IMG/VR virus record: IMGVR_UViG_2939127364_000001 | Strand: one strand, 5' to 3' | Length of the DNA: 64,000 bases | Origin: a virus | Taxonomy: Duplodnaviria > Heunggongvirae > Uroviricota > Caudoviricetes | Shown: positions 1-64,000 of the stretch, one piece after another | How positions within the stretch are numbered: position 1 is the stretch's first letter | How the letters are laid out: every line of letters begins with the position of its first letter | Translations under genes and position numbers: made by a program | Notes under the pieces: generated by a model | Told to the model about the DNA's origin: nothing | The model's database searches: none | What the model saw: the letters and a program-made list of their open reading frames with translations, nothing else

Positions 1-927
1 TTGCGTATAGCTTGCTTTTCACTATCCCACATCATGATCACATTACGTAATCCACGCGCCTTGAGCGTCAGGAACGCGCCCAACTGATCTTCTGCATCCT
101 GAGTGGTGTTACCAGATAGATGCATCCCGAACGTTCCTATCGGTTCCACGTAATCACGTAATGTTTCTTCATCAAAAATAGCTCGTTTAACTCCCATAAC
201 ATCGAACGCCCCCTCACAGACAACTACAGTCTGTTTGCCGACCGCATTATGGCCGTTGTAGAGAAACTTACCTGAAGCTGGAAGCTGCATAGGAAAGAGG
301 TAGCGACGTTCAGCTGTACCGGTAATGTCTCGTCCCTGAAATGTCTTCATTACCCCATCCAGATCGTAAACCGGTATCAGTATTCGCATATCGAATATCT
401 GTCCTTTAACCTGATCTGTATACGGATCTACATAGGCGTGCTTGCCTTCGACGCAGTATCGTAGGTCAAAATACTTTGCCATTTCAGGCGATATGTTTCG
501 TTCAACCAGATAGTCTGGAAGACGGCCATCTATAGGAAGCTCGTAATGACGAGGGAGTGCAACTGGCCCCTCTAACTCGACTGTGCTTGCAAGCACTATC
601 TCTTCTTTCTTTGGTGCCCACCCCTGGGAAAGAAGGGCGTTCTGCACATATTCCTCGAACTGTCGTCGTGATTTGCCGCTGTAGTGCTTGAGGAAGACCA
701 GCTTATTGAACTGAATCTCTTCGGGATGATCACCAGCGAAGCATTTACCGACGCCACTGGTCAGATTGAAATATACCTTCCAGTTGGAGCTGCCGCATAC
801 CGGACACTCCTTGATATTCACTTCACGACCGCGAGCACTCACGCCTCCACGTCGATAAACGATACCTTCAGTGTCCAACCATTGTTCAAAATCTAATTCG
901 GTAATTAGCTCTTTCAGCTCGCTCACG
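1..927 (-). CDS. DNA primase, zinc-finger type (5' part only; gene runs off the window)
   Basis: Reverse-strand translation from GTG at 927 gives VSELKELITELDFEQWLDTEGIVYRRGG...CPVCGSSNWKVYFNLTSGVGKCFAGDHPEE, a CxxC...C zinc-binding primase N-terminus; frame stays open to position 1. Not in the ORF track because it is incomplete. Confidence 0.55.
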
Positions 928-1044
928 ATAATTCCACTTTTAATAGGCAATATTGTGACCAACCTAAATGTTGATATAACATAAAGGCTCATGTGTTTTT
1001 CTTTTGTGGTTTGGCAAAAGAAAAGTTGTTTCACCAATGAATCA

Positions 1045-1077
1045 AGCGTGGAGGCGTTCTCCACGCTTATTTTTTAG
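1045..1077 (+). terminator. Hairpin plus T-run (rho-independent terminator-like) between helicase and primase genes
   Basis: agcgtggag-gcgtt-ctccacgct followed by tatttttt on the + strand; on the - strand the same hairpin directly follows the helicase stop. Confidence 0.4.
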
Positions 1078-2414
1078 GTAACGTCTAAGATTCGCTCAAT
1101 GAAGCGCATTTGTTCGAGGTTTTGTTTAACGCGAATGCTGATCCCTCCCTGCTGGTTACGTGAACCAGCAAAGTAGAGACGAGCCTCTCCTTTCGCTTCT
1201 TCTTCTTCGGTTTTGTTGATCGTTATTACCAGGTCAGCAATACGTACTTTTTCGATGTTGTCGGCAGCGTGCATCATTGTGGCAACTTCTGACGCGCCAC
1301 CTTCACGGTTTGTCTGCGATGCCGTGATACCAGCAACGTTGTGTTTGTCATAAAGAGCACGTAAGTCGGTATAGATACTACGTATGTTGGCGCGATCATC
1401 ACGAAGGTCATAACTGGCACGCATCAAATCTGCATAGTCGACAACAACCATGTCAGGCACCATGCCATTGGCTTTCATGCTGTTAAGCATACGATCCAGA
1501 TCTGCCGGTGACATACTTCCTGACGGACGCTCAACAACCCACAAACTACCAATCCCCTTCGTGGCTCCCAACTCTGCCAACTTACGATGAACCTCATCGC
1601 GCCGTTCCACCAGCTTGGACATTTCTGTCTCCGACAATCTTGCATCAAAACGGTCGGATAAAATGGTGGTGTGAACCTCCAGCGAGAGATACAGAACATT
1701 GTAGCCAGCAAGCGTTGCGTTTATGGAAAACTCACCCATTGCGGTCGATTTACCGGATTTAGCGAACCCCATGAAGAGCACCATTTCACGCTTCGCCCAG
1801 CCTTTTTGGTACAGCAACCTATCGAGCAGAGGGAGTCCAGTTGTAATGCTGTTTGGCACATACTCCTCTGAAGCCTCATATTCACGCGCTTTCAATCGCT
1901 CACTTGCGGAGGTGTAGTAGTCATAGATTCCGGTCGCTTCGTTCGAGCCTATCTGCTGAACCTTGGCCATGATTGCCATCGCCCCCTGAAAGTCGCCCTT
2001 CTCTTTCAGTTCAGCAGCCTTAATCAGAGCATCATCAAACGCTACGCTTTTTGCGAAGGTTGATACCTGGTCAACCATGTACGAGGTATCGGACAATTTT
2101 TCTGCAAGGATGCGCTTAAACGCAGCAACAACATCGGCGAATAGTTCCTCACGGATAGTCTTATCGCGTTTCGCACGCTTAAGCATATCCAGAATTGCAG
2201 ATGAAGAGGGCGCGCTCTTGTACATACGGTAATAGCCCGAAACCATATTAACCAATATGGCATTGGCCGCATTGGCAAATTGGCTAGGTACAACCAGATC
2301 TCCAGCACGAGTAAGAAACTCGTGATCACGACAAAAATAGGCCGTCAATCTGTTCTGAAAATCTTCATCAAACTCTTCGGACAGCCCGCGTCCTGTATGG
2401 CAAAGTTCGGTCAT
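1074..2414 (-). CDS. DnaB-like replicative DNA helicase
   Basis: 446 aa; Walker A GFAKSGKST, DnaB-family C-terminal RecA-like core; AAACAA-N-TTGTTTTCT motif 20 nt upstream of the ATG. Confidence 0.8.
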   Translation of the reverse strand: MTELCHTGRGLSEEFDEDFQNRLTAYFCRDHEFLTRAGDLVVPSQFANAANAILVNMVSGYYRMYKSAPSSSAILDMLKRAKRDKTIREELFADVVAAFKRILAEKLSDTSYMVDQVSTFAKSVAFDDALIKAAELKEKGDFQGAMAIMAKVQQIGSNEATGIYDYYTSASERLKAREYEASEEYVPNSITTGLPLLDRLLYQKGWAKREMVLFMGFAKSGKSTAMGEFSINATLAGYNVLYLSLEVHTTILSDRFDARLSETEMSKLVERRDEVHRKLAELGATKGIGSLWVVERPSGSMSPADLDRMLNSMKANGMVPDMVVVDYADLMRASYDLRDDRANIRSIYTDLRALYDKHNVAGITASQTNREGGASEVATMMHAADNIEKVRIADLVITINKTEEEEAKGEARLYFAGSRNQQGGISIRVKQNLEQMRFIERILDVT

Positions 2415-2433
2415 GTGCTTTCCTTTGTTTTTT

Positions 2434-2449
2434 AAACAAATTGTTTTCT
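2434..2449. promoter_or_regulatory. Motif A (AAACAA-N-TTGTTTTCT) upstream of helicase gene
   Basis: aaacaaattgttttct, 20-35 nt upstream of the helicase start. Confidence 0.4.
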
Positions 2450-2457
2450 AGTATTAG

Positions 2458-3207
2458 TTAATTAGATAGGGGATCAATAAACCGCCGTGCTTCTTCCAGT
2501 TCTTCTGGAAAGTGGGCGGAAATAAGGCGCTCTGGAACGATTTCCATTAGCCAGATAGCGGAGAAAATTGCGCGTATGCGCTTGCTGCGAGGGATGGTGC
2601 GCAAACGCTCCAGAATCCACTCAAAATAGCTTTCCTGAATCGGGTTGAACTGCATGTCTCCCATATGCTTAAAGCTAACGAGAGAGTCATCCAGACGGGT
2701 TGTTGCGCGTCTGGCTAATTTCTCTTCGAATATCTCAATCAGCTCTGGCTGCCATAAATGCTGTGGGCGCGGCAGCTTGTCCCACAGCCGTCGTGCAGCT
2801 GCGGAAAGAACGGTGGAGATAAAGTAGTCGTATGAGCAGCAATAGCGATCCGCAAACTGGCGTGCTTTCCATAGCGACGTTTTGTTGGCAGTCGACAACT
2901 CCTGATAAGGCAGACGTTTTAACCCGGTGGTGAACGGAGCTGTTTCAAAGTGTTCGCGACCGTGCGTCAGCATGATATTTGAGTACTGACGTTTGTATGC
3001 CTCCGTAAAAAGACAGGTGGCCATGAGAGGATGCATGTCGCGGTAATCAAACCACTTCGTCTCGAAGAGTTCAGCCTCGTCTTTACAGCGCGACAAACCA
3101 ATGTTTTCAGCGACCCACTTGTCCATAACAGCGGTATTCCACTCTGTCATGAAGTCGTACTGGTCGTTGTCGATGGTATCGAAAAAGATTTGGCTCATGT
3201 GGCTCAC
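2458..3207 (-). CDS. Hypothetical protein (replication-module associated)
   Basis: 249-aa ORF; track start is GTG at 3207, an ATG at 3198 is an alternative. No recognisable motif. Confidence 0.5.
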   Translation of the reverse strand: MSHMSQIFFDTIDNDQYDFMTEWNTAVMDKWVAENIGLSRCKDEAELFETKWFDYRDMHPLMATCLFTEAYKRQYSNIMLTHGREHFETAPFTTGLKRLPYQELSTANKTSLWKARQFADRYCCSYDYFISTVLSAAARRLWDKLPRPQHLWQPELIEIFEEKLARRATTRLDDSLVSFKHMGDMQFNPIQESYFEWILERLRTIPRSKRIRAIFSAIWLMEIVPERLISAHFPEELEEARRFIDPLSN

Positions 3208-3214
3208 CTGGCAG

Positions 3215-3233
3215 GTAGTTACTTACTTATCAC
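3215..3233. promoter_or_regulatory. Motif B (TACTTA/TAAGTA family) upstream of the 2458..3207 gene
   Basis: gtagttacttacttatcac immediately upstream of the start codon. Confidence 0.3.
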
Positions 3234-3308
3234 AATGAGCGGATGATAGCGACTGGTGGCAGTTTTTGGAAGTGGAAACGGAAGGGAGTTGTTCTGGTGG
3301 TGTCTTTT

Positions 3309-3370
3309 AAAAGACCTGCTTCCGTATATATTTAATAAGTTACTTATTATTTATATATACAGAAACAGGC
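3309..3370. repeat. Palindromic AT-rich element, copy 1 (50 bp identical to 35954..36003)
   Basis: cctgcttccgtatatatttaataagttacttattatttatatatacagaa at 3315..3364 is identical to 35954..36003; the AT-rich core is itself near-palindromic. Confidence 0.6.
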
Positions 3371-3480
3371 ATAACTTGTCGTCTTAGACGCCCAGAAGCT
3401 CTACACTTTGAGCCTGTTAAATTGATTAAAAACTTATGTGTAAAATAGAACGCATTAGTCAGTAGCAAAGAGATGCAATA

Positions 3481-4248
3481 ATGGACGATTTATCGGTATA
3501 CGCGAGATCATTGGATAAGGCTAAATACTATGTTTACTGTCTCTATGATACAGAAGACAAGATGAAAAGACCGTTTTACATAGGAAAAGGCAAATCGACT
3601 CGTTGTCTCGATCACATCAAGTATCCCGATGACTCTCCCAAATCCATGCGGATCAAAGAACTTTTGGCTAATAAAAAATTAGGCATAGATATACTTCGTC
3701 ATGGTATGGATGAAACCACAGCCAAACTTGTTGAGGCGACATGCATCGACCTTATGGGGGTCGGAGAGCTTACGAATAAGGTACGAGGAAGTGGTTCCAT
3801 GATGGGCAGAATATCACTGGACGCCTACCATCACTTAGTGCTGCAAGAGGAAACTGAAATTGCTCCTGAGCACGCCGGTCTTGCCTTCCTGCTAAACAGC
3901 ACCTACAAGTCAGGAATGTCCGCTCTGGCATTATATGAAGCTACGCGTGGCGTATGGGCAAAGGTTCCAAGAGACGAGAATCTCAAATATGCCTACGCTA
4001 CATATGGTGGGCTGATAATGGAAGTTTATCAGATTGAATGCTGGGTCAAAGCCGGTTCTCAGCAGTACTTTACAAGGGATATAGCTCTTGGCCCCGACAC
4101 AAAACGTTATGAATTTGTTGGCAGAATAGCCGATGAGCATATTAGAAAACTGTATGTAGGCAAATTAATCAAGAAGCCACCAAGCTACGGTAGCCCTTTT
4201 GTGAAGGTTGGGGTGGTTAGGACTGAACATAGTGTTAGCGCGGCATAA
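3481..4248 (+). CDS. GIY-YIG domain nuclease (free-standing, possible homing endonuclease)
   Basis: 255 aa; N-terminus YVYCLYD-(10)-PFYIGKGKSTRCLDH matches the GIY...YIG...R signature; own transcription unit on the opposite strand to its neighbours. Confidence 0.6.
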   Translation: MDDLSVYARSLDKAKYYVYCLYDTEDKMKRPFYIGKGKSTRCLDHIKYPDDSPKSMRIKELLANKKLGIDILRHGMDETTAKLVEATCIDLMGVGELTNKVRGSGSMMGRISLDAYHHLVLQEETEIAPEHAGLAFLLNSTYKSGMSALALYEATRGVWAKVPRDENLKYAYATYGGLIMEVYQIECWVKAGSQQYFTRDIALGPDTKRYEFVGRIADEHIRKLYVGKLIKKPPSYGSPFVKVGVVRTEHSVSAA

Positions 4249-4264
4249 AGCTGACACTGTAGTT

Positions 4265-4302
4265 ATGCATTGGCGCAATGTACGCGCCAATGCATGATTT
4301 TT
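4265..4302 (+). terminator. Strong hairpin terminator at convergent junction
   Basis: 12-bp perfect stem atgcattggcgc / gcgccaatgcat with a 7-nt loop, followed by gattttt. Confidence 0.6.
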
Positions 4303-4660
4303 AACCTTTCTTCATCAACTCGCGTTTAATTTCATCGGTACGCATCGTGACATCGGCAGCAGTGATCGCCTCGTTCAGCTTCACGATGTCCTCGATTTCC
4401 TGCGGTGTCTTCTCCGCAAGATGGAAAATAGCAGCACGAATCACATCAGAGCGGGTGAATTTCTCAAAGCGAGGGATGAACTTCATCATCTCCAGCAGTT
4501 CGAAGTATTCGTCTTCCAGTGACATTGTGCGGCTTTTGATTTTCTCTTTGCCACGAGTCGGGCGTCCCTGTGGTCTGACTGGTTGGCGCAAAGGAGTTGT
4601 GTTCTTAGCCGGTGCATCAGGCTCTTTGCGCTTTGCTAGGTCTCCCATTCTCATGGACAT
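4301..4660 (-). CDS. Small partition partner protein (ParG/RHH-like centromere-binding candidate)
   Basis: 119 aa, basic N-terminus, immediately downstream of and overlapping parA by 1 nt. Confidence 0.45.
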   Translation of the reverse strand: MSMRMGDLAKRKEPDAPAKNTTPLRQPVRPQGRPTRGKEKIKSRTMSLEDEYFELLEMMKFIPRFEKFTRSDVIRAAIFHLAEKTPQEIEDIVKLNEAITAADVTMRTDEIKRELMKKG

Positions 4661-5325
4661 TATTCTTCCTCCAGACTCAAGATGTAATCTACAAACTCTT
4701 CGAACTCGGCTTCTGCCTTCTTATCGCGTTCAGCGCCAGTCATTTCAAAGATAGAACGACCTGCCTCTTCCGCATCGTCATAAACGTTACGGTTGTACAG
4801 GTTAACCGGCGCAGCCTCGATGCCGAAAGTTTCGACAATTTCCTTCGCGGCCAGAATACGTGATACCTGGGAAGGCAATGACGGACACTGGTTTATTACC
4901 GCGCGGATCTTAACTTTCTCGTTCACATTGCGAACGTTGTCGATAATCGGGTCGATATCACGCAGAGATTTCAAATCACGACGTTTAGGGCGCAGCGGGA
5001 TGATGATTACATCAGCCATAAGCATCGCCAGACGCTGAATTTCGGAGTCAAAGCCACCAGCATCTACCACTACAAACTCAGCTCTACCCTGAAGCGATTT
5101 TAGGTGCTTAATGATGTCATCCTGAACGTATGCAAAAGGAATCAGCTCAAGGTCTTCGTTCTGTCGACGGTCTTCACACCAGCTCGTTGTCGTGCGCTGA
5201 ATATCTATATCGGTAATATAAACCTTCTTCTTCTTTTTGACTTTCAGGCAAACGGCAATTTGCTGGGCAACGGTGGATTTGCCAGGCCCGCCCTTTGTGC
5301 CGCCAACCACAAAGATCTTGGTCAT
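4660..5325 (-). CDS. parA: ParA-family partition ATPase (small type Ib-like)
   Basis: 221 aa; deviant Walker A GGTKGGPGKST at the N-terminus; motif A 36 nt upstream. Confidence 0.75.
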   Translation of the reverse strand: MTKIFVVGGTKGGPGKSTVAQQIAVCLKVKKKKKVYITDIDIQRTTTSWCEDRRQNEDLELIPFAYVQDDIIKHLKSLQGRAEFVVVDAGGFDSEIQRLAMLMADVIIIPLRPKRRDLKSLRDIDPIIDNVRNVNEKVKIRAVINQCPSLPSQVSRILAAKEIVETFGIEAAPVNLYNRNVYDDAEEAGRSIFEMTGAERDKKAEAEFEEFVDYILSLEEE

Positions 5326-5360
5326 TGGAGAGTTCCCTTTGCGTATATAATTATCGTCTG

Positions 5361-5376
5361 AAACAACTTGTTTTCT
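5361..5376. promoter_or_regulatory. Motif A upstream of parA
   Basis: aaacaacttgttttct. Confidence 0.4.
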
Positions 5377-5604
5377 TATATGTGATATAGCCTAAATGCC
5401 TACGGCTGCGGTGTAAAGGTTAAATGGTAGGTTGTGATTAACAATTGGCAATCATAGCTTGTATTTGTCTGTTGAAAAAAGTAACAATGACCTCTATATT
5501 ACAAGTACGGTGATATGCCGTACACAATTTGATAATGCACACGTAATGGGCTATAGCCTTTTAAAGTAATTTTTGAGTCGAAAACTCAGTTTGAACAGAG
5601 GAGA

Positions 5605-5913
5605 TTGATGGCCTTCCTACATCACGGCCATCAGGAGGAATACATGTCAGCACTAAAAAAGCAGCGCATCGATTTGAGATTAACCGATGACGATAAAAGC
5701 ATCATCGAGGAAGCTGCCGCAATGTCTAACCAGAGCATTACTCAGTTTATGGTTAGCAGTGCATCTGAACGTGCCGTGAAAGTTATAGAGCAACACCGTA
5801 GACTAGTTCTGAATGAAGAATCCTGGAATCTGGTTATGGACGCTATAAGCAATCCTCCGGCACCGAACGACAAGCTGAAACGAGCTGCTGATCGTCTGAA
5901 AAGCATGGAGTAG
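5605..5913 (+). CDS. DUF1778-type RHH antitoxin (AtaR/TacA-like)
   Basis: About 90-102 aa, ...KKQRIDLRLTDDDKSIIEEAA..., directly upstream of and 8 nt from a GNAT toxin-like gene; true start may be the internal ATG near 5644. Confidence 0.6.
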   Translation: MMAFLHHGHQEEYMSALKKQRIDLRLTDDDKSIIEEAAAMSNQSITQFMVSSASERAVKVIEQHRRLVLNEESWNLVMDAISNPPAPNDKLKRAADRLKSME

Positions 5914-5920
5914 TTTACTC

Positions 5921-6442
5921 GTGAGCAATACAACGATAGAGATTTTCTCTGGAGAGAAAGATTATGATCTAAACGGTTTTGATTGCGGCGAAGAGTCACT
6001 AAACGCCTTTTTAGCCAACCACTTAAAAAGGCAGCATGAGGGAAAAATTCTTCGTGCTTATGTGCTTTGCACTCAAGAAGAAAGGCCAAAAGTGTTAGGA
6101 TATTACACTTTGTCAGGTAGTTGTTTTGAAAAGGAGTCCTTACCTTCAAGAAGCAAACAAAAGAAGGTTCCTTATCGGAATGTTCCAAGTGTTACTTTGG
6201 GTAGGCTGGCTTTGGACAAGTCCCTTCAAGGTCAAGGATTTGGCTCAATGCTTGTAACACATGCAATGCGCGTTGTGTACAATGCATCTCTTGCTGTAGG
6301 CATTCATGGACTTTTCGTTGAGGCGTTAAATGACAAAGCCAAGGCGTTTTATAAAAGTTTAGACTTTATCCAGCTGGTTGGTAACAACGAGCGTTCTTTG
6401 TTCTATCCTACAAAATCTATCGAAAAATTGTTCGAAGAATAA
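5921..6442 (+). CDS. GNAT-family acetyltransferase toxin (AtaT/TacT-like)
   Basis: 173 aa, GTG start; GNAT core LGRLALDKSLQGQGFGSMLV; classic antitoxin-then-toxin arrangement. Confidence 0.65.
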   Translation: MSNTTIEIFSGEKDYDLNGFDCGEESLNAFLANHLKRQHEGKILRAYVLCTQEERPKVLGYYTLSGSCFEKESLPSRSKQKKVPYRNVPSVTLGRLALDKSLQGQGFGSMLVTHAMRVVYNASLAVGIHGLFVEALNDKAKAFYKSLDFIQLVGNNERSLFYPTKSIEKLFEE

Positions 6443-6445
6443 TGT

Positions 6446-6467
6446 GTTCCCCTCATTTGAGGGGAAC
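6446..6467. terminator. Bidirectional hairpin between convergent toxin gene and lysis-like cassette
   Basis: gttcccctc-attt-gaggggaac, perfect 9-bp stem. Confidence 0.4.
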
Positions 6468-6610
6468 TTCGACATCACCAACCACAAACCCTCTCTCCCA
6501 TCGTATTGTGAAAAAGGATTTGGCGTTCGGTTTCTTCAGTCATTACATCATTATTGCTGATATAGATAGGCTCAGCCCCATCGCAGAACAACACGCTGGT
6601 GGTTTGTGGT

Positions 6611-6862
6611 TTAATGACGCACCCACTTATCATACAACTCACGATGAACGGCAGAAGCATCTTTCTGACGTATTTTACTGCTCGTCTCATTCACCACTTT
6701 CACTGTGTTTTGAAGTCGTTTTCTGTCTTCCTGTTTTGCCTTCTCTTCCATTGCTCGTCGCGCCGCATTCCCGCCCATCGTGTAAGCGCCGACAAAAACG
6801 AAAAGAACGGCAGCCAGCGTAATCAAAGCAACTTTTAGCTTTGTCATCAGGCTGCCTAGCAT
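6611..6862 (-). CDS. Small membrane protein with N-terminal TM segment and charged coiled-coil tail (spanin/holin-like candidate)
   Basis: 83 aa; hydrophobic LKVALITLAAVLFVFVGAYT followed by KAKQEDRKRLQ. Confidence 0.4.
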   Translation of the reverse strand: MLGSLMTKLKVALITLAAVLFVFVGAYTMGGNAARRAMEEKAKQEDRKRLQNTVKVVNETSSKIRQKDASAVHRELYDKWVRH

Positions 6863-6863
6863 A

Positions 6864-7583
6864 TTAGACCATCCCTTTCTGGTGTCTTCTTACCTGCGAC
6901 CAGGCAATGAATCCGGCCACAACAATAGTGGCAATGCCGAAGATGATGCGTACTGTATCCCCGCTAGAGATATGACCTTGTGCCTTATCCATAGCAGCGG
7001 AAACCTGCGGCATAACATCGGCCAGCTGCGCCAGACCAATACCTGCTGTAACAGTTGCGCCTGCGGTTTCTTTAGTTACAGGAACAGCCTTCACGGTTTT
7101 CACCGGCTTAACAACGCCAGCTCGACGCAGACCTTCCTCAATAACTTCTGCCGCATACCAGGTGTTCAGCGTTTTTAGCGGGCCTCGGCCATTCTCGTGG
7201 CGAATGATTGCCTCAACCAAAGGTCGAAGGATGTCGTAATCATGCAGATCGATGATCATGTCTGCGGTTACACCAACGGCTTTAGACACCTCATTAATGT
7301 AGGCGTCAGTATTGTTTTCATTCGGCGGTGCCCAGCGTTCAATAACTTCACGAATGGTATCGATACTTGTGCCGTCTTTTGCGCGACGTTTATCGTGGTA
7401 GGTAATTAGAGTCACCGCCAGCGCACGAATCCCCCAAACAGGGTCTTTAAACGTGCAAAAGCGCGGTTCGTCTGGATTCGCAACCAGACCTTGCCACGGT
7501 GATCCTTTATCAAGATTACCGGGGTTATTATTACGAATGCCTCTCGGGGTCTTCATCCTTGATCTCCTGTTATTGCAGTCCAC
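6864..7583 (-). CDS. Hypothetical protein with C-terminal TM anchor (possible cell-wall-active or lysis protein; family not recognised)
   Basis: 239 aa; N-terminal RGIRNNNPGNLDKGSPWQG motif, C-terminal hydrophobic IIFGIATIVVAGFIAW; likely true start at internal ATG ~7556. Confidence 0.45.
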   Translation of the reverse strand: MDCNNRRSRMKTPRGIRNNNPGNLDKGSPWQGLVANPDEPRFCTFKDPVWGIRALAVTLITYHDKRRAKDGTSIDTIREVIERWAPPNENNTDAYINEVSKAVGVTADMIIDLHDYDILRPLVEAIIRHENGRGPLKTLNTWYAAEVIEEGLRRAGVVKPVKTVKAVPVTKETAGATVTAGIGLAQLADVMPQVSAAMDKAQGHISSGDTVRIIFGIATIVVAGFIAWSQVRRHQKGMV

Positions 7584-7905
7584 TTTTTACGCCATACGCG
7601 GCTAACCCCAAAAGCAGTGCGGTAATAATGAACGACGTTATTTTAGAAACAATGCCGCCAAAGAACCCACTTGAGATGGAATCTAACCGGTTAAGGAGTT
7701 TGTCCAGATTGGAGTGTTGAATACTATGTTGCGCCGGGGTCATATCACCAAAGTAGGTTTTCAGCTGATCATTGACCTCCTGGCCAATTTCTTCACGTAG
7801 CTCTTTACCTAATTTGCCAACAACCTCCCGAGCAACGATCGCGGCAATACGCTCAACTTGCTCTGTTGTAACGCCCGCCATCTCGTTCGACATGTTTTCC
7901 TCCAT
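7570..7905 (-). CDS. Small protein with C-terminal TM segment (holin-like candidate)
   Basis: 111 aa; C-terminus KITSFIITALLLGLAAYGV. Confidence 0.45.
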   Translation of the reverse strand: MEENMSNEMAGVTTEQVERIAAIVAREVVGKLGKELREEIGQEVNDQLKTYFGDMTPAQHSIQHSNLDKLLNRLDSISSGFFGGIVSKITSFIITALLLGLAAYGVKSGLQ

Positions 7906-7923
7906 GAAAAGTCAAATCGGGAT

Positions 7924-7947
7924 GGCGGTTTTATATCATAAAACGCC
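7924..7947 (-). terminator. Hairpin after the tail fibre genes
   Basis: ggcggtttta-tatca-taaaacgcc; on the - strand followed by a U-rich stretch. Confidence 0.35.
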
Positions 7948-7956
7948 CACACTTGG

Positions 7957-7976
7957 TAGGTAAGTACTTACACATG
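7957..7976. promoter_or_regulatory. Motif B, perfect palindrome GTAAGTACTTAC
   Basis: ggtaggtaagtacttacaca, overlapping the stop of the Gly-rich protein gene. Confidence 0.35.
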
Positions 7977-8813
7977 AGCGCCGTAAATTGCCCCAGCTTT
8001 AGTCCATGTAGGCGCGTTGCCAGTTACGGCTTTACCAGCTGCCCCGCCGCCGTACATTGTCCCCAATCGTCCAGTAGCAGCAGCACCAGCGGCACCTACA
8101 TTACCTCCACTGCCGCATGTGTATTGAACAGCGGTAGAGCCGATCAAATATTGAGCACCAATCCCGGGAGCGGTTAGAGTGCCAGAAGTTGCCGCACGCG
8201 AAGTTGAAGCTGGCGGCCTTGTAGTGTTTGCAACACCAAACGGGCGACCGCCACCACCCATACCACCATCGGCTGAGTTACCGCCGCCACCACCGCCACC
8301 ACCGGCAATAGCGCCGTTATTGGTTATTCTTAAACGAGTCCCAATCCCGTTGTTAATAGCAGTGCCACCGGCAGCACCGCCACCTTTAACGCCACCATTA
8401 CCGCCACGGCCATAGACAGTTACACCTGCGTTGATTACAAGGCTGATATAAGAGTTGGTAAGTGAACTCGGGAAATCTAAACATGGCACGCCGCTACTGG
8501 ACGACACCAGATCCCCTGTAATGGTAACAACGACTGGCGTCGCCCCCTGGGATTTTAAATAGTTGATCAGTGTGTCTTTGTTGTAGTTATGATTCGCACC
8601 GATGCTGTACTGAACTTCTTTAGATCGCCCGGCCATTTGAGACATTGAACCAGCCGCTGGCAGTTGCACCGCCGTTCGAGCCGCACTCATCCATCTCTGG
8701 CCTGTCACACTGACAGCCGAAGACCCAATCCAACCGGGAACACCGACAATTGGCACATCTAATCTCCTTTTTGATGTGAATATCCTGAATTGGTGAGGGT
8801 GGCCCCTCACCAT
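7968..8813 (-). CDS. Glycine-rich tail-fibre-associated protein
   Basis: Gly-rich runs (GGGGGGGG, GGNGGVKGGGAAGG); immediately downstream of the long tail fibre gene; probable GTG start near 8756 after an AGGAG site. Confidence 0.5.
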   Translation of the reverse strand: MVRGHPHQFRIFTSKRRLDVPIVGVPGWIGSSAVSVTGQRWMSAARTAVQLPAAGSMSQMAGRSKEVQYSIGANHNYNKDTLINYLKSQGATPVVVTITGDLVSSSSGVPCLDFPSSLTNSYISLVINAGVTVYGRGGNGGVKGGGAAGGTAINNGIGTRLRITNNGAIAGGGGGGGGNSADGGMGGGGRPFGVANTTRPPASTSRAATSGTLTAPGIGAQYLIGSTAVQYTCGSGGNVGAAGAAATGRLGTMYGGGAAGKAVTGNAPTWTKAGAIYGAHV

Positions 8814-8822
8814 TCACCTTGA

Positions 8823-11800
8823 TTACATTTTTGCCTTCAGTTCGCGCACTTCCTCGCGCAGCTCTTTGACAGCCTCGACCAACATGCCGATAACGCCGTT
8901 GTAGTTAAGACGCAGACGAGGCTCTCCTGACTGATCGTTATGGTCAACCGTTACCAGTTCAGGCTGAACATTCTGGACGTCCTGAGCGATGAGGCCGCCA
9001 GACTGCTCATAACGGCCACAGACCTGAATCTCGTAGAGAACACCTTCGATCTGCTCCAGCTTGTCGAGCGCCCGCTCAATTTTGCGAATATTGCGCTTAC
9101 TACGGCGGTCGGAACGGATGTAAACGTCGTTAAAGCTACCATTCCCACCACAAACCCAAGTGCCGTCATTTTGCAAATAAGCATTAGCATCAGTGCCATT
9201 ATCAGTACGTGAGTTGTTTATCATGTAAAAGCCGAATTGGCTGTTACCTAAACCACCAACAAAAAATTTCCTATCAGCATGGTCTTGTCTTAACAATGCC
9301 TGAGCAGAACTAGTTGATACCTGATTAAGACCAAAAATAACGTTTTGATCTCGCATGCTAATCCAAGAACCTGAGTTGCTGTTAATAGAAAACCTGTTTG
9401 CATATACCCAGGAATTGGTTTTTATATCTCCAGTAACGTTGACAGGCTTATTGCTTTGAACACTCCCACTCGTAAAGCGTAAAACTTGGGTGTTATTGGC
9501 GTAAACATCAAGAATGCCATCTCCATTTTGTTTTAATCCGGTATCGCTATCACCCAGAACAATTGAGTTCCCACCAAGACCATTGACCACACCCAGCCCA
9601 AGACCACCGTCAACAACAGCACCATTGCCCATTGCTACTCTGCCATTAGTGAGATTTACATAAAATGGACGAAGCGAACCTATATCACCATTTTCTCCCT
9701 GGTCTTTTGCTGTCGGGATAAGGTAAAAATTATTTTCGGAACGGCGAAAAATCATCCCGTATGCCGCATCGTAAATGCGCAACCCATCCGTAGAGCGGAT
9801 CTTAAGCTGTCCGGACATCGTACCGCCGCTGTTTTTCATAAATAGCGCATCAATCCAGCCTGCAAATCCCGACTTATTAATGTATAAATTTCCATCATTT
9901 GCCAGAATGCCTCCACCTTGCGTCTTGAGGGGCTGACTCACATTTTGCAGCGTCAGCACACCAGTCATTGTTCCGCCAGAAATCGGTAACGCACCGACAT
10001 CAGCCGCTGTGGGTTTATGAGCAGTGGTATAGACCTGCGCCCAACCAGACCAATTCGCTGTCGAAGTATCACGGCGTGAACGAACATAAACCGGTGCATG
10101 AGCACCATTCGTTCCGCTCCAGCCAATAAGCAACTCGCCCTCACCAGCAGCACTCGCACCTTTCATGTGCAATACGTTGCCATACGTGGTCGGGTAGCTA
10201 TTGTTGTACGCCTCATACATTTGAATGCCAGCAGTGCCTTGAGTAGAGCCACTTAACGCCGTTACGGGCCCGCGTGATACCAATGTATTAATGTTGATAT
10301 CGCCTGAGCCATCAAACTTAACACCATTGATGTTTCTAGCAGTTTGCAACTTCGTAGCTGTTGAAGCATTACCGTTCAAGCTACCATTGATGCCGCCAGT
10401 AACATTGAGTCCATTACCAATGGACACAGCACCGCTGGTATTATTAATTGTAATCGGTCGCAAACCGTTCCATGAACCTAATGTGTCTCCTGATGCTGTT
10501 AGCATGAAATATGTGTTCGACCCATCATTACGGATAAAGAACCCAAAGCTACCGTAAGCAATGCGGAAACCATTTGCATATTTTGAAATGATCTCGCCAG
10601 AAGATGTCAAACCTCCAGATAATGTCCCACCGGTAAGAGGTAATGCACCAACGTCAGATGCTGTTGGTTTATTTTTCGTGTTATATACTCTTCGCCATCC
10701 TGGAGAATAATCTGTGCCATTAAATACATAGATAAACTCCGCATTAGTGAGAGCACCAGAGACACTCGTCGTTGTGGCCGTTGTTATACGGATCGTATAA
10801 TTGTTTGAGCTACTACCGTTATTAAATACCTCTATAACAGCTCCTGCCAATGGAATAACGCCACAACCAGTTTCACTATTTGGTATGGTTGCACTATTGG
10901 CATAGGCCCACGCACATCGAGCAATCCATGACCTTGTGGTAAACGCGCCGTTATTTTGCAATAACGTCACTAACTGTGCTGTTGTTATTGCTCCGCCATT
11001 ACTTCCTGTAGTTAACCAACCAGTAGGAGATGCCGGGCAACCTATATCGGCAGGCCCCAACGATATATTTCTTGTGCCATCAAACGCAATACCGTTGATG
11101 GTTCTTGCGGTTTGCAACTTCGTAGCAGTAGCCGCGTTGCCCGTTGTATTCTGATTACCAGTCGTATTAACACCTGGCAAATTAATATTCGCAGTACCAT
11201 CAAAGCTCACGCCGCCGATAGTTCTTGCCGTCTGAAGTTTTGTAGCAGTTGCAGCATTACCAGTGGTGTTCTGATTACCCGTAGTATTTACACCTGGAAG
11301 GTTGATATTTGCAGAACCGTCGAAACCAACTCCACCGATAGATCTTGCCGTCTGCAATTTCGTTGCTGTACTTGCATTACCATTTAATGTTCCGGTGATC
11401 CCACCAGTAACAGACAACGGACCTGAAACTGTTCCTCCGGTTGTTGGCAGTGCTCCAATATCTAACGGCGTCGGTTTCTGATGTGTGCTATACATCGTAT
11501 AAACAACACCATCGGTAACGCTGGAAGGCTTACTCGCTGAATATGTTGGCGATGTATAAATAGAAACTGTCGCATTTGCAGTACAATCCCAATGGATATT
11601 TACACGAGTCGCATAATTGCCAATCTCAACGTAAATATCATATGTATCGCCGGATGTGTTGATCCAGGCGAAATTCGTTAATCCGACAGCTGTACGCTTC
11701 CACAAAGCACCTGTAATCCCTTTGGGGTTTCCATTGCCTGCTCGTAGAACCAGTTCTGAAATACCTGCCTGATGTGGGGAGCCAACGTTAAACCCTGCGC

Positions 11801-13469
11801 CACCAATCAGGCTTATGTAAACCACGGAACTGGCTTGTGGCATGGTTACAGTTGCCAGCTTGAACCATCCGGCACCACCACTAAAAGACATTGTTATTGA
11901 ATTTAAAGTACCAATATCTTTCGGCGTTAATGTGATATCCGCAGTCAGTGCTTTACCGTTAACTTTTCGGTTAGATGGTACCCTGCCATTCGCATTGTCA
12001 TTGGCTGCTTTAACTGCCTTCGGTGTCGCGGCAAGCGTTTCAGATGTGCTGTTGGTTGCACTACTGAGCTGGACTATCCCCTTTTTCGTCGTGCTCGCAT
12101 CCTCAAGCGCCACGGCGGATGCAATATCCTCTGCCCGTTTTGCCGCTGTCTCAGCGCGCGTTGCTGCGGATTCTGCCGTACTTTTGCTCTGTGCTGCCGC
12201 CGTCGCACTGCCAGCAGCCTCTGTTGCCTTCGTGGATGCCGTCGTGGCGCTGCCCTTCGCTGCTGACGCCTGTCTGGTCGCCTCATCTTTTGAAGCAGAC
12301 GCAGATGATGCCGATGACGCTGCCGAACTGGCGGACGATGCCGCTGCCGTTTTTGAGGATTCTGCACGGGTTTCCGACGCTTTCGCGTTCGTTTCGGATG
12401 TCTTCGCTGCGGAAGCTGACCTCGCTGCTGCGCTGGCCTGTTCAGTGGCTTGGCCAGCCTTCGTTGTGGCTGTTGAAGCAGACGATGCGGCACTTTCTGC
12501 CGATTTTCCGGCGGCGGTGGCACTGGCTGAGGCCTGCCCGGCACTTGTTGACGCGGCACTGGCAGACGACGCAGCCGCTGTTTTTGAGCCTGCCGCAGCC
12601 GAGGCGCTCTGTCCCGCTGCCGTTTCAGAAGACCTGGCGTTCGTCTCGGACGTTTTTGCCGCCTTCGCGGAATTTCCTGCCGCCGTTGCCGAGGAAGCGG
12701 CATTACTGGCGCTCGAGGCTGCGCTCGTTTCTGATGATTTCGCTGCCTCTTTTGAGGCCGCCGCATCCCGGGCTGAGGTGGCAGCTTCTGACGCCTTCGT
12801 GGTCGCGGTGGATGCAGAAGTGGCTGCAGATTTTTGTGACGCTGCAGCATTCGTTTCAGATTTTTTCGCAGCAGTTGCACTCGCACTTGCGGCACTTTGT
12901 GAGGATGCCGCAGCGGATGCACTTTGAGACGCTTGAGAGGCTTTTTCTCCAGCAGTATTGGCGCTTTCTGCTGCTGCGGCAGCACTGGCCGCCGCCTCAC
13001 GAGCTTTGTCGCCAGCAGCATCAATCGCGTCAGTGTTATTTTTATACCACTCAACGTTTTCGTTGTGCTCGTTGACGATCTGCATTAGCGGCTTAACGGT
13101 CACTTCTGTACCGTCTTCACGCTCGATTGTCACCTCATCCAGCGCAGTCAACCAACTGCGTATGGACTTGGAATCAGCCGACATACGCGACATTAGCGCA
13201 GTAAAGCGCGCGCTAAACTGTGTTAAGTCGCCTTCATAGGTCGTAATGATTCGGCACGGAACCTCAGACTGAGTTTCGCCGGTATAAGGTTCTGAGAGAA
13301 CAATATTCGTATCGCTTATTACGCGCTTGATCTCGTACAGCTTATTGTCGGGGCCAATGACGATCATCCCCGGCAACACACCATTAGCTGTTACGTTCCA
13401 GGCTGTCCCTGCCCCAACCAGAGTATTGCTACCCTGTGTAAATGTGATAGTACCTTCCCTGTACCACAT
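8823..13469 (-). CDS. Long side tail fibre (Stf-like) with Ala/Ser-rich region, repeated fibre motifs and a C-terminal chaperone-like domain
   Basis: 1548 aa; long A/S/T-rich low-complexity segment; NASTATKLQTAR...FDG..NI.L repeated at least 4 times; C-terminal SDRRSKRNIRKIERALDKL resembles self-cleaving intramolecular chaperone domains. Confidence 0.8.
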   Translation of the reverse strand: MWYREGTITFTQGSNTLVGAGTAWNVTANGVLPGMIVIGPDNKLYEIKRVISDTNIVLSEPYTGETQSEVPCRIITTYEGDLTQFSARFTALMSRMSADSKSIRSWLTALDEVTIEREDGTEVTVKPLMQIVNEHNENVEWYKNNTDAIDAAGDKAREAAASAAAAAESANTAGEKASQASQSASAAASSQSAASASATAAKKSETNAAASQKSAATSASTATTKASEAATSARDAAASKEAAKSSETSAASSASNAASSATAAGNSAKAAKTSETNARSSETAAGQSASAAAGSKTAAASSASAASTSAGQASASATAAGKSAESAASSASTATTKAGQATEQASAAARSASAAKTSETNAKASETRAESSKTAAASSASSAASSASSASASKDEATRQASAAKGSATTASTKATEAAGSATAAAQSKSTAESAATRAETAAKRAEDIASAVALEDASTTKKGIVQLSSATNSTSETLAATPKAVKAANDNANGRVPSNRKVNGKALTADITLTPKDIGTLNSITMSFSGGAGWFKLATVTMPQASSVVYISLIGGAGFNVGSPHQAGISELVLRAGNGNPKGITGALWKRTAVGLTNFAWINTSGDTYDIYVEIGNYATRVNIHWDCTANATVSIYTSPTYSASKPSSVTDGVVYTMYSTHQKPTPLDIGALPTTGGTVSGPLSVTGGITGTLNGNASTATKLQTARSIGGVGFDGSANINLPGVNTTGNQNTTGNAATATKLQTARTIGGVSFDGTANINLPGVNTTGNQNTTGNAATATKLQTARTINGIAFDGTRNISLGPADIGCPASPTGWLTTGSNGGAITTAQLVTLLQNNGAFTTRSWIARCAWAYANSATIPNSETGCGVIPLAGAVIEVFNNGSSSNNYTIRITTATTTSVSGALTNAEFIYVFNGTDYSPGWRRVYNTKNKPTASDVGALPLTGGTLSGGLTSSGEIISKYANGFRIAYGSFGFFIRNDGSNTYFMLTASGDTLGSWNGLRPITINNTSGAVSIGNGLNVTGGINGSLNGNASTATKLQTARNINGVKFDGSGDININTLVSRGPVTALSGSTQGTAGIQMYEAYNNSYPTTYGNVLHMKGASAAGEGELLIGWSGTNGAHAPVYVRSRRDTSTANWSGWAQVYTTAHKPTAADVGALPISGGTMTGVLTLQNVSQPLKTQGGGILANDGNLYINKSGFAGWIDALFMKNSGGTMSGQLKIRSTDGLRIYDAAYGMIFRRSENNFYLIPTAKDQGENGDIGSLRPFYVNLTNGRVAMGNGAVVDGGLGLGVVNGLGGNSIVLGDSDTGLKQNGDGILDVYANNTQVLRFTSGSVQSNKPVNVTGDIKTNSWVYANRFSINSNSGSWISMRDQNVIFGLNQVSTSSAQALLRQDHADRKFFVGGLGNSQFGFYMINNSRTDNGTDANAYLQNDGTWVCGGNGSFNDVYIRSDRRSKRNIRKIERALDKLEQIEGVLYEIQVCGRYEQSGGLIAQDVQNVQPELVTVDHNDQSGEPRLRLNYNGVIGMLVEAVKELREEVRELKAKM
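10300..11450. repeat. Intragenic direct repeats (~120 bp units) encoding the tail fibre repeat motif
   Basis: Repeated ...ttgcaacttcgtagc... units near 10321, 11090, 11212 and 11332. Confidence 0.5.
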
Positions 13470-13502
13470 GTTGAATATGCTCCTTGATTTGGCGGGTTAT
13501 CC

Positions 13503-13522
13503 TTGCCCGCCATTAAGTAAAT
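13503..13522. promoter_or_regulatory. Motif B-like site between J and tail fibre genes
   Basis: ttaagtaaatgcttacctat, next to hairpin ggcggg-ttatccttg-cccgcc. Confidence 0.3.
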
Positions 13523-13562
13523 GCTTACCTATTTTTACCGATATAAAAATTTTTTTCCACCA

Positions 13563-16500
13563 TCACAGACGGCCAATTCTTACTCGTAAGACGTTGTTAT
13601 CGTCATAAACGTCAATCCGCTGACCATTTATAACCAATCGCCCATTGCCGCCGCTATTACCGTTGATCTCAAGCGTTCCATTTTTGCCGAACCGCCATCC
13701 AGATCTACCGCTAACAAAATTGGTAGATTGCAGATCGCCTACTTTTGCATTGGTGATTGTGCCATCCTTGATATACGCTCCATTCATATAGGCGATACTG
13801 TTTTCGATAACAAATGGCGTTGTGATCTTCCCGTTAACAGAGTTGACCAAACCAAACCTGTCCGCCTGAACCAAAAACTGAGATAGCCCAGTGGTGTCAA
13901 TACCAAGCGCAATACCGGCAACATACTTCTGACCTCCGCTCGTTGAAGTCTCCATTTTCAACGTCCACGCGGTTGACACTTTTTTGTTGGTATCAGCAAT
14001 AGCTGTTGCCTGCTGTTGAATTGTCGCGGTATTTCCATCCACCTCTGCTTTCAGAGTATCGATTCGCCCACTCAGAGCATTATCTGCCTGCGTTCTCGCT
14101 GTCGTTTCAGTTGTTACCGCCGCGGAAATGTTGGCTGCCGTTTGAGACTCTAAGTTTGTGATTTGAGTCGCCAATGCAGCATCTTGGTCTGTACGCGTTT
14201 TCGTTTCGGTTGCTACAGCCGCTTTAATATCCTCTTTGTATTGAGAGGTCAGCTTGGTGATCTGAGACGACAACGCCGAGTCAGCATCAGTTCGAGCCTG
14301 CGTTTCAACTGCAACGGCCGCACTAATATCTTTCGCTGTCTGTGCTTTTAAATTTGAAACCTCTTTTGTTAAAGCGGTATCACCATCTGCACGAGCCGTT
14401 GTTTCTCTGGCAAGAGACGCCTCGAGATCATTAGCTTTTGCTGTAAGAGACGTAATCTGGGTAGACAATGCACTATCGGCATCAGTCCTTGCTTTTGTCT
14501 CTACAGCAACCGCTGCGGCAATATCAGTTCCGGTTTGTGCTCGCAGGCTGTTAATTTCTCGTGAGAGCGCCTGGTCAGCACTTGCTCTGGCCTCCTGCTC
14601 CTGAGTGATGGCAGCGGATATATCACCGTCAACCTTTGACTGAAGCTGGTTTATTTGTTTGGCTAACGCAGAGTCCCCGCTTGCTCGGGCCTCCTGCTCA
14701 CTACGTATTGCAGCAGAAATATCATCATCAACCTTTGCCTGAAGTTGGGTGATCTGGCTTGCCAGAGCCGAATCTTCCGTTGCTCGGGCTTCTTGCTCTT
14801 CCTTAATAGCTGCGACGATATCGTTGCTTACTTTCGACTCAAGCTGAGTGATCTGTGTCGTCAGAGCTTCATCGGCAGATGTACGAGCCTCCTGCTCTGT
14901 ACTAATCGCCGCGCTGATATCTCCTTCAAACTTAGATTGCAGCTGAGTGACACGCTTTGCCAACGCTTCATCGCCATCGGCACGAGCGGTGGACTCTTCC
15001 AGAATACTGGCCTTAATGTCTTCGCCAATTTCTACGCGAATTTCCTCAACCTTCGTGGCCATTGCAGACATATCATCAGCAAAGGTTTTCTGTGTTGTTG
15101 CGATCTTCGCGTTATTGACCATCTGCTTGTGCTGGTCTTCATCTTGACGAAGAGCCAGGTCAATATTTGTTTTGGCTAACGCCTCAATGTTCGTAGTCAG
15201 TTCTGCACTTGCACGATCGACCTCTGCAACCGTCTTTTTCATTTCTTCAACGGCAGCGGAGCTTTCCTCTACCGTTGACTGCAACACTTCCAGTTGTTTA
15301 GCGTTTGCAGCATCGCCTTCAACACGAGCCTCGCTTTCCTTAGCAATAAGAGCCGCCGCTTCATCTCTTGCAGCCTTTATTGCCTCGACTGTATTAGCGA
15401 GAGCTTTATCGTGTTCAGATACGGTGTTTTCGATTTCAACAATTGCAGCATCAGTAGCATCAATTTTTTCAAACGCTTCATTGACCTTGTCGATCGTTGC
15501 CGAAACCTCACCTTTAAGCTCGGTTTGTGCGTTCTCCAAAGCATCGCTACGCTCGTTGAATTTTATTTCAAAATCCGCGAGGTTATCGCTGAACTGCTTA
15601 TCTAATTCAGCTATATCTTCCTTAACGTCGTTTACCGCCCCCTCCAAAGATTCGACGCTCTGGTTGATATGCTCATTTAACTCGTCAACTGCTTCTTGAG
15701 AGGCTTTGCTGTTGATGTCCTCAAGCAGAGCCTGACCAAGCTCGGAAGATGTAATTTTGCCAGTCAGGAACGACAGTACATCGCGAGTTGTCGCCTCTGT
15801 ACCCAAGTTTGAGTTCGGAGGACTTAACATACCTCGCTTGTTCGATGCTCGAACCCAGTAATACCACGTTTCACTATCCCCAAGACCAGCATGTGTAAAG
15901 GTGGTGCTTGCAGACTCTGCGATCAGTTTCGCCGTATCCAGATTGTTGGTCTGGGATGCGTAAACATTAATGTGATCAAGGTCTACCGAATCTGGATTAA
16001 CCCAATTCAGTATCACATTACGATAGTCTCCAACGGCCGTTAATGACGTTGGTGCATCCGGCGGTGTCATTGTGCCCAGCACCTGATAAACGGTACTGAT
16101 AATTTCTGTTTTTTTACCGTTGAATGAAACCGCATACAGTTGGAAGTCGTAGCGTCCATTCTCCGCGACATTAACAATTTCGTATTGCTCTTCGGTTACA
16201 CGCGCCGATTGCCAGTTCGATATATTGTTTTCATCAGAACGTCGCCAACTGATCCAATACTCTGGAGATTTCCCTTCCCATGTTGCAGTCAGTTTTACTG
16301 ACAGGTTGCCAGGGCTTGAGAGATAAGTCCCTTCGGTGATTTGCAAATTAGACGGCTTGGAGTAAGTCGGGTCCAATACCGTCGTATTCTGCGGGATAAG
16401 CGTTGCACCATTGTCGATCGCCTCATATTTAGACGGATTGTTCTCAACAGCGGTGATGTCAAAGCTACCCGGCGTTTCCCCCTGCGCGATGTTAACGATG

Positions 16501-18296
16501 CGAACGCGCATAGGTTCGAGATCTGGTTCTGTAATTGTCCAGACACCGTTCAAAACAGGCGTTTCCGCTGACGACAGGGCTTTTGAAAACGTAACTTTTG
16601 TTATATTTTCGCCAGTTTCAAGAACATCGCGTTCAACGATTTTGCCTTCCTGATTCAGTATTCGAATAAAGCAGCCGCCTTTGGCTAACGACACAGGCGC
16701 ATCGAGTGTGACGCTGTTTTTGGTAAACGCCACAATTCGACCTGAGTTACGTTTGCCTGCGCGATATTTGTTCTGAATCAGAACGGTTTCACCAGGCATC
16801 AGAAATGACGCGTCTAAGCCAGCAGTAAATGTAATTACATCCGACTCCATTCTGGCGGTATATAAAAGCCACAAACCAACTCGGTGAGCCTGCCCTCGGC
16901 TTGTACAGCCAAATGCTACGACTTCTGTTTTACGCTCACCATAACGGCGCATTGCGTCCTGATCTTCGACGTACTCGATGTTTTGCTTATAACCGTCCTC
17001 CTTGTTGTTGTAGGTTACGAGCGCAACGGATGGGCGATCTTTACGCGCAGAACCTTTATAGGTAAACAATCCATCTTTGACGTTAGAGTTGGTAAACATC
17101 ATTACCGGATCTGATGGGCTATCCTGCATGATGTTGACCATCCCACCAGCCCAAAACACCATGCCGCGGAATGCTCCGGCAATATCCTGAATTAGCCGGT
17201 ATGCGTCCTGTCGACTGGTGATCTGCGTATTGATTGCAAAGCGTTTCTCTTTGCCACCAAAGCCATCATCGACCTCTTCGTCACAATATCGACCAATCTG
17301 GTACAACTGGCCAAGGTCAATCATAGATTCCGACACATACTGACCAAGGCCATATCGAGCATTGGTCAGCAAATCAAAGAGAATCCACGCGGGGTTCGAA
17401 GAAGACAACAGCTTAAAAGTGCCATCCCATACCCCAGCGTAAGTGTTACTGGACTCGTTATAGTTTGAAGGTACTCGAATTTTTAGGCCACGCACCAGAT
17501 AAGAGCGAGATGGCATGGTGCTGCCGAATTGCTCAGAGTTTACCTTCAATCCAACCAAAACAGAGTTTGGATAGTTCATCGGTGTATCGACAATTTCCCC
17601 GATTGAATCCACCCATGTATCGTTATAGAGATACTGGCTACTGTTATCATCGGTAATACGGACCACACGAACCTTGTATGCGCGTCCAGGCTTAGGCAGC
17701 TTCAGCTCGTAGCTACGGTAATAAACGCCGGTCTTCTTTGCTGTTAGCTTAATGCCAACGCTTTTTTCACCTTCCGCGACCACATCTACAAATGTTGAGT
17801 CGCCATTTGCTATCTGGAACTTGTACTCAACAGTCGTACCGTTCGTGTCACCAGTTTTTTTATCTATGCTTCGCAAAGAAGGAAACTTCATGATGACACG
17901 AACCCGATCAGCTTCATCGTTATCGATTGAAACCGTTACATAATGTGTTTTTTTTAACTGGATATTGACGGATTTAGGCGTTTCAACGAAATCAAAGCCA
18001 GACATTGGAGTCTGGTCTTGTGAACCGTCGCGAAAATCCCATGTGATTCCGCTGAAGTTGGAGGAACCGTCTTCATTTACAATCGGCAGATCGTCGATAA
18101 AAATAGATCTTGCGCCATTTACTAAGCCGCCAATTACCCCTTCCCCAAGAAGATCGAGGATAGCGGCCATTGCACGAGAATTTACGGTATCGTCGGCTTC
18201 AACCGGTGTACGGCTGGAGCTTTTGCTGCTTTTTTTACCACCCGCACCGGCAATAAACAGCGGTAGCTTTTTCTTCTTGAACTGTTCCATGTTCAA
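13563..18296 (-). CDS. Tail tip / host-specificity protein (lambda J-like) with a long central coiled-coil repeat region
   Basis: 1577 aa; N-terminus resembles J-family proteins; position immediately after the I-like gene; central ~33-aa repeats. Confidence 0.85.
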   Translation of the reverse strand: MNMEQFKKKKLPLFIAGAGGKKSSKSSSRTPVEADDTVNSRAMAAILDLLGEGVIGGLVNGARSIFIDDLPIVNEDGSSNFSGITWDFRDGSQDQTPMSGFDFVETPKSVNIQLKKTHYVTVSIDNDEADRVRVIMKFPSLRSIDKKTGDTNGTTVEYKFQIANGDSTFVDVVAEGEKSVGIKLTAKKTGVYYRSYELKLPKPGRAYKVRVVRITDDNSSQYLYNDTWVDSIGEIVDTPMNYPNSVLVGLKVNSEQFGSTMPSRSYLVRGLKIRVPSNYNESSNTYAGVWDGTFKLLSSSNPAWILFDLLTNARYGLGQYVSESMIDLGQLYQIGRYCDEEVDDGFGGKEKRFAINTQITSRQDAYRLIQDIAGAFRGMVFWAGGMVNIMQDSPSDPVMMFTNSNVKDGLFTYKGSARKDRPSVALVTYNNKEDGYKQNIEYVEDQDAMRRYGERKTEVVAFGCTSRGQAHRVGLWLLYTARMESDVITFTAGLDASFLMPGETVLIQNKYRAGKRNSGRIVAFTKNSVTLDAPVSLAKGGCFIRILNQEGKIVERDVLETGENITKVTFSKALSSAETPVLNGVWTITEPDLEPMRVRIVNIAQGETPGSFDITAVENNPSKYEAIDNGATLIPQNTTVLDPTYSKPSNLQITEGTYLSSPGNLSVKLTATWEGKSPEYWISWRRSDENNISNWQSARVTEEQYEIVNVAENGRYDFQLYAVSFNGKKTEIISTVYQVLGTMTPPDAPTSLTAVGDYRNVILNWVNPDSVDLDHINVYASQTNNLDTAKLIAESASTTFTHAGLGDSETWYYWVRASNKRGMLSPPNSNLGTEATTRDVLSFLTGKITSSELGQALLEDINSKASQEAVDELNEHINQSVESLEGAVNDVKEDIAELDKQFSDNLADFEIKFNERSDALENAQTELKGEVSATIDKVNEAFEKIDATDAAIVEIENTVSEHDKALANTVEAIKAARDEAAALIAKESEARVEGDAANAKQLEVLQSTVEESSAAVEEMKKTVAEVDRASAELTTNIEALAKTNIDLALRQDEDQHKQMVNNAKIATTQKTFADDMSAMATKVEEIRVEIGEDIKASILEESTARADGDEALAKRVTQLQSKFEGDISAAISTEQEARTSADEALTTQITQLESKVSNDIVAAIKEEQEARATEDSALASQITQLQAKVDDDISAAIRSEQEARASGDSALAKQINQLQSKVDGDISAAITQEQEARASADQALSREINSLRAQTGTDIAAAVAVETKARTDADSALSTQITSLTAKANDLEASLARETTARADGDTALTKEVSNLKAQTAKDISAAVAVETQARTDADSALSSQITKLTSQYKEDIKAAVATETKTRTDQDAALATQITNLESQTAANISAAVTTETTARTQADNALSGRIDTLKAEVDGNTATIQQQATAIADTNKKVSTAWTLKMETSTSGGQKYVAGIALGIDTTGLSQFLVQADRFGLVNSVNGKITTPFVIENSIAYMNGAYIKDGTITNAKVGDLQSTNFVSGRSGWRFGKNGTLEINGNSGGNGRLVINGQRIDVYDDNNVLRVRIGRL
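14000..15010. repeat. Tandem ~99-bp (33-aa) degenerate repeats inside the J-like gene
   Basis: About 10 repeats of ALxxQITxLxxKVxxDIxAAIxxEQEARxxxD in protein; visible DNA periodicity. Confidence 0.6.
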
Positions 18297-18307
18297 AAAA
18301 TCCTTGT

Positions 18308-18901
18308 TTACATTAGCTGGTCAATCGTGATTGAAGAACTCACAACCTGTGAGCCAACCAGAATTTCCTCGCCATAGATAAGTTGTACTGGGTTGCCCTG
18401 GTTTTCTGTATTTTGAGGGCCGTCGAAATAATAAGAGTTCGAGTTATCTGCCTGTCTCACACTTTCGTTAGTGGCTTGCGGCGATATGATTTGTGATATG
18501 CCGCCCATCATCAGTGACAAACCGAGAGGTGCTAAAGCAGGCATCACTACCGCCGATACAACCAACAAAGCGGCCCCTACTACCGTCTGAAACCACCCAA
18601 AAGCAGATCCACCGCTTCCTCGCGGAACAGGTGTAATGCGGATTTTGGCAATGTTGTCAGACTGCCCCATCATCTGATATTCACTTTCGTCAACAGACCA
18701 CTTGTGGCCCTGTTTATTGGTGATCTGGATGTGGTAACGGTCATAGGTTTTGATATTGCGCTTCATCCATGCTTTAAACCCAGGCTTGTTGGCCTCAATT
18801 AAATCCAGAGCCTGTTTTGTATTGCGCACCTTTAGATGCCAGTGGCGGCCAAAATGTTTGGCCATAGGGCCGCCAAGCTGCACATGAACTAACTCAGACA
18901 C
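18308..18901 (-). CDS. Tail assembly protein (lambda I-like)
   Basis: 197 aa with hydrophobic C-terminal region; conserved I-K-L-M order. Confidence 0.7.
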   Translation of the reverse strand: MSELVHVQLGGPMAKHFGRHWHLKVRNTKQALDLIEANKPGFKAWMKRNIKTYDRYHIQITNKQGHKWSVDESEYQMMGQSDNIAKIRITPVPRGSGGSAFGWFQTVVGAALLVVSAVVMPALAPLGLSLMMGGISQIISPQATNESVRQADNSNSYYFDGPQNTENQGNPVQLIYGEEILVGSQVVSSSITIDQLM

Positions 18902-19713
18902 GTCTCATCTCCCTTGAGCAAGTCTCTGTGACGCAAGTGATGCGTCGTATGTTTCTGATACATTCCGCCGTAATAAGCACGACAACTAAGACGGTCGATC
19001 TGGTGATGAAGAATCATTCCATCGCCGATATAAACCGCGCAGTGATCTGGCATTTTCCCGTATTGAATAAAGAAGACGTCCCCACGTTGAGGCTCTGTTC
19101 CAGGCGCAAGCCGTACCAATCCTTCGTTTCGGTAGTTCTGGTCGAGAATGTCGTTATCGCCGGTGTACCACGATGGAATATGCAGGTGTGCGTTCGGGTT
19201 TAGTTCGACGTTAAACTCACGCTTCAAATAGTCCCGACACAACATCCAGCAATCGAATACGCCAAATACATACGGTCTGCCCAGGTATGGCATTTCGAAA
19301 CCATCAGGTGTGATCACATTCATCTCGCTAAAATGGAAAGGGGCATCTCCCTCAACATTCTTGCGAATAGCCAGAATCATCCACGGAACTTCCGTCGCTT
19401 CGCAGCCTGCACGATCGGCATCAGATGCTTCTGCTGATTCATCAGTATGTGAATGCCAGATTGCGATAACATCACCCGCATCCTCTGCCGCCATAATGTC
19501 GTCAACGTGCATTACAAAAGTGTTCTGCGGGTTCTCCGAAACATTCCGCGCTTCCATAAAGCGATATTTGTCGCCATTAGTTCTAACCAGAAAGCCACAC
19601 GCTTCATTAGGGTAGCGATTTATGGCGCAGAGATAGATTTGCTGCATAACGTCAGAGCCAAGCTCAGGGATTGCTTTATTACCCATACCGCGTAGCTCCA
19701 ATAAATCCGCCAA
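18889..19713 (-). CDS. Tail tip assembly protein (lambda K-like; JAB/MPN plus NlpC/P60 domains)
   Basis: EACGFL...HSHTDE JAMM-like motif and a C-terminal Cys/His NlpC-like region (DCWMLCRDY...H). Confidence 0.8.
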   Translation of the reverse strand: MADLLELRGMGNKAIPELGSDVMQQIYLCAINRYPNEACGFLVRTNGDKYRFMEARNVSENPQNTFVMHVDDIMAAEDAGDVIAIWHSHTDESAEASDADRAGCEATEVPWMILAIRKNVEGDAPFHFSEMNVITPDGFEMPYLGRPYVFGVFDCWMLCRDYLKREFNVELNPNAHLHIPSWYTGDNDILDQNYRNEGLVRLAPGTEPQRGDVFFIQYGKMPDHCAVYIGDGMILHHQIDRLSCRAYYGGMYQKHTTHHLRHRDLLKGDETCLS

Positions 19714-20410
19714 AATGGATCACACCGTCGGCAAAATAATTCCGACGCGCATTACAGGCGTCATAACGTTTTGTGCAGTAATCCGCACCAGACATAGACG
19801 TCTGCTGGTTATTTTTGTCGAAATATGGACCGGTATAGCCGCATTCTGGCCCTCGGTATTTCCACGGGCAGGTGTTTTTAATGATCTGACGATACGGCAG
19901 TTGCACCCCCATCAAATCGAACACACTGGACAATTCAAACTCGACAACCTGATGAGTTTCGAGAGTTTTCTGTTCGATAAACCACATTTCATCCGGGAAA
20001 TGTTGGTTTGGATCTGCTGTTGGGTTGCCGTCTTTAAAATTAACGGCATCGAGGAAGCGAGCCAGCGTCATCTTGCGAATAATGCGGCAGCCAACAAGAT
20101 CGTCGTTTGCCTGAACTTCCGCAGAGACAGTTCCGGCAAAGTTCGATACCTGAATTTTTGGACGTGGCAACGTTCCCTGGCCAGTTTTGTCAAAGCCTGA
20201 TGCTTTGATTGGCCACGGCTCGTATGTCACTCCTTGCCAGACGACCGGTTGCATCAGTTCGTTTGTTCCGGCGTGGAAGAATAGCTTCCCCCCTGAAGTT
20301 GTGTTCGACATATCCAGTACGAACAACTCAATGAGTGCAGAGGGAGATAAGCTCTGAATATCAGCTTTAATTCCCATTGTTTCATCCTTGAAATAAGTAG
20401 GCGCTAACAT
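19679..20410 (-). CDS. Minor tail protein (lambda L-like)
   Basis: Conserved FLDAVNF and cysteine cluster CPWKYRGPECGY...C; true start possibly the internal ATG at 20377. Confidence 0.85.
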   Translation of the reverse strand: MLAPTYFKDETMGIKADIQSLSPSALIELFVLDMSNTTSGGKLFFHAGTNELMQPVVWQGVTYEPWPIKASGFDKTGQGTLPRPKIQVSNFAGTVSAEVQANDDLVGCRIIRKMTLARFLDAVNFKDGNPTADPNQHFPDEMWFIEQKTLETHQVVEFELSSVFDLMGVQLPYRQIIKNTCPWKYRGPECGYTGPYFDKNNQQTSMSGADYCTKRYDACNARRNYFADGVIHFGGFIGATRYG

Positions 20411-20430
20411 CCTGTCAGCGCCACAATGAT

Positions 20431-20464
20431 AGTAAATTAGTACTTACTTATCTAGATACTTAAG
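20431..20464. promoter_or_regulatory. Motif B cluster between M-like and L-like genes
   Basis: agtaaattagtacttacttatctagatacttaag. Confidence 0.3.
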
Positions 20465-20795
20465 CCTCAAATACTTGTCTGAATGTAGCTGTTAAGACAC
20501 AGTACCCCTGATATCGCTTGACCGTATGACTGTCACATACAACTACAATCCGTTTTCCTCTTGGATTAACCCAATAGAACGACTCAACGCCTGCTCGCTC
20601 AGTCAGGAAGTCATCGATTGCATTAATTTCGTTGTATGATCTGGTAAAGGTTAACGACCATTCTTCTTTAATACGATTAAGACCTTGAGCCTGTCGCTGC
20701 TCGTAGTCATCACCAAAATTAAGTACCGTTACATTCGGTTTTACGCTTTTTTCAGATTCGTAATCTGGATACCAATTAAACGTTTGTCTTTCCAT
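20460..20795 (-). CDS. Minor tail protein (lambda M-like)
   Basis: 111 aa; size and order as lambda M, with ...FGDDYEQRQ... Confidence 0.75.
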   Translation of the reverse strand: MERQTFNWYPDYESEKSVKPNVTVLNFGDDYEQRQAQGLNRIKEEWSLTFTRSYNEINAIDDFLTERAGVESFYWVNPRGKRIVVVCDSHTVKRYQGYCVLTATFRQVFEA

Positions 20796-20837
20796 CTCAC
20801 ATCCTTGTGAGACTGCCCCGGTCGGGGCAGTCGATAG

Positions 20838-23800
20838 TTAGTTACGTTGAGTGTTTGGGTTGAGTGATCCGCCAGGGCGTTTCTCTTGAGCGATAGTCTC
20901 AAGCGCGATTGCTTTCATCCGTTGAGCGGCATTGTTCCATATGCTTTCTGTATCGCCGGATTCAGTTGTGCTACCGTCACTATGGACGTTGATCTCAATT
21001 GATACCGGAGAAAGAACATTTCCTCCTCCACTCATACCATCGGTACTGAGCGTTACAGGGATTGTTCGACCATCAGGCAATGGAACATACGCCTCATTCA
21101 TATCGCCTTCCCCAAACAACGCCAATTGAGGTGAGTTGGCGATACCGCCTTTCTGGTATGCCCGGAGCGGGATCACGCCGTCTTTTCCGAATATGCCACC
21201 ATTTGCAAACTTCGGAATTGCAGGAATACCATTCGTGCCATCGGCAGCAGAACTGGTCAGATTGTTGAACCCGGAAGTTGAGCCAGAAGAACCGGACATC
21301 AATCCATCGAATCCACCACCAGCCCATACTGAAACCAAACCAGATGCAACTGTTGCGCCGAAATTCAACCACTTATTACCAGAGCCGGAAGCATTAGCTC
21401 CAAGCATTGCAAACGCGGCAGACAGCGCGCCGGTAACAGAACTGAGGTTCTGCATCGAGAAGATGGAGTCCTTCACGGCTTTTGTCTCGGCATCTTTGGC
21501 TTCAGTGCTATCAAATAGCCCTGATACCCAGCTACCAATCGCATTTGTTGCAGTGCCAATTGCGCTGGTGGTCTGCTGTGTTGTTTGCCCCAATCCAGTT
21601 ACCGAACTGGACGTCTCCTTCGTGGCTTCTCCTACCGACTTGTCGCCATTAACAGTGTTGCTTATGCGCACACCTTGATTGGCAACGGCGGAAGCAACCC
21701 CGGTGAGCAAATTACCACTCTGTGAACTACCAGCTGCGGTGGTTCCCATCCCCAACATGTTCATTAGAGGCAGCGTGATCTGCGACTTCACGACCATATT
21801 GGTGATATCTTTCAAAATGGACTGAGACAGGCTGGAGAAGCTCATCTTCCCGTTAATAACGAAATCAGTCAGGACATCAGTTAAGCCACTAAACAAATCA
21901 GTCCAGGTGCTTTCGATCTGCTCTGCCAGGTTTTCGTATTCCAGTGCCAACTTCTGCGTCGCAGTCCCCGTCTCTTTAATAAGCGCGGTATTGCCAGCAG
22001 CAATAAGTTGATTGATCTTTTTATCGAACAACTCAATCTGGCTTTGTGAGGCTGTGCCTGACTCAATCGCAGCTTTACGTAAATCCATCAACGCTTTAAG
22101 GTTGCGATTATAGGTTTCTTCGAAATCAGCAACTTTCTCTTCACGAGACGGCGTATAGCCAGCACTAATAATGGAATCCGCCTCCGGTGCCCAAGTGGAG
22201 ATCATCTGCTCAACATTGCGGCGATTAAACATCTCGCGATATTCAGGTGTCGCATTTTTGAGGTCTTCAAGACGTTTTTTCGCCTTGTCGATCATCTCTT
22301 GAGTGATGAACTCGTTAGGAACCGCATTAGCCAAATCTGTCAGCGATTTCGTTGTATCGCGAAGAGACTGATCAAACGATACCGTAGCCTTAGAGCTTTC
22401 ACCCATTTGCCCCATAAGCTGATCGGCTTTGTCCAGAGCCTTCTGATATCCGGCCGCCAGTTTCTGTTGCGCTGCCTGTTCTTTCTTTGCTGCTCTCTCG
22501 GCTGCTTTTGCGGTACGGTTTGCTGCCTTATCTGCTGCTTCTGCATCAAGTTCACGAGCTTTTGTCAGAGTCTTAATTACTGCGATGCGGTCATTTTCTG
22601 ACAACTGCTCTAATTTCACATCACCGTAAATTTTCTTCTGTCTTAATTGCTCCTTGAGTTGTCGAGGCCCAACAACAGGTTGACCTTGTAAGTCGTATAA
22701 TGCGGTACCATCGAGATTGACTCTTTGATACCTTTTAGAGTCCATCTGCTGTTTCCAAAAACCAGTCATAGTTTTGGAATTAGCATCAACTGGTGTGCTT
22801 GAAAACTCACCAATTTTACCGCCATTAATAGAAACCAAGCCGTCCCCAGCTTTCACGCTAAGACTGATTTCAAGGTTCTCCATCCCCTCTTTTACAATCT
22901 TCAAAGCCTCGGTGGTGGCGTCTATCTTTGTCTGGGCTTCTTTTTGCCCCTGCATATCGTTCGACTCTTGGGTCTTTTTGAGCTCTTCAGAGTATGTGGC
23001 GAGTTCACCAAGCCCCTTCTCATAACGAGCTTTATACCCTTTGAGTTTTTGCTCGTCGGCCTGGGCGTACAAACGTCCAAGTTCTGCGTTGTTTTCTGCC
23101 CTTAATTTGCTTTTTTCGTGGTCGGACAAGTCCGACCGCGCGGCAATTTTCTCATTGCTTTTGGTGAGTCTTTCTATCTCTTTGGCGACTGAGGCTATTA
23201 ATGCATTCCCTTTCTGGTTGACCGCATCAATATCCTCTCTATATTTCTTAGTAATGCTTTGTTTGATGGTTTCGGCTATGCCGCCATCAAGAGCTTTGGC
23301 GACTTCCTCTCTTTCTTTTCGCGCTTTTTCCAGTTTCTTTTTGCTGTCGTCAACATCGACACCAACTTCGTACGGTCCCGTGTATGCTGAAAAATGCAAG
23401 GTTTTGCCAGTCTCGACTTCTTTTTCCAGTCTGGAGATCTCTCGATCTTTCTTGCTCAGTTCGCTTTCCAGCATCGCGCGATCTGCCTGCGTCATCGCTT
23501 CAGGGATTTCTCTGACTTTGTTTACAACGTCTTCGACTTTCTTCCTCAGACTGCTCATGTGCCAGATCAGCGTCGAAACCGCCGTTACCGCAGCAGTAAA
23601 GAAGAACCCTATAGGGTTTGCAGCCATGAACGCAGTCAAGCCAGCAAATGCATTGCGAATAGCAAAAATCAATGCAGGGATGGTAGATAGTCCCATGCGT
23701 GAGGCTCGATTGAAGCGTTTAACGGCTGTCGTCGCAAGATCAAATGTCCCCTGTATTGTGGTGGATACCGTAGCAAAGGTGCTGATCATGCTATTAGCAG

Positions 23801-25421
23801 TGCCAATGACACCAGAAATCCCCGATTTGAGGAGTCTGAAGGCCATCGTGACAGCGACGGCTTTGCCGAAAGTGACAACAAGCTCCTGGTTTTTAATCAG
23901 CCATTTCGCCAGGTCACGCAAACCATCAATAGCCGTCGTCAATCCGCTTCCCAACGAGTGAGCAAAAGATGTACCCTCTGCGCTATTCATCAGGGAGGTG
24001 AGTTCTTTCATTCCCTCTCTTAAAGAAGACAAATAACCAGTCTGGCCTACTTTGTCCGCGAACAGCGTAAAGGCTGTCTTCATTTGCGCCAACGTACCGG
24101 TAAATGTGTTCATCATTTCGGACGCAGCTCCCTCGTTCTGCATCTTCAACTCTTTGAACATAAGTGCCAGTGCGTTTTTGGCTTCTACCGTTCCAGATGC
24201 TACAGCTTTAGTTAACTCGCCCATTGTCAGACCAGCAGCCTTGGCCATTGCGTTCATTGCTGTCGGAATCGCCTCACCTAATTGCTGGCGAAGCTCTTCC
24301 ATCGATACAACACCCTTACCAGACATCTGCTGAACAGCAATGGATGCACGCTTCAGAAGTTCGCTATCACCACCAAAACGAGCAACGGAGTCCACCAGCG
24401 CCTTCAGAGAACCATCGGTTGGATCTAAGCCAGCAGAACGAAACTTCACGAAGGAGTCTGTTAACGCCTGCATCGCGAACGGCGCATTTTGAGCCATGTC
24501 TACGATGTACTTCATATCATCAGCGGCAGCCTGGCCCGGGTTGGACTTCTCCTTATTCAACCCTCGAAGCATCACCCGCATACGTTCCATTTCGGCCGCA
24601 GCTTCAACAATAGGCTTCTGCCACCCAAACATGATGTCAGTAACCGTTCTGGCTGCATCTCCGATCTCGCCAAGCAGGAAAATGTTGCCACGAAGGCCAG
24701 AGAACATACCTCCTTCGTTACTTTTACCGCTATGGCCAGAAGCGCCGCTACGCCGCCCGCTACCACCATCGCCACTTCCAGATGTACGAACGCGTACCGG
24801 CTTGCTAATCAGTTGCTGACGTCCGATAACTTCGTCCATCTGCTCACGAACCTTTTTCAGTCCCTCGGCAGCCTGACTCGTTGTGACACCCCAATTACTG
24901 AGTCGCTTCGTCGTGGTATTAAGGCGCGTATTCATGCCACTCACGGACGCAGAGGCTTCTTTGACCTCCGTACCAAAGCGGCTTGCGCTTTTGCTTGCAT
25001 AGGTCGCCCAATCAGAGAAATCATTTAGCTCTGATTGCACTTTACGTAATGACGCGGTGAGTTTATCTACTGAAGAAGTTGTCGTATCGACGCGCTCAAT
25101 CAGGGCTTTAAGACCAGAATTGAGGCTGGTGATGTTGCCACGCATTTTACGCGTAGCATCTGAAGCAAGCTCAAAACCGGCAGCTACATCCTGTAGTTTA
25201 TCTGCCGTAGAATCGAGCTTGCTTTCCAGAACGCCAATGATACGGGCGACCGAACCCAAAGAGCGTTCAAAGGTTTGGATTTTTTGAGCAGGCTTTGTTA
25301 CCTGCTCACCAAATCGAGTAAGCAGTTTCCCCGCACGATCGATTGACGCTGTAAACTGTTTGTCTTCCAGCGACAGGATAAACTCTACGTTTTGTGACAT
25401 TCCCTTGTCATCCTCTGCCAA
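20838..25421 (-). CDS. Tail tape measure protein
   Basis: 1527 aa, highly alpha-helical and Ala-rich with Gly-rich C-terminal region; located between the G/T chaperone and M. Confidence 0.85.
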   Translation of the reverse strand: MAEDDKGMSQNVEFILSLEDKQFTASIDRAGKLLTRFGEQVTKPAQKIQTFERSLGSVARIIGVLESKLDSTADKLQDVAAGFELASDATRKMRGNITSLNSGLKALIERVDTTTSSVDKLTASLRKVQSELNDFSDWATYASKSASRFGTEVKEASASVSGMNTRLNTTTKRLSNWGVTTSQAAEGLKKVREQMDEVIGRQQLISKPVRVRTSGSGDGGSGRRSGASGHSGKSNEGGMFSGLRGNIFLLGEIGDAARTVTDIMFGWQKPIVEAAAEMERMRVMLRGLNKEKSNPGQAAADDMKYIVDMAQNAPFAMQALTDSFVKFRSAGLDPTDGSLKALVDSVARFGGDSELLKRASIAVQQMSGKGVVSMEELRQQLGEAIPTAMNAMAKAAGLTMGELTKAVASGTVEAKNALALMFKELKMQNEGAASEMMNTFTGTLAQMKTAFTLFADKVGQTGYLSSLREGMKELTSLMNSAEGTSFAHSLGSGLTTAIDGLRDLAKWLIKNQELVVTFGKAVAVTMAFRLLKSGISGVIGTANSMISTFATVSTTIQGTFDLATTAVKRFNRASRMGLSTIPALIFAIRNAFAGLTAFMAANPIGFFFTAAVTAVSTLIWHMSSLRKKVEDVVNKVREIPEAMTQADRAMLESELSKKDREISRLEKEVETGKTLHFSAYTGPYEVGVDVDDSKKKLEKARKEREEVAKALDGGIAETIKQSITKKYREDIDAVNQKGNALIASVAKEIERLTKSNEKIAARSDLSDHEKSKLRAENNAELGRLYAQADEQKLKGYKARYEKGLGELATYSEELKKTQESNDMQGQKEAQTKIDATTEALKIVKEGMENLEISLSVKAGDGLVSINGGKIGEFSSTPVDANSKTMTGFWKQQMDSKRYQRVNLDGTALYDLQGQPVVGPRQLKEQLRQKKIYGDVKLEQLSENDRIAVIKTLTKARELDAEAADKAANRTAKAAERAAKKEQAAQQKLAAGYQKALDKADQLMGQMGESSKATVSFDQSLRDTTKSLTDLANAVPNEFITQEMIDKAKKRLEDLKNATPEYREMFNRRNVEQMISTWAPEADSIISAGYTPSREEKVADFEETYNRNLKALMDLRKAAIESGTASQSQIELFDKKINQLIAAGNTALIKETGTATQKLALEYENLAEQIESTWTDLFSGLTDVLTDFVINGKMSFSSLSQSILKDITNMVVKSQITLPLMNMLGMGTTAAGSSQSGNLLTGVASAVANQGVRISNTVNGDKSVGEATKETSSSVTGLGQTTQQTTSAIGTATNAIGSWVSGLFDSTEAKDAETKAVKDSIFSMQNLSSVTGALSAAFAMLGANASGSGNKWLNFGATVASGLVSVWAGGGFDGLMSGSSGSTSGFNNLTSSAADGTNGIPAIPKFANGGIFGKDGVIPLRAYQKGGIANSPQLALFGEGDMNEAYVPLPDGRTIPVTLSTDGMSGGGNVLSPVSIEINVHSDGSTTESGDTESIWNNAAQRMKAIALETIAQEKRPGGSLNPNTQRN

Positions 25422-25677
25422 ATATTTGCATCAGTTGCTCTTTGGCGTCAGGGTCTGCCTTATCCTGGCTTGGATCGTAGACTTTATCTGTTACGACTGG
25501 TCTTCCAATCCTGAGTTGCAAACCCTCCATGAACGCCTTCACAGCCTCGCCATCCGCCTGGGACGCACGAGCGACTTGTAAGTTGCGGACATCCTCTTCC
25601 GCACGCAGACGGTCTATATTGCGACTGAGCATCCAGAACATCGTGAGAGGAACGTTCAGTAGCTCTAATGGCGACAC
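25408..25677 (-). CDS. Tail assembly chaperone T segment (expressed as G-T fusion by -1 frameshift)
   Basis: The -1 frame relative to the upstream G-like gene is open from within its 3' end through to 25408 with no stop; arrangement as in lambda G/GT. Confidence 0.5.
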   Translation of the reverse strand: MSPLELLNVPLTMFWMLSRNIDRLRAEEDVRNLQVARASQADGEAVKAFMEGLQLRIGRPVVTDKVYDPSQDKADPDAKEQLMQIFGRG

Positions 25678-25757
25678 GGCGTAGTGAGCAACTACACGAC
25701 TGAAATAGAATCCGAGATCTATTGAGACGGTCCTTGTCCCGGATTCATCGCGGGAAA

Positions 25758-26075
25758 TTACTTTGCCCCTTCGCCAGCCGCTTTTTCGTTTTCTTCATCA
25801 ATCACTTCCATAGCGAAGGTGAAGATCTGCTGGAGTTGCGGAACAGTCAGTTTTTCAAGAACTTCGTCAGGTACTGAAGGGATAACCTTACGAACCAGAT
25901 CTGCATAAGCTGTCACTTGCTCAACAGGAGACATGTTCATGAGATCTTTGCCTTCCATCTGCTTGATGGAAACAAAGAGGCCGACGGTCATTTCAACGAT
26001 GGGATATTCTTTGCCACCAAATTTGATGCTTTTTTTCGGCGGCAGAATGGAGTCGAGATCGAGTAATTTGGTCAT
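25758..26075 (-). CDS. Tail assembly chaperone (lambda G-like)
   Basis: 105 aa, acidic C-terminus; between major tail protein and tape measure. Confidence 0.6.
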   Translation of the reverse strand: MTKLLDLDSILPPKKSIKFGGKEYPIVEMTVGLFVSIKQMEGKDLMNMSPVEQVTAYADLVRKVIPSVPDEVLEKLTVPQLQQIFTFAMEVIDEENEKAAGEGAK

Positions 26076-26100
26076 GGTTTAAATCCTTTTAAACTCATAC

Positions 26101-26122
26101 AGAGGCCCATCCATGGGCCTCT
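26101..26122 (-). terminator. Hairpin after major tail protein gene
   Basis: agaggccca-tcca-tgggcctct, 9-bp stem; weak U-tract. Confidence 0.35.
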
Positions 26123-26136
26123 TGGGTTATCACAAT

Positions 26137-26883
26137 TTAGCTTGCGGCAGTTACAGAGACGGCTTTGGTCGCCTTCTTGGCACCGTCATTAGTTGTGAAG
26201 GTGATATTGGCTGAACCGACAGCTTTACCAGTTACCAGTCCGTTCTGATCTACGGTCGCTTTATCAGTCGCATCAGAGCTCCACACGCCAGTCTTATTGG
26301 TTGCATCGGCCGGGGTGAAGGTTGCGCTCAATTGAACTTTAGTGCCCACTTTTACGGTCGGTGAAGACGGGGTCAGCGTGACGCTCTCAACCGGCTTTGG
26401 GAGGCTCATTTTCCCCAACACGCCAGCGTCGTCCGGGTAAGCGGAAAACTCAACTGAGAACACGCGAACGTCGTCAGACTGGTAGGTCATGGTGAAGTTA
26501 CCCGCGGTTGCTGCTTTAGGGATGGTCAGAACATAATCCGTCGCATCCTGCGGGGTCAGCACCAACTCTTTCGCAACGTCGATCAGGTTCACTCCCTGCG
26601 CAGACGTGATGGTTACGGTATCTTCGCCAGAACTCAGCGTGGAACCTGGCATCAGATCGACCATGTTTTTCAACACGGATTCAGCCAGCGGCGCAGTAAT
26701 GGTGATGTTGCGGCCCTGGATCAGCTCGGAGATCGTGGTCTGGCCCAGCTGGTCTACGGTCACTTTCAGCGTTTCGGTTGCGATTTCAACCTGAACACCA
26801 CCTTTGGTGTAACCCAAATCCACACCACCAAACGACACCTTACAGGCACCAAGTTTGATGTTTTTTACATGGGTATTAGACAT
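26137..26883 (-). CDS. Major tail (tube) protein with C-terminal Ig-like domain
   Basis: ATG at 26883 preceded by AAAGGAG (the track start at 26919 is probably too long); C-terminal ~80 aa resembles bacterial Ig-like folds. Confidence 0.7.
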   Translation of the reverse strand: MSNTHVKNIKLGACKVSFGGVDLGYTKGGVQVEIATETLKVTVDQLGQTTISELIQGRNITITAPLAESVLKNMVDLMPGSTLSSGEDTVTITSAQGVNLIDVAKELVLTPQDATDYVLTIPKAATAGNFTMTYQSDDVRVFSVEFSAYPDDAGVLGKMSLPKPVESVTLTPSSPTVKVGTKVQLSATFTPADATNKTGVWSSDATDKATVDQNGLVTGKAVGSANITFTTNDGAKKATKAVSVTAAS

Positions 26884-26923
26884 TGATGGAAAACTCCTTT
26901 TTCCGTTAATTCTACGCATTCAT

Positions 26924-26940
26924 TGCGCTAATAGTAAGTA
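26924..26940. promoter_or_regulatory. Motif B, perfect palindrome TAAGTATATACTTA
   Basis: agtaagtatatacttac, ~45 nt upstream of the major tail gene start. Confidence 0.35.
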
Positions 26941-26957
26941 TATACTTACCAATTGAG

Positions 26958-27314
26958 TTAATTCAATAAGTAGCCAGCAAATTCAACAGGAATGCCTGCT
27001 TCTATTAATGCCCCATCATTTTTGGGATAAATGATTGGCATCGCCATCGGTCGTACAAGTCGAAAATACACACCACCAGATTCCGTTTCCTCTACTGGAA
27101 ACATCTCAATGATTTTATTGGCTTTCTCAACCGTCGTAGTAATTGACGAACCACGCACAATGATTGTGAATGATTCGTGATAAAAGCCCTGTAGCTCATG
27201 ATCGATGCTGATGCCGGTATTTGGATTAATAAGCAGGACGCCAGATTTCACATTGGCAGGCAAGTAGTGACAGAAAATGTCAGTCCCGACCGTGCCAATC
27301 TTTGCCTTCTGCAT
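26958..27314 (-). CDS. Small structural/tail completion protein (hypothetical)
   Basis: ORF 26958..27464 in track; start placed at the internal ATG 27314 to limit overlap with the upstream gene. Confidence 0.4.
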   Translation of the reverse strand: MQKAKIGTVGTDIFCHYLPANVKSGVLLINPNTGISIDHELQGFYHESFTIIVRGSSITTTVEKANKIIEMFPVEETESGGVYFRLVRPMAMPIIYPKNDGALIEAGIPVEFAGYLLN

Positions 27315-27342
27315 CAAACTTGCAAACGCTTCAATAAACACA

Positions 27343-27816
27343 TTAACCTCTCGTAAATCCGGCTTTTCTGGCAGCCTCAAGAATCGCTTCTGAGAACTGC
27401 TTCTCGCTAATTTCCACCGCTCTTTCCAGAAAGTGTGGCCCAACACGGGGTTTAACACCGGCAATTGGTGGGTTTGTCACGTTCTTCATTCGAGAAAGAT
27501 AACCGAGTCGGTATTTACCCAGCTCCATGTACTTAGCATAGTCACCTACTTCTACACCCGGATGCCCCTGACGTGGTTTTGCTCCAGACACAGAAAGCTC
27601 AATGCGCAGCCCTGAATAACCTTCTTTAATCACCCTGGCAAAGATAGCTGTCTCCAGAGATCCGGTTTCCAGCGGGGCCATTGCACGGCTGAGGCGCTCA
27701 ACCAAACGCGCCAGCTTTTCCATGTCCCGAATAAGATATCGCTTAAATGCTTTCTGGCTGTTGTTGAGTCTATTCCCCGCACGTTTGAACTGATGCGCAT
27801 CGTATTTCAGACCCAT
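27343..27816 (-). CDS. Head-tail joining or tail terminator-type protein (hypothetical)
   Basis: 157 aa, position between the head and tail modules. Confidence 0.45.
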   Translation of the reverse strand: MGLKYDAHQFKRAGNRLNNSQKAFKRYLIRDMEKLARLVERLSRAMAPLETGSLETAIFARVIKEGYSGLRIELSVSGAKPRQGHPGVEVGDYAKYMELGKYRLGYLSRMKNVTNPPIAGVKPRVGPHFLERAVEISEKQFSEAILEAARKAGFTRG

Positions 27817-28247
27817 ATATTCGCCCCTACTTCAAGATGCCCAGGTCTTCCTCGTAGCCCCCAGCGGCGATGAACACTGGACACCTTTAATTTTTGACCT
27901 TCAAGGATCAGTACATCATCAAGTTGTACAGCCGCTTCTAAAGGGACAACTAACACAGCATCAAACAGCTCCAGACTCGCCTTACCACGACTACCAGAGC
28001 TATCAGCACGAACTGACGATTTCTCATTACTCTGTTCGAACTTAACCACGCCGACATTCGTCTTCCTGACGAATTGTAATTGCGCCTCACCGTAAACGTT
28101 CTTTGCGCCAAAGCGGTAGATCGCAATTTCTGTTTGCCATGAAATATTCATGCTCTCTCCCTGTTGTTGTCGGTCGCTCTCATTACTGGCCAAAAACCCT
28201 TTAGACCAAAAGTAAATAATGCGACTGGCGTTACGCACGGCGAACAA
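27807..28247 (-). CDS. Hypothetical structural protein
   Basis: 146-aa ORF; alternative start at the internal ATG ~28151. Confidence 0.4.
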   Translation of the reverse strand: MFAVRNASRIIYFWSKGFLASNESDRQQQGESMNISWQTEIAIYRFGAKNVYGEAQLQFVRKTNVGVVKFEQSNEKSSVRADSSGSRGKASLELFDAVLVVPLEAAVQLDDVLILEGQKLKVSSVHRRWGLRGRPGHLEVGANIWV

Positions 28248-29064
28248 TCATACGGTTGTTGATGTAACTGACCAGCAAGCGCCAGGTGCTACGAGCCACA
28301 TGCACGTTTGCAGCTTTACCGGTACGGTACATGTTGGTTGTTTCACCGATTGACTCTGACAAAATGCCATCCTCTCGTGCTGCGGCAACATCATTGCCAT
28401 TTGCGATCTCACACGCTTCGTTGACAACGGCAAGCATCAACGCTTCTTTGAAGTAGTCAGGGAACTCTTCAAACTTCTCCTGCGTCATCTTTTCCCAATC
28501 GACTAAATCATGCCGGTACGCTCCATCTGCTCCCCACGGAATGTCATACACATTCAGCATATTTTGAGGGCGATCGTATCGGTCAAAGTCGATACGTAGA
28601 ATTTTGCGGATTGAGAACGGTAAAGTTTTAATTCGTCTGGTAGCCTCAATGAGACGCTTGCGCATTAAGCCTTCACCATCCGACAGCAAAGTGTCCCCAT
28701 TCAGCATATCGATCGCCTGCATTTGAGCATCAGCGACAGTTGCAAACGACTGTTCTGGTATCGACAGTTCAAAACTATTCAGCAGAACATACATTTGCCG
28801 CTCTTCATGCGTCAGACCCGATGCAACAGCCTTCACAATGACGTACCGCAGATCGCGTTCTTTCTCAGAGAGCTGGTTATATTCAGCCGACACGACAACC
28901 GGAATCGACATTTGACCGCTGGTAATTTCTAGCGGCTCGCCATCAACGAGAATAGCCCCGGTGCTGTCCTTTACTGTGTAGGTAGCAGATTCGATATCCA
29001 GCACGTTGAAGGCAAATGAAAGGGAAACAGCTTCACCGCTACGATACGAGTCGATCTGCGCCAT
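28231..29064 (-). CDS. Hypothetical structural protein
   Basis: 277 aa; within the late structural operon. Confidence 0.45.
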   Translation of the reverse strand: MAQIDSYRSGEAVSLSFAFNVLDIESATYTVKDSTGAILVDGEPLEITSGQMSIPVVVSAEYNQLSEKERDLRYVIVKAVASGLTHEERQMYVLLNSFELSIPEQSFATVADAQMQAIDMLNGDTLLSDGEGLMRKRLIEATRRIKTLPFSIRKILRIDFDRYDRPQNMLNVYDIPWGADGAYRHDLVDWEKMTQEKFEEFPDYFKEALMLAVVNEACEIANGNDVAAAREDGILSESIGETTNMYRTGKAANVHVARSTWRLLVSYINNRMIVRRA

Positions 29065-29498
29065 TACTCACCGCCTTGTGCTTTCAGGATGCCTTCAATC
29101 ATCTCGACAATTCCTTTCGCTTTGACACCAACCTGATTACCAATCACACGTAGACCGGCAATGCCTTCATTGTCTGCAATTGACTCCAACTCTTCTCGTG
29201 TGAAAGTCTGGATCTGTTTGGCCGGTTCATCTGGTGTCCCACGTTTCATTGGCACAATGTCAGGTGCTGCTGGCTCGGTAATCAGGTCTGCGGTCAACTC
29301 GCCACGATCACTGTATGCGGCAGACGGAGAAACATTTTTGCCCTCGACTGTTGATGCTCGCATTGAGGCACAAATCCTTTGCTGATCGATAAAAGGCAAC
29401 TCCGCTACGGACACCCCGTTCTCGAACTGAACGCCGCACAACATTCCCGAATAACCGGAAAATTGCGGTTCTAATAAAACAATTTTTGCTGGTTTCAT
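29064..29498 (-). CDS. Hypothetical structural protein
   Basis: 144 aa; 1-nt overlap with the downstream gene. Confidence 0.45.
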   Translation of the reverse strand: MKPAKIVLLEPQFSGYSGMLCGVQFENGVSVAELPFIDQQRICASMRASTVEGKNVSPSAAYSDRGELTADLITEPAAPDIVPMKRGTPDEPAKQIQTFTREELESIADNEGIAGLRVIGNQVGVKAKGIVEMIEGILKAQGGE

Positions 29499-29542
29499 AA
29501 CGCATTCTCTCTACATGGGCGGCTTTCGCCGCCCAATATTGA

Positions 29543-30463
29543 TTATTCCTGTGCAGCAGTGACTTCTACGGTCGCTGTCGCTTTGTGGCTACCATCTTGG
29601 GTAGTAACCTCGATTGTGGCAGTACCAGCCGCAACGCCAGTTACAACACCGGTTTCGCTATCCACCGTTGCAAACTCGGTATTTTTGGATTCCCAAGTAA
29701 CGGTTTTATTTGTTGCTCCTGCCGGCTCGACATTTGCGGTCAGCTGAACAGTTTTGTTTGCCTCAACGGTTGTGCTATTTGGGTCGATTTCGACGCCGGT
29801 AACAGCCACAACAGGCGCAGTTACTTCCACCGTTGCAGTTCCCTTTTTGCTGCCATCTTGGGAAACGATCTCAATCGTCGCAGTGCCAACTTCTACACCA
29901 GTAACGTTCCCGCTCTGGTCCACCGTTGCCTTGTCTTCATTTTTGGAAGACCAGGTAACTGCCTTATTCGTCGCATTTGACGGCTGAACATTCGCTTTCA
30001 GACTGACTGATTTCCCTTTCTCAACAGAGGTTGAGTCTGGCGTTACCGTTACGGATTGAACGGCTACCGGATTTACGGTGACTTCCACTGACGCGGAAAG
30101 CTGGGTCTCCTGATCAGTTGCGGTAATTTTCACTTTGCCTGGTGCTACGCCAGTTACTAATCCAGTGCCGTTGACGGTTGCAATTTGATCATTGGCTGAC
30201 TTCCAGGTGAATGAACTGGCACTCTTACCCATAGTAATACCTGCACTAAGTTGAACAGTTTTCCCAACCAAAACTGATGGTGAAGCCGGAGTTATGTTTA
30301 CGGATTGGGAGAAGGGAACCGCCTGCAAACAAGCAGATAGCTGACTTTGTTGCCGCTCGGTTAAAGGTTCATCGGAGATAGAATTGGTAAATCCGGCGCG
30401 GCACATATGCCCCGTAAAATCCGAAAATGCCTCTTCCGTAATCTTCATCTTTTGTTCTGGCAT
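29543..30463 (-). CDS. Ig-like domain head decoration / accessory protein
   Basis: 306 aa; three tandem ~80-aa repeats (VTxxxxTxxVxKxxxLxAxV...WSS...ATVD..G.VTG) typical of Ig-like domains; directly downstream of the capsid gene. Confidence 0.6.
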   Translation of the reverse strand: MPEQKMKITEEAFSDFTGHMCRAGFTNSISDEPLTERQQSQLSACLQAVPFSQSVNITPASPSVLVGKTVQLSAGITMGKSASSFTWKSANDQIATVNGTGLVTGVAPGKVKITATDQETQLSASVEVTVNPVAVQSVTVTPDSTSVEKGKSVSLKANVQPSNATNKAVTWSSKNEDKATVDQSGNVTGVEVGTATIEIVSQDGSKKGTATVEVTAPVVAVTGVEIDPNSTTVEANKTVQLTANVEPAGATNKTVTWESKNTEFATVDSETGVVTGVAAGTATIEVTTQDGSHKATATVEVTAAQE

Positions 30464-30473
30464 TTCTCGCTCC

Positions 30474-30505
30474 TACAAAAAGGGTGGGCGTATAGCCCAC
30501 CCTTT
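30474..30505 (-). terminator. Rho-independent terminator after major capsid gene (probably leaky)
   Basis: aagggtgggc-tatac-gcccaccctt followed by TTTTTG in - sense; the next gene's SD and ATG follow immediately. Confidence 0.55.
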
Positions 30506-30510
30506 AACAT

Positions 30511-30526
30511 AGATAATTACTTATCT
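30511..30526. promoter_or_regulatory. Motif B-like palindrome between capsid stop and terminator
   Basis: agataattacttatct. Confidence 0.3.
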
Positions 30527-30536
30527 ACTGCACTGA

Positions 30537-31412
30537 TTAAATTTTTACATTGGTCAGTGCAGCGATAGCCTTATCGTGCTTATTCGCCAGAGAGCAGTAC
30601 CACTTCACACGGGTACGTACTGCGTCTTTGTTCTGTACAGTGCCAATGTTTTCAACAACGATACCTGCGTTGTCGCCGCCATACAGACCAGTAACGCCGT
30701 TCTCTTCTGACAGATGCAGGCAGTAGATGCTTGCTTTGCCAGAATCGGTCGGGATGAAGTCGTTGATGATGAACGGAACGCCGTTATGACACAGCATCGG
30801 ACGACCGAAGTTCTCCATCATGATTTCAGACGGGCCTACGTTTACTGTACGCAGCAGCGCACGGTAAGCACGCAGGTGCTCTGAACGCATCATGATGCAG
30901 TCAGCACCAAGATCTTTCACCGCATCGACCAGTTCGTCGAACATAGAGAAAGTCATAGATGCACCGGCGATATCGATCTTCTGATCTGCGTGCATCAGGC
31001 GTGGAATGCCGTCAAACGCCTTGTTGTTGGAGCTGGAGTCACCCAAAATCAGGTTGCGACGGAACGCACGAGCCAGACCTTTAACTTTCTGACGAACCTG
31101 AATAGCCAACTGGTTGTTGGTGTCGGCCATAGTGGTCGCCAGGAATTTATCAACGTCTACGTCACCAGCCAGAATACGCAGTTTCGCAACGCATTCTTCG
31201 AAGGTTGCTGCACCTTCAGGGATGGTGTCGTTAACGTCGATGAAGGTAGCTTCACTCAGCGTTTTTTCACGGTTGTACAGATATGCCTTTGAATTAATTT
31301 TCATAAAAGGCAGGATGGCAAACAGGTCATCGCGATCAATGATAGTTTCGATCACACCCTGTTCGAGTTCGTTGTTAGACAGCTTTTCAGCTTCTTCACG
31401 CAGTAATGGCAT
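30537..31412 (-). CDS. Major capsid protein (candidate)
   Basis: 291 aa, follows the scaffold-like gene and precedes a terminator; size and context. Confidence 0.6.
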   Translation of the reverse strand: MPLLREEAEKLSNNELEQGVIETIIDRDDLFAILPFMKINSKAYLYNREKTLSEATFIDVNDTIPEGAATFEECVAKLRILAGDVDVDKFLATTMADTNNQLAIQVRQKVKGLARAFRRNLILGDSSSNNKAFDGIPRLMHADQKIDIAGASMTFSMFDELVDAVKDLGADCIMMRSEHLRAYRALLRTVNVGPSEIMMENFGRPMLCHNGVPFIINDFIPTDSGKASIYCLHLSEENGVTGLYGGDNAGIVVENIGTVQNKDAVRTRVKWYCSLANKHDKAIAALTNVKI

Positions 31413-31437
31413 CTATCAATTCCCTTTGATTTAGATG

Positions 31438-32325
31438 TTACTTAAGTCCAATTTTCCCCAGACCGGAGGCCAACTTATCCATAGTCGACTTGTTCTTCGG
31501 TTGGGATATTGTGTAGGTCGATTTGGAATGTGAGCCTACACCCTGCTTGGCTTCGCTACGCATCAATGCGTCAGCTTCCGGATCTGCCCGCACAATGCGT
31601 TCAATCGCGGATTCAAACGGCAACGGCTTACCTTCACCGTCAACCAGAACAGTTCGTTCTTTATGACCTGCCGGTTTGTCATAACCCACTACGCTACCGT
31701 CTTCACCCACTTCAAAATGAGAACCGTAGATCACGCGGGCTTTTGCCGGAGTCATCAGAACTTTGTCACGTAGGAAGAGAGAGTTACTGAAGGAAGCGCC
31801 CACGGTCATCTCGACTAATTGAGATTTCAGTGATGCGTTTTCACTTTCCAGTGCTGCATAACGTTCGTCACGCTGTGCCAGCTCTGCCTGGTGTGCTTCG
31901 ATCATCTGTTTTTTAACAGCATCGAACTCACCACGACGCTCCAGTTCAGCTTGCTCCGCCTCACGACGTGCGTTTTCTGCGGCCTGTTCAGCTTCTAAAA
32001 GCTGGCGAGCACGCGCCGGGTCGATGTCACCGTACTGAGCAAGCTGATCGGTCAATGTGCGCTCTTTCTCTTTGCGCTTCATGTTCTCTTTCAGCAGTTC
32101 AGCACCAGCTTTCTTGGTTTTGCGAAGTTCGGCCAGTAACTCTTCATGAGTCATGCCAGCGTATTCGTCATCACCCTTCGGCTGCTCTTTTTGTTCACCC
32201 TGTTTGTCAGGATCTTGTGTACTCTGCTCATTATCAGCAGCTACACCGCCAGCGCCTCCACGCTCATGCGCTTCAGCAACATCCATCAGACCACGACGGG
32301 CCAAAAGCATTTGCCACAGTTGCAT
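31438..32325 (-). CDS. Scaffold protein (candidate)
   Basis: 295 aa, highly charged coiled-coil (...ELLKENMKRKEKERTLTDQLAQ...AEQAAENARREAEQAELERR...), between portal and capsid genes. Confidence 0.55.
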   Translation of the reverse strand: MQLWQMLLARRGLMDVAEAHERGGAGGVAADNEQSTQDPDKQGEQKEQPKGDDEYAGMTHEELLAELRKTKKAGAELLKENMKRKEKERTLTDQLAQYGDIDPARARQLLEAEQAAENARREAEQAELERRGEFDAVKKQMIEAHQAELAQRDERYAALESENASLKSQLVEMTVGASFSNSLFLRDKVLMTPAKARVIYGSHFEVGEDGSVVGYDKPAGHKERTVLVDGEGKPLPFESAIERIVRADPEADALMRSEAKQGVGSHSKSTYTISQPKNKSTMDKLASGLGKIGLK

Positions 32326-32346
32326 AAAAATTCCCTTTGTTACTTA

Positions 32347-33921
32347 TCACTCGTTCTCTTGAGTAGATGAGTCCCCATTCCCTCGGGGTTGATCTTGCCC
32401 GCTTTCTTGGGCTGCACCTTGATCATAAGTAAGCACTGACTTATTTTCAAGGGTATTTAGATCATTTTTTGGCGGAAAATTCAAGAGATCTTTATCAAAT
32501 TCCTTTTTCATCGCCTCAGTAATGTTCGGGAAAATCTTCTCAATAAGCATTTCCATCTGGTGACGACGTACAGAGTCCGGTGCCTGAAGTAATGACAGTT
32601 TCTCGGCAACAGAAAATTCATCTGTAAGGCCACGAATATCGAAACTTTCTGGATACGCAATTAAAGAGTGGTCTTCGTCCAGATCTGCCCCCATCCATTT
32701 CGCAACCAGTAGCATGATTTGGCGTTCAGCCCTTTCCAGACGCTCTGCTTTTGTGACAAGCAAGCTATTTACACGCTGGAAGTCATACATTTTTGCGGCA
32801 CCAGATGAATTATCGATTCCCTGTGCGTTGTCCTGCTTCGTTCGCTCACCAGCTACACCAACTGAATGGTAGATTTCGTTAATCACCGTCTTAATCGTAG
32901 TGATGATCATCTGAGCTTGTTTCGGGTCTGGTGACAGATAAAACGGCTGGTTTCCACCTTCAGAATCGTAGGTGAAGACTCGCTTTGTGCCCATTTCAAG
33001 CACTTTAGTGTGGTTTTCATCACCAGGTAAAAGCGACTGTACCGGTATAGCCAACTGGCTAAATGTCTGATCCTGAATAATGGCATCAAGGTTTGACAGA
33101 TAGTTTGCAACCGCACGATCAAGATAAGCGATATCATCGATCAACGATGGGCTGAAATACGGTGATTCACTTTCTCCAATACAATCAACAGGAAACACAG
33201 GAACTACGCCGAGATTATGCTCACCGCTATCCTCTAAAATAACTTTTGCCTGACGGCGACCTGCTCCACCAGCGCCCTTCTTCACTTCCTCACGGAACAG
33301 ATACCACTCGTTTTGTGTCCACAGACGATAACGTTGGTATTCCTGACCTGTAGAAGTAAAAGGATCTGCGTCATCACGAGCGACTTCCACAATTAACGCC
33401 CACAACATATTCCCGTCGTCGTCCCATGCCACATCCAGCATTTGCTGAGGTGAAATCCAGTAGGCGTAGGCGCGAGCATCTTTCTTTTTCTCGTCAGCTA
33501 CTGACTCAACATCACCACTCATCGTGCTATCGACAACAACCCATATGCGACCGTAAATAGACGACTGCAAATCAATAGCGGCCATAAATGAGTCAATAGA
33601 GGCATTCTGGCGAGTCGCACGTTTCCAGAAATTGCGGATCTGCTCTGGTGCCTCTTCGATATTTCTATGAATGTCTTCTTTAAAGAGATATTTGTTGATG
33701 AGGTTTACCACCTCACGAGTGTGGTTGAAGCGATAAGCACGTTCAACTCGCTCCTTAAACTCCTGATCTCCCTCTTTAAAGTAACGAAAGATATTGTCTG
33801 TAAACCAACCACGCCCGCCAGCGTAAGTGCTGGCGAGGAAGTCCCAATGTTCTTTTTTCTTTTCGTATTCCGGGTGGCGTCGCGCCACCAGATCCTTAAT
33901 TTGTTTGTCGTTCAATTCCAT
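32347..33921 (-). CDS. Portal protein
   Basis: 524 aa, immediately downstream of the large terminase. Confidence 0.75.
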   Translation of the reverse strand: MELNDKQIKDLVARRHPEYEKKKEHWDFLASTYAGGRGWFTDNIFRYFKEGDQEFKERVERAYRFNHTREVVNLINKYLFKEDIHRNIEEAPEQIRNFWKRATRQNASIDSFMAAIDLQSSIYGRIWVVVDSTMSGDVESVADEKKKDARAYAYWISPQQMLDVAWDDDGNMLWALIVEVARDDADPFTSTGQEYQRYRLWTQNEWYLFREEVKKGAGGAGRRQAKVILEDSGEHNLGVVPVFPVDCIGESESPYFSPSLIDDIAYLDRAVANYLSNLDAIIQDQTFSQLAIPVQSLLPGDENHTKVLEMGTKRVFTYDSEGGNQPFYLSPDPKQAQMIITTIKTVINEIYHSVGVAGERTKQDNAQGIDNSSGAAKMYDFQRVNSLLVTKAERLERAERQIMLLVAKWMGADLDEDHSLIAYPESFDIRGLTDEFSVAEKLSLLQAPDSVRRHQMEMLIEKIFPNITEAMKKEFDKDLLNFPPKNDLNTLENKSVLTYDQGAAQESGQDQPRGNGDSSTQENE

Positions 33922-33932
33922 TTGAATAACCT

Positions 33933-33952
33933 TAGATAATTACTTACCTATC
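33933..33952. promoter_or_regulatory. Motif B-like site at the terminase/portal junction
   Basis: tagataattacttacctatc, overlapping the terL stop and the portal SD. Confidence 0.3.
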
Positions 33953-35204
33953 GAGAACCACCAAGAATAACACGGTTTTTGACTGGATACCTACGATGTA
34001 CTGGATAGCCCAATGCGTCTGCACTATGCTCAATGCCACCTGTCTTATCCATATCTCGTGTTCCAGGCTTGTAGATGACTTTTTCCAGTGAATCAATCAA
34101 ATGCTTGCACTTCGGATCGATATACAGCCGGATATCTCCAGATGCGGTCATCAGCATTCGGTTAACAGCATTAACACGATCCGCAATTGGCGGGTGCTTT
34201 TTCGAATAATCGACACGTAAGAATCCCTTCTCTTTGAATATGTCGACGTCAGACTCCCCGCGAGCATGTTGGCGATAAGCACCTGCCGGATCTGGAAATA
34301 CCGTTATCTGTGATTTCCAGCGCCAGAAGCGTCTCTCAAGCTCATCACAAACCTCTGCCGTGTTAGAGGAAAAGAGCACCAATTCATCAATTGCCCATAG
34401 CTCACCATTTGGCTGAGGTTGCAAAATTACTGAAGACATCGGGTCAATGTTGAAGTCCTGCCCTACCCATATAGGCAACCGAGGGTTGAACTGAAGCGGT
34501 TTTACATGCACGTTACGATCGAACGGGTAGTAAACGCGCCCGGACATGTTCTCAAAGCTCGCCAGGTACTCCTGAGCGAACGATTTCGGGTCCATATCGT
34601 TCTTAGCAGCTTCAATTTCCGCCGTAGGTACAAACGGAGAATCGGCAGTTACAAACTGCCAGCTCTTCCACTGTCCCTTTCTTTGCAGCTCTACGTTCTG
34701 GCCTATCGTCCACAGTTTGTGAAATTCCGAGAAGCCTTTTGGCGTACCAATGATCAGTGCACCGCCGCGTGTCGATGAAAGAGTAGGTCGTAACACCTTG
34801 TACCAGGTGTCAGCCTTCATATCCTGAAATTCATCAAGCACTACAAAATGCAACGCTACGCCGCGCAGAGTGTCAGGCTTATCAGCACCTTTGAGGGCGA
34901 TCTCCGAACCGTTCTTCAACACGATTGTCATCGTGGTGTCGTTCTTTTTCCTAACCCACTTACGAGGCAGAACTTCCTGTAGATCGTCCCACAAAATCTG
35001 GCGAGCCATCTGGTAAGTAGGAGCGACATACCAGACCCTTTGCTTTTTTTCCTTTGCCGCCGCACGAATAATAGTGGAGATCGACAACCGGGATTTTCCC
35101 CAGCGTCGACCAGCACAAACAACTTTAAATCGATGCGGAGACTGGAAGACTTTCATCTGTCCAGAATGCAGTTGCACAAGACTGAGCGAGGACGGGATTG
35201 CCAT
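33948..35204 (-). CDS. Terminase large subunit
   Basis: 418 aa; N-terminal Walker A VVCAGRRWGKS; C-terminal acidic nuclease-like region. Confidence 0.85.
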   Translation of the reverse strand: MAIPSSLSLVQLHSGQMKVFQSPHRFKVVCAGRRWGKSRLSISTIIRAAAKEKKQRVWYVAPTYQMARQILWDDLQEVLPRKWVRKKNDTTMTIVLKNGSEIALKGADKPDTLRGVALHFVVLDEFQDMKADTWYKVLRPTLSSTRGGALIIGTPKGFSEFHKLWTIGQNVELQRKGQWKSWQFVTADSPFVPTAEIEAAKNDMDPKSFAQEYLASFENMSGRVYYPFDRNVHVKPLQFNPRLPIWVGQDFNIDPMSSVILQPQPNGELWAIDELVLFSSNTAEVCDELERRFWRWKSQITVFPDPAGAYRQHARGESDVDIFKEKGFLRVDYSKKHPPIADRVNAVNRMLMTASGDIRLYIDPKCKHLIDSLEKVIYKPGTRDMDKTGGIEHSADALGYPVHRRYPVKNRVILGGSR

Positions 35205-35836
35205 TATTCGTCCTCCCCTTCACTTCCATCATCTGTCGCATCAAATTCGCTTAGAGCTTCTTCTTCCAACGTCTCAAGCAATTCGTCATCGATGATTTCA
35301 GGCTCGTCGTCTTCCTGACGTAATTTCGCCACCTGGGAAGGCGTAAGCTCACCAAATACCAGGTTCGGAATTTCTTCCTCGTCATTTTCCGCATGATCCA
35401 TGCCCAATGCTTTGGACGAAACTTCAAAGCATTTTGCAAGGGTATTACTGGCTCTCTGTAAGCTCTTGAGAGAATCCTCAATCGCCCCTAAAGGCTTACC
35501 CTCACGTTTGGCCGTAGTGACTTCGACCATCACCATCTGCCCCAACGCATACGCCCAGCCGTCATAACGTGTACGACGTTCTTCTATCTTTTCCGCACGG
35601 GCTTTAGCGCGAAGCTCTGCGTCAGATTTAAGAGACTCACGAACCATCTTCCCAACAGAGTCCGCGCCTTTCTCTAATCCTCGCTTTTTGAAATGTCTGG
35701 AGAGTGTTTCACGACGAATGCCGTACTCTTCCTCCAGCTTTGAGAGTGTATATTCGCCTGACGTCCATTTGGCTTCAGCTTCGGCCCACTCCGCTGGTGT
35801 CAGGCGAGTTTTTACCTCGTCTTTTTCGACCGTCAT
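35204..35836 (-). CDS. Terminase small subunit (candidate)
   Basis: 210 aa; N-terminal HTH-like YTLSKLEEEYGIRRETLSRHFKKRG, highly acidic C-terminus; overlaps terL by 1 nt. Confidence 0.55.
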   Translation of the reverse strand: MTVEKDEVKTRLTPAEWAEAEAKWTSGEYTLSKLEEEYGIRRETLSRHFKKRGLEKGADSVGKMVRESLKSDAELRAKARAEKIEERRTRYDGWAYALGQMVMVEVTTAKREGKPLGAIEDSLKSLQRASNTLAKCFEVSSKALGMDHAENDEEEIPNLVFGELTPSQVAKLRQEDDEPEIIDDELLETLEEEALSEFDATDDGSEGEDE

Positions 35837-35876
35837 AGATCCCTCTAAAACACACAGAGCGCGTCCATGCGCTCTA

Positions 35877-35917
35877 AAACAACTTGTTTACTGCATCTGC
35901 TAACCAACTTGTTTTCT
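35877..35917. promoter_or_regulatory. Two copies of motif A upstream of terS
   Basis: aaaacaacttgttta and aaccaacttgttttct; adjacent hairpin agagcgc-gtccat-gcgctct. Confidence 0.4.
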
Positions 35918-35950
35918 AGGTTGTTTAATTAGGTCTGGGCATGTCTTATT

Positions 35951-36013
35951 AAGCCTGCTTCCGTATATATTTAATAAGTTACTTATTATTTATATATACA
36001 GAAGCAGGTCTTT
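35951..36013. repeat. Palindromic AT-rich element, copy 2
   Basis: 35954..36003 identical to 3315..3364; flanked by a perfect 8-bp inverted repeat cctgcttc / gaagcagg. Confidence 0.6.
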
Positions 36014-36032
36014 AAATAAGCTCCCAGACCGA

Positions 36033-36299
36033 TTACATCACCAGTAACTTCGCTTTGGCTCGACCTAAAGTGGTTAACCCAAGAGTTCGGCGGTGATAGC
36101 GATTGTCACTGCGTTGGCGCGTATGCCCTTTCTCCACCAGCCCCTTTTTTATCAGAGCGCGAATTGAGAACTGGATACTTTGCTTGGTTGTCTTGTACGG
36201 CAAAACTTCAAGCAATTCGTCCAGATCAAGTAAATGACCTCGCTCATAACCGAGATTGAGCGTTTTGATAATGTCCTTTTGTTTATCGGTTAACGTCAT
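36033..36299 (-). CDS. Small winged-helix-like DNA-binding protein (hypothetical)
   Basis: 88 aa, basic C-terminus; 10 nt downstream of the GNAT-like gene. Confidence 0.4.
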   Translation of the reverse strand: MTLTDKQKDIIKTLNLGYERGHLLDLDELLEVLPYKTTKQSIQFSIRALIKKGLVEKGHTRQRSDNRYHRRTLGLTTLGRAKAKLLVM

Positions 36300-36308
36300 G
36301 GCAAATCC

Positions 36309-37208
36309 TTATGCCGGTAAAGCAATTTCTAACGGTTTATCCAAAGGTTGTTTGTCGAATGCCAGCAGTGGCAGCGTGTCAGGCAGCCGACGACCAAAGT
36401 CAGGGTTTCGGTACACACCATACAACGGAGACGTAAAGCTCAGGTTGTGAATGTCCTTGAGCAGCTTCACAATGCTGGCCTCGTCCACCAGACTGTCGGC
36501 AATGTCCTGAATCGTCGTGCCACGATTCCGCCCAGCTTTTGCCAGGGAACTGTTCTTGTGGTAGTCCGCTACCAGATCACGCAGTGCACGGCGACGACGA
36601 GACTCGCTCATTGCGAACAACTCTTTGACGATCGCCTCGTTATCACCCGGGTCGGAACGGAAATGGCGCTGGAATACACGCAGTGCACTTTCATAGCTCT
36701 TCGGTCGCTCAGGGCGGATGAACTTAAACCCTGCTTTCATGGCGAAGGGATTGTATTTGCTCATCGAGGACTGGATCTCAATGATTGGCCGGTCGTGCAT
36801 CCTGCTAACCAGGTTAATCATTCGATAGGAGACGCCGACACCGCGGTACTGAGTGTCCACAACGGAACGGCTGATCACCGCAAAGTTGTTGTTCACGTAC
36901 CGCCCCCAATACTGGTTGGCCACGGTGGTATTGGTGGTTGGCTTCAGCTTAGGAAACATGCGATGGCGAGGCGCCAGCAGCAGTTTCGGGTAAGCCATAA
37001 CCACGACGCCCACCAGCCGGTCGTCCAGTTCGCAGCGATAATACGTTGGCGCAAACGGCTTACCATCCGTCTTGTAGTGCAGCGACTTCAGCGCGTGCCA
37101 GTCTTCAACCGTGCCTTTGGTAACGGTCATACGCTCCAGAAAGTCCAGATGACGCGGGAACTCTTCCGGGCGGTAGCGTTTGATGATGATGCCTGTCATG
37201 TCGATCAC
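36309..37208 (-). CDS. GNAT-domain protein with C-terminal extension (hypothetical)
   Basis: 299 aa; GNAT motif-A-like VVDTQYRGVGVSYRMINLV and motif-B-like NPFAMKAGFKF; 4-nt overlap with the upstream 84-aa gene. Confidence 0.5.
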   Translation of the reverse strand: MIDMTGIIIKRYRPEEFPRHLDFLERMTVTKGTVEDWHALKSLHYKTDGKPFAPTYYRCELDDRLVGVVVMAYPKLLLAPRHRMFPKLKPTTNTTVANQYWGRYVNNNFAVISRSVVDTQYRGVGVSYRMINLVSRMHDRPIIEIQSSMSKYNPFAMKAGFKFIRPERPKSYESALRVFQRHFRSDPGDNEAIVKELFAMSESRRRRALRDLVADYHKNSSLAKAGRNRGTTIQDIADSLVDEASIVKLLKDIHNLSFTSPLYGVYRNPDFGRRLPDTLPLLAFDKQPLDKPLEIALPA

Positions 37209-37459
37209 CTACGCTCGATATTGGCATTGATGAAGTCCAGGCGAAGCGATTCCATCGCCCCAACCATGACGTATGGACGCCCACCGTTATGCCAGCAATC
37301 CAGCACACTGCCGTCGTTGTTGATCATCAGCAGTGCCAGGCTCTGGCTTTTGCCTTCTCTGGCGTACTGGAGTGCTTCTTCCAGCAGGCGGATGACTTCA
37401 ACGTTGTTGTTGTCAGCCTCTTTCGATGGCTTCAGCTCTACGATCTTCAAATCAGGCAT
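37205..37459 (-). CDS. Small hypothetical protein (operon member)
   Basis: 84 aa; overlaps both neighbours (translational coupling). Confidence 0.4.
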   Translation of the reverse strand: MPDLKIVELKPSKEADNNNVEVIRLLEEALQYAREGKSQSLALLMINNDGSVLDCWHNGGRPYVMVGAMESLRLDFINANIERR

Positions 37460-38090
37460 ATTCCACCTTCACGCGTTCTTTGTAGTGCTTGGTGATCTGC
37501 ATATCCGGGCGCAGCGCGTTCTTCAGGTCTTCGTGAGTCGTCGCCACCATTACCGTCGCACCAACCTTTCGAGCGGCACGCTGGAGGTTAGATGCCACAA
37601 CCTGAGCGGTTACACGGTCGAGAACAGCGCCGAACTCGTCAGCAGCCCACACTTTAGCGCCTGACTCAATCAGTTTGGCAATCTTGAGACGATATTTCTG
37701 ACCGTCTGACATTTCAGAAGGCTTGCGAACAAACAGATATGCATCGTTCAGACCAGCCATAGATAACAACCCAAGCGCATCACTGGTAGTTTTGCCCAGT
37801 TGGTCAATGACGTTAACCTCATTATCGAAGGTAAAATCATCGATGGAGGCTACAGACAGCCCTTCATCCTTCATCTGTCGTTGCAACTCGCGCAGCACAA
37901 CGGATTTGCCGGATCCGGATTGGCCGGTGATGTACACCACATCGCCCTGCTTCACTTCCAGCTCCAGATTGTCGTAAAGCGTCCACTCTTTTTCGTCCAG
38001 ACCAAGCCCGAACGACTCAGCGATTTCCAACGTGCGCGTGGTTTTATTTACGCGTGTCTGAAACGATACGTTGATGATGTATTTGCTCAT
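37452..38090 (-). CDS. Small ABC-type ATPase (nucleotide-binding domain only)
   Basis: 212 aa; Walker A GQSGSGKS, signature-like SDGQKYR, Walker B VWAADEFG, H-loop TTHE. Confidence 0.6.
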   Translation of the reverse strand: MSKYIINVSFQTRVNKTTRTLEIAESFGLGLDEKEWTLYDNLELEVKQGDVVYITGQSGSGKSVVLRELQRQMKDEGLSVASIDDFTFDNEVNVIDQLGKTTSDALGLLSMAGLNDAYLFVRKPSEMSDGQKYRLKIAKLIESGAKVWAADEFGAVLDRVTAQVVASNLQRAARKVGATVMVATTHEDLKNALRPDMQITKHYKERVKVEYA

Positions 38091-38755
38091 GCAGCCATCT
38101 CCCCGGAAGAGATCTTCTCCGCATATGCCACAAATGCGTCTACCCCGCTTTCTCCTGTCATTTCTTCCATGTGGGCAAGCAAATCACCAACAACAATGGC
38201 AGAGCCAGCAGGGAGCGTTTTAAAGCCCAATACGTCGACAACACGTACTTCTTCCGCTGCAACTTCACGACTGATCTCGGTGTGTTCATCCTTCTGTCGT
38301 TTAGTTTCTTCGCCAAGATCGATAACTAGCGAGTCGGTGTCCATTTCTTCTGTCATGCTGCCAACGAGAACATTCAACTCACGCTCTTCAAAGCCGAAAA
38401 CCTCGATATCGTCCAGAACAAGCGACTCAAGCTCTTTTTGTAGCTTAATTGCATCGTAATCAATGCTGGCAAGTCGGTTATCTTCAAGACGCTTCGCACG
38501 AACCTCGTCATCACTGAGATCATCGCGAACAATAACCGGTACGCGCTCAAGTCCAGCAAAAATTGCAGCCTCACGGCGGCCGTGGCCAGTAATAATTACG
38601 TCGTTCTTATCGACCGTAATTGGCTGGTCAAATCCGCGCTTTTTAATGGCTGCGGCCAGATCTCGGATCTGCTGTTCATCATGCTTTTTGGCATTCATCT
38701 CATAGGGAATAAGATCTGCCGGGTCGCGATATACGATTTCAAACTTTTTGGTCAT
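38087..38755 (-). CDS. ParB N-terminal-domain protein 2
   Basis: ParB-type box ...ITGHGRREAA...ERVPVIV; start placed at ATG 38755, which overlaps the upstream stop as TAATG (the track ORF extends to 38788). Confidence 0.6.
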   Translation of the reverse strand: MTKKFEIVYRDPADLIPYEMNAKKHDEQQIRDLAAAIKKRGFDQPITVDKNDVIITGHGRREAAIFAGLERVPVIVRDDLSDDEVRAKRLEDNRLASIDYDAIKLQKELESLVLDDIEVFGFEERELNVLVGSMTEEMDTDSLVIDLGEETKRQKDEHTEISREVAAEEVRVVDVLGFKTLPAGSAIVVGDLLAHMEEMTGESGVDAFVAYAEKISSGEMAA

Positions 38756-39453
38756 TACATACGCTCCTTGTAGTAGTCGACCAGCCATACCAGAGCCTCA
38801 CCAGCGTTCTCCATTTCATTACCGGTGTTAATAGCCTGCTCTTTGATGATGTTTTTTATGGTTTCTGCAACACGATCTGACGCATCGAAAGTTACTTTGA
38901 AGCGCATGGTCTGATGTTCCGCACCCACACGTTCGGTTTTCTCTCGTTTGTCGGTATCGACAGGCTCATCACTACCACGAGACAACGCCTCCAGTGCTTC
39001 AAGGTCGATTGCCGCCTCTTTTGCTAAAACCATCGAGATTTCGTCGTCATACGGGGCGATTTCAGACAGTTGATAGTCAAGTTCTGACTGAATTTCTTCA
39101 ATGAAGCGTTGCAATGCGATTTGGTCGTCTTCACCGTATCGCTCGTTGTCCACCAGTGACATCTGTTTAGCTACGACATCGCTAATTTTGCCCACAGAAA
39201 GCACCGGAACCGTTGAAATTCCTTGCTCAATAGCAGCACGCCAGCGATGTTCGCCGCCGAGGATTTCAAAAAATCCATCTTCAAGTTCACGAGCCAAAAT
39301 TGGCTTAAAAAAGCCCAATTTTTCGATAGAACCTTTCAGTTTTTCAAAATTCTGCGCACCAACCGAATTGGTGTTCCAGGTATTCGGGCGAAGGTTGGCA
39401 ACATCAACCTGCAAAATCGTGATTTTTACATCCATTTTATTGCTACAATCCAC
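38755..39453 (-). CDS. ParB N-terminal-domain protein 1
   Basis: 232 aa; ParB box GGEHRWRAA...VPVLSV; first gene of the coupled operon. Confidence 0.6.
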   Translation of the reverse strand: MDCSNKMDVKITILQVDVANLRPNTWNTNSVGAQNFEKLKGSIEKLGFFKPILARELEDGFFEILGGEHRWRAAIEQGISTVPVLSVGKISDVVAKQMSLVDNERYGEDDQIALQRFIEEIQSELDYQLSEIAPYDDEISMVLAKEAAIDLEALEALSRGSDEPVDTDKREKTERVGAEHQTMRFKVTFDASDRVAETIKNIIKEQAINTGNEMENAGEALVWLVDYYKERM

Positions 39454-39471
39454 TAAGTAATCACTTACTTA
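39452..39471. promoter_or_regulatory. Motif B in divergent region between ParB-like operon and SF2 helicase
   Basis: ctaagtaatcacttacttat. Confidence 0.3.
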
Positions 39472-39517
39472 TTATAATAGCCAAATAACATACAAAAGGC
39501 ACTAAGGAAAGAGGTTT

Positions 39518-41077
39518 ATGACTGTTCGGATTGTATCTAACGCAGTTAATGCGCTTATTTCTGGCGCAGATGACAAGGTAAAGCAAATGGTGCAACAGAT
39601 GTTGAGCTACGAAGTCGAGACTGGCGACTGGAAGGGCACAAGCACGATGTTCAACTGGAGTAAAAACTCGTTCCCTGCTGGCTTTGCCAAGCCTGTAGCG
39701 GCGAACTTGAACAAGGCGGGCATCAAATGTGTTCATATCCGCAAAGACAAAGCCCCGGCGCTTGGTAAACCAAATCCGGCGGTTAACCCATTCCCATACA
39801 ATCCTGATTATGCGTATCAGGATCAGACTGTGGAAACACTGGTTCGAGAGGGAATGATGATTGCGCAGATCGCTACTGGTGGCGGGAAATCTAACGTTGC
39901 CTGCAAAGCAGCTGCACGTATCGGTCGAATGACATTATTTTTAACAACCCGCTCTGTTCTGATGTTTCAAATGGCCGAAAACTTCCAGAGATCCATCGAC
40001 TACCGCGCCGAAAATGGCGAACCGTGGTTAAAAGACCAAAAGGTTGGAGTCATTGGCTCTGGTGAGTTCCAGGTATCACGACATATCAACGTCGCTACAG
40101 TTCAAACTCTGGCAAGTTTCCTTGAAGAACCACCACGCGATGCAACTCCAGATAAGAAGAGCTACCACCTCAAACGTCGGGACTTGGTGAAACGCTTCCT
40201 TTCAAGTGTGTCTCTGCTTATTCTGGAAGAGGCGCATGAGTCTTCAGGTTCTAATTTCTATGACATTGCCAGATTATGTGTGAACGCAGACTATCGTCTG
40301 GCACTTACGGCCACGCCGTTCATGAAGGATTCTACAGAAGCCAACATGCGTCTGATGGCTGTGGCTGGGCGAATTGAAATCAAAGTCACAGAAAAGTACC
40401 TGATTGATCGAGGCATTCTGGCAAAACCGTACTTCCTTTATCATAAAGTTGCCTACAAGCCAGACGAGGTCAGAATAAAGGCGGAACTTGCCAACAAACA
40501 CCTCAATTTTAGAGTAGGTATGAGCACAGCCTACCAAAAGGCTTATCAGTTGGGCATCGTGTATAATTTGGGACGTAATGAGGCCATTGTTCGCGAAGCA
40601 TTGCTCTATAAGCAACATTCTCTCAATTGTATGACTCTGGTTCGTCTTAAACGCCACGGGAAAATCCTGATGGAAATGATGAAAGAGTCCGGCCTTAGAG
40701 TTGACTTCATTTATGGGGAATCGAACCAGTCGACAAGGCAAGCAAAGCTGAACAGTTTAGCGTCTGGTGAAATAGATGTTTTAATAGGCTCGACTATTCT
40801 GGATGTTGGTGTTGATGTGCCAAGCGTTGGTGCGGTCATTCTTGCTGGTGGTGGGAAAGCAGAAGTTGAAATGAGACAGCGTGTCGGTCGTGGCTTACGA
40901 GCCAAGAAGAATCAGGCAAACGTGTGTTTTATCACTGATTTCATTGACATTAGCAACAAATACCTGTTGTCTCACTCTTATGAGCGAAAACACATCATCG
41001 ACACCACACCTGGCTTTGCAGAAGGTGTATTGCCTATTGATGGCGCATTCGATTTTGGAGTTCTGAAACGAGATTAG
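39518..41077 (+). CDS. Superfamily 2 DEAD/DEAH-like helicase
   Basis: 519 aa; motif I ATGGGKSNV, motif II LILEEAHE, motif III TATP, motif VI QRVGRGLR. Confidence 0.75.
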   Translation: MTVRIVSNAVNALISGADDKVKQMVQQMLSYEVETGDWKGTSTMFNWSKNSFPAGFAKPVAANLNKAGIKCVHIRKDKAPALGKPNPAVNPFPYNPDYAYQDQTVETLVREGMMIAQIATGGGKSNVACKAAARIGRMTLFLTTRSVLMFQMAENFQRSIDYRAENGEPWLKDQKVGVIGSGEFQVSRHINVATVQTLASFLEEPPRDATPDKKSYHLKRRDLVKRFLSSVSLLILEEAHESSGSNFYDIARLCVNADYRLALTATPFMKDSTEANMRLMAVAGRIEIKVTEKYLIDRGILAKPYFLYHKVAYKPDEVRIKAELANKHLNFRVGMSTAYQKAYQLGIVYNLGRNEAIVREALLYKQHSLNCMTLVRLKRHGKILMEMMKESGLRVDFIYGESNQSTRQAKLNSLASGEIDVLIGSTILDVGVDVPSVGAVILAGGGKAEVEMRQRVGRGLRAKKNQANVCFITDFIDISNKYLLSHSYERKHIIDTTPGFAEGVLPIDGAFDFGVLKRD

Positions 41078-41079
41078 TT

Positions 41080-41358
41080 ATGAGCGAAAAGAAAACAACT
41101 TATTGCCAAGTGGCATTGTCTGATAAGGCCAATGAAAAACTTGGAAAATTTCAAATAAAACTCAAAGAGAAAAAAATCAAGATGTCTAAGGCTGAAGTTA
41201 TCAATGCCATTCTGGAGACGATGACTATGGCTGAATTTGACAAAGTCACATCTGCTGTTGGGGTTTCCGCTAAGACGCGTGAGAAAATCATGCGCATCTA
41301 TGAAAACTCCAATATGACAAAAAAAGATTTAGAGGAAATACTGAGCAGGTTGCCGTAA
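41080..41358 (+). CDS. Small hypothetical protein
   Basis: 92 aa, starts 3 nt after the helicase stop. Confidence 0.45.
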   Translation: MSEKKTTYCQVALSDKANEKLGKFQIKLKEKKIKMSKAEVINAILETMTMAEFDKVTSAVGVSAKTREKIMRIYENSNMTKKDLEEILSRLP

Positions 41359-41423
41359 CATTTCATATTTACCCCCTATCTACTAATTCTATGATGTGCT
41401 CACTTGTTAGAAAGGAGCACATC

Positions 41424-41990
41424 ATGAGTTGGTTAAAAGAATTATCATTTGTTGACACCACTGGCGCTAAGAAAAATCATTCTTTCTGGAAAGTCAGCGA
41501 TCCTTCTGATTTTCTTGTTGGTGCTAATGCTGCTTTTGAATTGCTTAACTTTTATCAACGTTATCCAGAAATGAAACACAGTCCACTCCTGTACAGAATA
41601 ACAAACGATATGAATAGGTCTGGTTTATTATCAAGTGAGTCAGCGAAAGGCTTTTTTAGCAAAATTACGCCTCACATATCATTCGATGCAACAAACGAAA
41701 TTGATTATCTATCCACGAAATCTCAAGAACAATTATCTGTACCACCTGAGAAAAAAGAAAGACGAATTGCCAGCATTGAAAATATATCGAAAGAGCTTCG
41801 CACAACAACGTTGAGGCTGCTGAACTTTCTTACGCTGCTTAATTGGATAGATGATCAAACATTGATTCCATCAACAGATGCGTTGGATAACAGAGTCCTT
41901 AGGCTGAACAAAAAATCGCAATTTGGTTTTGTGTTCACCAAAAAAGGTGAAGATTTAATCAAAAGAAAATATAGATTATTGAATGATTAA
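41424..41990 (+). CDS. Hypothetical protein (AT-rich moron gene 1)
   Basis: Track ORF 41391..41990; ATG at 41424 follows GAAAGGAG; low GC; a 9-bp inverted repeat gatgtgctc/gagcacatc spans the SD. Confidence 0.5.
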   Translation: MSWLKELSFVDTTGAKKNHSFWKVSDPSDFLVGANAAFELLNFYQRYPEMKHSPLLYRITNDMNRSGLLSSESAKGFFSKITPHISFDATNEIDYLSTKSQEQLSVPPEKKERRIASIENISKELRTTTLRLLNFLTLLNWIDDQTLIPSTDALDNRVLRLNKKSQFGFVFTKKGEDLIKRKYRLLND

Positions 41991-42130
41991 TAGTCTACAT
42001 GCAGGTGTATGAGAGCACCTGCATGTGACATTCGTCACGTTTTTTGAAACATATACCTCCGGCTGAAAAAAGATCTTGATTGGCTGAACGATATTTGTAG
42101 GCTTACCTATGTTTAGAACCGGAGGCATGA

Positions 42131-42679
42131 ATGGGTCACTTACCTTTTGATAAGAGATTTTTAAGTGCAAAGGAAATAAAGGACTGTGTGGATTTTTATC
42201 ATAAAAAAAATAAACAGAAATCTTGCTTAGAAAACCCTAGACACCTAACTTCTTCTCAAAAAGAAGAGCACAAACTAATACAATACAGGTTAAAGACTTC
42301 ACGTAAAGATCGTTATGAACACTATATATACGTGAAAGATATTGAAGGCACCAGGACAAATTGCGGAGTAGTCTTTTATCCTTTTGATATAACAAAAATG
42401 TTCGCTATTATGGACTCCTGTGATGGCGTGGCCCCTGGAAAATTGGAGTTGCATTCAAATTTATACACTTATCCCAGTGCTCGGAAATGGATAAGAGATA
42501 GCACGTCACCCTATGGTTTTTCTTTTCTTTTCAAAAATCATCTGGCATTAAAAAATTTTATCGAAAAATACAACAACTGCATATCATCAGGTGAATTAAG
42601 TTTCGACAAAGTCTGTAAAAACATAAAAAGATATGACCTCTTAAAAGATATTTACAACAGAACTCAGAAGAGCATGTAG
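42131..42679 (+). CDS. Hypothetical protein (AT-rich moron gene 2)
   Basis: 182 aa; low GC; no recognisable motif. Confidence 0.5.
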   Translation: MGHLPFDKRFLSAKEIKDCVDFYHKKNKQKSCLENPRHLTSSQKEEHKLIQYRLKTSRKDRYEHYIYVKDIEGTRTNCGVVFYPFDITKMFAIMDSCDGVAPGKLELHSNLYTYPSARKWIRDSTSPYGFSFLFKNHLALKNFIEKYNNCISSGELSFDKVCKNIKRYDLLKDIYNRTQKSM

Positions 42680-42706
42680 CCACTCACTAATCATAGTCAA
42701 TCAAAT

Positions 42707-43126
42707 ATGAAAGCAAAAAACTTAATGATTCTAATGCTAACCACGTCACTAATTGGGTGTTCGTCTTCGTCTATATCTATTTCAAAGGCAAAGGATGCAC
42801 CTCAAAGCAGAATATTTAAATATCAAACACCACATGAGTCTAGTCTAACAATAGTTCGAGACAAAGGGCTGGTTGGTTCTGCATGTAACGCTTCCATTTT
42901 CATCAATGGAGAAACGGCTGCAAAGCTAGAACCTGGTGAAAAAGCAACTTTCTACCTTAACGAAGGAGAGTGGATCGTTGGGACATCAATTGAAAGTTCA
43001 GGTCTTTGCGCATTTAACCCCTCCAGGATGGAACGAGAAATAAAGCTAAAGCAGGGCGACTCGAAAACATATCGGGTTTTCACTACCTGGGATGGTACAA
43101 TGGACATATTGCCAACCACTTTATAA
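42707..43126 (+). CDS. Lipoprotein (superinfection-exclusion candidate)
   Basis: 139 aa; signal peptide with lipobox LTTSLIGCSSS. Confidence 0.6.
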   Translation: MKAKNLMILMLTTSLIGCSSSSISISKAKDAPQSRIFKYQTPHESSLTIVRDKGLVGSACNASIFINGETAAKLEPGEKATFYLNEGEWIVGTSIESSGLCAFNPSRMEREIKLKQGDSKTYRVFTTWDGTMDILPTTL

Positions 43127-43130
43127 TGAT

Positions 43131-43652
43131 ATGACGACGAAAGACATCACCTACGGCATACCGGCTGAAGTCTGGCCGCGAGACTACGAACATGCAGAGC
43201 GCACCTTGCTCTTCTGGCGGAGTGCAAAATTTCCTGTAAGAGTCACTCTCGAAGACGGCCAAGTGTTTTGCATGTATGTCTACGGGCTATTGAGCGCAAG
43301 AAATAAGCTGAACCTCACACCAGATCCGCTTAGCAACACAAATCGTATAAGGCTCCCTCTTGAGCGCATTAGCACAATTGAGTCGGGCATAGAAGAGGTT
43401 GACACTTCATTCACAGGTCGACTAACGCTAAACAATGAACAGATGGTTAATCAGCCATCACGTCGTGACTTTTTTAAGATATGTCGTCAGGCTTACCAAA
43501 ACGGCAAATCTATAAGGGTCTACATGGCAGACGGTCGCGAAATTGAGGGAACGTCAGATGGCGTTGACGCCTGTCTAGTCACACTTAAGTTGGAAGACGG
43601 TAGAAAAATACTTATTTTCTTCGATTGGGTTGAACGAATCCTTCCGTTTTAA
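43131..43652 (+). CDS. Hypothetical protein
   Basis: Track ORF 43092..43652; start set at ATG 43131, just after the lipoprotein stop. Confidence 0.4.
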   Translation: MTTKDITYGIPAEVWPRDYEHAERTLLFWRSAKFPVRVTLEDGQVFCMYVYGLLSARNKLNLTPDPLSNTNRIRLPLERISTIESGIEEVDTSFTGRLTLNNEQMVNQPSRRDFFKICRQAYQNGKSIRVYMADGREIEGTSDGVDACLVTLKLEDGRKILIFFDWVERILPF

Positions 43653-43665
43653 TTTCTATAAGGGT

Positions 43666-43696
43666 AATAACCGGCTAAGTCCGGTTATTATTTTAC
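43666..43696 (+). terminator. Rho-independent terminator
   Basis: aataaccgg-ctaagt-ccggttatt followed by attttac. Confidence 0.55.
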
Positions 43697-43949
43697 ATGC
43701 CATTCGTTTAACACTCATTCAATTCTCCCCCGTATAAATATATAAGGTCAAAAGCCGGAATTTATTATTTATTTAGGGAACACCTTCGACGATCTCGCTT
43801 TTATTTCTAAGACTTTCATCCCTGCAAAAAAACTTAAAAAAACACTTGCAATCTTTTTTCGCGTATCGATAATTGAACGCATCAGGAACGAGTGCAAAAC
43901 ACTTTCTTTCTTGAGTTAAATTTTAATATTTATACTAAGGAATAAAATC

Positions 43950-44600
43950 ATGGCTAACATTATCATTTCTAAAAAATCCATCATTGAAGCTGCTGCCATT
44001 GTATCCGACGAGCTGCGCGAAAAAGCAGATCTGGCAACTCAAACATATAACGAACATTATAAAAATGGTACGCACACAAAAGCAGACAAAGCAAACATGC
44101 AAGCTGCGACCACTAAACTTGCTTACTTCATCAACAACGTTGTGAACGCAGTAGAAGACGAAAAATTATGCTCTGTTTTCTACTATGCGATCAAAGCAAG
44201 CAAACAAGCGCCAGAAGTATTTTTCCGTGATGCAATGACTAATAGTTATTCACTGGAAAAACTGGTCTATCTGGTCAAATCAATTAAAGCTGGAAAGTGT
44301 GTTTATTCCGTCGCTGATATGTCCGGATCTCGTGTATTCGCATTAATCGATATGATTAACGACGAGATCGACACGTTCACCAATGGCGCTGTTTTCGATT
44401 TAATGAATGAAGCGAAAAAAGCGTGCGAAATTAAATTGGACGCTGGCTATACTCAAGCCAACCAGTTGATCAATCTTTGCGAACGTCTTGGACTTGTTGA
44501 AAAAGTCAAAGGAGCTGGGAGCGCGAAAGCTGGTACTCAGCAATATCGCTTCATTAAAAATGATTTCTATAACTATCTGGCTGATGCTTTCAAAGCGTAA
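43950..44600 (+). CDS. Hypothetical protein (insulated single-gene unit)
   Basis: 216 aa; long AT-rich upstream region; RBS AAGGAA; terminator immediately downstream. Confidence 0.55.
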   Translation: MANIIISKKSIIEAAAIVSDELREKADLATQTYNEHYKNGTHTKADKANMQAATTKLAYFINNVVNAVEDEKLCSVFYYAIKASKQAPEVFFRDAMTNSYSLEKLVYLVKSIKAGKCVYSVADMSGSRVFALIDMINDEIDTFTNGAVFDLMNEAKKACEIKLDAGYTQANQLINLCERLGLVEKVKGAGSAKAGTQQYRFIKNDFYNYLADAFKA

Positions 44601-44613
44601 TTAATGGAATCTT

Positions 44614-44634
44614 GCGCCCACTATGGGCGCTTTT
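44614..44634 (+). terminator. Terminator hairpin GCGCCCACTATGGGCGC, copy 1
   Basis: gcgccca-cta-tgggcgc followed by tttt. Confidence 0.6.
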
Positions 44635-44647
44635 AAGGAGCTTAATC

Positions 44648-44878
44648 ATGTTTATTCTTATCGCTGGCGTTAACGTGCGCAATGAATATTTTGTTAATCG
44701 CATCGCTGGGATCGCTGGTTACGCTGGGCGCGCAGTCGAGCTTATAAATGAAACAACGCGCAAAATTGACTTATTGAGCGACCAGGAGCGAAAAAAAGCA
44801 GACGTGAACGACGCTGATATTTTTTTAATGTTAAAAGCGTTTGTAGAAATGGGATTTAAAATCAGTTTACACAAATAA
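44648..44878 (+). CDS. Small hypothetical protein (76 aa) flanked by duplicated terminator
   Basis: ATG at 44648 preceded by AAGGAG; the track start at 44612 lies inside the terminator hairpin. Confidence 0.45.
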   Translation: MFILIAGVNVRNEYFVNRIAGIAGYAGRAVELINETTRKIDLLSDQERKKADVNDADIFLMLKAFVEMGFKISLHK

Positions 44879-44884
44879 AATCGA

Positions 44885-44907
44885 GCGCCCACTATGGGCG
44901 CTTTTTT
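44885..44907 (+). terminator. Terminator hairpin GCGCCCACTATGGGCGC, copy 2
   Basis: Identical 17-bp hairpin followed by tttttt. Confidence 0.6.
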
Positions 44908-44931
44908 CGTTTCCAATACTTCCACCATAAC

Positions 44932-44954
44932 GCGCCAATGATGGCGCTTTTTTT
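44932..44954 (+). terminator. Third tandem terminator
   Basis: gcgcca-atga-tggcgc followed by ttttttt. Confidence 0.55.
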
Positions 44955-45330
44955 ATTGTCTTTGACTCACACCAACAACATAAAAATAAGCGCCAAAATA
45001 ACGCCATAGACGTGCTTTTATATCCTTACCAGTACATACCCATTACTTAGCGCATTAACGCGCTTAAATCGCGTTATATTGCGTTATGGTGTATGGTTAA
45101 TCATTGGCTTTTATTCTTGCTATGTGATCCGCGTTTAATTGTCGGCGCGGATCGACATTTTGTTTTGTTCCGTATCCGCTCGCGTATTATGTGCGCGTGA
45201 TTTTTCACATAATCACACCACTTAATCACATATGTGATTACGCTACGAAAGAAATCTGGATGTCTCAGGCGACGAAAGTCATCATAATTTTCCCCGCTCA
45301 CCTGTCCGACAACCGCTGGTTGGATTCCAC

Positions 45331-45491
45331 CAGCTTCCCGATGTTTTTTCTACATAAAGGCGAATGCAGCCGTTTCCCGAAAAAATCCTGGCCGTTTCCC
45401 GTCGGCTCATGAATACGTTCCTTGCCGTTTCTGAAAATTTCCCTGCGGCAGCTGGTGGCTATAGAGAAAGGGCCGTTTCTGGCCCTCTTCT
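45331..45491. repeat. Iteron-like cluster 1 (GCCGTTTC(C/T) repeats)
   Basis: 4-5 direct copies (cagccgtttcccg, ggccgtttcccg, tgccgtttctg, ggccgtttctgg), first two 22 bp apart; contains GCTGGTGG. Confidence 0.5.
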
Positions 45492-45494
45492 CAG

Positions 45495-45977
45495 TTACAC
45501 GCCATCAAGGATGTGGATGCGGTTGCTTGCGTATACATTCAGCATAAAGTTAGCGCAAAACAGTTTCCATGTATCAACGCCAGCGGTATACGTAATGTTT
45601 TTGCATTTAATTGCATTGTTGGCGATCCGCATCCCCTGCGATACTGCTTCATCGTCGGAAAATTTGAACGACGATTGAGTTTTAATCCAGACAGAAATCT
45701 GCGTAGCGAACTCAATCAGCTTGGACTGGCAGAATCGCCCGGAGCGCACCGGAAAGACGAACGTTCCGAATCCAGAATTTACCACATACGCTTTCTCAAA
45801 TACCCGCGAGTAACGACGATTGCAAATGATGTCGCGTGCAATAATGCATTTTTCTTGTGCTGACAGTTCTACCGTCTCATTGTCGCGCCATGCACCAAGT
45901 ACTCGTTTTTCAATGTCAGAGAACGTTACAGCGATATTGCCATGTGCGGGTGCGTTTACAGTAGCGATAAAATTCAT
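45495..45977 (-). CDS. Hypothetical early protein
   Basis: 160 aa; motif A 20 nt upstream of the ATG. Confidence 0.5.
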   Translation of the reverse strand: MNFIATVNAPAHGNIAVTFSDIEKRVLGAWRDNETVELSAQEKCIIARDIICNRRYSRVFEKAYVVNSGFGTFVFPVRSGRFCQSKLIEFATQISVWIKTQSSFKFSDDEAVSQGMRIANNAIKCKNITYTAGVDTWKLFCANFMLNVYASNRIHILDGV

Positions 45978-45996
45978 GATTAATTCCTTATCGTAA

Positions 45997-46013
45997 ATAA
46001 CAAATTGTTTTCT
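45997..46013. promoter_or_regulatory. Motif A upstream of 45495..45977
   Basis: ataacaaattgttttct. Confidence 0.4.
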
Positions 46014-46186
46014 TGTTGGCGTTAATTATCGTTGTACGAATAAGGCGTCAAAGTGGAAAGTTGCGGTAGCCGGACGGGAACAGGTGGGTTTGTCGGTTGC
46101 CTGGAGGTAAGAGGTTGGTGTTTTTAGCCTGCGGGAAACAGGATGGTCATTTAAGGCCACCAGCGTTAACTGGTGGCGTTTATCTC

Positions 46187-46777
46187 TCAGCGAGCAGATG
46201 AATAATATCCTTGAATTAGCTTTTCATCCACATACGGATACAGGAAGCGACGCGGGTTAGTTTGTCTGTGATTAAAAAAGTCTCTGTCATCGAAATATTG
46301 GGCACAATGATCATGGAATCCATGAATTGCATTAACAGCTAGTTCGCGGATGTCTTCATCTGTCTTGTCTGGTTTTGAATTGTACACATATATAGTAGGA
46401 TCAAGATCATACTCATTAATTGAGACTTCGACAAGTGCGTCTGGCTCTTCGCCAAACTGCTCAAGCCAAAAAAATCTTGTCATTTTCTCGTTGTGTAAAG
46501 ATGCCACTCCATAAAAATCCATTGGGAAACGAGTTTTAAGATCGCCATTCAGAATCTCTTCATCTGGCTCTTTTTCTACAATGTAAACATCCTTAGTTTT
46601 GATATACTCCACCATAGGATTAACCATTTTTAATTTTGCGTTCCAAAAATCTTCTTCTTTTTTGCGCATTTCTTCTTCTGCTTGCTGAAACTCTGCTTCT
46701 GCGGATTTCATTTCTTTCATAGTCTGTCCATATACTTCGTACAGTTCATTGGTTTTTTTCTCTAAATCAATGCTCAT
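46187..46777 (-). CDS. Hypothetical early protein
   Basis: 196 aa, acidic, coiled-coil N-terminus; half-site TTGTTTTC upstream. Confidence 0.5.
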   Translation of the reverse strand: MSIDLEKKTNELYEVYGQTMKEMKSAEAEFQQAEEEMRKKEEDFWNAKLKMVNPMVEYIKTKDVYIVEKEPDEEILNGDLKTRFPMDFYGVASLHNEKMTRFFWLEQFGEEPDALVEVSINEYDLDPTIYVYNSKPDKTDEDIRELAVNAIHGFHDHCAQYFDDRDFFNHRQTNPRRFLYPYVDEKLIQGYYSSAR

Positions 46778-47060
46778 TTTTAATTCCTCGTTTGTTTTCG
46801 ATGTGATAATTATCGCTGAATGAAATAGGCTAAAAAGAAGATTTATAAGGCTACTATCTGGAAGTAAGGCAAAGTGTTGTCATTTAAGGCCACCAATGCT
46901 GATGGCCTTAATAATTATCGCACGATTACGCTAAGGATCTTTTCCTCAACTGATTTGTTGTTGCGACTAAACTGCCTTGCGTATCTGATGACAGAAGAGG
47001 CGTTTTGCTTTCTGACCATCTCGGCTCTTTCCTTCAGGCGTTTCTTGAAATCGCCCATAT

Positions 47061-47477
47061 TTACCACCAGGCGCAGAAGGTCAGTCTGTTATTGTGAAAG
47101 TCGTGGTTCTTAATCAGATCTTCCACAAGCTCTTTCAACTGCCCCACATCATGCCAGTAACCTTCATCGTACTCCTGACTGCCGAAGAAAAAACCTTCCC
47201 GGGTAGGCAAGTACTCTTCGCAATTACTTTCGTTTATGTGCATCAAATGAGCCTTCAGAAAACAAATGTCATTCATCGTTAATTCTAAAAGCTCACAATT
47301 TTCGACTTCACCTACGTTGCGCTCCATCCACCCAACGAGCGCATTGAACTTACGGAAGTAAGCAACCTGCTTTCTGGATGCCTCGTTATTCAGATCGTTT
47401 TTAGGCTGTGTCTCGATATAGATATCAAGTCCCATGATGGTTTCCTTATTAAGTTGCTTCAGTGAAATCATTTTCAC
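47061..47477 (-). CDS. Hypothetical early protein
   Basis: 138 aa, GTG start; motif A 15 nt upstream. Confidence 0.5.
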   Translation of the reverse strand: MKMISLKQLNKETIMGLDIYIETQPKNDLNNEASRKQVAYFRKFNALVGWMERNVGEVENCELLELTMNDICFLKAHLMHINESNCEEYLPTREGFFFGSQEYDEGYWHDVGQLKELVEDLIKNHDFHNNRLTFCAWW

Positions 47478-47491
47478 AAATCAGATAAGGC

Positions 47492-47508
47492 AGAAAACAA
47501 ATTGTTAT
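47492..47508. promoter_or_regulatory. Motif A upstream of 47061..47477
   Basis: agaaaacaaattgttat. Confidence 0.4.
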
Positions 47509-47552
47509 CGGGCATAAGAAAATGGCGCGGTTTACGCGCCATTCAAAGAGGA

Positions 47553-47948
47553 TTAAGCGAATACGCTTTCAGGGATTAAGGTGTCAGCAGGAATGCCGGA
47601 GGTAATGCGCAGGCCGTACTGACCAATCCAGGTAGTGTTGGTATTCAGGTTGGAGGCGAATACGGTGTTAACCATATTCATCATTGGTTCAAACACCTCT
47701 TCATCAACCTGGCGGAAGTAGTTCTCGATTTTCAGCAGCAGCGGGTCAGTTGCATCGAAAATAGACTGGTATTGAGTCGCGTACTCGCCGTCGGAGTCAT
47801 CACCTTTACGCACGATCGTACTGGCCTGTACTTCGGCGCCAGTTTCGGTGTTGTACGTAACAACGGTGATTTTTGCCACATTCTTACCTTCGGCGGTTTC
47901 AGAGGCATAGTAAACATCAACTGTCAGTTTTTCGCGTTTAATGGTCAT
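47553..47948 (-). CDS. Hypothetical protein
   Basis: Track ORF extends to 48014; ATG at 47948 is preceded by GGAGAG and lies downstream of a terminator and motif B. Confidence 0.45.
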   Translation of the reverse strand: MTIKREKLTVDVYYASETAEGKNVAKITVVTYNTETGAEVQASTIVRKGDDSDGEYATQYQSIFDATDPLLLKIENYFRQVDEEVFEPMMNMVNTVFASNLNTNTTWIGQYGLRITSGIPADTLIPESVFA

Positions 47949-47990
47949 TTCACTCTCCGTAGTGTATTGGTTATTTTTATATTCTATGAT

Positions 47991-48008
47991 CGTAAGTATG
48001 TACTTACA
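47991..48008. promoter_or_regulatory. Motif B near-palindrome
   Basis: cgtaagtatgtacttaca. Confidence 0.35.
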
Positions 48009-48011
48009 ATA

Positions 48012-48040
48012 CAAAAAAGCCCCGTAAGGATGGCGGGGCT
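48012..48040 (-). terminator. Rho-independent terminator (- strand)
   Basis: agccccg-...-cggggct followed by TTTTTT in - sense. Confidence 0.55.
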
Positions 48041-48074
48041 GTCGTACTGTCGACTAATTACCACTTGCACATTA

Positions 48075-48386
48075 TCAGGCTATTGCCATCACTGATGCTC
48101 TCTGAATCTCTTGCTGGGCCACGCGGTTAACTTCCATCAAAGCCAGTTCGAGCTGATGTTCCGGCCACATTCTTTGAAATGCCATCCAGCCTTTTCCACG
48201 CTGGCGACGAACATTCATTACATAACGAGTAAAGGTGTTTTTATCGAAAGACACCGCTGTTTCACGGAACAGACGAATAGAAGTTCCATTGGCAACGATG
48301 TCCAGGAAAGTTAATTGAGCAACCAGTGCAGGCTTCTCTTTTCTCTTCTGGTCTTTGTCCAGACCAAGAACCAATGATTTTTTCAT
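48075..48386 (-). CDS. Hypothetical early protein
   Basis: Track ORF begins with TTG at 48416 inside motif A; the ATG at 48386 is preceded by GGAG and by motif A. Confidence 0.5.
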   Translation of the reverse strand: MKKSLVLGLDKDQKRKEKPALVAQLTFLDIVANGTSIRLFRETAVSFDKNTFTRYVMNVRRQRGKGWMAFQRMWPEHQLELALMEVNRVAQQEIQRASVMAIA

Positions 48387-48396
48387 TACAACTCCG

Positions 48397-48413
48397 TAAA
48401 CGACTTGTTTTCT
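48397..48413. promoter_or_regulatory. Motif A upstream of 48075..48386
   Basis: taaacgacttgttttct. Confidence 0.4.
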
Positions 48414-48499
48414 CAATGGCGTAAATAATACCAGTAAGAAAACGGCTACAAAGCATATTGATCAGGTGCATGAGCGATATGCAGGTTCCTCCCTGCGGC

Positions 48500-48529
48500 T
48501 ATAGAGAAATTAAGCCAGCAATGCTGGCT
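48500..48529 (-). terminator. Terminator after 48540..48869 gene
   Basis: agccagc-aat-gctggct followed by a U-rich stretch in - sense. Confidence 0.45.
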
Positions 48530-48539
48530 TTGGTTAGGT

Positions 48540-48869
48540 TTACTCGAATACTTCAAGAAACTCCTGAACGTCCCAGTGCTGGACGAGGTGAAGATAGACC
48601 TTAGAAATAACGTCATTTTCGCTATCGCATGTGAAGTAGTACTTCTGGCTGCGGTTGTATGTGTCCACACAAAATTCGCTCATATCCATAAAGTCAGCAT
48701 CTTCACCCATGTCGCAAATCATCAAAGCAGGTGCGTCATCACGAGTCATCAGCTCAAGCACCCACCGCGAATTGATCAGAGTGGAAGACCAACCTTCCAG
48801 CTCATAGAACTGGTCAAACTCTTTTTGAGTCAATTTCTTGATTTGGTTGATGTCGATATTTGCAAACAT
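48540..48869 (-). CDS. Hypothetical early protein
   Basis: Track start 48890 overlaps motif A; the internal ATG at 48869 is more plausible. Confidence 0.5.
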   Translation of the reverse strand: MFANIDINQIKKLTQKEFDQFYELEGWSSTLINSRWVLELMTRDDAPALMICDMGEDADFMDMSEFCVDTYNRSQKYYFTCDSENDVISKVYLHLVQHWDVQEFLEVFE

Positions 48870-48880
48870 AAAGCAATCCT

Positions 48881-48897
48881 TAAACAACATGTTTTCT
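48881..48897. promoter_or_regulatory. Motif A upstream of 48540..48869
   Basis: taaacaacatgttttct. Confidence 0.4.
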
Positions 48898-49230
48898 TGA
48901 TGGTGTTATTATCGCAATAACGCACAGGCGAAAAAGGATTTTATTCCGGTGAATGTGGTTTTGGCAGTGAGTTTTCAGGTTCAGTACCGAGTACACTTTT
49001 TACATTATTCTGATTTAGTGGCCGAAGGTGGCTGGTGGGCAGAATAATCCTCTCCCCGAAAACCTACTGAAATCGATTGTGACCCGTTGGCTGTCTGGCA
49101 CAATTACGCTGTAACTGGGCATTCAGAGGGAATCCAGCGGTAAGTAAGTTCGCCTGCACGTGAGCGCCTCTCTTCTTCCCGCACATTACAGGTGGGTAGC
49201 CGCAACTCTCCCTATCGCTATACCGGTACG

Positions 49231-49372
49231 CCGCCGTTCCTGAACCGGCATCGAGCCTTTTCCCGAAATCCACACAGGCAACTCGACCGTTTCCCTGAAA
49301 ATCCCCAGCCGTTCCCCGAAGGCAACCCAGCCGTTTCTGTAGCGGGATGCAGCCTTTTCCCTGTATGGACCG
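49231..49372. repeat. Iteron-like cluster 2: six direct repeats at ~22-bp spacing
   Basis: Units starting near 49233, 49254, 49286, 49308, 49329 and 49351 (gccgttcc, agccttttcc, accgtttcc, agccgttcc, agccgtttc, agccttttcc); intervals 21, 32, 22, 21, 22. Confidence 0.55.
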
Positions 49373-49479
49373 AAGGCTAACCGTAGGGGTGTTACGGGGG
49401 ATAAAATCAGGAGTTGAATAAATACGAAAAAGGAGGCGACACCCCTCCTTCCCTCCCCACTTATACATACCTGTCTTGT

Positions 49480-50330
49480 TCGCTATACATGTTGTGTTTT
49501 CTTCGTGTTTTATCTGTCTCAACCTCTCTATAGGCGTTAATGCTCACTCCTTCCAGAATGTTCTATACGGCGACTATTTCTGTTGGTGAATTGGGTGTGT
49601 CGTTCTCTCTGTCGGTGTAAATGGTTTCGTTCGTTTTGCGGTGGTTCTTCTGTGGGGTGTTCTCGTCGTTTTGGTGATTGTTCTTCTCCGTCTATGGAGT
49701 AATGGCAGGTGGGCGATTCCTTTCGTTATTGTGTTTGAGTTGTTTGTCTGGAGTGTGTGAAAGGCTTTTGTAGTTATTCGTGTATTGGGTAATGGCGTTT
49801 CCCGTGATTGTTATGTTTCGTGTCTTTTGGGATTGAGAGAAACCTTGCGGTTACAGGCTTCGTTGGGGTTTCAGTGATTCTGGTGTTTCTTCGCTGTTTG
49901 GGTAATGGCGTGTCGTGGGTATCGCGCGTATGAATGTTTTCGGATTGCCTGTGAAAGTTAGGTTGGTTGTCCGGTAGCCTGGGAAGAAGAGGTGGGTCTT
50001 TTCGGTAGCCTGCCATAAAGAGGTTGGTTGTTTTGGGGAATGACATGTGTGTTATTTAGTTGTTTTGTTATGCCTGAAAATAAGTTGTTTATATGGTTGT
50101 GTAACGCAACGGGAACGATTTTGAGCGTGTGTTTTTGTTGGTAGTGTGTTGGATCGTCTGTGGTGAAAATTGGACGCTGTGGCGCTGTCTGCTGCGTAGA
50201 ATTACGGGTATAAGCAGTGATGTGTGAAAACGTCAATTTTTTAGACCAAATCGGGTGAAAGCGTTGATGTTTCGTTGATCTGTTATTCAGTTGTTTTCTT
50301 ATTGGTATAAACAACTATAACCTATTGATA
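49480..50330. other. GT-rich strand-asymmetric, apparently non-coding tract (~0.85 kb)
   Basis: + strand G+T about 80% by eye; no credible ORF on either strand; internal direct repeats (cggtagcctg... at 49972 and 50002; gtaatggc three times). Confidence 0.5.
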
Positions 50331-50433
50331 TTTAAGGATGTGATTGCAGGTATAGAATGGGGGTAGTGGCGATCAACGGATTCTTATAGAAAAGAATCAA
50401 ATTGTGACCGCCATTATCAATGAGTTGCAACCG

Positions 50434-51003
50434 TTAGTTGTTCAGATAAACATTTGGAACACGGACGTAGAAGTTCCTGTCGCCGGTAAGTTCCAGAGTA
50501 ATGTTAATGTCATTACCATTGTCTAGTGTAGCCGTTGCTCTATAGAACTTATCCGTCACCTTGTCCTCTATTGTCACCTTCATACATTTTGGTGCAGTCG
50601 AACCGTTATTCTCTTTCAGAATGGTCGTTACGAGAGGACAAGCCGCTTCTTCAAGAGCAACCTCTTTCTGGTGTGGGATACCGATGAAGATGTTACCAGC
50701 AAGCAACGCGACGATTACGATAAAAGGAAGTCGACTGCCTTTTGTAACGGTGGCACGTTTCCAGAGATAGACCGGAAGGAGAAATACTCCCCACAGGATG
50801 GCCGGTGGTTCATACCCTGCATCAGACAATGCCATTCTGTCAGCCACCAGAAAGCCGAGTCCAGCGACTCCACCTATCACTATTGCATAATTCAAATACT
50901 CATCTGGCGGCGCTCCAAAGAAGAGAGGCAGTAAAGCTAGAAGCCACGCATAAGCATTATTCAGAGGTTTTGTTTGTTGGTTCTGGGTTTCCATCACATC
51001 CAT
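50434..51003 (-). CDS. Integral membrane protein (hypothetical)
   Basis: 189 aa; 3-4 hydrophobic segments in the N-terminal half and a soluble C-terminal domain. Confidence 0.5.
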   Translation of the reverse strand: MDVMETQNQQTKPLNNAYAWLLALLPLFFGAPPDEYLNYAIVIGGVAGLGFLVADRMALSDAGYEPPAILWGVFLLPVYLWKRATVTKGSRLPFIVIVALLAGNIFIGIPHQKEVALEEAACPLVTTILKENNGSTAPKCMKVTIEDKVTDKFYRATATLDNGNDINITLELTGDRNFYVRVPNVYLNN

Positions 51004-51155
51004 TCCATCACATAAAAATCGCGTTTATATATTATCAATTTTCTCACTTGTATAACCTAAATACGCATCCGTTTATCAATCCACCTTCCACAAACATCAG
51101 CTTTAGCTATGAAAAATAACAATCTCAAAGTGAAAACCATTATCATAGGAAACGA

Positions 51156-51341
51156 TTAGATGAGATGGTCTAATTCATCATCTATCATTGCTTTAACACT
51201 TGAATCATTAACCCCGTATTGATTTATGAACCGTTTCAGCTCCGGTGAAAACTGAAGGTAGATATCGTGAGCGTTTTTCACTGTAGGTTCAACGCCACGC
51301 ATTTCAAGCGCCTTTAGTAGATATGAGTCTTCTTTAAGCAT
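51156..51341 (-). CDS. Small hypothetical protein
   Basis: 61-aa ORF in the same operon. Confidence 0.35.
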   Translation of the reverse strand: MLKEDSYLLKALEMRGVEPTVKNAHDIYLQFSPELKRFINQYGVNDSSVKAMIDDELDHLI

Positions 51342-51377
51342 AAATTCTCCGTTGTCTAGTATGAAGCGATTGCCGGA

Positions 51378-51677
51378 TTACCATTGCCAGCACTCTAGCC
51401 CTTCAACGACCGGTGCACCACAATCAAAATGTACAGAGTCAAAGCCTACATCAAGTACTTTCTGAATGTTAGCAATCGCGCCTTCGGATATACCATATCG
51501 ACGCAAGTCCTCTTTCCAGACATCATCCTGTAACCCGGCGTGGACAATACAACCGCCATCAATTTGTGAAACCCAATCCAGCTCATTGCTTGCGATCATG
51601 AATCGGCGAGCATCTTCCTCTGATGTATGAGATGAACTGATCAATGCCACCTGGTAGGCTTGGGTAATGTTCAACAT
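51378..51677 (-). CDS. Hypothetical protein (first gene of right-end operon)
   Basis: 99 aa; two copies of motif A upstream. Confidence 0.5.
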   Translation of the reverse strand: MLNITQAYQVALISSSHTSEEDARRFMIASNELDWVSQIDGGCIVHAGLQDDVWKEDLRRYGISEGAIANIQKVLDVGFDSVHFDCGAPVVEGLECWQW

Positions 51678-51690
51678 TTCAACAACTCCG

Positions 51691-51756
51691 AAACAATTTG
51701 TTTTCTTATGTGGCTTATTATCTCAATCAACAAAAGGTAGAAAACAAATTGTTTTA
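51691..51756. promoter_or_regulatory. Two copies of motif A at the right prophage end
   Basis: aaacaatttgttttct (51691..51706) and agaaaacaaattgtttta (51739..51756). Confidence 0.4.
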
Positions 51757-51794
51757 GGGTTTGTTAAAGTCAGAAGGGGTTGTGTCTATATGAA

Positions 51795-51822
51795 AATGCC
51801 CAGCGTGTTGCCGGGCATTGCG
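51795..51822 (-). terminator. metG rho-independent terminator
   Basis: aatgcccggc-aacac-gctgggcatt followed by TTTCAT in - sense, directly after the metG stop. Confidence 0.6.
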
Positions 51823-51838
51823 AACAGAGGTTGTTTAA

Positions 51839-53872
51839 TTACTTAACCTGGTGGCCTGGTTTAGCACCAGCATCCGGGCTTAACAGGAAGATATCTTTCC
51901 CGCCGGGGCCAGCAGCCATCACCATGCCTTCGGAGATACCGAAGCGCATTTTACGCGGAGCCAGGTTAGCCACCATAATGGTGTGACGACCAATCAGTGC
52001 CTGTGGGTCTGGATAAGCAGAACGGATGCCTGAGAAGACATTACGCTTTTCACCACCGAGATCCAGTGTCAGACGCAGCAGTTTGTCAGAACCTTCGACA
52101 AACTCCGCGTTTTCAATCAGCGCCACACGCAGGTCAACTTTGGCGAAGTCGTCAAAGGTGATGGTTTCCTGAATCGGGTCGTCAGCCAGTGGGCCAGTTA
52201 CCGGTGCAGCTGTGGCTTTCACTTCTTCTTTGGATGCTTCCACCAGTGCTTCCACCTGTTTCATATCGATACGGTTATACAATGCCTTGAACGGATTCAC
52301 TTTATGGCCCAGCAGCGGTTGCTGGATACCATCCCAGGTCAGTTCTGTATTCAGGAATGCTTCTGCACGTTCAGTCAGTTTCGGCAGTACCGGTTTCAAG
52401 TACGTCATCAGCACGCGGAACAGGTTAATGCCCATAGAGCAAATCGCCTGCAGATCGGCATCGCGTCCTTCCTGCTTCGCCACCACCCACGGAGCCTGTT
52501 CATCGACATATCGGTTAGCCAGGTCAGCCAATGCCATGATTTCACGGATAGCTTTACCAAATTCGCGGCTTTCCCATGCTTCGCCAATCACTTCAGCGGC
52601 ATCAGTAAAGGTTTTGTACAGTTGCGGGTCAGCCAGTTCGCTTGCCAGCACGCCGTCAAAACGCTTGTTGATAAAGCCTGCATTACGGGAGGCCAGGTTA
52701 ACCACTTTGTTCACGATATCGGCATTCACGCGCTGAACGAAATCCTCCAGGTTGAGATCGATATCATCAATGCGCGAAGAGAGTTTCGCAGTGTAGTAGT
52801 AACGCAGGCTGTCGGCGTCAAAATGATTCAGCCAGGTGCTGGCTTTAATAAAGGTGCCGCGAGACTTGGACATCTTCGCGCCGTTCACCGTCACATAGCC
52901 GTGAACAAACAGGTTGGTCGGCTTGCGGAAGTTGCTGCCTTCCAGCATGGCAGGCCAGAACAGGCTGTGGAAGTAAACAATATCTTTACCGATGAAGTGG
53001 TACAGCTCGGCTGTGGAGTCTTTCTTCCAGTATTCATCGAAGCTGGTGGTATCGCCGCGCTTGTCGCACAGATTCTTGAAGGAACCCATGTAGCCAATCG
53101 GCGCGTCCAGCCAGACGTAGAAATATTTGCCCGGCGCGTTCGGAATTTCAAAACCGAAGTAAGGCGCATCGCGGGAGATATCCCACTGTTGCAGGCCGGA
53201 TTCAAACCACTCCTGCATTTTGTTCGCCACCTGCTCCTGCAACGCACCGCTGCGGGTCCATGCCTGCAACATTTCGCTGAAAGAGGGCAGATCAAAGAAG
53301 AAGTGTTCGGAATCACGCATTACCGGGGTAGCGCCAGAAACCACCGATTTCGGCTCGATCAATTCAGTCGGGCTATATGTTGCGCCGCAGACTTCACAGT
53401 TATCGCCGTATTGATCTGGCGCTTTACATTTCGGGCAGGTGCCTTTCACAAAACGATCCGGCAGGAACATGCCTTTTTCCGGGTCGTACAACTGAGAGAT
53501 AGTGCGGTTTTTAATAAAACCGTTCTCTTTCAGGCGAGTATAGATAAGCTCAGACAGCTGGCGGTTCTCTTCGCTGTGCGTCGAGTGATAGTTGTCATAG
53601 CTGATGTTAAAGCCTGCGAAATCAGTCTGGTGTTCCTGACTCATTTCGCCAATCATCTGCTCCGGTGTGATACCAAGCTGCTGTGCTTTCAGCATGATCG
53701 GCGTACCGTGGGCATCGTCGGCACAGATGAAATTAACCTCGTGGCCGCGCATTCGCTGGTAACGAACCCAGACATCAGCCTGGATGTGCTCCAGCATATG
53801 GCCGAGGTGGATTGAGCCGTTAGCGTACGGCAGCGCGCACGTCACCAGAATTTTCTTCGCGACTTGGGTCAT
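51839..53872 (-). CDS. metG: Methionyl-tRNA synthetase
   Basis: 677 aa from [26 protein letters not shown] (HIGH-type motif), KMSKS present, C-terminal ...KPGHQVK; start set at ATG 53872 rather than the upstream-extended track ORF. Confidence 0.95.
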
Positions 53873-54029
53873 AGTAGGCATTACTTCTTTGTAGTGAAAA
53901 GGGGCTTGATAGTAACAAAATGGCCTTATGTCTGCCATGTGATAACAGCATTTCTCATAAATGATTAAATGTCGTAGCTGGAGTACACTACAAGGCGACA
54001 ATTGCGCAAATTAAAATAAAGGAGACGGG

Positions 54030-55130
54030 ATGAGCGAGTCCAAATCGCCGGATGCCCTGAGAGCAATGGTAGCCGGTACGCTGGCTAATTTTCAGCACCC
54101 AACCCTGAAACACAACCTGACTACGCTTAAAGCGTTACACCATGTTGCGTTGATGGATGACACACTGCATGTCGAACTAATCATGCCTTTCGTGTGGAAT
54201 AAGCCTTTTGAAGACCTGAAAGAGCAATGTAGTGGTGATCTGCTCCGTATCACTGGCGCAAAGGCTATTGACTGGAAGCTGTCGTACAACATTGCCACGC
54301 TTAAGCGCGTCAAAAACCAACCAGGCATTAATGGCGTTAAGAACATTATCGCCGTCAGCTCAGGCAAGGGCGGCGTGGGTAAATCCTCCACGGCGGTAAA
54401 CCTGGCACTGGCGTTGGCTGCTGAAGGTGCGAAAGTTGGTATTTTGGATGCCGATATCTATGGTCCATCAATTCCAACCATGCTGGGCGCGGAAAACCAA
54501 CGTCCAACCTCACCTGACGGTACTCACATGGCACCTATCATGTCTCATGGCCTGGCAACCAACTCTATTGGTTATCTGGTCACCGACGACAATGCAATGG
54601 TGTGGCGTGGACCGATGGCCAGCAAGGCGCTGATGCAGATGTTGCAGGAAACTCTATGGCCTGATCTGGACTATCTCGTTCTCGATATGCCGCCGGGCAC
54701 TGGTGATATTCAGTTGACGCTGGCGCAGAACATTCCTGTAACTGGTGCGGTTGTGGTAACTACGCCGCAAGACATCGCGCTGATCGATGCGAAGAAAGGC
54801 ATTGTGATGTTCGAAAAAGTCGAAGTGCCGGTACTGGGTATCGTCGAAAACATGAGTGTGCATATTTGCAGTAACTGCGGTCATCACGAGCCAATTTTTG
54901 GCACCGGTGGCGCACAGAAACTGGCCGAGAAATACAACACGCAGTTGTTAGGCCAAATGCCACTTCATATCTCTCTTCGTGAAGATCTGGATAACGGAAC
55001 ACCAACCGTTATTAGTCGTCCAGATAGCGAATTTACGGCTATTTATCGTGACCTCGCAGATCGCGTTGCCGCCCAAATGTATTGGCAAGGTGAAGTAATA
55101 CCTGGCGAAATCGCATTCCGCGCAGTGTGA
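54030..55130 (+). CDS. apbC: Fe-S cluster carrier ATPase ApbC/Mrp
   Basis: 366 aa; P-loop SGKGGVGKSS; CxxC motif ICSNCGHH; divergent from metG as in E. coli. Confidence 0.9.
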   Translation: MSESKSPDALRAMVAGTLANFQHPTLKHNLTTLKALHHVALMDDTLHVELIMPFVWNKPFEDLKEQCSGDLLRITGAKAIDWKLSYNIATLKRVKNQPGINGVKNIIAVSSGKGGVGKSSTAVNLALALAAEGAKVGILDADIYGPSIPTMLGAENQRPTSPDGTHMAPIMSHGLATNSIGYLVTDDNAMVWRGPMASKALMQMLQETLWPDLDYLVLDMPPGTGDIQLTLAQNIPVTGAVVVTTPQDIALIDAKKGIVMFEKVEVPVLGIVENMSVHICSNCGHHEPIFGTGGAQKLAEKYNTQLLGQMPLHISLREDLDNGTPTVISRPDSEFTAIYRDLADRVAAQMYWQGEVIPGEIAFRAV

Positions 55131-55166
55131 TAAAAGGCGGTGCATTGCACCGCCTAATCAGTTCTC

Positions 55167-55556
55167 CTACATCACGGGACAATCATCAAACTCGCCACTT
55201 CTTGCGTCGTTGATAATGTGAGTGATCACACCAAACACGGCATTGCTGCCCGTGCATCCATCGTCATCCTTTGGCAATGCTTCCTTCTTACCGGTTCTTA
55301 AATCCTCCAGATGCTGACGTGGGTACTTCCGGTATCTTTTTACGCGATATTCCCCATCCAGAGCGCATACAAGCAGAGAACCATCAACCGGGGTAAGTGA
55401 GGAATCGACCACCAGCAATGCACCCTGTAATATTCCCTCACGATGATGACTATCAGCTGCCCTCATGAAGTAGGTCGCTGAAGGATGTCTAATTATCTGC
55501 TGATCAAGAGAAATACGGCTCTCAGCATAATCCGCCGCAGGAGAAGGGAAGCCCAT
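55167..55556 (-). CDS. UmuD'-like S24 peptidase domain protein (lacks the N-terminal arm and cleavage site)
   Basis: 129 aa beginning MGFPSPAADY...HPSATYF...LLVVDS...DGEYRVKRY, aligning with UmuD from its Gly25 onward; convergent with apbC. Confidence 0.7.
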   Translation of the reverse strand: MGFPSPAADYAESRISLDQQIIRHPSATYFMRAADSHHREGILQGALLVVDSSLTPVDGSLLVCALDGEYRVKRYRKYPRQHLEDLRTGKKEALPKDDDGCTGSNAVFGVITHIINDARSGEFDDCPVM

Positions 55557-55574
55557 AGCGTTTTCACCTCAGAG

Positions 55575-55594
55575 TACTGTTTATCCATACAGTA
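55575..55594. promoter_or_regulatory. LexA (SOS) box
   Basis: tactgtttatccatacagta = CTGT-N8-ACAG, 20 nt upstream of the UmuD'-like start. Confidence 0.65.
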
Positions 55595-55654
55595 TACATT
55601 AAAGATGCTTGAAGTGTGCAATAGCGCGATGCTTTGCGCTCGTCTGGTGGCGCG

Positions 55655-55906
55655 TTATTTTTTGGCTATATCTTCTTTCTGATATACCGGATCGTTTCCT
55701 TTTGGCAGCAGGAGGCTTAACTGCCGGTAGTGCCGTAGCCGTTCCATGAAATAGGTGCGCAGGTTCTCAGGTTGCTCACGGGCTACCTGTTCCGCTATGA
55801 CGGGTATGTTCAATCGCTCTTTGTAGGCAACCCCCCTGGCAGCCAGGTCAACGTTAACTTTATTCCTTTCTTCCTGGCTTTTGGCTGCTATGTTCCAGTT
55901 GCTCAT
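55655..55906 (-). CDS. Small hypothetical protein
   Basis: 83-aa ORF upstream of the UmuD'-like gene, separated from it by ~100 bp containing the LexA box. Confidence 0.4.
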
Positions 55907-56258
55907 GTTTAAGGCTCACATTTCCAGATGGTATTCTGAACACCCGTACCAGGCGCAAGATGAGGGTTAGCGTTCGCGCTATGCAGATATACAGCTTTAG
56001 ACTTTCCGTATTGCTGACAGGCTTTATCTGCGTTTTTTGGCAGGCTATCCAAGCCAATACCAGCCATCGAACTGGATGCTAACCTTTTCACCGTCATTGT
56101 ATTGCACCATCGCACACCCAGACATAGCTAAAATCGCACCGACAATACCGCTTTTCCAAAAAGCTCTAATTAGGTCATTCGTTACCTAATGTCCGAACTG
56201 CTAAAGCATCCAAGTTGCTGTAGAATCACATCCAATTACTTAAACCTGAAATAAGTGG

Positions 56259-57821
56259 ATGAAAATGACAAGTATTCAACAACGTGCAGAGCTTCATCGC
56301 CAGATCTGGCAAATTGCTAACGATGTCAGGGGTTCAGTCGATGGATGGGATTTTAAGCAGTACGTTTTGGGCGCGCTTTTTTACCGTTTTATCAGCGAAA
56401 ATTTTTCCAGTTATATTGAAGCCGGTGATGACAGTATCTGTTATGCGAAACTGGATGACAGCGTAATTACTGATGACATTAAAGACGATGCCATCAAAAC
56501 TAAAGGCTACTTCATCTACCCCAGTCAGCTTTTCTGCAACGTAGCTGCGAAAGCAAATACTAATGACAGACTGAATGCAGATTTAAACAGCATCTTCGTT
56601 GCTATCGAAAGTTCTGCTTACGGTTATCCTTCAGAAGCTGACATCAAAGGTTTGTTTGCTGATTTCGATACCACCAGTAACCGCCTGGGTAACACCGTTA
56701 AAGATAAAAATGCCCGCTTGGCTGCGGTTCTGAAAGGGGTTGAAGGGCTAAAACTTGGTGACTTCCATGAACATCAGATTGACCTGTTCGGTGACGCCTA
56801 TGAGTTCCTGATTTCTAACTATGCGGCGAATGCCGGTAAGTCCGGCGGCGAGTTCTTTACACCGCAGCACGTCTCTAAGCTGATTGCACAACTGGCTATG
56901 CACGGGCAGACCCACGTTAACAAAATCTACGACCCGGCAGCAGGCTCCGGTTCGCTGTTGTTGCAGGCGAAAAAACAGTTTGATGACCATATCATCGAAG
57001 AAGGTTTTTTTGGTCAGGAAATCAACCATACGACCTATAACCTGGCGCGTATGAACATGTTTTTGCACAACATCAACTACGACAAGTTTGATATCAAGCT
57101 GGGTAATACACTGACTGAGCCGCACTTCAGAGATGAAAAACCGTTTGATGCCATCGTTTCTAACCCGCCGTATTCGGTGAAATGGATTGGCAGCGATGAC
57201 CCGACGCTGATTAACGATGAACGTTTTGCCCCGGCTGGCGTTCTGGCCCCCAAATCCAAAGCTGACTTTGCGTTTGTATTACATGCGCTGAACTATCTTT
57301 CGGCCAAAGGTCGCGCTGCGATTGTCTGCTTCCCAGGCATTTTTTACCGTGGCGGCGCGGAGCAGAAAATCCGTCAGTATCTGGTCGACAATAACTATGT
57401 CGAAACCGTGATTTCACTGGCACCGAATCTGTTCTTTGGCACCACTATTGCCGTCAATATTCTGGTGCTGTCTAAACATAAAACGGATACCAAAGTTCAG
57501 TTTATTGATGCCAGCGAACTGTTCAAAAAAGAGACTAACAACAACATTCTGACCGATGCTCATATCGAACAGATTATGCAGGTATTTGCCAGCAAGAAAG
57601 ATGTTGCTCATCTGGCGAAATCTGTTGCGTTTGAGACTGTTGTCGCGAATGACTATAACCTGTCGGTGAGCAGCTATGTGGAAGCGAAAGATACTCGCGA
57701 AATTATCGATATCGCTGAGCTGAATGCTGAGCTGAAAACCACGGTCAGCAAAATCGACCAGTTGCGTAAAGATATTGATGCGATTGTTGCTGAGATTGAA
57801 GGTAGCGAGGTACAGGCATGA
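56259..57821 (+). CDS. hsdM: Type I restriction-modification system methyltransferase subunit
   Basis: 520 aa; N6-adenine MTase motif [12 protein letters not shown]; SAM-binding region; N-terminus [17 protein letters not shown]. Confidence 0.9.
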
Positions 57822-59137
57822 GCGAGCTGAGTTATCTGGAAAAACTGCTGGATGGGGCTGAGGTTGAGTGGGTAGCATTAAATAAATTAGCAACTTTTTT
57901 AAAAGGGAAGTCTTTACCTAAAGAAAAAATAACTCCAGATGGCAATAGATATTGTATTCATTACGGTGAGCTTTTCACTCATTATGGTCCCATAATTGAC
58001 AAAGTATGCTCAAAAACAAACCAAGCAATCAATGAGTCAATTCTATCTGAAAAAAATGATGTTCTAATGCCAACGTCAGACGTTACACCAAGAGGTTTGG
58101 CTACAGCTAGTTGCATTCAAGAAAGTGGCGTTATTTTAGGCGGCGATATTTTGATTATTAGATGCTCTGGTGTTGATGGTAGATATCTAAGTAATTTCAT
58201 AATAAATAACAAAAAAAAGATATTGCAAATGGTTAAAGGTTCTACTGTTTATCATTTGTATGCTAAAGATATAGGTAAATTACTTATCCCCATCCCTTGC
58301 CCCAACAACCCGGAAAAGTCGCTGGCTATCCAGTCTGAAATCGTCAGGATTCTGGATAAATTTACTGCACTTACCGCTGAGCTTACCGCTGAGCTTAGCA
58401 TGCGTAAAAAACAATACAACTACTATCGCGACCAGTTGTTGAGTTTTGATGATGAGCAGGAAAAACCTATTTATCTGGAAAAATTGCTGGATGGGGTTGA
58501 GGTTGAGTGGTTGCCATTGGGGAAACTAGGTGAATTAGTTCGTGGAAATGGATTGCCTAAGTCTGATTTTACCGAATCTGGGGTTCCTGCCATACACTAT
58601 GGTCAGATATATACTTTTTACGGATTATCTACTGAAACAACAAAGTCATTTGTTTCCCATGAAACGGCGAAGAAGCTTAAAAAGGTTAACTCTGGTGATG
58701 TTGTTATTACTAACACAAGCGAAAATTTTACTGATGTTGGTAAGGCGCTTGTTTATCTAGGTAAAGAGCAAGCTGTTACTGGTGGCCATGCAACTATTTT
58801 TAAGCCAAATAGCACTATTATTGGGAAATACTTTGCCTATTTCACGCAAACGGATTCTTTTGCAAATGGGAAAAGGAAATACTCCAAGGGAACTAAAGTA
58901 ATTGATGTGTCTGCATCGGATATGGCGAAAATTATTATCCCTATCCCCTGTCCGGAAAATCCGGAAAAATCCCTTGCCATTCAGTCTGAAATCGTTCGGA
59001 TTCTGGATAAATTCGACACCCTGACTAACTCCATCACCGAAGGTCTCCCGCGTGAAATCGAGTTGCGCCAGAAACAATACGAATACTACCGTGATTTACT
59101 GTTCAGTTTCCCAAAACCTGAAACTGTCAGTAATTAA
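57818..59137 (+). CDS. hsdS: Type I restriction-modification specificity subunit (type IC-like architecture)
   Basis: 439 aa; two AT-rich target-recognition regions separated by GC-richer conserved repeats ([23 protein letters not shown]... and [23 protein letters not shown]...); central TAELTAEL. Confidence 0.9.
58370..58396 (+). repeat. Tandem 12-bp repeat (cttaccgctgag x2) in hsdS central conserved region
   Basis: Encodes TAEL-TAEL; copy number of this repeat distinguishes EcoR124I from EcoR124II specificity. Confidence 0.7.
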
Positions 59138-59258
59138 TTGACCATTGCTACCGACCGGGCCACCTTAACACCCGGTCAGTATATAGACTATTTTTTTACG
59201 CGCCGGAAGCCCCCTTAACTCCCTTCCGGCCCTTGCCAGACGGCACAAAGGATGCGCT

Positions 59259-62200
59259 ATGACTCATCAAACACATACCATTGCTGAATCCAATAACTTT
59301 ATCGTTCTTGATAAGTACATCAAAGCTGAGCCAACAGGCGACAGCTACCAGAGCGAATCGGACCTGGAACGTGAACTGATTCAAGACCTGCGGAATCAGG
59401 GCTATGAATTTATTTCGGTAAAATCACAGTCAGCGATGCTGACCAACGTTCGGGAACAGCTTCAGAGCCTCAATGGTGTGGTGTTTAATGACAGCGAGTG
59501 GCGGCGTTTCACGGAGCAGTATCTGGACAACCCGAGCGATGGCATTCTGGATAAGACCCGTAAAATCCATATCGACTATATTTGCGACTTTATTTTTGAT
59601 GACGAGCGACTTGAGAACATCTATTTGATAGATAAAAAGAATCTCATGCGCAATAAGGTGCAGATTATCCAGCAGTTTGAACAGACGGGTTCTCATGCTA
59701 ACCGTTATGACGTCACGATCCTGGTTAATGGCTTACCACTGGTACAAATCGAACTGAAAAAGCGCGGCGTGGCGATTCGTGAGGCTTTCAACCAGATACA
59801 TCGTTACAGTAAAGAGAGTTTTAACAGCGAAAACTCCCTGTTTAAGTATCTGCAACTGTTTGTCATTTCTAACGGCACCGATACCCGTTATTTTGCCAAC
59901 ACAACAAAGCGCGATAAAAACAGTTTTGACTTCACCATGAACTGGGCGAAATCAGACAACACGCTGATTAAAGACCTCAAAGATTTTACCGCTACCTTTT
60001 TCCAGAAACATACTCTGCTTAATGTTCTGGTGAACTACAGCGTTTTTGACAGCAGTCAGACGCTACTGGTGATGCGACCGTACCAGATTGCTGCCACCGA
60101 GCGCATTCTGTGGAAAATTAAGAGCTCCTTTACAGCGAAGAACTGGTCAAAACCGGAAAGCGGAGGGTATATCTGGCACACTACCGGTTCTGGTAAAACC
60201 CTCACCAGCTTTAAAGCCGCGCGTCTGGCAACAGAGCTGGACTTTATTGATAAAGTCTTCTTCGTGGTCGACAGGAAAGACCTCGATTACCAGACCATGA
60301 AGGAATATCAGCGTTTTTCGCCAGACAGCGTCAACGGCTCGGAAAATACCGCAGGCCTTAAACGAAATCTGGATAAGGACGATAACAAAATTATCGTCAC
60401 CACTATTCAGAAACTTAATAACCTGATGAAAGCAGAAAGCGACCTGCCTGTATACAATCAGCAAGTGGTGTTTATATTTGATGAATGTCACCGCAGCCAG
60501 TTTGGAGAAGCGCAGAAAAACCTGAAGAAGAAATTCAAACGCTATTATCAGTTTGGTTTTACCGGCACACCTATTTTCCCGGAAAACGCCTTAGGCTCAG
60601 AAACGACCGCCAGCGTATTTGGTCGTGAATTGCATTCGTATGTAATTACCGATGCGATTCGTGATGAAAAAGTGCTCAAATTCAAGGTGGACTACAACGA
60701 TGTGCGGCCACAGTTTAAATCTTTAGAGACAGAAACCGACGAGAAAAAACTGAGTGCGGCTGAAAATCAGCAGGCATTTCTTCATCCCATGCGTATACAG
60801 GAAATTACGCAATATATTCTGAATAACTTCCGCCAGAAGACCCACCGTACTTTCCCAGGTTCCAAAGGCTTTAATGCCATGCTGGCAGTGAGTAGCGTGG
60901 ATGCCGCGAAAGCCTATTACGCGACGTTTAAACGGTTACAAGAGGAAGCAGCTAATAAATCGGCTACCTATAAACCGCTGCGTGTTGCAACAATCTTCTC
61001 CTTTGCCGCCAATGAAGAACAAAATGCCATTGGTGAAATTTCCGATGAAACTTTTGATACCAGCGCAATGGACAGCAGTGCTAAAGAGTTTCTTGACGCT
61101 GCAATTCGTGAGTATAACAGCTATTTTAAAACTAACTTCAGCACCGACAGTAACGGTTTTCAGAACTACTATCGTGATTTAGCCCAACGGGTTAAAAATC
61201 AGGATATCGATCTGTTAATTGTCGTTGGGATGTTTTTAACCGGCTTCGACGCTCCAACATTGAACACGCTATTCGTCGATAAAAACTTGCGTTTTCACGG
61301 CCTGATGCAGGCATTCTCCCGTACCAACCGCATTTATGACGCTACTAAAACCTTCGGTAACATCGTCACTTTTCGGGATCTGGAACGCTCAACCATTGAT
61401 GCCATAACGCTGTTTGGTGATAAAAATACTAAAAATGTGGTGTTAGAAAAGAGTTATGCTGAGTATATGGAAGGCTTTACAGATGCTGCCACTGGTGAAG
61501 CTAAACGCGGCTTTATGGCAGTAGTTTCAGAACTGGAACAACGGTTCCCTGACCCTGCCAGTATTGAAAGTGAAAAAGAGAAGAAAGACTTCGTAAAACT
61601 GTTTGGTGAATACCTGCGTGCCGAGAACATCCTGCAAAACTATGATGAATTTGCCACGCTGAAAGCCCTGCAACAAATCGATCTTAGCGATCCTGTTGCG
61701 GTAGAAAAATTCAAAGCAGAACATTATGTGGATGATGAAAAGTTCGCTGAATTGCAAACAATTCGTCTCCCTGCTGAACGCAAGATTCAGGATTATCGTT
61801 CTGCCTATAACGATATTCGCGACTGGCAGCGCCGTGAGAAAGAAGCTGAGAAAAAAGAGAAATCAACCACTGACTGGGATGACGTAGTTTTTGAGGTCGA
61901 TTTGCTGAAGTCTCAGGAAATAAACCTGGATTATATCCTTGGACTGATTTTCGAACACAACAGACAAAATAAAGGCAAGGGCGAAATGATCGAAGAGGTC
62001 AAACGCTTAATTCGTTCAAGCCTGGGGAACCGGGCGAAAGAGGGCCTGGTGGTCGATTTTATTCAGCAAACGAACCTGGATGATTTACCAGACAAAGCCA
62101 GTATCATTGAGGCATTCTTTACGTTTGCTCAACGCGAACAGCAACGTGAAGCAGAAGCATTGATAAAAGAAGAAAATCTCAATGAAGAGGCGGCGAAACG

Positions 62201-62375
62201 CTATATTCGCACGTCTTTAAAACGCGAATACGCCACCGAAAATGGCACAGAATTAAACGAGACATTACCAAAACTTAGTCCGTTAAACCCGCAATATAAA
62301 ACGAAAAAACAGACCGTTTTCCAGAAAATCGTCACGTTTATTGAAAAGTTCAAAGGAGTAGGTGGGCAGATATAG
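59259..62375 (+). CDS. hsdR: Type I restriction enzyme endonuclease/translocase subunit
   Basis: 1038 aa; helicase motifs TGSGKT and DECHRSQ; own transcription unit 120 bp after hsdS; M-S-R gene order as in type IC systems. Confidence 0.9.
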
Positions 62376-62433
62376 TGTATTAATCTGAACCAGATCTGGC
62401 AGACATCTGTGCAAATTGCAGATAGCTGTCAGA

Positions 62434-62910
62434 TCAAACCATCGTAGGGATGTTTGTATCCACTTTGAACTCAGGTACACCAACGAACTCTTTAACCTTC
62501 ATCTGGTAGCCGGTTCTGTCAGTTTTGATGACTTCCTGTTTGCCCTCTATAAACTGCTCACGCCACTCGTCGCGACGGGAAGCTGGCATGATCAGCAAAA
62601 CGTTAGTCATATCCGTGACCTTCCTCCAGTACTCGGCCCAAATATTCTGTTTCACCCATTCCAGATCGACTTTATCCAGCCAAGCTCGATTCAAACGTGA
62701 GCGTTCTTCATCTGGTCGATGGTTCAGTTGCAGCAGGCGATTAATCATGTTGTGGCGTTCGTCGCCATAAACGAAGTCGTGAACCTGATACATGAAGGCG
62801 ATCTCTTTCTCGCACTCGGCTACGATTTCGTGGATGACGTTCATTTCCTGACGATAATCGATAGCAGTGTTTGAGTTGGTATCGTCGATGATGGAAAGAG
62901 CTGTATTCAT
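62434..62910 (-). CDS. Hypothetical protein
   Basis: 158-aa ORF convergent with hsdR; no recognised motif. Confidence 0.45.
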   Translation of the reverse strand: MNTALSIIDDTNSNTAIDYRQEMNVIHEIVAECEKEIAFMYQVHDFVYGDERHNMINRLLQLNHRPDEERSRLNRAWLDKVDLEWVKQNIWAEYWRKVTDMTNVLLIMPASRRDEWREQFIEGKQEVIKTDRTGYQMKVKEFVGVPEFKVDTNIPTMV

Positions 62911-63013
62911 AATTGCACCATTAAGAAAAGATTTGTTTAATAGTGCAATTATTTCAAAAATGAAAAGGTGCTAAATAGAAATTAACAGGCAATCCTTTAA
63001 ATAAAGGTATTTG

Positions 63014-63912
63014 CTAATCATACTTTGAGGTATTTATAACCAGGATTTTGTTTGTATAAATCTTCTTAATATCCCATGTGACATTACCGGAATACCATTG
63101 ACCGTTATATACTTGGTTTCCAGTTGCACCGGTCATAGTTACATAGACAGGTCTGTCGTAATCGGTTCGTCTATAGTTATAAACCCCAACCATAGCAGGC
63201 ATTACCGCACACGGATACCCCACATCTATGGTAAATTGAGGGTCCAAAATAGTGATAAGTTTCGCATCAAGGGGCATCATCTCACCGTGATACACCATTG
63301 CGCCTGCGCTGTTATACATGGCAATGCCATAGCCAGAATGTGGTAACACCATATCAGAAAAAGCATAAACTGTTATTGTTCCGGGGCTACCATTTACCTG
63401 ATGCAATCTGAGAGCATTGTATCCGTTACTATGTTCATGAATAAACATCATGTTCGCCTTATTACTGCTTTTTATGAAGAAAAAGCATGATTTGTTTGAT
63501 GGGATTGATGTTTTAAAAACAGAACCTTTAGATGCAGACATTGTCCCTTTATTAATCAGATTTTGCGGAGTAAATTCTGGACTCATCCACAAACTTCCAT
63601 CTGATTGAGTAATTGACATCCCGAACATAATTATCCCCAATATGTGTATATGTAAGAACCAAGCCCCGTATATAAATTTGACCAACTAACCGTATTTCCA
63701 TTAATAGTAACTTTTGGAACAGGTAAATTGATGTAGTTGTCGTTGTTAAGAGGCATCAATGACCACACGGCATGAAGTGATTTACCCGGTGGCGGATTAG
63801 AGTACGTCTTAGAGCCTGATGACGCCGTAAATCGATCAAGAAAAAAAATAGGTGTAAGGAAGCCAGTAACGTTAATTCCTTTATTGTTGTAAATCCCTGT
63901 ACCGTATGCCAT
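63014..63912 (-). pseudogene. Possible frameshifted gene (two overlapping ORFs in different frames), AT-rich
   Basis: ORFs 63631..63912 and 63014..63685 overlap by 55 nt on the same strand; low GC. Confidence 0.3.
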
Positions 63913-64000
63913 TTTTCACCCTTGTTTTTATCAACACAATATGGCCGATCATGCGGCCATATCAGATCAATTAGAGCTTTGAAAGACTTTGTGTGGTTGT

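Follow-up and report, generated by a model that had tools for sequence, protein, structure and literature searches.

A variable locus beside metG-apbC in an SSU5/pHCM2-type phage-plasmid sequence: a DUF5983 gene pair and a membrane-protein cassette

Do three small genes that lie beside metG and apbC in a tailed-phage sequence form one operon at the end of an integrated prophage, or do they belong to another kind of locus? The genes are found on the minus strand of IMG/VR record IMGVR_UViG_2939127364_000001 (64,000 nucleotides analysed, hereafter the window), as open reading frames of 99 amino acids (aa; 51378-51677), 61 aa (51156-51341) and 189 aa (50434-51003). They are an ordinary set of hypothetical accessory genes. 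We give about even odds to the reading that they occupy an accessory slot of an SSU5/pHCM2-type phage-plasmid, with a repressed early gene pair and an independently expressed membrane-protein moron.

Genomic context of the locus

The whole window is collinear with SSU5/pHCM2-type phage-plasmids of about 110 kb. Apart from a few short variable segments, it aligned from end to end with plasmid NZ_CP062914.1, at 92-98% for the most part. The annotation of this plasmid combines phage structural genes with plasmid partition and replication genes (terminase, portal, capsid, tail, ParB, DnaB and related genes). A preliminary description of the locus had placed the genes at the right end of a prophage, adjacent to a chromosome junction. 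This placement does not hold, since the element continues beyond metG-apbC (collinearity with NZ_CP062914.1 includes the S24 peptidase and type I restriction-modification genes found there) and since all 275 matches to 50300-51850 among 5,426 complete E. coli genomes were on plasmids, with no chromosomal match. The replicons of these relatives point to an extrachromosomal state, an indication drawn from the relatives rather than from the window's own source.

The premise that the genes border host DNA fails likewise. The divergent metG (minus strand) and apbC (plus strand), at 51839..55130, are a host-derived segment carried by the phage-plasmid, as seen from sequence identity and annotation: the segment matched plasmid NZ_CP031294.1 at 100% identity but chromosomal copies at only about 90%, occurred at 221 plasmid places, and is annotated also on plasmids and in phage Cyrano. 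These seemingly host genes are cargo of the phage-plasmid itself, not chromosome. Genes adjoining metG are then internal accessory cargo, and reading them so guards against mis-calling such elements as integrated prophages. Phage-plasmids of the SSU5 type are common among clinical isolates of E. coli, Shigella and Salmonella, and the metG they carry has been linked to antimicrobial survival. A metG borne by a phage-plasmid is known from Shigella (PMC12452169; bioRxiv 2025.09.12.675607). Downstream of metG, a hairpin resembling an intrinsic terminator and followed by UUUUC lies on the minus strand at 51795..51819 (ten pairs in the fold of 51678-51845).

Three genes in a mosaic slot

All three frames are true coding genes under purifying selection. 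Compared with divergent homologues, they showed pN of 0.06-0.37 and pS of 0.43-0.99, with no internal stops, which bears out the genes and coordinates first reported. Pfam, NCBIfam, PADLOC and PHROG profile searches of the three proteins returned only DUF5983 and function-unknown PHROGs. No catalogued anti-phage defence protein was matched in PADLOC at E <= 1 by any of them, profile searches gave no homology to a known exclusion or conversion factor, and PDB sequence searches yielded no match below E = 0.1; structure searches were uninformative on the role of DUF5983. That none of the three resembles a characterised anti-defence or exclusion protein counts against the accessory-slot reading.

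The slot is flanked by the captured metG-apbC segment on one side and by a conserved non-coding stretch of about 1.5 kb on the other, in which no tandem repeats were found. The closest described counterpart is CYRAN_100-103 of Cyrano (pLF82, OV696614), an SSU5-like phage-plasmid (PMC9928086). It shares flanks about 98% identical, the metG-apbC cargo, a promoter with two palindromes, the 99-aa DUF5983 gene, the downstream hairpin and the non-coding stretch, but carries a 244-aa coiled-coil gene (phrog_20845) in place of 50423-51377, where the window has the 61-aa and 189-aa genes. CMS-2020a lacks exactly 50421-51153, that is, the 189-aa gene and its spacer, and homology with both relatives restarts at about 50420-50422. 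Other contents of the slot were a 396-aa gene, a shortened 73-aa frame that stands in for the 99-aa gene and is followed by no other, DUF1380 with a 132-aa gene, and DUF1380 followed by the 99-aa and 61-aa genes. No known function or defence-profile match was found among the alternative genes. The DUF5983 gene was the steadiest gene of the slot across relatives. Like a moron, the 189-aa cassette is present in some otherwise identical genomes and absent in others: CMS-2020a lacks it, and Cyrano and other plasmids have other genes in its position. The related group comprises the SSU5/pHCM2/pWPMR2 phage-plasmids.

The three genes had been taken for one operon. Co-transcription is favoured for the 99-aa and 61-aa genes, which are separated by 36 nt and adjoin in three genera, the 61-aa gene coming next after DUF5983 in E. 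coli, Salmonella and Enterobacter. It is disfavoured for the 189-aa gene, which is set apart from the 61-aa gene by a spacer of 152 nt with 32% GC, behaves as a cassette and has a Cyrano counterpart with different expression (see below). In the sequence comparisons, the 189-aa gene and its AT-rich upstream region form a cassette of their own, which relatives lack or replace, and the locus appears to be two separately controlled units. A generic promoter and terminator scan gave no prediction between the three genes, terminators included, and its counts did not exceed those in shuffles.

The 99-aa protein (51378..51677, minus strand) is acidic (pI 4.35, net charge -10) and consists of a stand-alone DUF5983 domain (PF19419, phrog_5003). 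Its residues 12-99 aligned to profile positions 3-90 of 90 with 42.6 bits (cut-off 27), and its orthologues in Salmonella and Citrobacter scored 74-80 bits. The Salmonella homologue was 45% identical, and for the 99-aa gene pN was well below pS. Relatives of DUF5983 occurred on 2,295 plasmids, of which 1,662 were conjugative. On pOXA-48-type and IncFII plasmids the homologue was found beside ssb, antirestriction, DUF1380, DUF4942 and oriT-mobA-traI; it lay near mobA-traI in both, directly after ssb on a pOXA-48-type plasmid (L016) and three genes after the antirestriction gene on an IncFII plasmid (L020). These leading-region genes of pOXA-48/IncL-M and IncFII(K) plasmids encode homologues of about 100 aa that are 32-37% identical to the window's protein. 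The DUF5983 domain is also shared, above the Pfam threshold, with YeeW-like genes downstream of cbtA in CP4-44-type islands. The present locus differs from the island and leading-region loci in having no cbtA/cbeA, ssb or oriT, in its phage-plasmid setting and in its putatively palindrome-controlled promoter.

Leading regions are rich in anti-defence genes (PMC11541004). Because DUF5983 and DUF1380, which can take its place as first gene, are typical of leading regions, beside ssb and antirestriction genes, the small acidic proteins may by analogy have an establishment or host-takeover role, possibly in anti-defence. No report of a DUF5983 function was found among papers that name the domain, and literature searches gave nothing useful on DUF1380. 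With DUF5983 on more than 2,000 sequenced plasmids, pOXA-48-type ones included, any function assigned to it would have wide reach.

The 61-aa protein (51156..51341, minus strand; phrog_11467) is also acidic (pI 4.88). It was found only in SSU5-type phage-plasmids, on 102 plasmids, and always directly downstream of the DUF5983 gene; copies in Salmonella and Enterobacter, likewise after DUF5983, were 49-56% identical. A match to PF25708 (T7 gp5.9) reached an E of 0.0062 over 17 residues (2-18), and identity with gp5.9 was rejected on this sub-threshold match (16.9 bits, cut-off 24.5) over so short a stretch. A DNA-mimic RecBCD inhibitor of the gp5.9 kind, the pair shielding incoming linear phage DNA, would suit the acidity of both proteins and their presumed early expression. 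With a net charge of just -4 for the 61-aa protein and no PDB sequence match toward such a function, this explanation is extremely improbable.

DUF5983 is steadily found downstream of cbtA in E. coli islands (PMC10790755; bioRxiv 2026.06.09.728211), and this link to the CbtA toxin, together with the fact that DUF5983 adjoins the membrane gene on plasmids of Salmonella and Citrobacter (45% and 65-87% identity), would favour the three proteins as one system. The membrane protein might, for instance, be the effector of a toxin-antitoxin-like or abortive-infection module. The adjacency could reflect a functional link rather than independence. Against such a system, each gene was found without the others (99-aa and 61-aa genes only, 99-aa gene with other genes, or DUF1380 and the 132-aa gene without the 99-aa gene), and DUF5983 was on 2,295 plasmids against 107 for the membrane protein. 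No cbtA lies directly upstream of DUF5983, a place taken by metG in E. coli and by DUF1380 in Salmonella; the lack of any PADLOC match and the unequal expression of the Cyrano neighbours also speak against a single system, which we consider quite unlikely.

A predicted two-palindrome promoter and expression in Cyrano

Two copies of the palindrome GAAAACAAnTTGTTTT (motif A) lie upstream of the 99-aa gene, at 51690-51705 and 51741-51756, as the preliminary description had noted for the region thought to drive the genes. The distal copy (TAAAACAATTTGTTTT, 51741..51756) overlaps the -35 position of a predicted promoter and is kept in Cyrano and in a Salmonella plasmid. The proximal one (GAAAACAAATTGTTTC, 51690..51705), a probable operator, lies 12 nt before the ATG and would cover the transcript from about +5 to +20. 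Between them, the sequence reads as an extended -10 element, TGaGATAAT (51717..51725, minus strand), from which the 99-aa and 61-aa genes are predicted to be transcribed. The stretch TGAGATAAT was identical in a Salmonella locus (L013), and the same two-copy promoter precedes DUF1380-DUF5983 in Salmonella. The sole hit of an Rfam scan of 46-56.5 kb was a plant microRNA on the hairpin of the two palindromes, dismissed as spurious (E 0.1; 24 bits, threshold 180).

Motif A was strongly enriched, with 19 matches in the window against 1.9 expected, a number reached in none of 100 shuffles. Matches also precede the DnaB-helicase gene, the terminase gene, several small-gene units and a parA-like operon, and a second two-copy arrangement was found at 35875/35901. 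TGn with GATAAT or TATTAT occurred 11-12 nt upstream of motif A also at 48412 and 48896, and GATAAT without TG at 46012; the fixed spacing to a -10 element held at just 4 of about 10 sites. From its position at these promoters, motif A may be the operator of a dimeric regulator of the phage-plasmid that holds units off in the plasmid-prophage state. Repressor networks with dispersed operators are represented by the C1 operators of P1 and the KorB sites of RK2. The present arrangement is alike in that one short conserved site recurs at many promoters around the element, those of replication, packaging and accessory units among them, and differs in the sequence of motif A and in its operator role being putative.

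The palindrome could otherwise be an RNA leader or promoter element (a 5' hairpin acting on stability or translation) or an activator site for lytic transcription. The proximal copy does belong to the predicted 5' leader and stands 10-45 nt upstream of start codons, and the parA-like operon behind one copy was expressed in the Cyrano lysogen (50-89 counts). By eye, however, a palindrome alone could give at most a weak stem, A-U-rich and a few pairs long, closed by a very small loop; the copy at 51741-51756 is upstream of the predicted start and would stay untranscribed, and two-copy arrangements are typical of operators. We find these alternatives unlikely. Because the parA-like operon is expressed behind motif A, presence of the motif does not equal silence.

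Expression was taken from the published Cyrano RNA-seq (PMC9928086 S1 Table, normalised counts), in a phage-plasmid whose arrangement differs from that of the window. In the lysogen, CYRAN_101, the DUF5983 orthologue behind the same two-copy promoter, was at or below background (7.45 against a median of 9.8; PMC9928086). CYRAN_102, the gene in the variable position, reached 56.9 counts and is listed there as a moron (PMC9928086). It was about 8-fold above CYRAN_101 and 5.8-fold above the 9.8 background, but it differs from the window's gene and starts just 45 nt after the Cyrano DUF5983 gene. Over 10 samples, CYRAN_101 correlated with terS, CYRAN_105, CYRAN_106 and CYRAN_108 (r 0.81-0.90), against r 0.28 with CYRAN_102. 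For the 99-aa gene, the counts of this orthologue contradict the earlier idea that one operon, with its promoter in the motif-A region, acts in the lysogen.

A single three-gene operon at a prophage-chromosome junction, expressed in the lysogen for conversion or exclusion, would agree with the shared direction of the genes, with the lack of a predicted terminator between them and with a membrane protein as a plausible exclusion factor. It conflicts with the absence of any junction (the element running past metG-apbC, 275 of 275 matches on plasmids), the silence of the DUF5983 orthologue under the same promoter and the behaviour of the 189-aa gene with its spacer as an independent indel, and is very unlikely.

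In the accessory-slot reading, the first unit would consist of the DUF5983 and 61-aa genes, read from the extended -10 promoter flanked by the two palindromes. A palindrome-binding regulator would keep it off in the plasmid-prophage state, and its products would be made on entry or induction. A more far-reaching version, which we regard as doubtful, takes DUF5983 and the 61-aa protein for early establishment effectors, such as inhibitors of host defence or repair, common to phage-plasmids, leading regions and CP4-44-type islands. Here they would be off in the carrier state through a dispersed network of palindromic operators governing the SSU5-type lytic programme; the swappable position would hold envelope or exclusion genes expressed in the lysogen, with the 189-aa protein from a widespread family.

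The membrane-protein cassette

The second unit of the accessory-slot reading would be the 189-aa gene (50434..51003, minus strand; phrog_12486) together with an AT-rich upstream region and a 3' hairpin of its own, an exchangeable cassette of the moron type that lacks the palindrome. The spacer (51004..51155, minus strand; 32% GC, no motif A) travels with the gene and is absent with it in CMS-2020a. A candidate extended -10 element, TGaTAATAT, is found in it at 51029-51037, with TGaTATCAT in the Salmonella counterpart, and TTGATAnnATAT is kept upstream of the 66%-identical Salmonella homologue; the generic promoter scan gave nothing on the minus strand of the spacer.

The protein is predicted to have four hydrophobic helices (hydropathy peaks at about 17-30, 39-56, 67-81 and 92-109), with a conserved PVYLWKRAT motif, four K/R in the loop 82-91 and a C-terminal domain of one helix and four beta-strands (AF2 model, pLDDT 84.5) that contains two invariant cysteines (C122/C140). 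Hydropathy and model agree with the N-terminal membrane segments and C-terminal domain described before. In the PGAP annotation the orthologue begins at Met4 and has 186 aa; dN/dS was 0.10-0.17. The protein was found on 107 plasmids. Because most of its relatives are encoded by chromosomal genes of an ordinary kind and have a GYF_2 or zinc-ribbon domain at the N-terminus, the family is not phage-specific. No conserved genomic partner was seen for the distant homologues, and nothing useful was found in the literature on bacterial GYF_2 proteins.

The product would probably sit in the inner membrane, have a small periplasmic domain with a disulfide bond and be made in the carrier cell; an envelope-level role, such as superinfection exclusion, would be the most likely. 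By analogy, an accessory function expressed in the lysogen is plausible, because the cassette is present or absent among relatives, has its own conserved promoter-like element and corresponds in Cyrano to the position of a published moron. Small multi-pass inner-membrane proteins are known to act in superinfection exclusion (P22 SieA, T4 Imm, HK97 gp15). The 189-aa protein is alike in its small size, its predicted multi-pass topology and its origin from accessory cargo of a temperate element, but has no sequence or profile similarity to them and belongs with widespread chromosomal relatives. A mosaic slot with a putatively repressed DUF5983 unit and an autonomous cassette would be a concrete place to seek establishment and exclusion functions.

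As with phage morons, defined in PMC9928086 as prophage accessory cassettes with autonomous expression, the 189-aa gene, its AT-rich upstream region and its 3' hairpin come and go as a unit, and the counterpart CYRAN_102 is transcribed in the lysogen; unlike them, the hairpin has no U-tract and the promoter is a predicted one. This hairpin, stable in the fold (-24.6 kcal/mol, z -4.4), lies just past the 189-aa stop codon (50367..50413, minus strand), at the constant boundary of the variable slot.

Phage-plasmid context of the locus

Three minus-strand genes occupied 50434-51677, encoding proteins of 99 aa (51378-51677), 61 aa (51156-51341) and 189 aa (50434-51003), all present in the window as the preliminary description had reported. 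When compared with homologues sharing 46-87% amino acid identity (Salmonella, Citrobacter, Enterobacter and a further E. coli plasmid), pN (0.06 to 0.37) was far below pS (0.43 to 0.99), and no internal stop was found in any compared copy of the three genes. These substitution patterns indicate that all three are genuine coding genes. The 99-aa protein corresponded to a stand-alone DUF5983 domain (42.6 bits, above the cut-off of 27) and was acidic (pI 4.35, net charge -10).

When 50300-51850 was compared by megablast with 5,426 complete E. coli genomes, 275 matching places were obtained, each on a plasmid of about 100-120 kb. Collinearity with plasmid NZ_CP062914.1 extended along the window, for the most part at 96-98% identity, interrupted by a few short variable segments. 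In the gene order common to both, a DnaB-like helicase is followed by tail, head, terminase and ParB genes and then by the locus, beyond which come metG, apbC, an S24 peptidase, a DNA polymerase III theta homologue and a type I restriction-modification system. The Escherichia phage Cyrano (pLF82), an SSU5-like phage-plasmid (PMC9928086), displayed an arrangement matching that of the window.

The divergent metG-apbC pair (51839-55130) was 100% identical to plasmid NZ_CP031294.1 and shared about 90% identity with the chromosomal locus, which was present in 5,425 of the 5,426 searched genomes; the segment is therefore diverged host-derived cargo of the phage-plasmid. The preliminary description had taken this cargo for host chromosome and placed the three genes beside a chromosome junction, a claim contradicted by the plasmid location of all matches: the observation was real as sequence and misplaced as biology. 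Carriage of metG on a phage-plasmid has a precedent in Shigella sonnei, on pWPMR2 (cited in PMC12452169; bioRxiv 2025.09.12.675607), where a link to antimicrobial survival has been made.

The type I restriction-modification system was complete (hsdM, hsdS and hsdR, 56259-62375), and hsdS was the segment differing from NZ_CP062914.1 (57871-59001 without alignment), consistent with a changed specificity. Three other segments of the otherwise collinear window did not align to this plasmid (10745-11985, 22568-24176 and 41362-43143); they affected the tail-fibre and tape-measure genes and a region of small genes, indicating further mosaic spots.

Variable gene content of the slot

The locus represents a known kind of region in temperate elements, an accessory or moron slot. 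In the related plasmid CMS-2020a, the 189-aa gene and its 152-nt upstream spacer were missing, the gap covering precisely 50421-51153. Cyrano carried a 244-aa coiled-coil gene in place of 50423-51377 (the 61-aa and 189-aa genes), and homology returned at ATTGATAATGGCGGTCAC, about 12 nt past the 189-aa stop codon. Other plasmids displayed the 99-aa gene followed by a 396-aa gene, a 73-aa shortened ORF replacing the 99-aa gene with no gene after it, DUF1380 followed by a 132-aa gene, or DUF1380 followed by the 99-aa and 61-aa genes. The full three-gene form was found in 59 of the 255 matching plasmids (PLSDB). Salmonella and Citrobacter plasmids lacked metG and had the order DUF1380, DUF5983, membrane protein, where the DUF5983 protein has 105 aa and shares 45% identity with the 99-aa protein, and the membrane protein is 65-87% identical to that of the window. 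An unannotated 61-aa homologue (49-56% identical) immediately followed DUF5983 on one Salmonella Newport plasmid and one Enterobacter hormaechei plasmid. DUF5983 is thus the gene that varies least in the slot, with the 61-aa gene as its recurrent partner and the membrane-protein gene as one among several interchangeable downstream genes.

A hairpin located 3' of the stop codon (50367-50413; -24.6 kcal/mol, z -4.4, without U-run) sat exactly on the constant boundary of the slot and was kept behind whichever gene filled it. It could serve as a common 3'-end or stabiliser element, or mark a boundary of recombination. The conserved stretch of about 1.5 kb at 48900-50420 held no credible gene; its three ORFs had no PHROG match, and no PGAP annotation, Rfam match or tandem repeat was found there. 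It was strongly strand-asymmetric (AT skew -0.29, C and A being abundant on the minus strand), harbored five of the window's 13 AGTTGTTT half-sites (within 49738-50316) and included a core (50188-50310) with 83% identity even to Enterobacter plasmids. An origin, a regulator-binding array or a Rho-dependent insulator are possible functions.

Palindromic sites, predicted promoters and expression

Two copies of a palindrome (motif A), already noted in the preliminary description, were found directly 5' of the 99-aa start codon (51690-51705 and 51741-51756). With up to three mismatches, GAAAACAAATTGTTTT gave 19 matches on both strands of the window (about 11 sites) for 1.9 expected, a number reached by none of 100 shuffles. 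In the DnaB-helicase, parA-like and terminase units, the palindrome preceded the start codon by 10-45 nt; it looks like a dispersed operator for a putative global regulator of SSU5-type phage-plasmids. Sites of AAAACAAnTTGTTTT (2432-2448, 5359-5375, 35875-35916, 45996-46012, 47493-47509, 48396-48412, 48881-48896, 50076-50091 and 51689-51756) were nearly all intergenic, preceding replication, partition, packaging and small-gene units.

Read on the minus strand, the region upstream of the 99-aa gene comprised successively the metG terminator hairpin, the first palindrome copy (51756-51741), TGaGATAAT (51725-51717), 11 nt, the second copy (51705-51690), GGAG and the ATG. At 46012, 48412 and 48896, the palindrome likewise had a GATAAT or TATTAT hexamer at a distance of 11-12 nt on its 5' side, preceded by TG at the latter two. 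One palindrome copy is predicted to overlap the -35 region and the other to occupy about +5 to +20, a classical repression geometry. On a Salmonella plasmid with another first gene, DUF1380-DUF5983 was preceded by an identical two-copy promoter, so the promoter module is conserved as a unit. The two copies were mutually complementary (51677-51768; 30-nt arms, 80% complementary, with a 32-nt loop containing the -10 element) and would fold in single-stranded form as a long hairpin (z -5.0 for the whole 168-nt region), probably a by-product of two palindromic sites; this hairpin explained a spurious Rfam microRNA match. The palindrome was absent from the spacer ahead of the 189-aa gene (32% GC), which held a candidate TGn extended -10, TTGATAATAT, conserved as TTGATATCAT 5' of a 66%-identical Salmonella homologue.

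In published LF82 transcriptomes (normalised counts in LB; PMC9928086 S1 Table), the Cyrano orthologue of the 99-aa gene, CYRAN_101, which has the same promoter, reached 7.45 counts, and the Cyrano median, taken as background, was 9.8. The gene in the variable position, CYRAN_102, listed as a moron, reached 56.9 counts, and the cargo genes apbC and metG 92 and 16 (about 9-fold and 1.6-fold over background, respectively). Across ten samples, CYRAN_101 correlated with other palindrome-preceded genes (terS, r = 0.90; CYRAN_106 and CYRAN_108, r = 0.88; CYRAN_105, r = 0.81) and did not track CYRAN_102 (r = 0.28), in a comparison covering five conditions only and a downstream gene different from that of the window. 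The parA-like operon, also palindrome-preceded, was expressed in the Cyrano lysogen (50-89 counts).

The 129-aa S24 (LexA/UmuD-like) peptidase gene (55167-55556) adjoined the DNA polymerase III theta homologue (about 55650-55900), and its Cyrano orthologue was among the most highly expressed lysogen genes (148 counts) and was up in macrophages. A DUF1778 antitoxin and GNAT (KacT-type) toxin pair was encoded at 5605-6442, with strong lysogen expression of its Cyrano counterpart (344-592 counts).

Encoded proteins and possible roles

The best-supported reading divides the locus in two parts. The DUF5983 and 61-aa genes would form a repressor-controlled early pair related to plasmid leading-region genes, and the membrane-protein gene would be an autonomous, swappable cassette within a well-sampled phage-plasmid family.

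DUF5983 is known only as a gene 3' of the CbtA toxin in CP4-44-type islands (PMC10790755; bioRxiv 2026.06.09.728211), and the literature on this domain yielded no demonstrated function. Homologues were found by tblastn on 2,295 plasmids, 1,662 of them conjugative. On a pOXA-48-type IncL/M plasmid, the homologue directly followed ssb in an array with DUF4942, Hha, DUF1380 and an antirestriction gene, adjoining mobA-traI; an IncFII plasmid had the same layout without an annotated ssb. In both plasmids these homologues were leading-region genes, and anti-defence genes are enriched in plasmid leading regions (PMC11541004). The 61-aa protein was found only in SSU5-type phage-plasmids; its identification as T7 gp5.9 was rejected, the resemblance being sub-threshold and spanning 17 residues only. 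For the pair, we infer a role in establishment or anti-defence.

The 189-aa protein displayed four hydrophobic peaks, and its AlphaFold2 model (mean pLDDT 84.5) had helices to residue 133 followed by four beta-strands, in agreement with the N-terminal transmembrane segments and C-terminal domain described previously. No Pfam family matched it, and a profile search (E <= 0.001) retrieved 1,427 cluster representatives. An N-terminal GYF_2 domain was present in 35 of 66 sampled relatives, and zinc ribbons in a few. Placeable relatives lay in unrelated chromosomal contexts, with distant copies in Erwinia and Dickeya jumbo phages and in Enterococcus phages. Conserved features were PVYLWKRAT at the end of helix 3, invariant C122 and C140, and ATLDNGNDI in the beta-domain. 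Because loop 82-91 contains four K/R and the cysteine pair is conserved, the loop is presumably cytoplasmic and the C-terminal domain periplasmic. Since the N-terminal domains of relatives look cytoplasmic, the first hydrophobic segment, short and proline-broken, may span the membrane incompletely; the topology as a whole is a prediction. An envelope function or exclusion would be plausible roles for this protein.

Follow-up and report, generated by a model that had tools for sequence, protein, structure and literature searches.

We analyzed a 64,000-nt stretch of DNA, referred to here as the window, and focused on the segment between positions 55167 and 55906. A sequence-only reading had treated this segment as a single orphan UmuD'-like gene. 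The segment spans two genes, humD and hot, the latter lying directly upstream of the former on the same strand (Table 1). The earlier description of the humD product was accurate, but it missed that the gene had already been named HumD, that the replicon is a phage-plasmid, and that the 83-aa open reading frame next to humD is hot. On one side the locus is flanked by apbC and metG, and on the other side, beyond hot, by the type I restriction-modification genes hsdM, hsdS, and hsdR.

Table 1. Features of the humD locus, with coordinates given as positions in the window
Feature	Position	Strand	Description
metG	51839-53872	minus	methionyl-tRNA synthetase
apbC	54030-55130	plus	Fe-S cluster carrier
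Intrinsic-terminator-like hairpin	55130-55154	minus	GGCGGUGCAAUGCACCGCC then UUUUAU; just past the humD stop, convergent with apbC
humD	55167-55556	minus	129 aa, ATG start; pre-truncated UmuD'-type protein with S24 fold
humD C-terminal tail	55167-55199	minus	RSGEFDDCPVM, last 11 codons of humD
Shine-Dalgarno-like site	55565-55570	minus	GAGGTG, 8 nt before the humD ATG; kept in P1
LexA (SOS) box	55575-55594		TACTGTATGGATAAACAGTA on the strand of the gene, also given as TACTGTTTATCCATACAGTA; 18 nt to the humD ATG
Sigma-70-like promoter, predicted	55591-55620	minus	TGCACA-18-TATACT; consensus scan
hot	55655-55906	minus	83 aa; Pol III theta-subunit homologue (PF06440, 2.1e-31)
hsdM/hsdS/hsdR	56259-62375	plus	complete type I restriction-modification system, divergent from hot

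The E. coli plasmid pMB5646_2, of 109,579 bp, is collinear with the window over plasmid positions 27864-89844, at ~97% identity. This plasmid encodes RepB and ParB-type partition proteins together with terminase, portal, capsid, and tail genes, as well as dnaE, primase, helicase, ligase, and nrdAB. Part of the window also matches Salmonella phage SSU5 and its Klebsiella relatives. Because phage and plasmid genes occur together on the collinear plasmid, and because of the SSU5 and Klebsiella matches, we assign the window to an SSU5-like phage-plasmid. The carrier of humD is an intact SSU5-like phage-plasmid of E. coli.

Hot matches the P1 Hot structures 1se7 and 2ido (E = 9e-45, ~88% identical), and the dN/dS of hot against its P1 counterpart is 0.12. 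Outside the window, pMB5646_2 carries dnaE, encoding Pol III alpha (L004 11555-15073), and a gene for an RNase_T/DnaQ-type 3'-5' exonuclease (L001 34361-34918; PF00929, 6e-22). Taken together with Hot, these genes suggest that the element may hold a complete alpha-epsilon-theta-like polymerase core.

Several other features of the neighborhood deserve mention. Both metG, near humD, and apbC, which adjoins it, are full-length, host-like housekeeping genes carried on a phage-plasmid. The hsdS region (~58447-59000) is unlike that of the reference plasmid, and phage Cyrano has Ea22-like genes at the position of the restriction-modification system; this site seems to be a variable hotspot for accessory or defence genes. 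Farther away, ~850 nt at ~49460-50300 show an extreme strand asymmetry, with a GC skew of +0.33 to +0.36, an AT skew down to -0.50, and an A/C-rich minus strand. The corresponding region of the RefSeq plasmid has no annotated CDS, and SSU5 and Klebsiella relatives conserve the stretch at 66-73% identity. Scanning the entire window against Rfam returned no match, and no tandem repeats were found in 48000-51000. Read along the minus strand, the stretch closes with a hairpin and then a T-run. It may represent a replication element or a long noncoding RNA.

Identity and start of HumD

The humD reading frame translates to MGFPSPAADYAESRISLDQQ, opening with MGFPSPAADY. It scored 219.8 bits against the HumD equivalog model NCBIfam NF051876 (cutoff 120; the model is named 'HumD family translesion DNA polymerase'), with residues 1-129 aligned to profile positions 1-129, and it matched PF00717 (Peptidase_S24) at 1.6e-9. 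In tblastn comparisons with phage genomes, identity was 100% to Cyrano CYRAN_98, 91.5% to P1 humD, 90.7% to D6, and 71% to phiKO2 gp23. Other assignments were considered and rejected. Against the UmuD model NF007621 the protein scored 87 bits, below the cutoff of 110. An autoproteolytic UmuD subunit of Pol V does not describe it either: it has no N-terminal arm and no self-cleavage site, and it begins at the post-cleavage residue. As a LexA-type repressor (TIGR00498) it reached 27.2 bits against a cutoff of 110.95, with a match to the C-terminal-domain region alone and no winged-helix DNA-binding domain.

The best match among solved structures was UmuD' (1umu, E = 6.7e-23). When aligned to full-length UmuD (8gmt_B), residues 2-116 of the query pair with residues 25-136 of the chain, which places residue 2 (Gly) at UmuD Gly25, and a tblastn search with K-12 UmuD covered UmuD residues 25-139 only, at 42% identity. 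These two alignments confirm what the sequence-only reading had proposed, namely that the start MGFPSPAADY corresponds to UmuD Gly25 and that the arm and the Cys-Gly cleavage site are missing. An AlphaFold (AF2) model built from a diverse alignment (pLDDT 74.7) also had UmuD' 1umu as its nearest structure, with a TM score of 0.77 normalised to the target; a model built from 36 close homologues reached a pLDDT of 51 and was not used. In common with E. coli UmuD and UmuD' (1umu, 1ay9, 1i4v, 8gmt), window HumD has the S24 fold, the conserved GFPSPAADY arm, and predicted LexA-box control. It differs in lacking residues 1-24, the Cys24-Gly25 site, and a umuC operon, and in having a degenerate GDSM motif and an extra 11-residue acidic/hydrophobic tail.

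An in-frame extension upstream had been named beforehand as a finding that would overturn this reading. We looked for one and found no longer in-frame form: three in-frame stops lie within 60 nt upstream, and the closest of them, a TGA, precedes the ATG by five codons. At least 15 independently sequenced plasmids share the 1.2-kb stretch containing humD at 100% identity, and a longer form hidden by a sequencing error is therefore excluded.

The window gene is HumD, already known from its characterization in phage P1 (McLenigan et al. 1999, J Bacteriol 181:7005). According to the account of that work in PMC7092418, P1 HumD is an 'already activated, shorter UmuD' and facilitates SOS mutagenesis in this activated short form; the P1 record AF234173 annotates humD as 'DNA repair; functionally complements E. 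coli UmuD''. The suggestion that the window protein would act as a constitutively 'processed' UmuD' analogue fits this account, given the 91.5% identity between the two proteins. They are alike in length (129 aa), in the MGFPSPAADY start, and in the C-terminal tail. Their settings are alike as well: in both, the LexA box lies at the same distance from the start, umuC is missing, hot is nearby, and the carrier is a temperate phage living as a plasmid. The two settings differ in that the window element is SSU5-like and not P1-like, and in that phd-doc flanks the locus in P1, whereas apbC-metG and the type I restriction-modification genes do so in the window. P1 HumD reportedly shows poor expression, and good complementation only when carried on a high-copy vector, and what it does for the phage was left open.

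Regulatory sites and distribution of humD

The full 20-mer of the LexA box is the sole site in the 64-kb window with three or fewer mismatches to the LexA consensus TACTGTATATATATACAGTA, and no such site occurred in 100 shuffles. It takes the position of the GenBank-annotated LexA site of P1 humD, 20-39 nt upstream of that gene. Hence, the earlier claim of an SOS box upstream of the gene stands for the full 20-mer, but the minimal pattern CTGT-N8-ACAG is no rarer than chance and is not significant alone (two in the window versus 0.93 expected). The second occurrence of this pattern, at 48257-48272 (CTGTTTCACGGAACAG), has neither the flanking TA...TA nor the AT-rich core, and was set aside as being at chance level. 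LexA-like boxes also precede humD in Cyrano, phiKO2, BTP1, and Pocitis76. The humD promoter carries a predicted LexA operator, as judged from this box. The -10 hexamer of the predicted promoter (55596-55591) overlaps the left arm of the LexA box; the promoter is a weak consensus match identified by pattern only, with one site found versus 1.8 expected in shuffles.

The hairpin that follows humD was detected by RNA folding, having been missed by a consensus terminator scan. It has a GC-rich stem of 9 bp and a folding energy of -21.6 kcal/mol (z = -4.3), and none of 200 shuffles was as stable. No stable hairpin was found between hot and humD on their strand. Because no terminator separates the two genes, some LexA-independent read-through from hot into humD is possible.

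Window humD and P1 humD are 85% identical in nucleotides and 91.5% identical in amino acids, with a dN/dS of 0.05, and humD is under purifying selection. Homology between the window and P1 starts ~40 nt upstream of the humD ATG and includes the LexA box. The P1 order is hot, the divergent gene lxr, the box, and humD, so that lxr separates hot from humD there; the window has no lxr, and hot and humD are therefore only 98 nt apart. This layout without lxr is also found on many 90-99-kb, P1-sized plasmids, and Cyrano has no hot upstream of humD. The shared hot-humD block is of value for annotation, as it is common to an SSU5-like phage-plasmid and P1-like elements, and it illustrates how unrelated phage-plasmid families exchange accessory genes that are SOS-regulated.

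More broadly, clustering at 90% identity divides the HumD family into 561 clusters, most of them of 126-130 aa with an MGFPSP start. Of 5426 complete E. coli genomes, 772 (~14%) contain humD-like DNA, which is mostly plasmid-borne. An orphan humD with a LexA box occurs in P1, D6, SJ46, phiKO2, HK140, BTP1, and Hafnia phage Pocitis76. By contrast, Cronobacter phage ENT39118 has full-length umuD with umuC. The homologues phiKO2 gp23 (from N15/phiKO2-type linear phage-plasmids), HK140 gp28, and that of BTP1 (both from lambdoid/P22-like prophages) resemble window HumD in being orphan and pre-truncated, with a LexA box and the same tail, at 63-71% identity; they differ in having dinI in place of hot as a partner and Thr in place of Ser at the nucleophile position. 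In phiKO2 a divergent dinI shares one LexA box with humD, and in HK140 humD adjoins dinI. Stx2-converting and other lambdoid phages carry unannotated humD fragments (residues ~45-128) near a genome end, and these are real remnants. HumD has been known since 1999 and is covered by a dedicated NCBI family model, and humD-like DNA occurs in ~14% of complete E. coli genomes; its presence here is therefore an ordinary finding that carries little weight as a discovery.

Partner polymerase and proposed mechanism of HumD

The sequence-only reading had stated that no umuC is adjacent to the gene, and had named a umuC just outside the analyzed region as a finding that would count against it. With K-12 UmuC as the query, tblastn identified no umuC either in the window or across all 109,579 bp of pMB5646_2 (best E = 0.27), and the annotation of pMB5646_2 lists no Y-family polymerase. 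Of 5426 complete E. coli genomes, 5422 carry umuC, which is almost always chromosomal. Because the element has no umuC and nearly every E. coli genome does, we conclude that the host supplies the partner polymerase, as described for P1 HumD; the proposal that the gene would serve a polymerase encoded elsewhere is borne out in this respect and fits the published account of P1 HumD.

We consider it very probable that humD encodes a phage UmuD' translated directly in the 'already cleaved' form, an accessory gene of an SSU5-like phage-plasmid whose product partners in a Pol V-like polymerase. In the plasmid-prophage state, host LexA would sit on the box overlapping the humD -10 hexamer and keep the gene off. 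Upon DNA damage, RecA would become active and LexA would be cleaved. HumD would then be produced, with no need for RecA-mediated self-cleavage, and a HumD dimer together with host chromosomal UmuC and RecA filaments would form a Pol V-like translesion polymerase, skipping the slow UmuD-to-UmuD' step. The identity and anatomy of the gene, the conservation of the box, the absence and presence of umuC, and the evidence for selection come from our analysis, while the biochemical activity is that of P1 HumD. From the 91.5% identity to that protein, we infer that window HumD can replace UmuD' and bind UmuC and RecA filaments. Four points sit less easily with this mechanism: the reportedly poor expression of P1 HumD, the near-invariant tail that UmuD' lacks, the weak promoter match, and the possible read-through from hot.

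We weighed three rivals to this mechanism, all of which are less likely than HumD acting with UmuC. One is that HumD is an active S24 peptidase that cuts host UmuD, LexA, or another repressor in trans, and thereby speeds SOS mutagenesis enzymatically. UmuD cleavage can be intermolecular, and window HumD has Ser36 and Lys73 at the positions of UmuD Ser60 and Lys97, the Lys97 equivalent being kept in 98 of 99 close relatives. However, the motif is A-D-S-H where S24 peptidases have G-D-S-M, the residue at the nucleophile position varies among the same 99 relatives (Ser in 55, Thr in 42, Ala in 2), and the Asp in front of it varies freely. The homologue of Hafnia phage Pocitis76 goes further, with Tyr at the Ser position and Arg at the Lys position, yet the tail is still present. 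Such variation fits relaxed selection on self-cleavage chemistry, which is expected of a protein that has nothing to cleave; we regard a catalytic role in trans as very unlikely. Still less credible is the view that humD has no function and is decaying, as what is left of a umuDC operon or an integrative element, the latter having been among the earlier suggestions. The absence of umuC and the truncated humD fragments at the ends of Stx2 prophages are what one could cite for it. The dN/dS of 0.05 shows that humD is not a remnant or pseudogene and has already refuted this reading, and the gene sits on an intact phage-plasmid, remains an intact open reading frame of unchanged length across hundreds of clusters, and has a conserved LexA box, Shine-Dalgarno site, and terminator. 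Decay thus has next to no probability.

The remaining rival is that HumD acts mainly without UmuC, by modulating the host replisome or RecA filaments during SOS. It could, for example, bind Pol III alpha, epsilon, or beta, activated RecA (RecA*), or, through its tail, partner proteins of SSB, and would then be one of the small host-mimic proteins, such as Hot and DinI, that temperate phages make after DNA damage. The company that humD keeps speaks for this idea: it adjoins hot, whose product is a homologue of theta and binds epsilon, and it is paired with dinI in phiKO2 and HK140, under one shared LexA box in the former. A conserved EFDDCPVM tail, predicted to be disordered, that distinguishes pre-cut orphan proteins (9 of 22) from full-length UmuD-type proteins (0 of 50) points the same way, as do reports, going by titles cited in PMC4713147, that UmuD and UmuD' bind Pol III subunits. 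On the other hand, the published P1 HumD data concern UmuD'-like function, and hot is not a constant neighbor, being absent upstream of humD in Cyrano and separated from it by lxr in P1. We therefore hold a mainly UmuC-independent role to be improbable, and favor HumD working with host UmuC.

The conserved C-terminal tail

The last eight residues of HumD, EFDDCPVM, are almost invariant in the family, and both Cys64 and Cys126 are conserved. Within the HumD subfamily the tail follows the pattern [DE]-F-D-D-x-P-x-[MILF]-COOH, and variants are found down to ~40% identity (EFDDTPF, EWDDLPVI, EFDEIPCI, and EFHDNLPF). Among 22 complete pre-truncated representatives, 9 carry the tail (11 if read more loosely), compared with none of 50 full-length UmuD-type proteins. 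It is predicted to be disordered, with an AlphaFold pLDDT below 50 for residues 124-129.

This tail is not found in UmuD', and it is the sole feature of the protein that a simple 'UmuD' copy' model leaves unexplained. The C-terminal tip of SSB is DFDDDIPF. Based on the resemblance between the two motifs, the confinement of the tail to orphan proteins of the pre-cut form, and its predicted disorder, we raise the idea, itself unlikely, that the HumD tail may mimic the SSB tip, and would either tether HumD-UmuC to SSB partners (e.g., the clamp-loader subunit chi) or compete with SSB. If such mimicry were true, HumD would be more than a pre-cut UmuD'. As a conserved element specific to pre-cut orphan proteins of the HumD kind, the tail is the one feature of this locus that is worth an experiment.

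What the first reader, a model, noticed from the sequence alone, without database searches (positions are those of the whole stretch)
56259..62375. Chromosomal EcoR124-like type IC restriction-modification locus with a two-copy 12-bp specificity repeat in hsdS
Gene order hsdM-hsdS-hsdR, a 1038-aa HsdR with its own transcription unit, and an hsdS central region encoding TAEL-TAEL from a tandem cttaccgctgag repeat match the plasmid-borne EcoR124 family, where repeat copy number (two versus three) changes the spacer length of the recognition sequence. Here it sits in a chromosomal island next to apbC; expansion or contraction of the repeat would switch specificity.
Basis: partly seen in the sequence, partly recalled or inferred. 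Interest (0 to 1): 0.5.

Follow-up and report, generated by a model that had tools for sequence, protein, structure and literature searches.

The report
EcoR124-type restriction system on a phage-plasmid
This is an intact, ordinary member of the well-studied EcoR124 (type IC) restriction-modification family. It sits on a plasmid-like phage rather than the chromosome, and its DNA-recognition gene was rebuilt by swapping in a piece from a related system on a P1-like phage.

Summary
The sequence features are real. hsdM (56259-57821), hsdS (57818-59137) and hsdR (59259-62375) are intact. An exact 2-copy CTTACCGCTGAG repeat (58370-58393) encodes TAEL-TAEL in the central helix of HsdS. HsdM and HsdR are about 99% identical to the EcoR124 proteins, so type IC membership holds.

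The "chromosomal island" reading is wrong. The window is E. coli plasmid CP033097.1 (113.6 kb), an SSU5-like phage-plasmid that carries its own metG and apbC plus terminase, portal and tail genes.

Two TAEL units is the commonest state in the family. Alleles with 1 to 5 units exist: in E. coli complete genomes about 58% have 2 and about 38% have 3, and the two 4- and 5-unit copies found are both IS-broken. Spacer switching is therefore plausible, but nothing shows it is active here.

What actually changed this locus is different. A roughly 2-kb patch (58448 to about 60400) is nearly identical to a type IC locus of a P1-like phage-plasmid, inside an otherwise SSU5-type allele. It places a recognition domain normally found in the N-terminal slot into the C-terminal slot, which predicts a new specificity that has not been measured.

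This is a new member of a known kind and of modest interest.

The parts
56259..57821 (+). hsdM, the N6-adenine methyltransferase subunit (520 aa)
   Evidence: ORF. It differs at 6 of 519 residues from EcoR124 HsdM, PDB 7bst_D. Pfam families HsdM_N and N6_Mtase hit the product.
57818..59137 (+). hsdS, the specificity subunit (439 aa): two recognition domains (TRDs) joined by two long helices
   Evidence: ORF. It matches the EcoR124 HsdS, PDB 7bst_A, at E = 7.5e-64, with near-identical conserved regions and different TRDs. The exact protein is AYN92443.1 / WP_122057112.1, named '(plasmid) [Escherichia coli]'. The AlphaFold model has pLDDT 82.4 and its best structural matches are HsdS chains 1yf2_A and 7bst_A.
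58370..58393 (+). Two exact tandem copies of CTTACCGCTGAG, encoding TAEL-TAEL (HsdS residues 184-191)
   Evidence: The repeat lies in the middle of predicted helix D1, residues 165-209.
57878..58273 (+). N-terminal recognition domain, called 'A' here (residues 21-152)
   Evidence: It is 100% identical to the N-slot TRD of 33 of the 120 closest HsdS clusters, and 99% identical in one more. It is also 100% identical to that of sister phage-plasmids L001, L006, L007, L012 and L015.
58310..58444 (+). Central conserved helix D1 (residues 165-209), which contains the TAEL repeat
   Evidence: DSSP on the model and the alignment to 7bst_A. Between the DKF and RKKQY motifs D1 has 13 residues, against 17 in D2. 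The intragenic repeat spacings of 651 and 663 nt show the same 12-nt difference.
58445..58525 (+). Long linker (residues 210-236) that duplicates the N-terminal motif [12 protein letters not shown]
   Evidence: A 59-nt direct repeat, 57832-57890 versus 58471-58529, is 83% identical. The model shows helix 218-224 mirroring helix 3-11. The linker is absent from EcoR124 HsdS and present in 20 of the 120 relatives.
58526..58930 (+). C-terminal recognition domain, called 'X' here (residues 237-371); in most relatives this domain sits in the N-terminal slot
   Evidence: It is 97-99% identical to residues 24-158 (the N slot) of about 40 relative clusters. It occupies the C slot in P0001, which has X in both slots, and at about 90% identity in Klebsiella partial proteins.
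58931..59137 (+). Distal conserved region D2 (residues 372-439), carrying an N-slot-type flank [26 protein letters not shown]
   Evidence: A 128-nt direct repeat, 58235-58362 versus 58886-59013, is 73% identical. The model shows helix 382-428. The C-terminus is identical to that of EcoR124 HsdS.
58448..60400 (+). Recombination patch imported from a P1-like phage-plasmid type IC locus: linker, TRD X, D2, the hsdS-hsdR spacer and the first ~1.1 kb of hsdR
   Evidence: Against SSU5-like plasmid L001, the window has 1 mismatch in 55100-58447 and 0 in 60500-63000, but is divergent or non-homologous in between. Against P1-like contig L021, it has 1 mismatch in 58468-60267. At sites where the two references differ: hsdM 83/83 SSU5-type; D1 30/30 SSU5-type (last such site 58435); 59014-60400 73/74 P1-type; 60401-62375 67/67 SSU5-type. 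The left crossover lies in the shared TTGTTGAGTTTT at 58436-58447.
59138..59258 (+). hsdS-hsdR spacer (121 bp) with one promoter-like site, TTAACA-18-TATTTT, at 59165-59194
   Evidence: This is a consensus match only, and the number of such sites in the region is no higher than in shuffles. The spacer is too short to hold a prrC gene.
59259..62375 (+). hsdR, the translocase/endonuclease subunit (1038 aa); a mosaic of a P1-type 5' part and an SSU5-type 3' part
   Evidence: Full-length match to EcoR124 HsdR, PDB 2w00_A, at 2281 bits, with 13 differences in the ~1010 residues shown. Pfam families HSDR_N, ResIII and EcoR124_C hit the product. Mosaic structure.
56160..62375 (+). The hsdMSR cassette as shared with P1-like phages and phage-plasmids; it starts ~100 bp upstream of hsdM and ends at the hsdR stop codon
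   Evidence: Homology with P1-like phages vB_EcoM-673R5 and phi456, and with P1-like contigs L019-L023, spans exactly this range. No flanking direct or inverted repeats and no IS element were found.
62434..62910 (-). Remnant (158 aa) of a DUF4942 / methyltransferase-like gene, cut at the right edge of the cassette
   Evidence: It matches phrog_6263 over positions 1-150 of a 548-position profile. The homologue in phage Cyrano spans 1686 nt, about 561 aa. The sister plasmid annotates it as a partial gene missing its C-terminus. Homology with cassette-free phages resumes at about 62463.
55167..55906 (-). humD (S24 peptidase, 55167-55556) and hot (DNA polymerase III theta homologue, 55655-55906): a P1-like accessory pair between apbC and hsdM
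   Evidence: Pfam Peptidase_S24 and DNA_pol3_theta. The pair is 86-88% identical to humD-hot of phage P1 and phage RCS47.
51839..55130 (.). Phage-plasmid copies of metG (51839-53872, minus strand) and apbC (54030-55130, plus strand)
   Evidence: Both are annotated on ~110-kb E. coli plasmids and on phages PhiR41_1 and Cyrano. Gene calls on CP033097.1 agree.

Best explanation
The locus is a complete, apparently functional type IC (EcoR124-family) restriction-modification system. It is carried as accessory cargo on an SSU5-like phage-plasmid of E. coli (CP033097.1), not on the chromosome.

By homology, two HsdM plus one HsdS form the methyltransferase, and adding two HsdR gives the ATP-driven restriction enzyme. 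HsdS reads a bipartite target. Its N-terminal recognition domain (A) reads one half-site. Its C-terminal domain (X) reads the other half-site in inverted orientation. The antiparallel D1/D2 coiled coil sets the gap between them.

With two TAEL units in D1, the expected geometry is that of EcoR124I: a 7-nt interval between the methylated adenines, typically an N6 gap. Gaining one 12-bp unit would give the EcoR124II geometry, one base pair wider.

The present specificity arose another way. Homologous recombination with a type IC locus of a P1-like phage-plasmid replaced about 2 kb, running from just 3' of the TAEL repeat to about 1.1 kb into hsdR. This installed a 'half-gene' module (N-type leader, TRD X, D2) in the C-terminal slot.

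Shown: gene content, family identity, plasmid/phage context, the mosaic structure, and copy-number polymorphism in relatives. Inferred: enzyme activity, target sequence, gap length, direction of transfer, and any ongoing repeat switching.
For: Family identity: HsdM differs from EcoR124 HsdM at 6/519 residues, HsdR matches full length, and the HsdS conserved regions are near-identical.

Context: the exact HsdS and HsdR are on plasmid CP033097.1. Window 30-55 kb is 84-87% covered at 95-97% identity by SSU5-like phages CMS-2020a and PhiR41_1. Terminase, portal, tape-measure, tail-fibre and DnaB genes are present. The same metG-apbC-humD-hot-hsdMSR arrangement occurs on at least 40 E. coli plasmid records. 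Cassette-free relatives carry other cargo at this site.

Mosaic. A second SSU5-like contig (L024) carries a different P1-type patch: 0 mismatches to L019 up to about 60,900. This makes a pure assembly artefact unlikely.

Repeat: the mechanism is described in PMC3874165. A natural allelic series has 3, 2 and 1 units in alleles that are otherwise at least 99% identical. 3-unit alleles occur in IMG/VR, in a metagenome and in a sister SSU5-like plasmid. Evenly spaced samples of 1211 E. coli records give about 23:15 for 2 versus 3 units.

Structure: TAEL lies mid-helix in D1, and both halves of the model are built alike.
Against: No expression, methylation or restriction data exist for this plasmid, and no paper mentions the record. 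The recognition sequence cannot be derived, because neither TRD matches one of known specificity in the resources available; the EcoR124 TRDs differ. The promoter evidence is at chance level. The exact A~X HsdS was located on only one contig, so this particular recombinant rests on one assembly. The direction of the exchange is inferred from parsimony: the X~X allele was read on 24 contigs (the 5 shown all have P1-like flanks), against one contig for A~X. The long linker and N-type flanks in the C slot have not been tested biochemically, although 20 of 120 relatives share this build.
Confidence: 0.85

Rival explanations
1. One reading: a chromosomal genomic island inserted next to the housekeeping gene apbC.
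For: metG and apbC are normally chromosomal neighbours in E. coli. Nearly every genome has a match to them at 80-95% identity.
Against: The best matches (98-99% over 100% of 51000-57000) are all ~100-160-kb plasmid records. The exact proteins are on plasmid CP033097.1. The 50 kb upstream encodes terminase, portal, tape measure and tail fibres, and aligns with SSU5-like phages that also carry metG and apbC.
Confidence: 0.02
2. The 12-bp repeat is an active contingency switch: within populations carrying this plasmid it flips between 2 and 3 (or 1) units often enough to matter, toggling the spacer length as in EcoR124I/II.
For: Alleles that are otherwise at least 99% identical carry 3, 2 or 1 units. 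In E. coli genomes 2 and 3 units are both common. Units are identical within an allele but differ between alleles at synonymous sites: CTTACCGCTGAG, CTTACAGCAGAG x3 and CTGACAGCAGAG x2. That pattern indicates repeated loss and re-duplication. 4 and 5 units occur in IS-disrupted copies. The mechanism is established for EcoR124.
Against: Only two units of 12 bp are present, far from a classical hypermutable tract. All 34 relative clusters with TRD A, and all five sister phage-plasmid hsdS genes read, have exactly 2 units. One 3-unit allele has had time to acquire a substitution in its middle unit, giving TAAL. That points to stability rather than rapid flipping. The recent change in this allele was a TRD swap, with the repeat left untouched.
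Confidence: 0.15
3. The mosaic hsdS/hsdR is an assembly or polishing chimera between two co-resident ~95-98% identical type IC loci (SSU5-like and P1-like plasmids in one strain), not a real recombinant.
For: The exact A~X HsdS and the mosaic HsdR were each located on a single contig. The two parental alleles are similar enough to confuse assemblers.
Against: The patch contains a 556-bp non-homologous, length-changing segment bounded by clean breakpoints (informative sites run 83/83 and 30/30, then 73/74, then 67/67), and all ORFs are intact. An independent SSU5-like contig (L024) has a P1-type hsdS 3' half with a different donor allele and a different right breakpoint. Such exchanges therefore do occur.
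Confidence: 0.07
4. The system is intact in sequence but not active as a restriction enzyme: methylase-only, silenced, or impaired by the unusual C-slot build.
For: The long linker and N-type flanks differ from the characterised EcoR124 HsdS. One circularly permuted EcoAI S subunit (cp380) kept methylation but lost restriction (PMC3874165).
Against: All three ORFs are full length and about 99% identical to an enzyme with solved, active structures. The same long-linker build recurs with at least six different C-slot TRDs in E. coli and Klebsiella. That recurrence is hard to explain if it were non-functional. The model keeps the canonical HsdS fold.
Confidence: 0.08

Closest known systems
EcoR124I (type IC prototype, plasmid R124; GAA N6 RTCG)
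   Same: Gene order hsdM-hsdS-hsdR. HsdM and HsdR are about 99% identical. The D1 and D2 regions are almost identical, with two TAEL units.
   Different: Both recognition domains differ, so the target differs. A 14-residue longer linker and N-type flanks surround the C-slot domain. The carrier is an SSU5-like phage-plasmid rather than plasmid R124.
EcoR124II, EcoDXXI and EcoprrI (type IC with three TAEL units)
   Same: Same family and same repeat. They show what one extra unit does: a gap 1 bp wider and an 8-nt methylation interval (PMC3874165).
   Different: This allele has two units. No prrC gene lies between hsdS and hsdR, because the spacer is only 121 bp.
Hybrid S subunits made by recombination in conserved regions (StySQ/StySJ; EcoR124-EcoDXXI hybrids)
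   Same: A new combination of recognition domains is created by a crossover in the central conserved region, with each domain keeping its own half-site (PMC3874165). Here the crossover lies at 58436-58447, just 3' of the TAEL repeat.
   Different: This is a natural event between loci on two different phage-plasmid families. The second crossover lies in hsdR. The imported domain is one that normally sits in the N slot.
Homodimeric or half-size type IC S subunits (EcoR124I delta-50, EcoDXXI truncations, NgoAV) and circularly permuted EcoAI S subunits
   Same: They show that type IC half-subunits are interchangeable and that a domain can work in either slot with inverted polarity (PMC3874165). 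The imported module here has the build of a half-size HsdS. Natural 226-aa versions and an X~X version exist.
   Different: The window's HsdS is a full-length, two-domain, asymmetric subunit (A~X), not a homodimer.
Defence cargo of SSU5-group and P1-group phage-plasmids
   Same: R-M systems and PrrC have been reported on E. coli and Shigella SSU5-group phage-plasmids and on P1-like ones (bioRxiv 10.1101/2025.09.12.675607).
   Different: The passages of that survey read here say that the defence systems of the two groups are mostly not shared, apart from PrrC and type III R-M. Here the two groups share, and recombine, the same type IC cassette.

Membership tests
Type IC restriction-modification (EcoR124 family) | HsdM and HsdR closely similar in sequence to the prototype. 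Families are defined by complementation, antibody cross-reaction and amino-acid sequence (PMC3874165). | tested here: met
   HsdM differs at 6/519 residues from 7bst_D. HsdR matches 2w00_A full length at 2281 bits, with 13 differences in the ~1010 residues shown.
Type IC restriction-modification (EcoR124 family) | Gene order hsdM-hsdS-hsdR, with hsdS overlapping or abutting hsdM | tested here: met
   56259-57821, 57818-59137 and 59259-62375, all on the + strand.
Type IC restriction-modification (EcoR124 family) | S subunit with type IC conserved regions: an N-terminal piece of D2, a central D1 with TAEL repeats, and a C-terminal D2 | tested here: met
   Alignment to 7bst_A. TAEL x2. Helices 165-209 and 382-428 in the model.
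Type IC restriction-modification (EcoR124 family) | Genetic complementation or antibody cross-reactivity with EcoR124 subunits | not testable with these tools
   This needs wet-lab work. About 99% identity of HsdM and HsdR makes it very likely.
Type IC restriction-modification (EcoR124 family) | hsdR transcribed from its own promoter, separately from hsdMS | tested here: inconclusive
   There is a 121-bp spacer with one 9/12 promoter-like site at 59165-59194. The number of such sites in the region equals the shuffle expectation.
Type IC restriction-modification (EcoR124 family) | Bipartite target with a 7- or 8-nt interval between the methylated adenines | not testable with these tools
   This needs a methylome. 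An interval of 7 is predicted from the two TAEL units, by analogy with EcoR124I.
EcoR124I/II-type spacer switching by repeat copy number | An in-frame 12-bp tandem repeat encoding TAEL within helix D1 | tested here: met
EcoR124I/II-type spacer switching by repeat copy number | Otherwise identical alleles that differ only in unit number | tested here: inconclusive
   Met in relatives: P0005, P0006/P0019 and P0021 have 3, 2 and 1 units and are at least 99% identical elsewhere. Not seen for this allele: every relative with TRD A has 2 units.
EcoR124I/II-type spacer switching by repeat copy number | A change of unit number changes the gap length that is recognised | not testable with these tools
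   Established for EcoR124I/II and for engineered hybrids (PMC3874165). Not measured for this HsdS.
Phase-variable (simple-sequence-repeat driven) type I systems | A long hypermutable repeat tract, or invertible hsdS shuffling with a recombinase | tested here: not met
   Only 2 units of 12 bp are present. There is no second hsdS copy, no recombinase gene and no long inverted repeats in 55000-63200.
Prr system (EcoprrI with the PrrC anticodon nuclease) | prrC gene embedded in the type IC operon | tested here: not met
   The hsdS-hsdR gap is 121 bp and there is no extra ORF.
Chromosomal genomic island | Flanked by core chromosomal genes on a chromosome | tested here: not met
   The source is a 113,610-bp plasmid record. 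The flanking metG and apbC are the plasmid's own copies. The rest of the window is phage.
SSU5-like phage-plasmid | Phage structural and replication genes, with DNA homology to SSU5-group phages and plasmid-size circular records | tested here: met
   84-87% coverage at 95-97% identity to CMS-2020a and PhiR41_1, and 84% identity to SSU5 over 25% of the query. Terminase, portal, tape measure, tail fibre J and DnaB are present. The closest records are circular plasmids of about 110 kb.

The most novel reading that the evidence does not exclude
Type IC cassettes on the two main E. coli phage-plasmid families (P1-like and SSU5-like) may form one recombining pool of specificity modules. Under this reading, half-gene units (N-type leader, recognition domain, D2) move between elements and between the N and C slots. 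That would generate asymmetric (A~X), symmetric (X~X) and half-size (226-aa) S subunits, and so new restriction specificities, on elements that are themselves phages. The window would then be a recent product of such an exchange, and contig L024 a second, independent one.
Probability: 0.45. Interest if true: 0.45.

Novelty: new member of a known kind. Interest (0 to 1): 0.3.

Why it matters
For annotation, the locus should be read as phage-plasmid cargo, not as a chromosomal island. The neighbouring metG and apbC are plasmid copies that can mislead.

For biology, it is a clean natural example of how type I specificities diversify. The TAEL repeat offers a 1-bp spacer change. The change that actually happened here was a roughly 2-kb exchange with a related cassette on a different phage-plasmid family, and it put an N-slot domain into the C slot.

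If methylomes confirm the predicted half-site logic, these alleles would form a convenient natural series for assigning half-sites to domains. They would also help study how co-resident phage-plasmids reshape each other's defence repertoire.

None of this challenges current understanding of type I enzymes.

Tried and rejected
- **Exact hsdS in the annotated collections.** No plasmid or E. coli complete-genome record covers at least 80% of the gene. The source was found instead by exact protein look-up.
- **Species-representative genomes.** The flank-gap-flank repeat pattern gave 0 hits. The exact flanks are too strain-specific for one genome per species, so the second scan was not used.
- **Flanking repeats or IS elements around the cassette.** None were found, so this is not a transposon-type insertion.
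- **A donor with at least 99% identity to the patch among complete E. coli genomes.** The best full-length hit was 97.6%, and it was non-colinear because X sits in the N slot there. The near-identical donor-type allele was found through the contigs encoding P0001 instead.
- **Predicting the recognition sequence.** The only solved type IC S subunit, EcoR124, has different recognition domains. No curated table linking recognition domains to specificities was available, so no motif is claimed.
- **Literature on the source record.** Nothing was found.
- **Promoter and terminator scan.** It is no better than shuffled sequence, so it is not used as evidence for separate transcription units.
- **PrrC-type locus.** Considered and rejected, because there is no room for prrC.
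- **Shufflon-type phase variation.** Considered and rejected, because there is no second hsdS and no recombinase.

Full report
**1. The observation**

- hsdM, 56259-57821, 520 aa.
- hsdS, 57818-59137, 439 aa, overlapping hsdM by ATGA.
- hsdR, 59259-62375, 1038 aa.

CTTACCGCTGAG occurs exactly twice in the 64-kb window, in tandem at 58370-58393. Shuffles give a mean of 0.2 matches even when one mismatch is allowed. Tandem Repeats Finder reports 2.3 perfect copies at 58370-58397. The repeat encodes LTAELTAEL, HsdS residues 183-191.

**2. Family identity**

- HsdM differs from the EcoR124 M protein (PDB 7bst_D) at 6 of 519 aligned residues.
- HsdR matches EcoR124 HsdR (2w00_A) end to end at 2281 bits, with 13 differences in the roughly 1010 residues displayed.
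- HsdS matches the EcoR124 S subunit (7bst_A, E = 7.5e-64). The match is essentially identical in the conserved regions: [52 protein letters not shown], and the whole C-terminal [43 protein letters not shown]. It is unrelated or only weakly related in the two recognition domains.
- The 121-bp hsdS-hsdR spacer leaves no room for prrC.

This is therefore a true type IC system whose M and R subunits are near-identical to the prototype, with a different specificity subunit.

**3. Context: a phage-plasmid, not a chromosome**

- The exact HsdS (AYN92443.1 / WP_122057112.1, named '(plasmid) [Escherichia coli]') and the exact HsdR are encoded on CP033097.1, a 113,610-bp record of assembly GCA_003691425.1.
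- Window 51000-57000 is matched over 100% of its length at 98-99% identity by plasmid records of about 100-160 kb.
- The segment 55100-64000 is matched at 94% coverage by about 40 such records.
- In those plasmids metG, apbC, an S24 peptidase (HumD), a polymerase III theta homologue and hsdMSR are annotated side by side.
- Window 30-55 kb is 84-87% covered at 95-97% identity by the SSU5-like phages CMS-2020a and PhiR41_1, and 64% covered by phage Cyrano. PhiR41_1 and Cyrano are annotated with their own methionyl-tRNA synthetase.
- Window ORFs match large terminase, portal, tape-measure, central tail-fibre J, tail-fibre and DnaB-helicase families.

The 'chromosomal island next to apbC' reading fails.

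**4. The cassette is swappable cargo**

The SSU5-like phages Cyrano, CMS-2020a and PhiR41_1 align with the window up to apbC and again from about 62463, but not across hot-hsdMSR. At that position Cyrano carries Ead/Ea22-like genes and a full DUF4942 gene of 1686 nt, about 561 aa. In the window only the first 158 codons of that gene remain, at 62434-62910 on the minus strand.

The stretch 56160-62375 runs from about 100 bp upstream of hsdM to the hsdR stop codon. It recurs at 94-97% identity next to phd/doc in P1-like phages and phage-plasmids. No flanking repeats or IS elements were found.

Type IC hsdS D1 sequence occurs in 1137 of 5426 complete E. coli genomes, about equally on chromosomes and plasmids. 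A 2025 preprint already lists R-M systems and PrrC among the cargo of SSU5-group phage-plasmids.

**5. The repeat and copy number**

The Loenen et al. review (PMC3874165) summarises the established mechanism. The 12-bp TAEL repeat lies in D1, one of the two helices that form the antiparallel coiled coil between the recognition domains. Two units give GAA N6 RTCG (EcoR124I) and three give GAA N7 RTCG (EcoR124II). The change arises by unequal crossing-over.

In the AlphaFold model of this HsdS (pLDDT 82.4), TAEL x2 sits mid-helix in D1 (residues 165-209), opposite D2 (residues 382-428). The best structural matches are HsdS chains 1yf2_A and 7bst_A. Between the DKF and R(K/Q)KQY motifs D1 has 13 residues and D2 has 17, so a third unit would equalise the two helices.

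How variable is the repeat in nature?
- Of the 120 closest HsdS clusters, 101 have exactly two perfect TAEL units.
- Two clusters have three units with a variant middle unit, and one has a single unit. P0005 (3 units), P0006/P0019 (2) and P0021 (1) are at least 99% identical outside the repeat, forming a natural allelic series.
- A flank-gap-flank scan of IMG/VR found 6 loci with three units and 3 with two. A metagenome scan found one of each.
- Two evenly spaced 40-row samples of the 1211 matching E. coli records gave 22-23 with two units and 15 with three. They also contained one record with four units and one with five. Both of those are IS-truncated pseudogenes.
- A sister SSU5-like plasmid, pYLPD4a, has three units.
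- Units are identical within an allele but differ between alleles at synonymous positions: CTTACCGCTGAG, CTTACAGCAGAG x3 and CTGACAGCAGAG x2. This is the signature of repeated loss and re-duplication.

But two units of 12 bp is not a hypermutable tract. All 34 clusters that share this N-terminal domain have two units, as do all five sister phage-plasmid hsdS genes read. Nothing here shows active switching.

**6. What actually happened to this hsdS**

The N-terminal recognition domain (A, residues 21-152) is 100% identical to the N-slot domain of 33 relative clusters, 99% in one more, and 100% identical to that of the sister phage-plasmids. The C-terminal domain (X, residues 237-371) is 97-99% identical to a domain that sits in the N slot (residues 24-158) of about 40 relative clusters.

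X arrives with N-slot-type flanks, which make the second half of the protein a copy of the first half's architecture:
- a leader, [15 protein letters not shown], duplicating residues 5-18;
- a trailing [26 protein letters not shown].

Twenty of the 120 relatives share this long-linker build, with at least six different C-slot domains.

DNA comparison shows how this arose. Relative to the SSU5-like plasmid L001 (E. coli D9 plasmid A), the window has:
- 1 mismatch in 55100-58447;
- 0 mismatches in 60500-63000;
- a non-homologous or about 5% divergent stretch in between.

Relative to L021, the window has 1 mismatch in 58468-60267. L021 is a P1-like phage-plasmid contig whose hsdS (P0001) has X in both slots and lies next to phd/doc.

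At sites where the two references differ, the window matches as follows:

| Region | Sites matching | Type |
|---|---|---|
| hsdM | 83/83 | SSU5-type |
| D1, including the repeat (last site 58435) | 30/30 | SSU5-type |
| 59014-60400 | 73/74 | P1-type |
| 60401-62375 | 67/67 | SSU5-type |

The left crossover lies in the shared TTGTTGAGTTTT at 58436-58447, just 3' of the TAEL repeat. The right crossover lies about 1.1 kb into hsdR. The specificity of this locus was therefore changed by a roughly 2-kb homologous-recombination patch from a P1-like type IC locus, not by the repeat.

A second SSU5-like contig (L024, 111,413 bp) carries a different patch: 0 mismatches to the P1-like allele L019 from D1 to about 60,900. 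Such exchanges therefore recur, and a pure assembly artefact is unlikely as a general explanation. The window's own recombinant, however, was located on only one contig.

**7. Mechanism and prediction**

By homology with EcoR124I, M2S1 methylates and R2M2S1 restricts a bipartite target. Domain A reads the 5' half-site. Domain X, inverted in the C slot, reads the 3' half-site as the reverse complement of what it reads in the N slot (the principle is in PMC3874165). Two TAEL units predict a 7-nt interval between the methylated adenines.

The target itself cannot be derived with the resources available. Activity, gap length and direction of transfer are all inferences.

**8. Comparison and verdict**

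The closest known system is EcoR124I. M, R, D1 and D2 are the same. Both recognition domains differ, there is a longer linker, and the carrier is different. The recombination route is the classical one seen in StySQ/StySJ and the EcoR124-EcoDXXI hybrids. The slot change echoes the engineered half-size and permuted S subunits and natural NgoAV.

This is a new member of a known kind. The more informative feature is the inter-phage-plasmid domain swap. Interest is modest.

Noticed in passing
Relatives P0122, P0123, P0125, P0126, P0135 (not in the window): Natural half-size (226-aa) type IC HsdS proteins exist in E. coli. Each consists of the N-terminal leader, TRD X and the distal conserved region, and equals residues ~214-439 of the window's HsdS with an MSELS start. 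They resemble the engineered truncated S subunits that dimerise and read palindromes.
   Followed up: partly
L019-L023 (P1-like phage-plasmid contigs), hsdS at 6001-7332: HsdS P0001 (443 aa) carries TRD X in both slots (95.6% and 100% identical to the window's copy). It sits next to phd/doc on P1-like elements and was read on 24 contigs. An interrupted palindromic target is predicted.
   Followed up: partly
L017 (NZ_AP027622.1) and L018 (NZ_CP069445.1): Four and five TAEL units were seen in two records, and both are chromosomal hsdS genes truncated by IS5 or IS110-family elements. This would fit the repeat drifting upward once selection is lost, but it rests on two cases.
   Followed up: partly
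L024 (ABGWCA040000008.1, 111,413 bp) 1-3970: A second SSU5-like phage-plasmid has a P1-type hsdS 3' half and hsdR 5' part: 0 mismatches to L019 up to the position equivalent to about 60,900 in the window. Its donor allele and right breakpoint differ from the window's, indicating an independent exchange.
   Followed up: partly
window 51839-55130: The phage-plasmid carries its own full-length metG (methionyl-tRNA synthetase) and apbC/mrp (Fe-S carrier) genes. They are easily mistaken for the chromosomal pair, and the chromosomal copies match at only 80-95% identity.
   Followed up: partly
window 55167-55906 (minus strand): A humD-hot pair (UmuD-like S24 peptidase and polymerase III theta homologue) is 86-88% identical to that of phage P1. 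It sits in an SSU5-like backbone directly upstream of the hsd cassette. Phage Cyrano has an S24 peptidase gene at this position that did not match at megablast level, and no annotated hot.
   Followed up: partly
window 62434-62910 (minus strand): A 158-aa remnant of a DUF4942 / methyltransferase-like gene (1686 nt, about 561 aa, in phage Cyrano). Its last ~9 codons are junction-derived, marking the right scar of the cargo replacement.
   Followed up: partly
window 58370-58393; L005, L008, L013; L021: The TAEL repeat units are identical within each allele but differ between alleles at synonymous sites: CTTACCGCTGAG, CTTACAGCAGAG and CTGACAGCAGAG. This indicates concerted evolution of the units.
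   Followed up: partly
window 62909-62952: A 21-nt inverted repeat (86% complementary, 2-nt loop) lies immediately upstream of the start of the truncated DUF4942 ORF. It could be an operator or a terminator.
   Followed up: no
window 8823-13469 and 13563-18296 (minus strand): Two very large tail-fibre / host-specificity genes (1548 and 1577 aa) match many tail-fibre families in a mosaic pattern. They are likely host-range determinants of this phage-plasmid.
   Followed up: no
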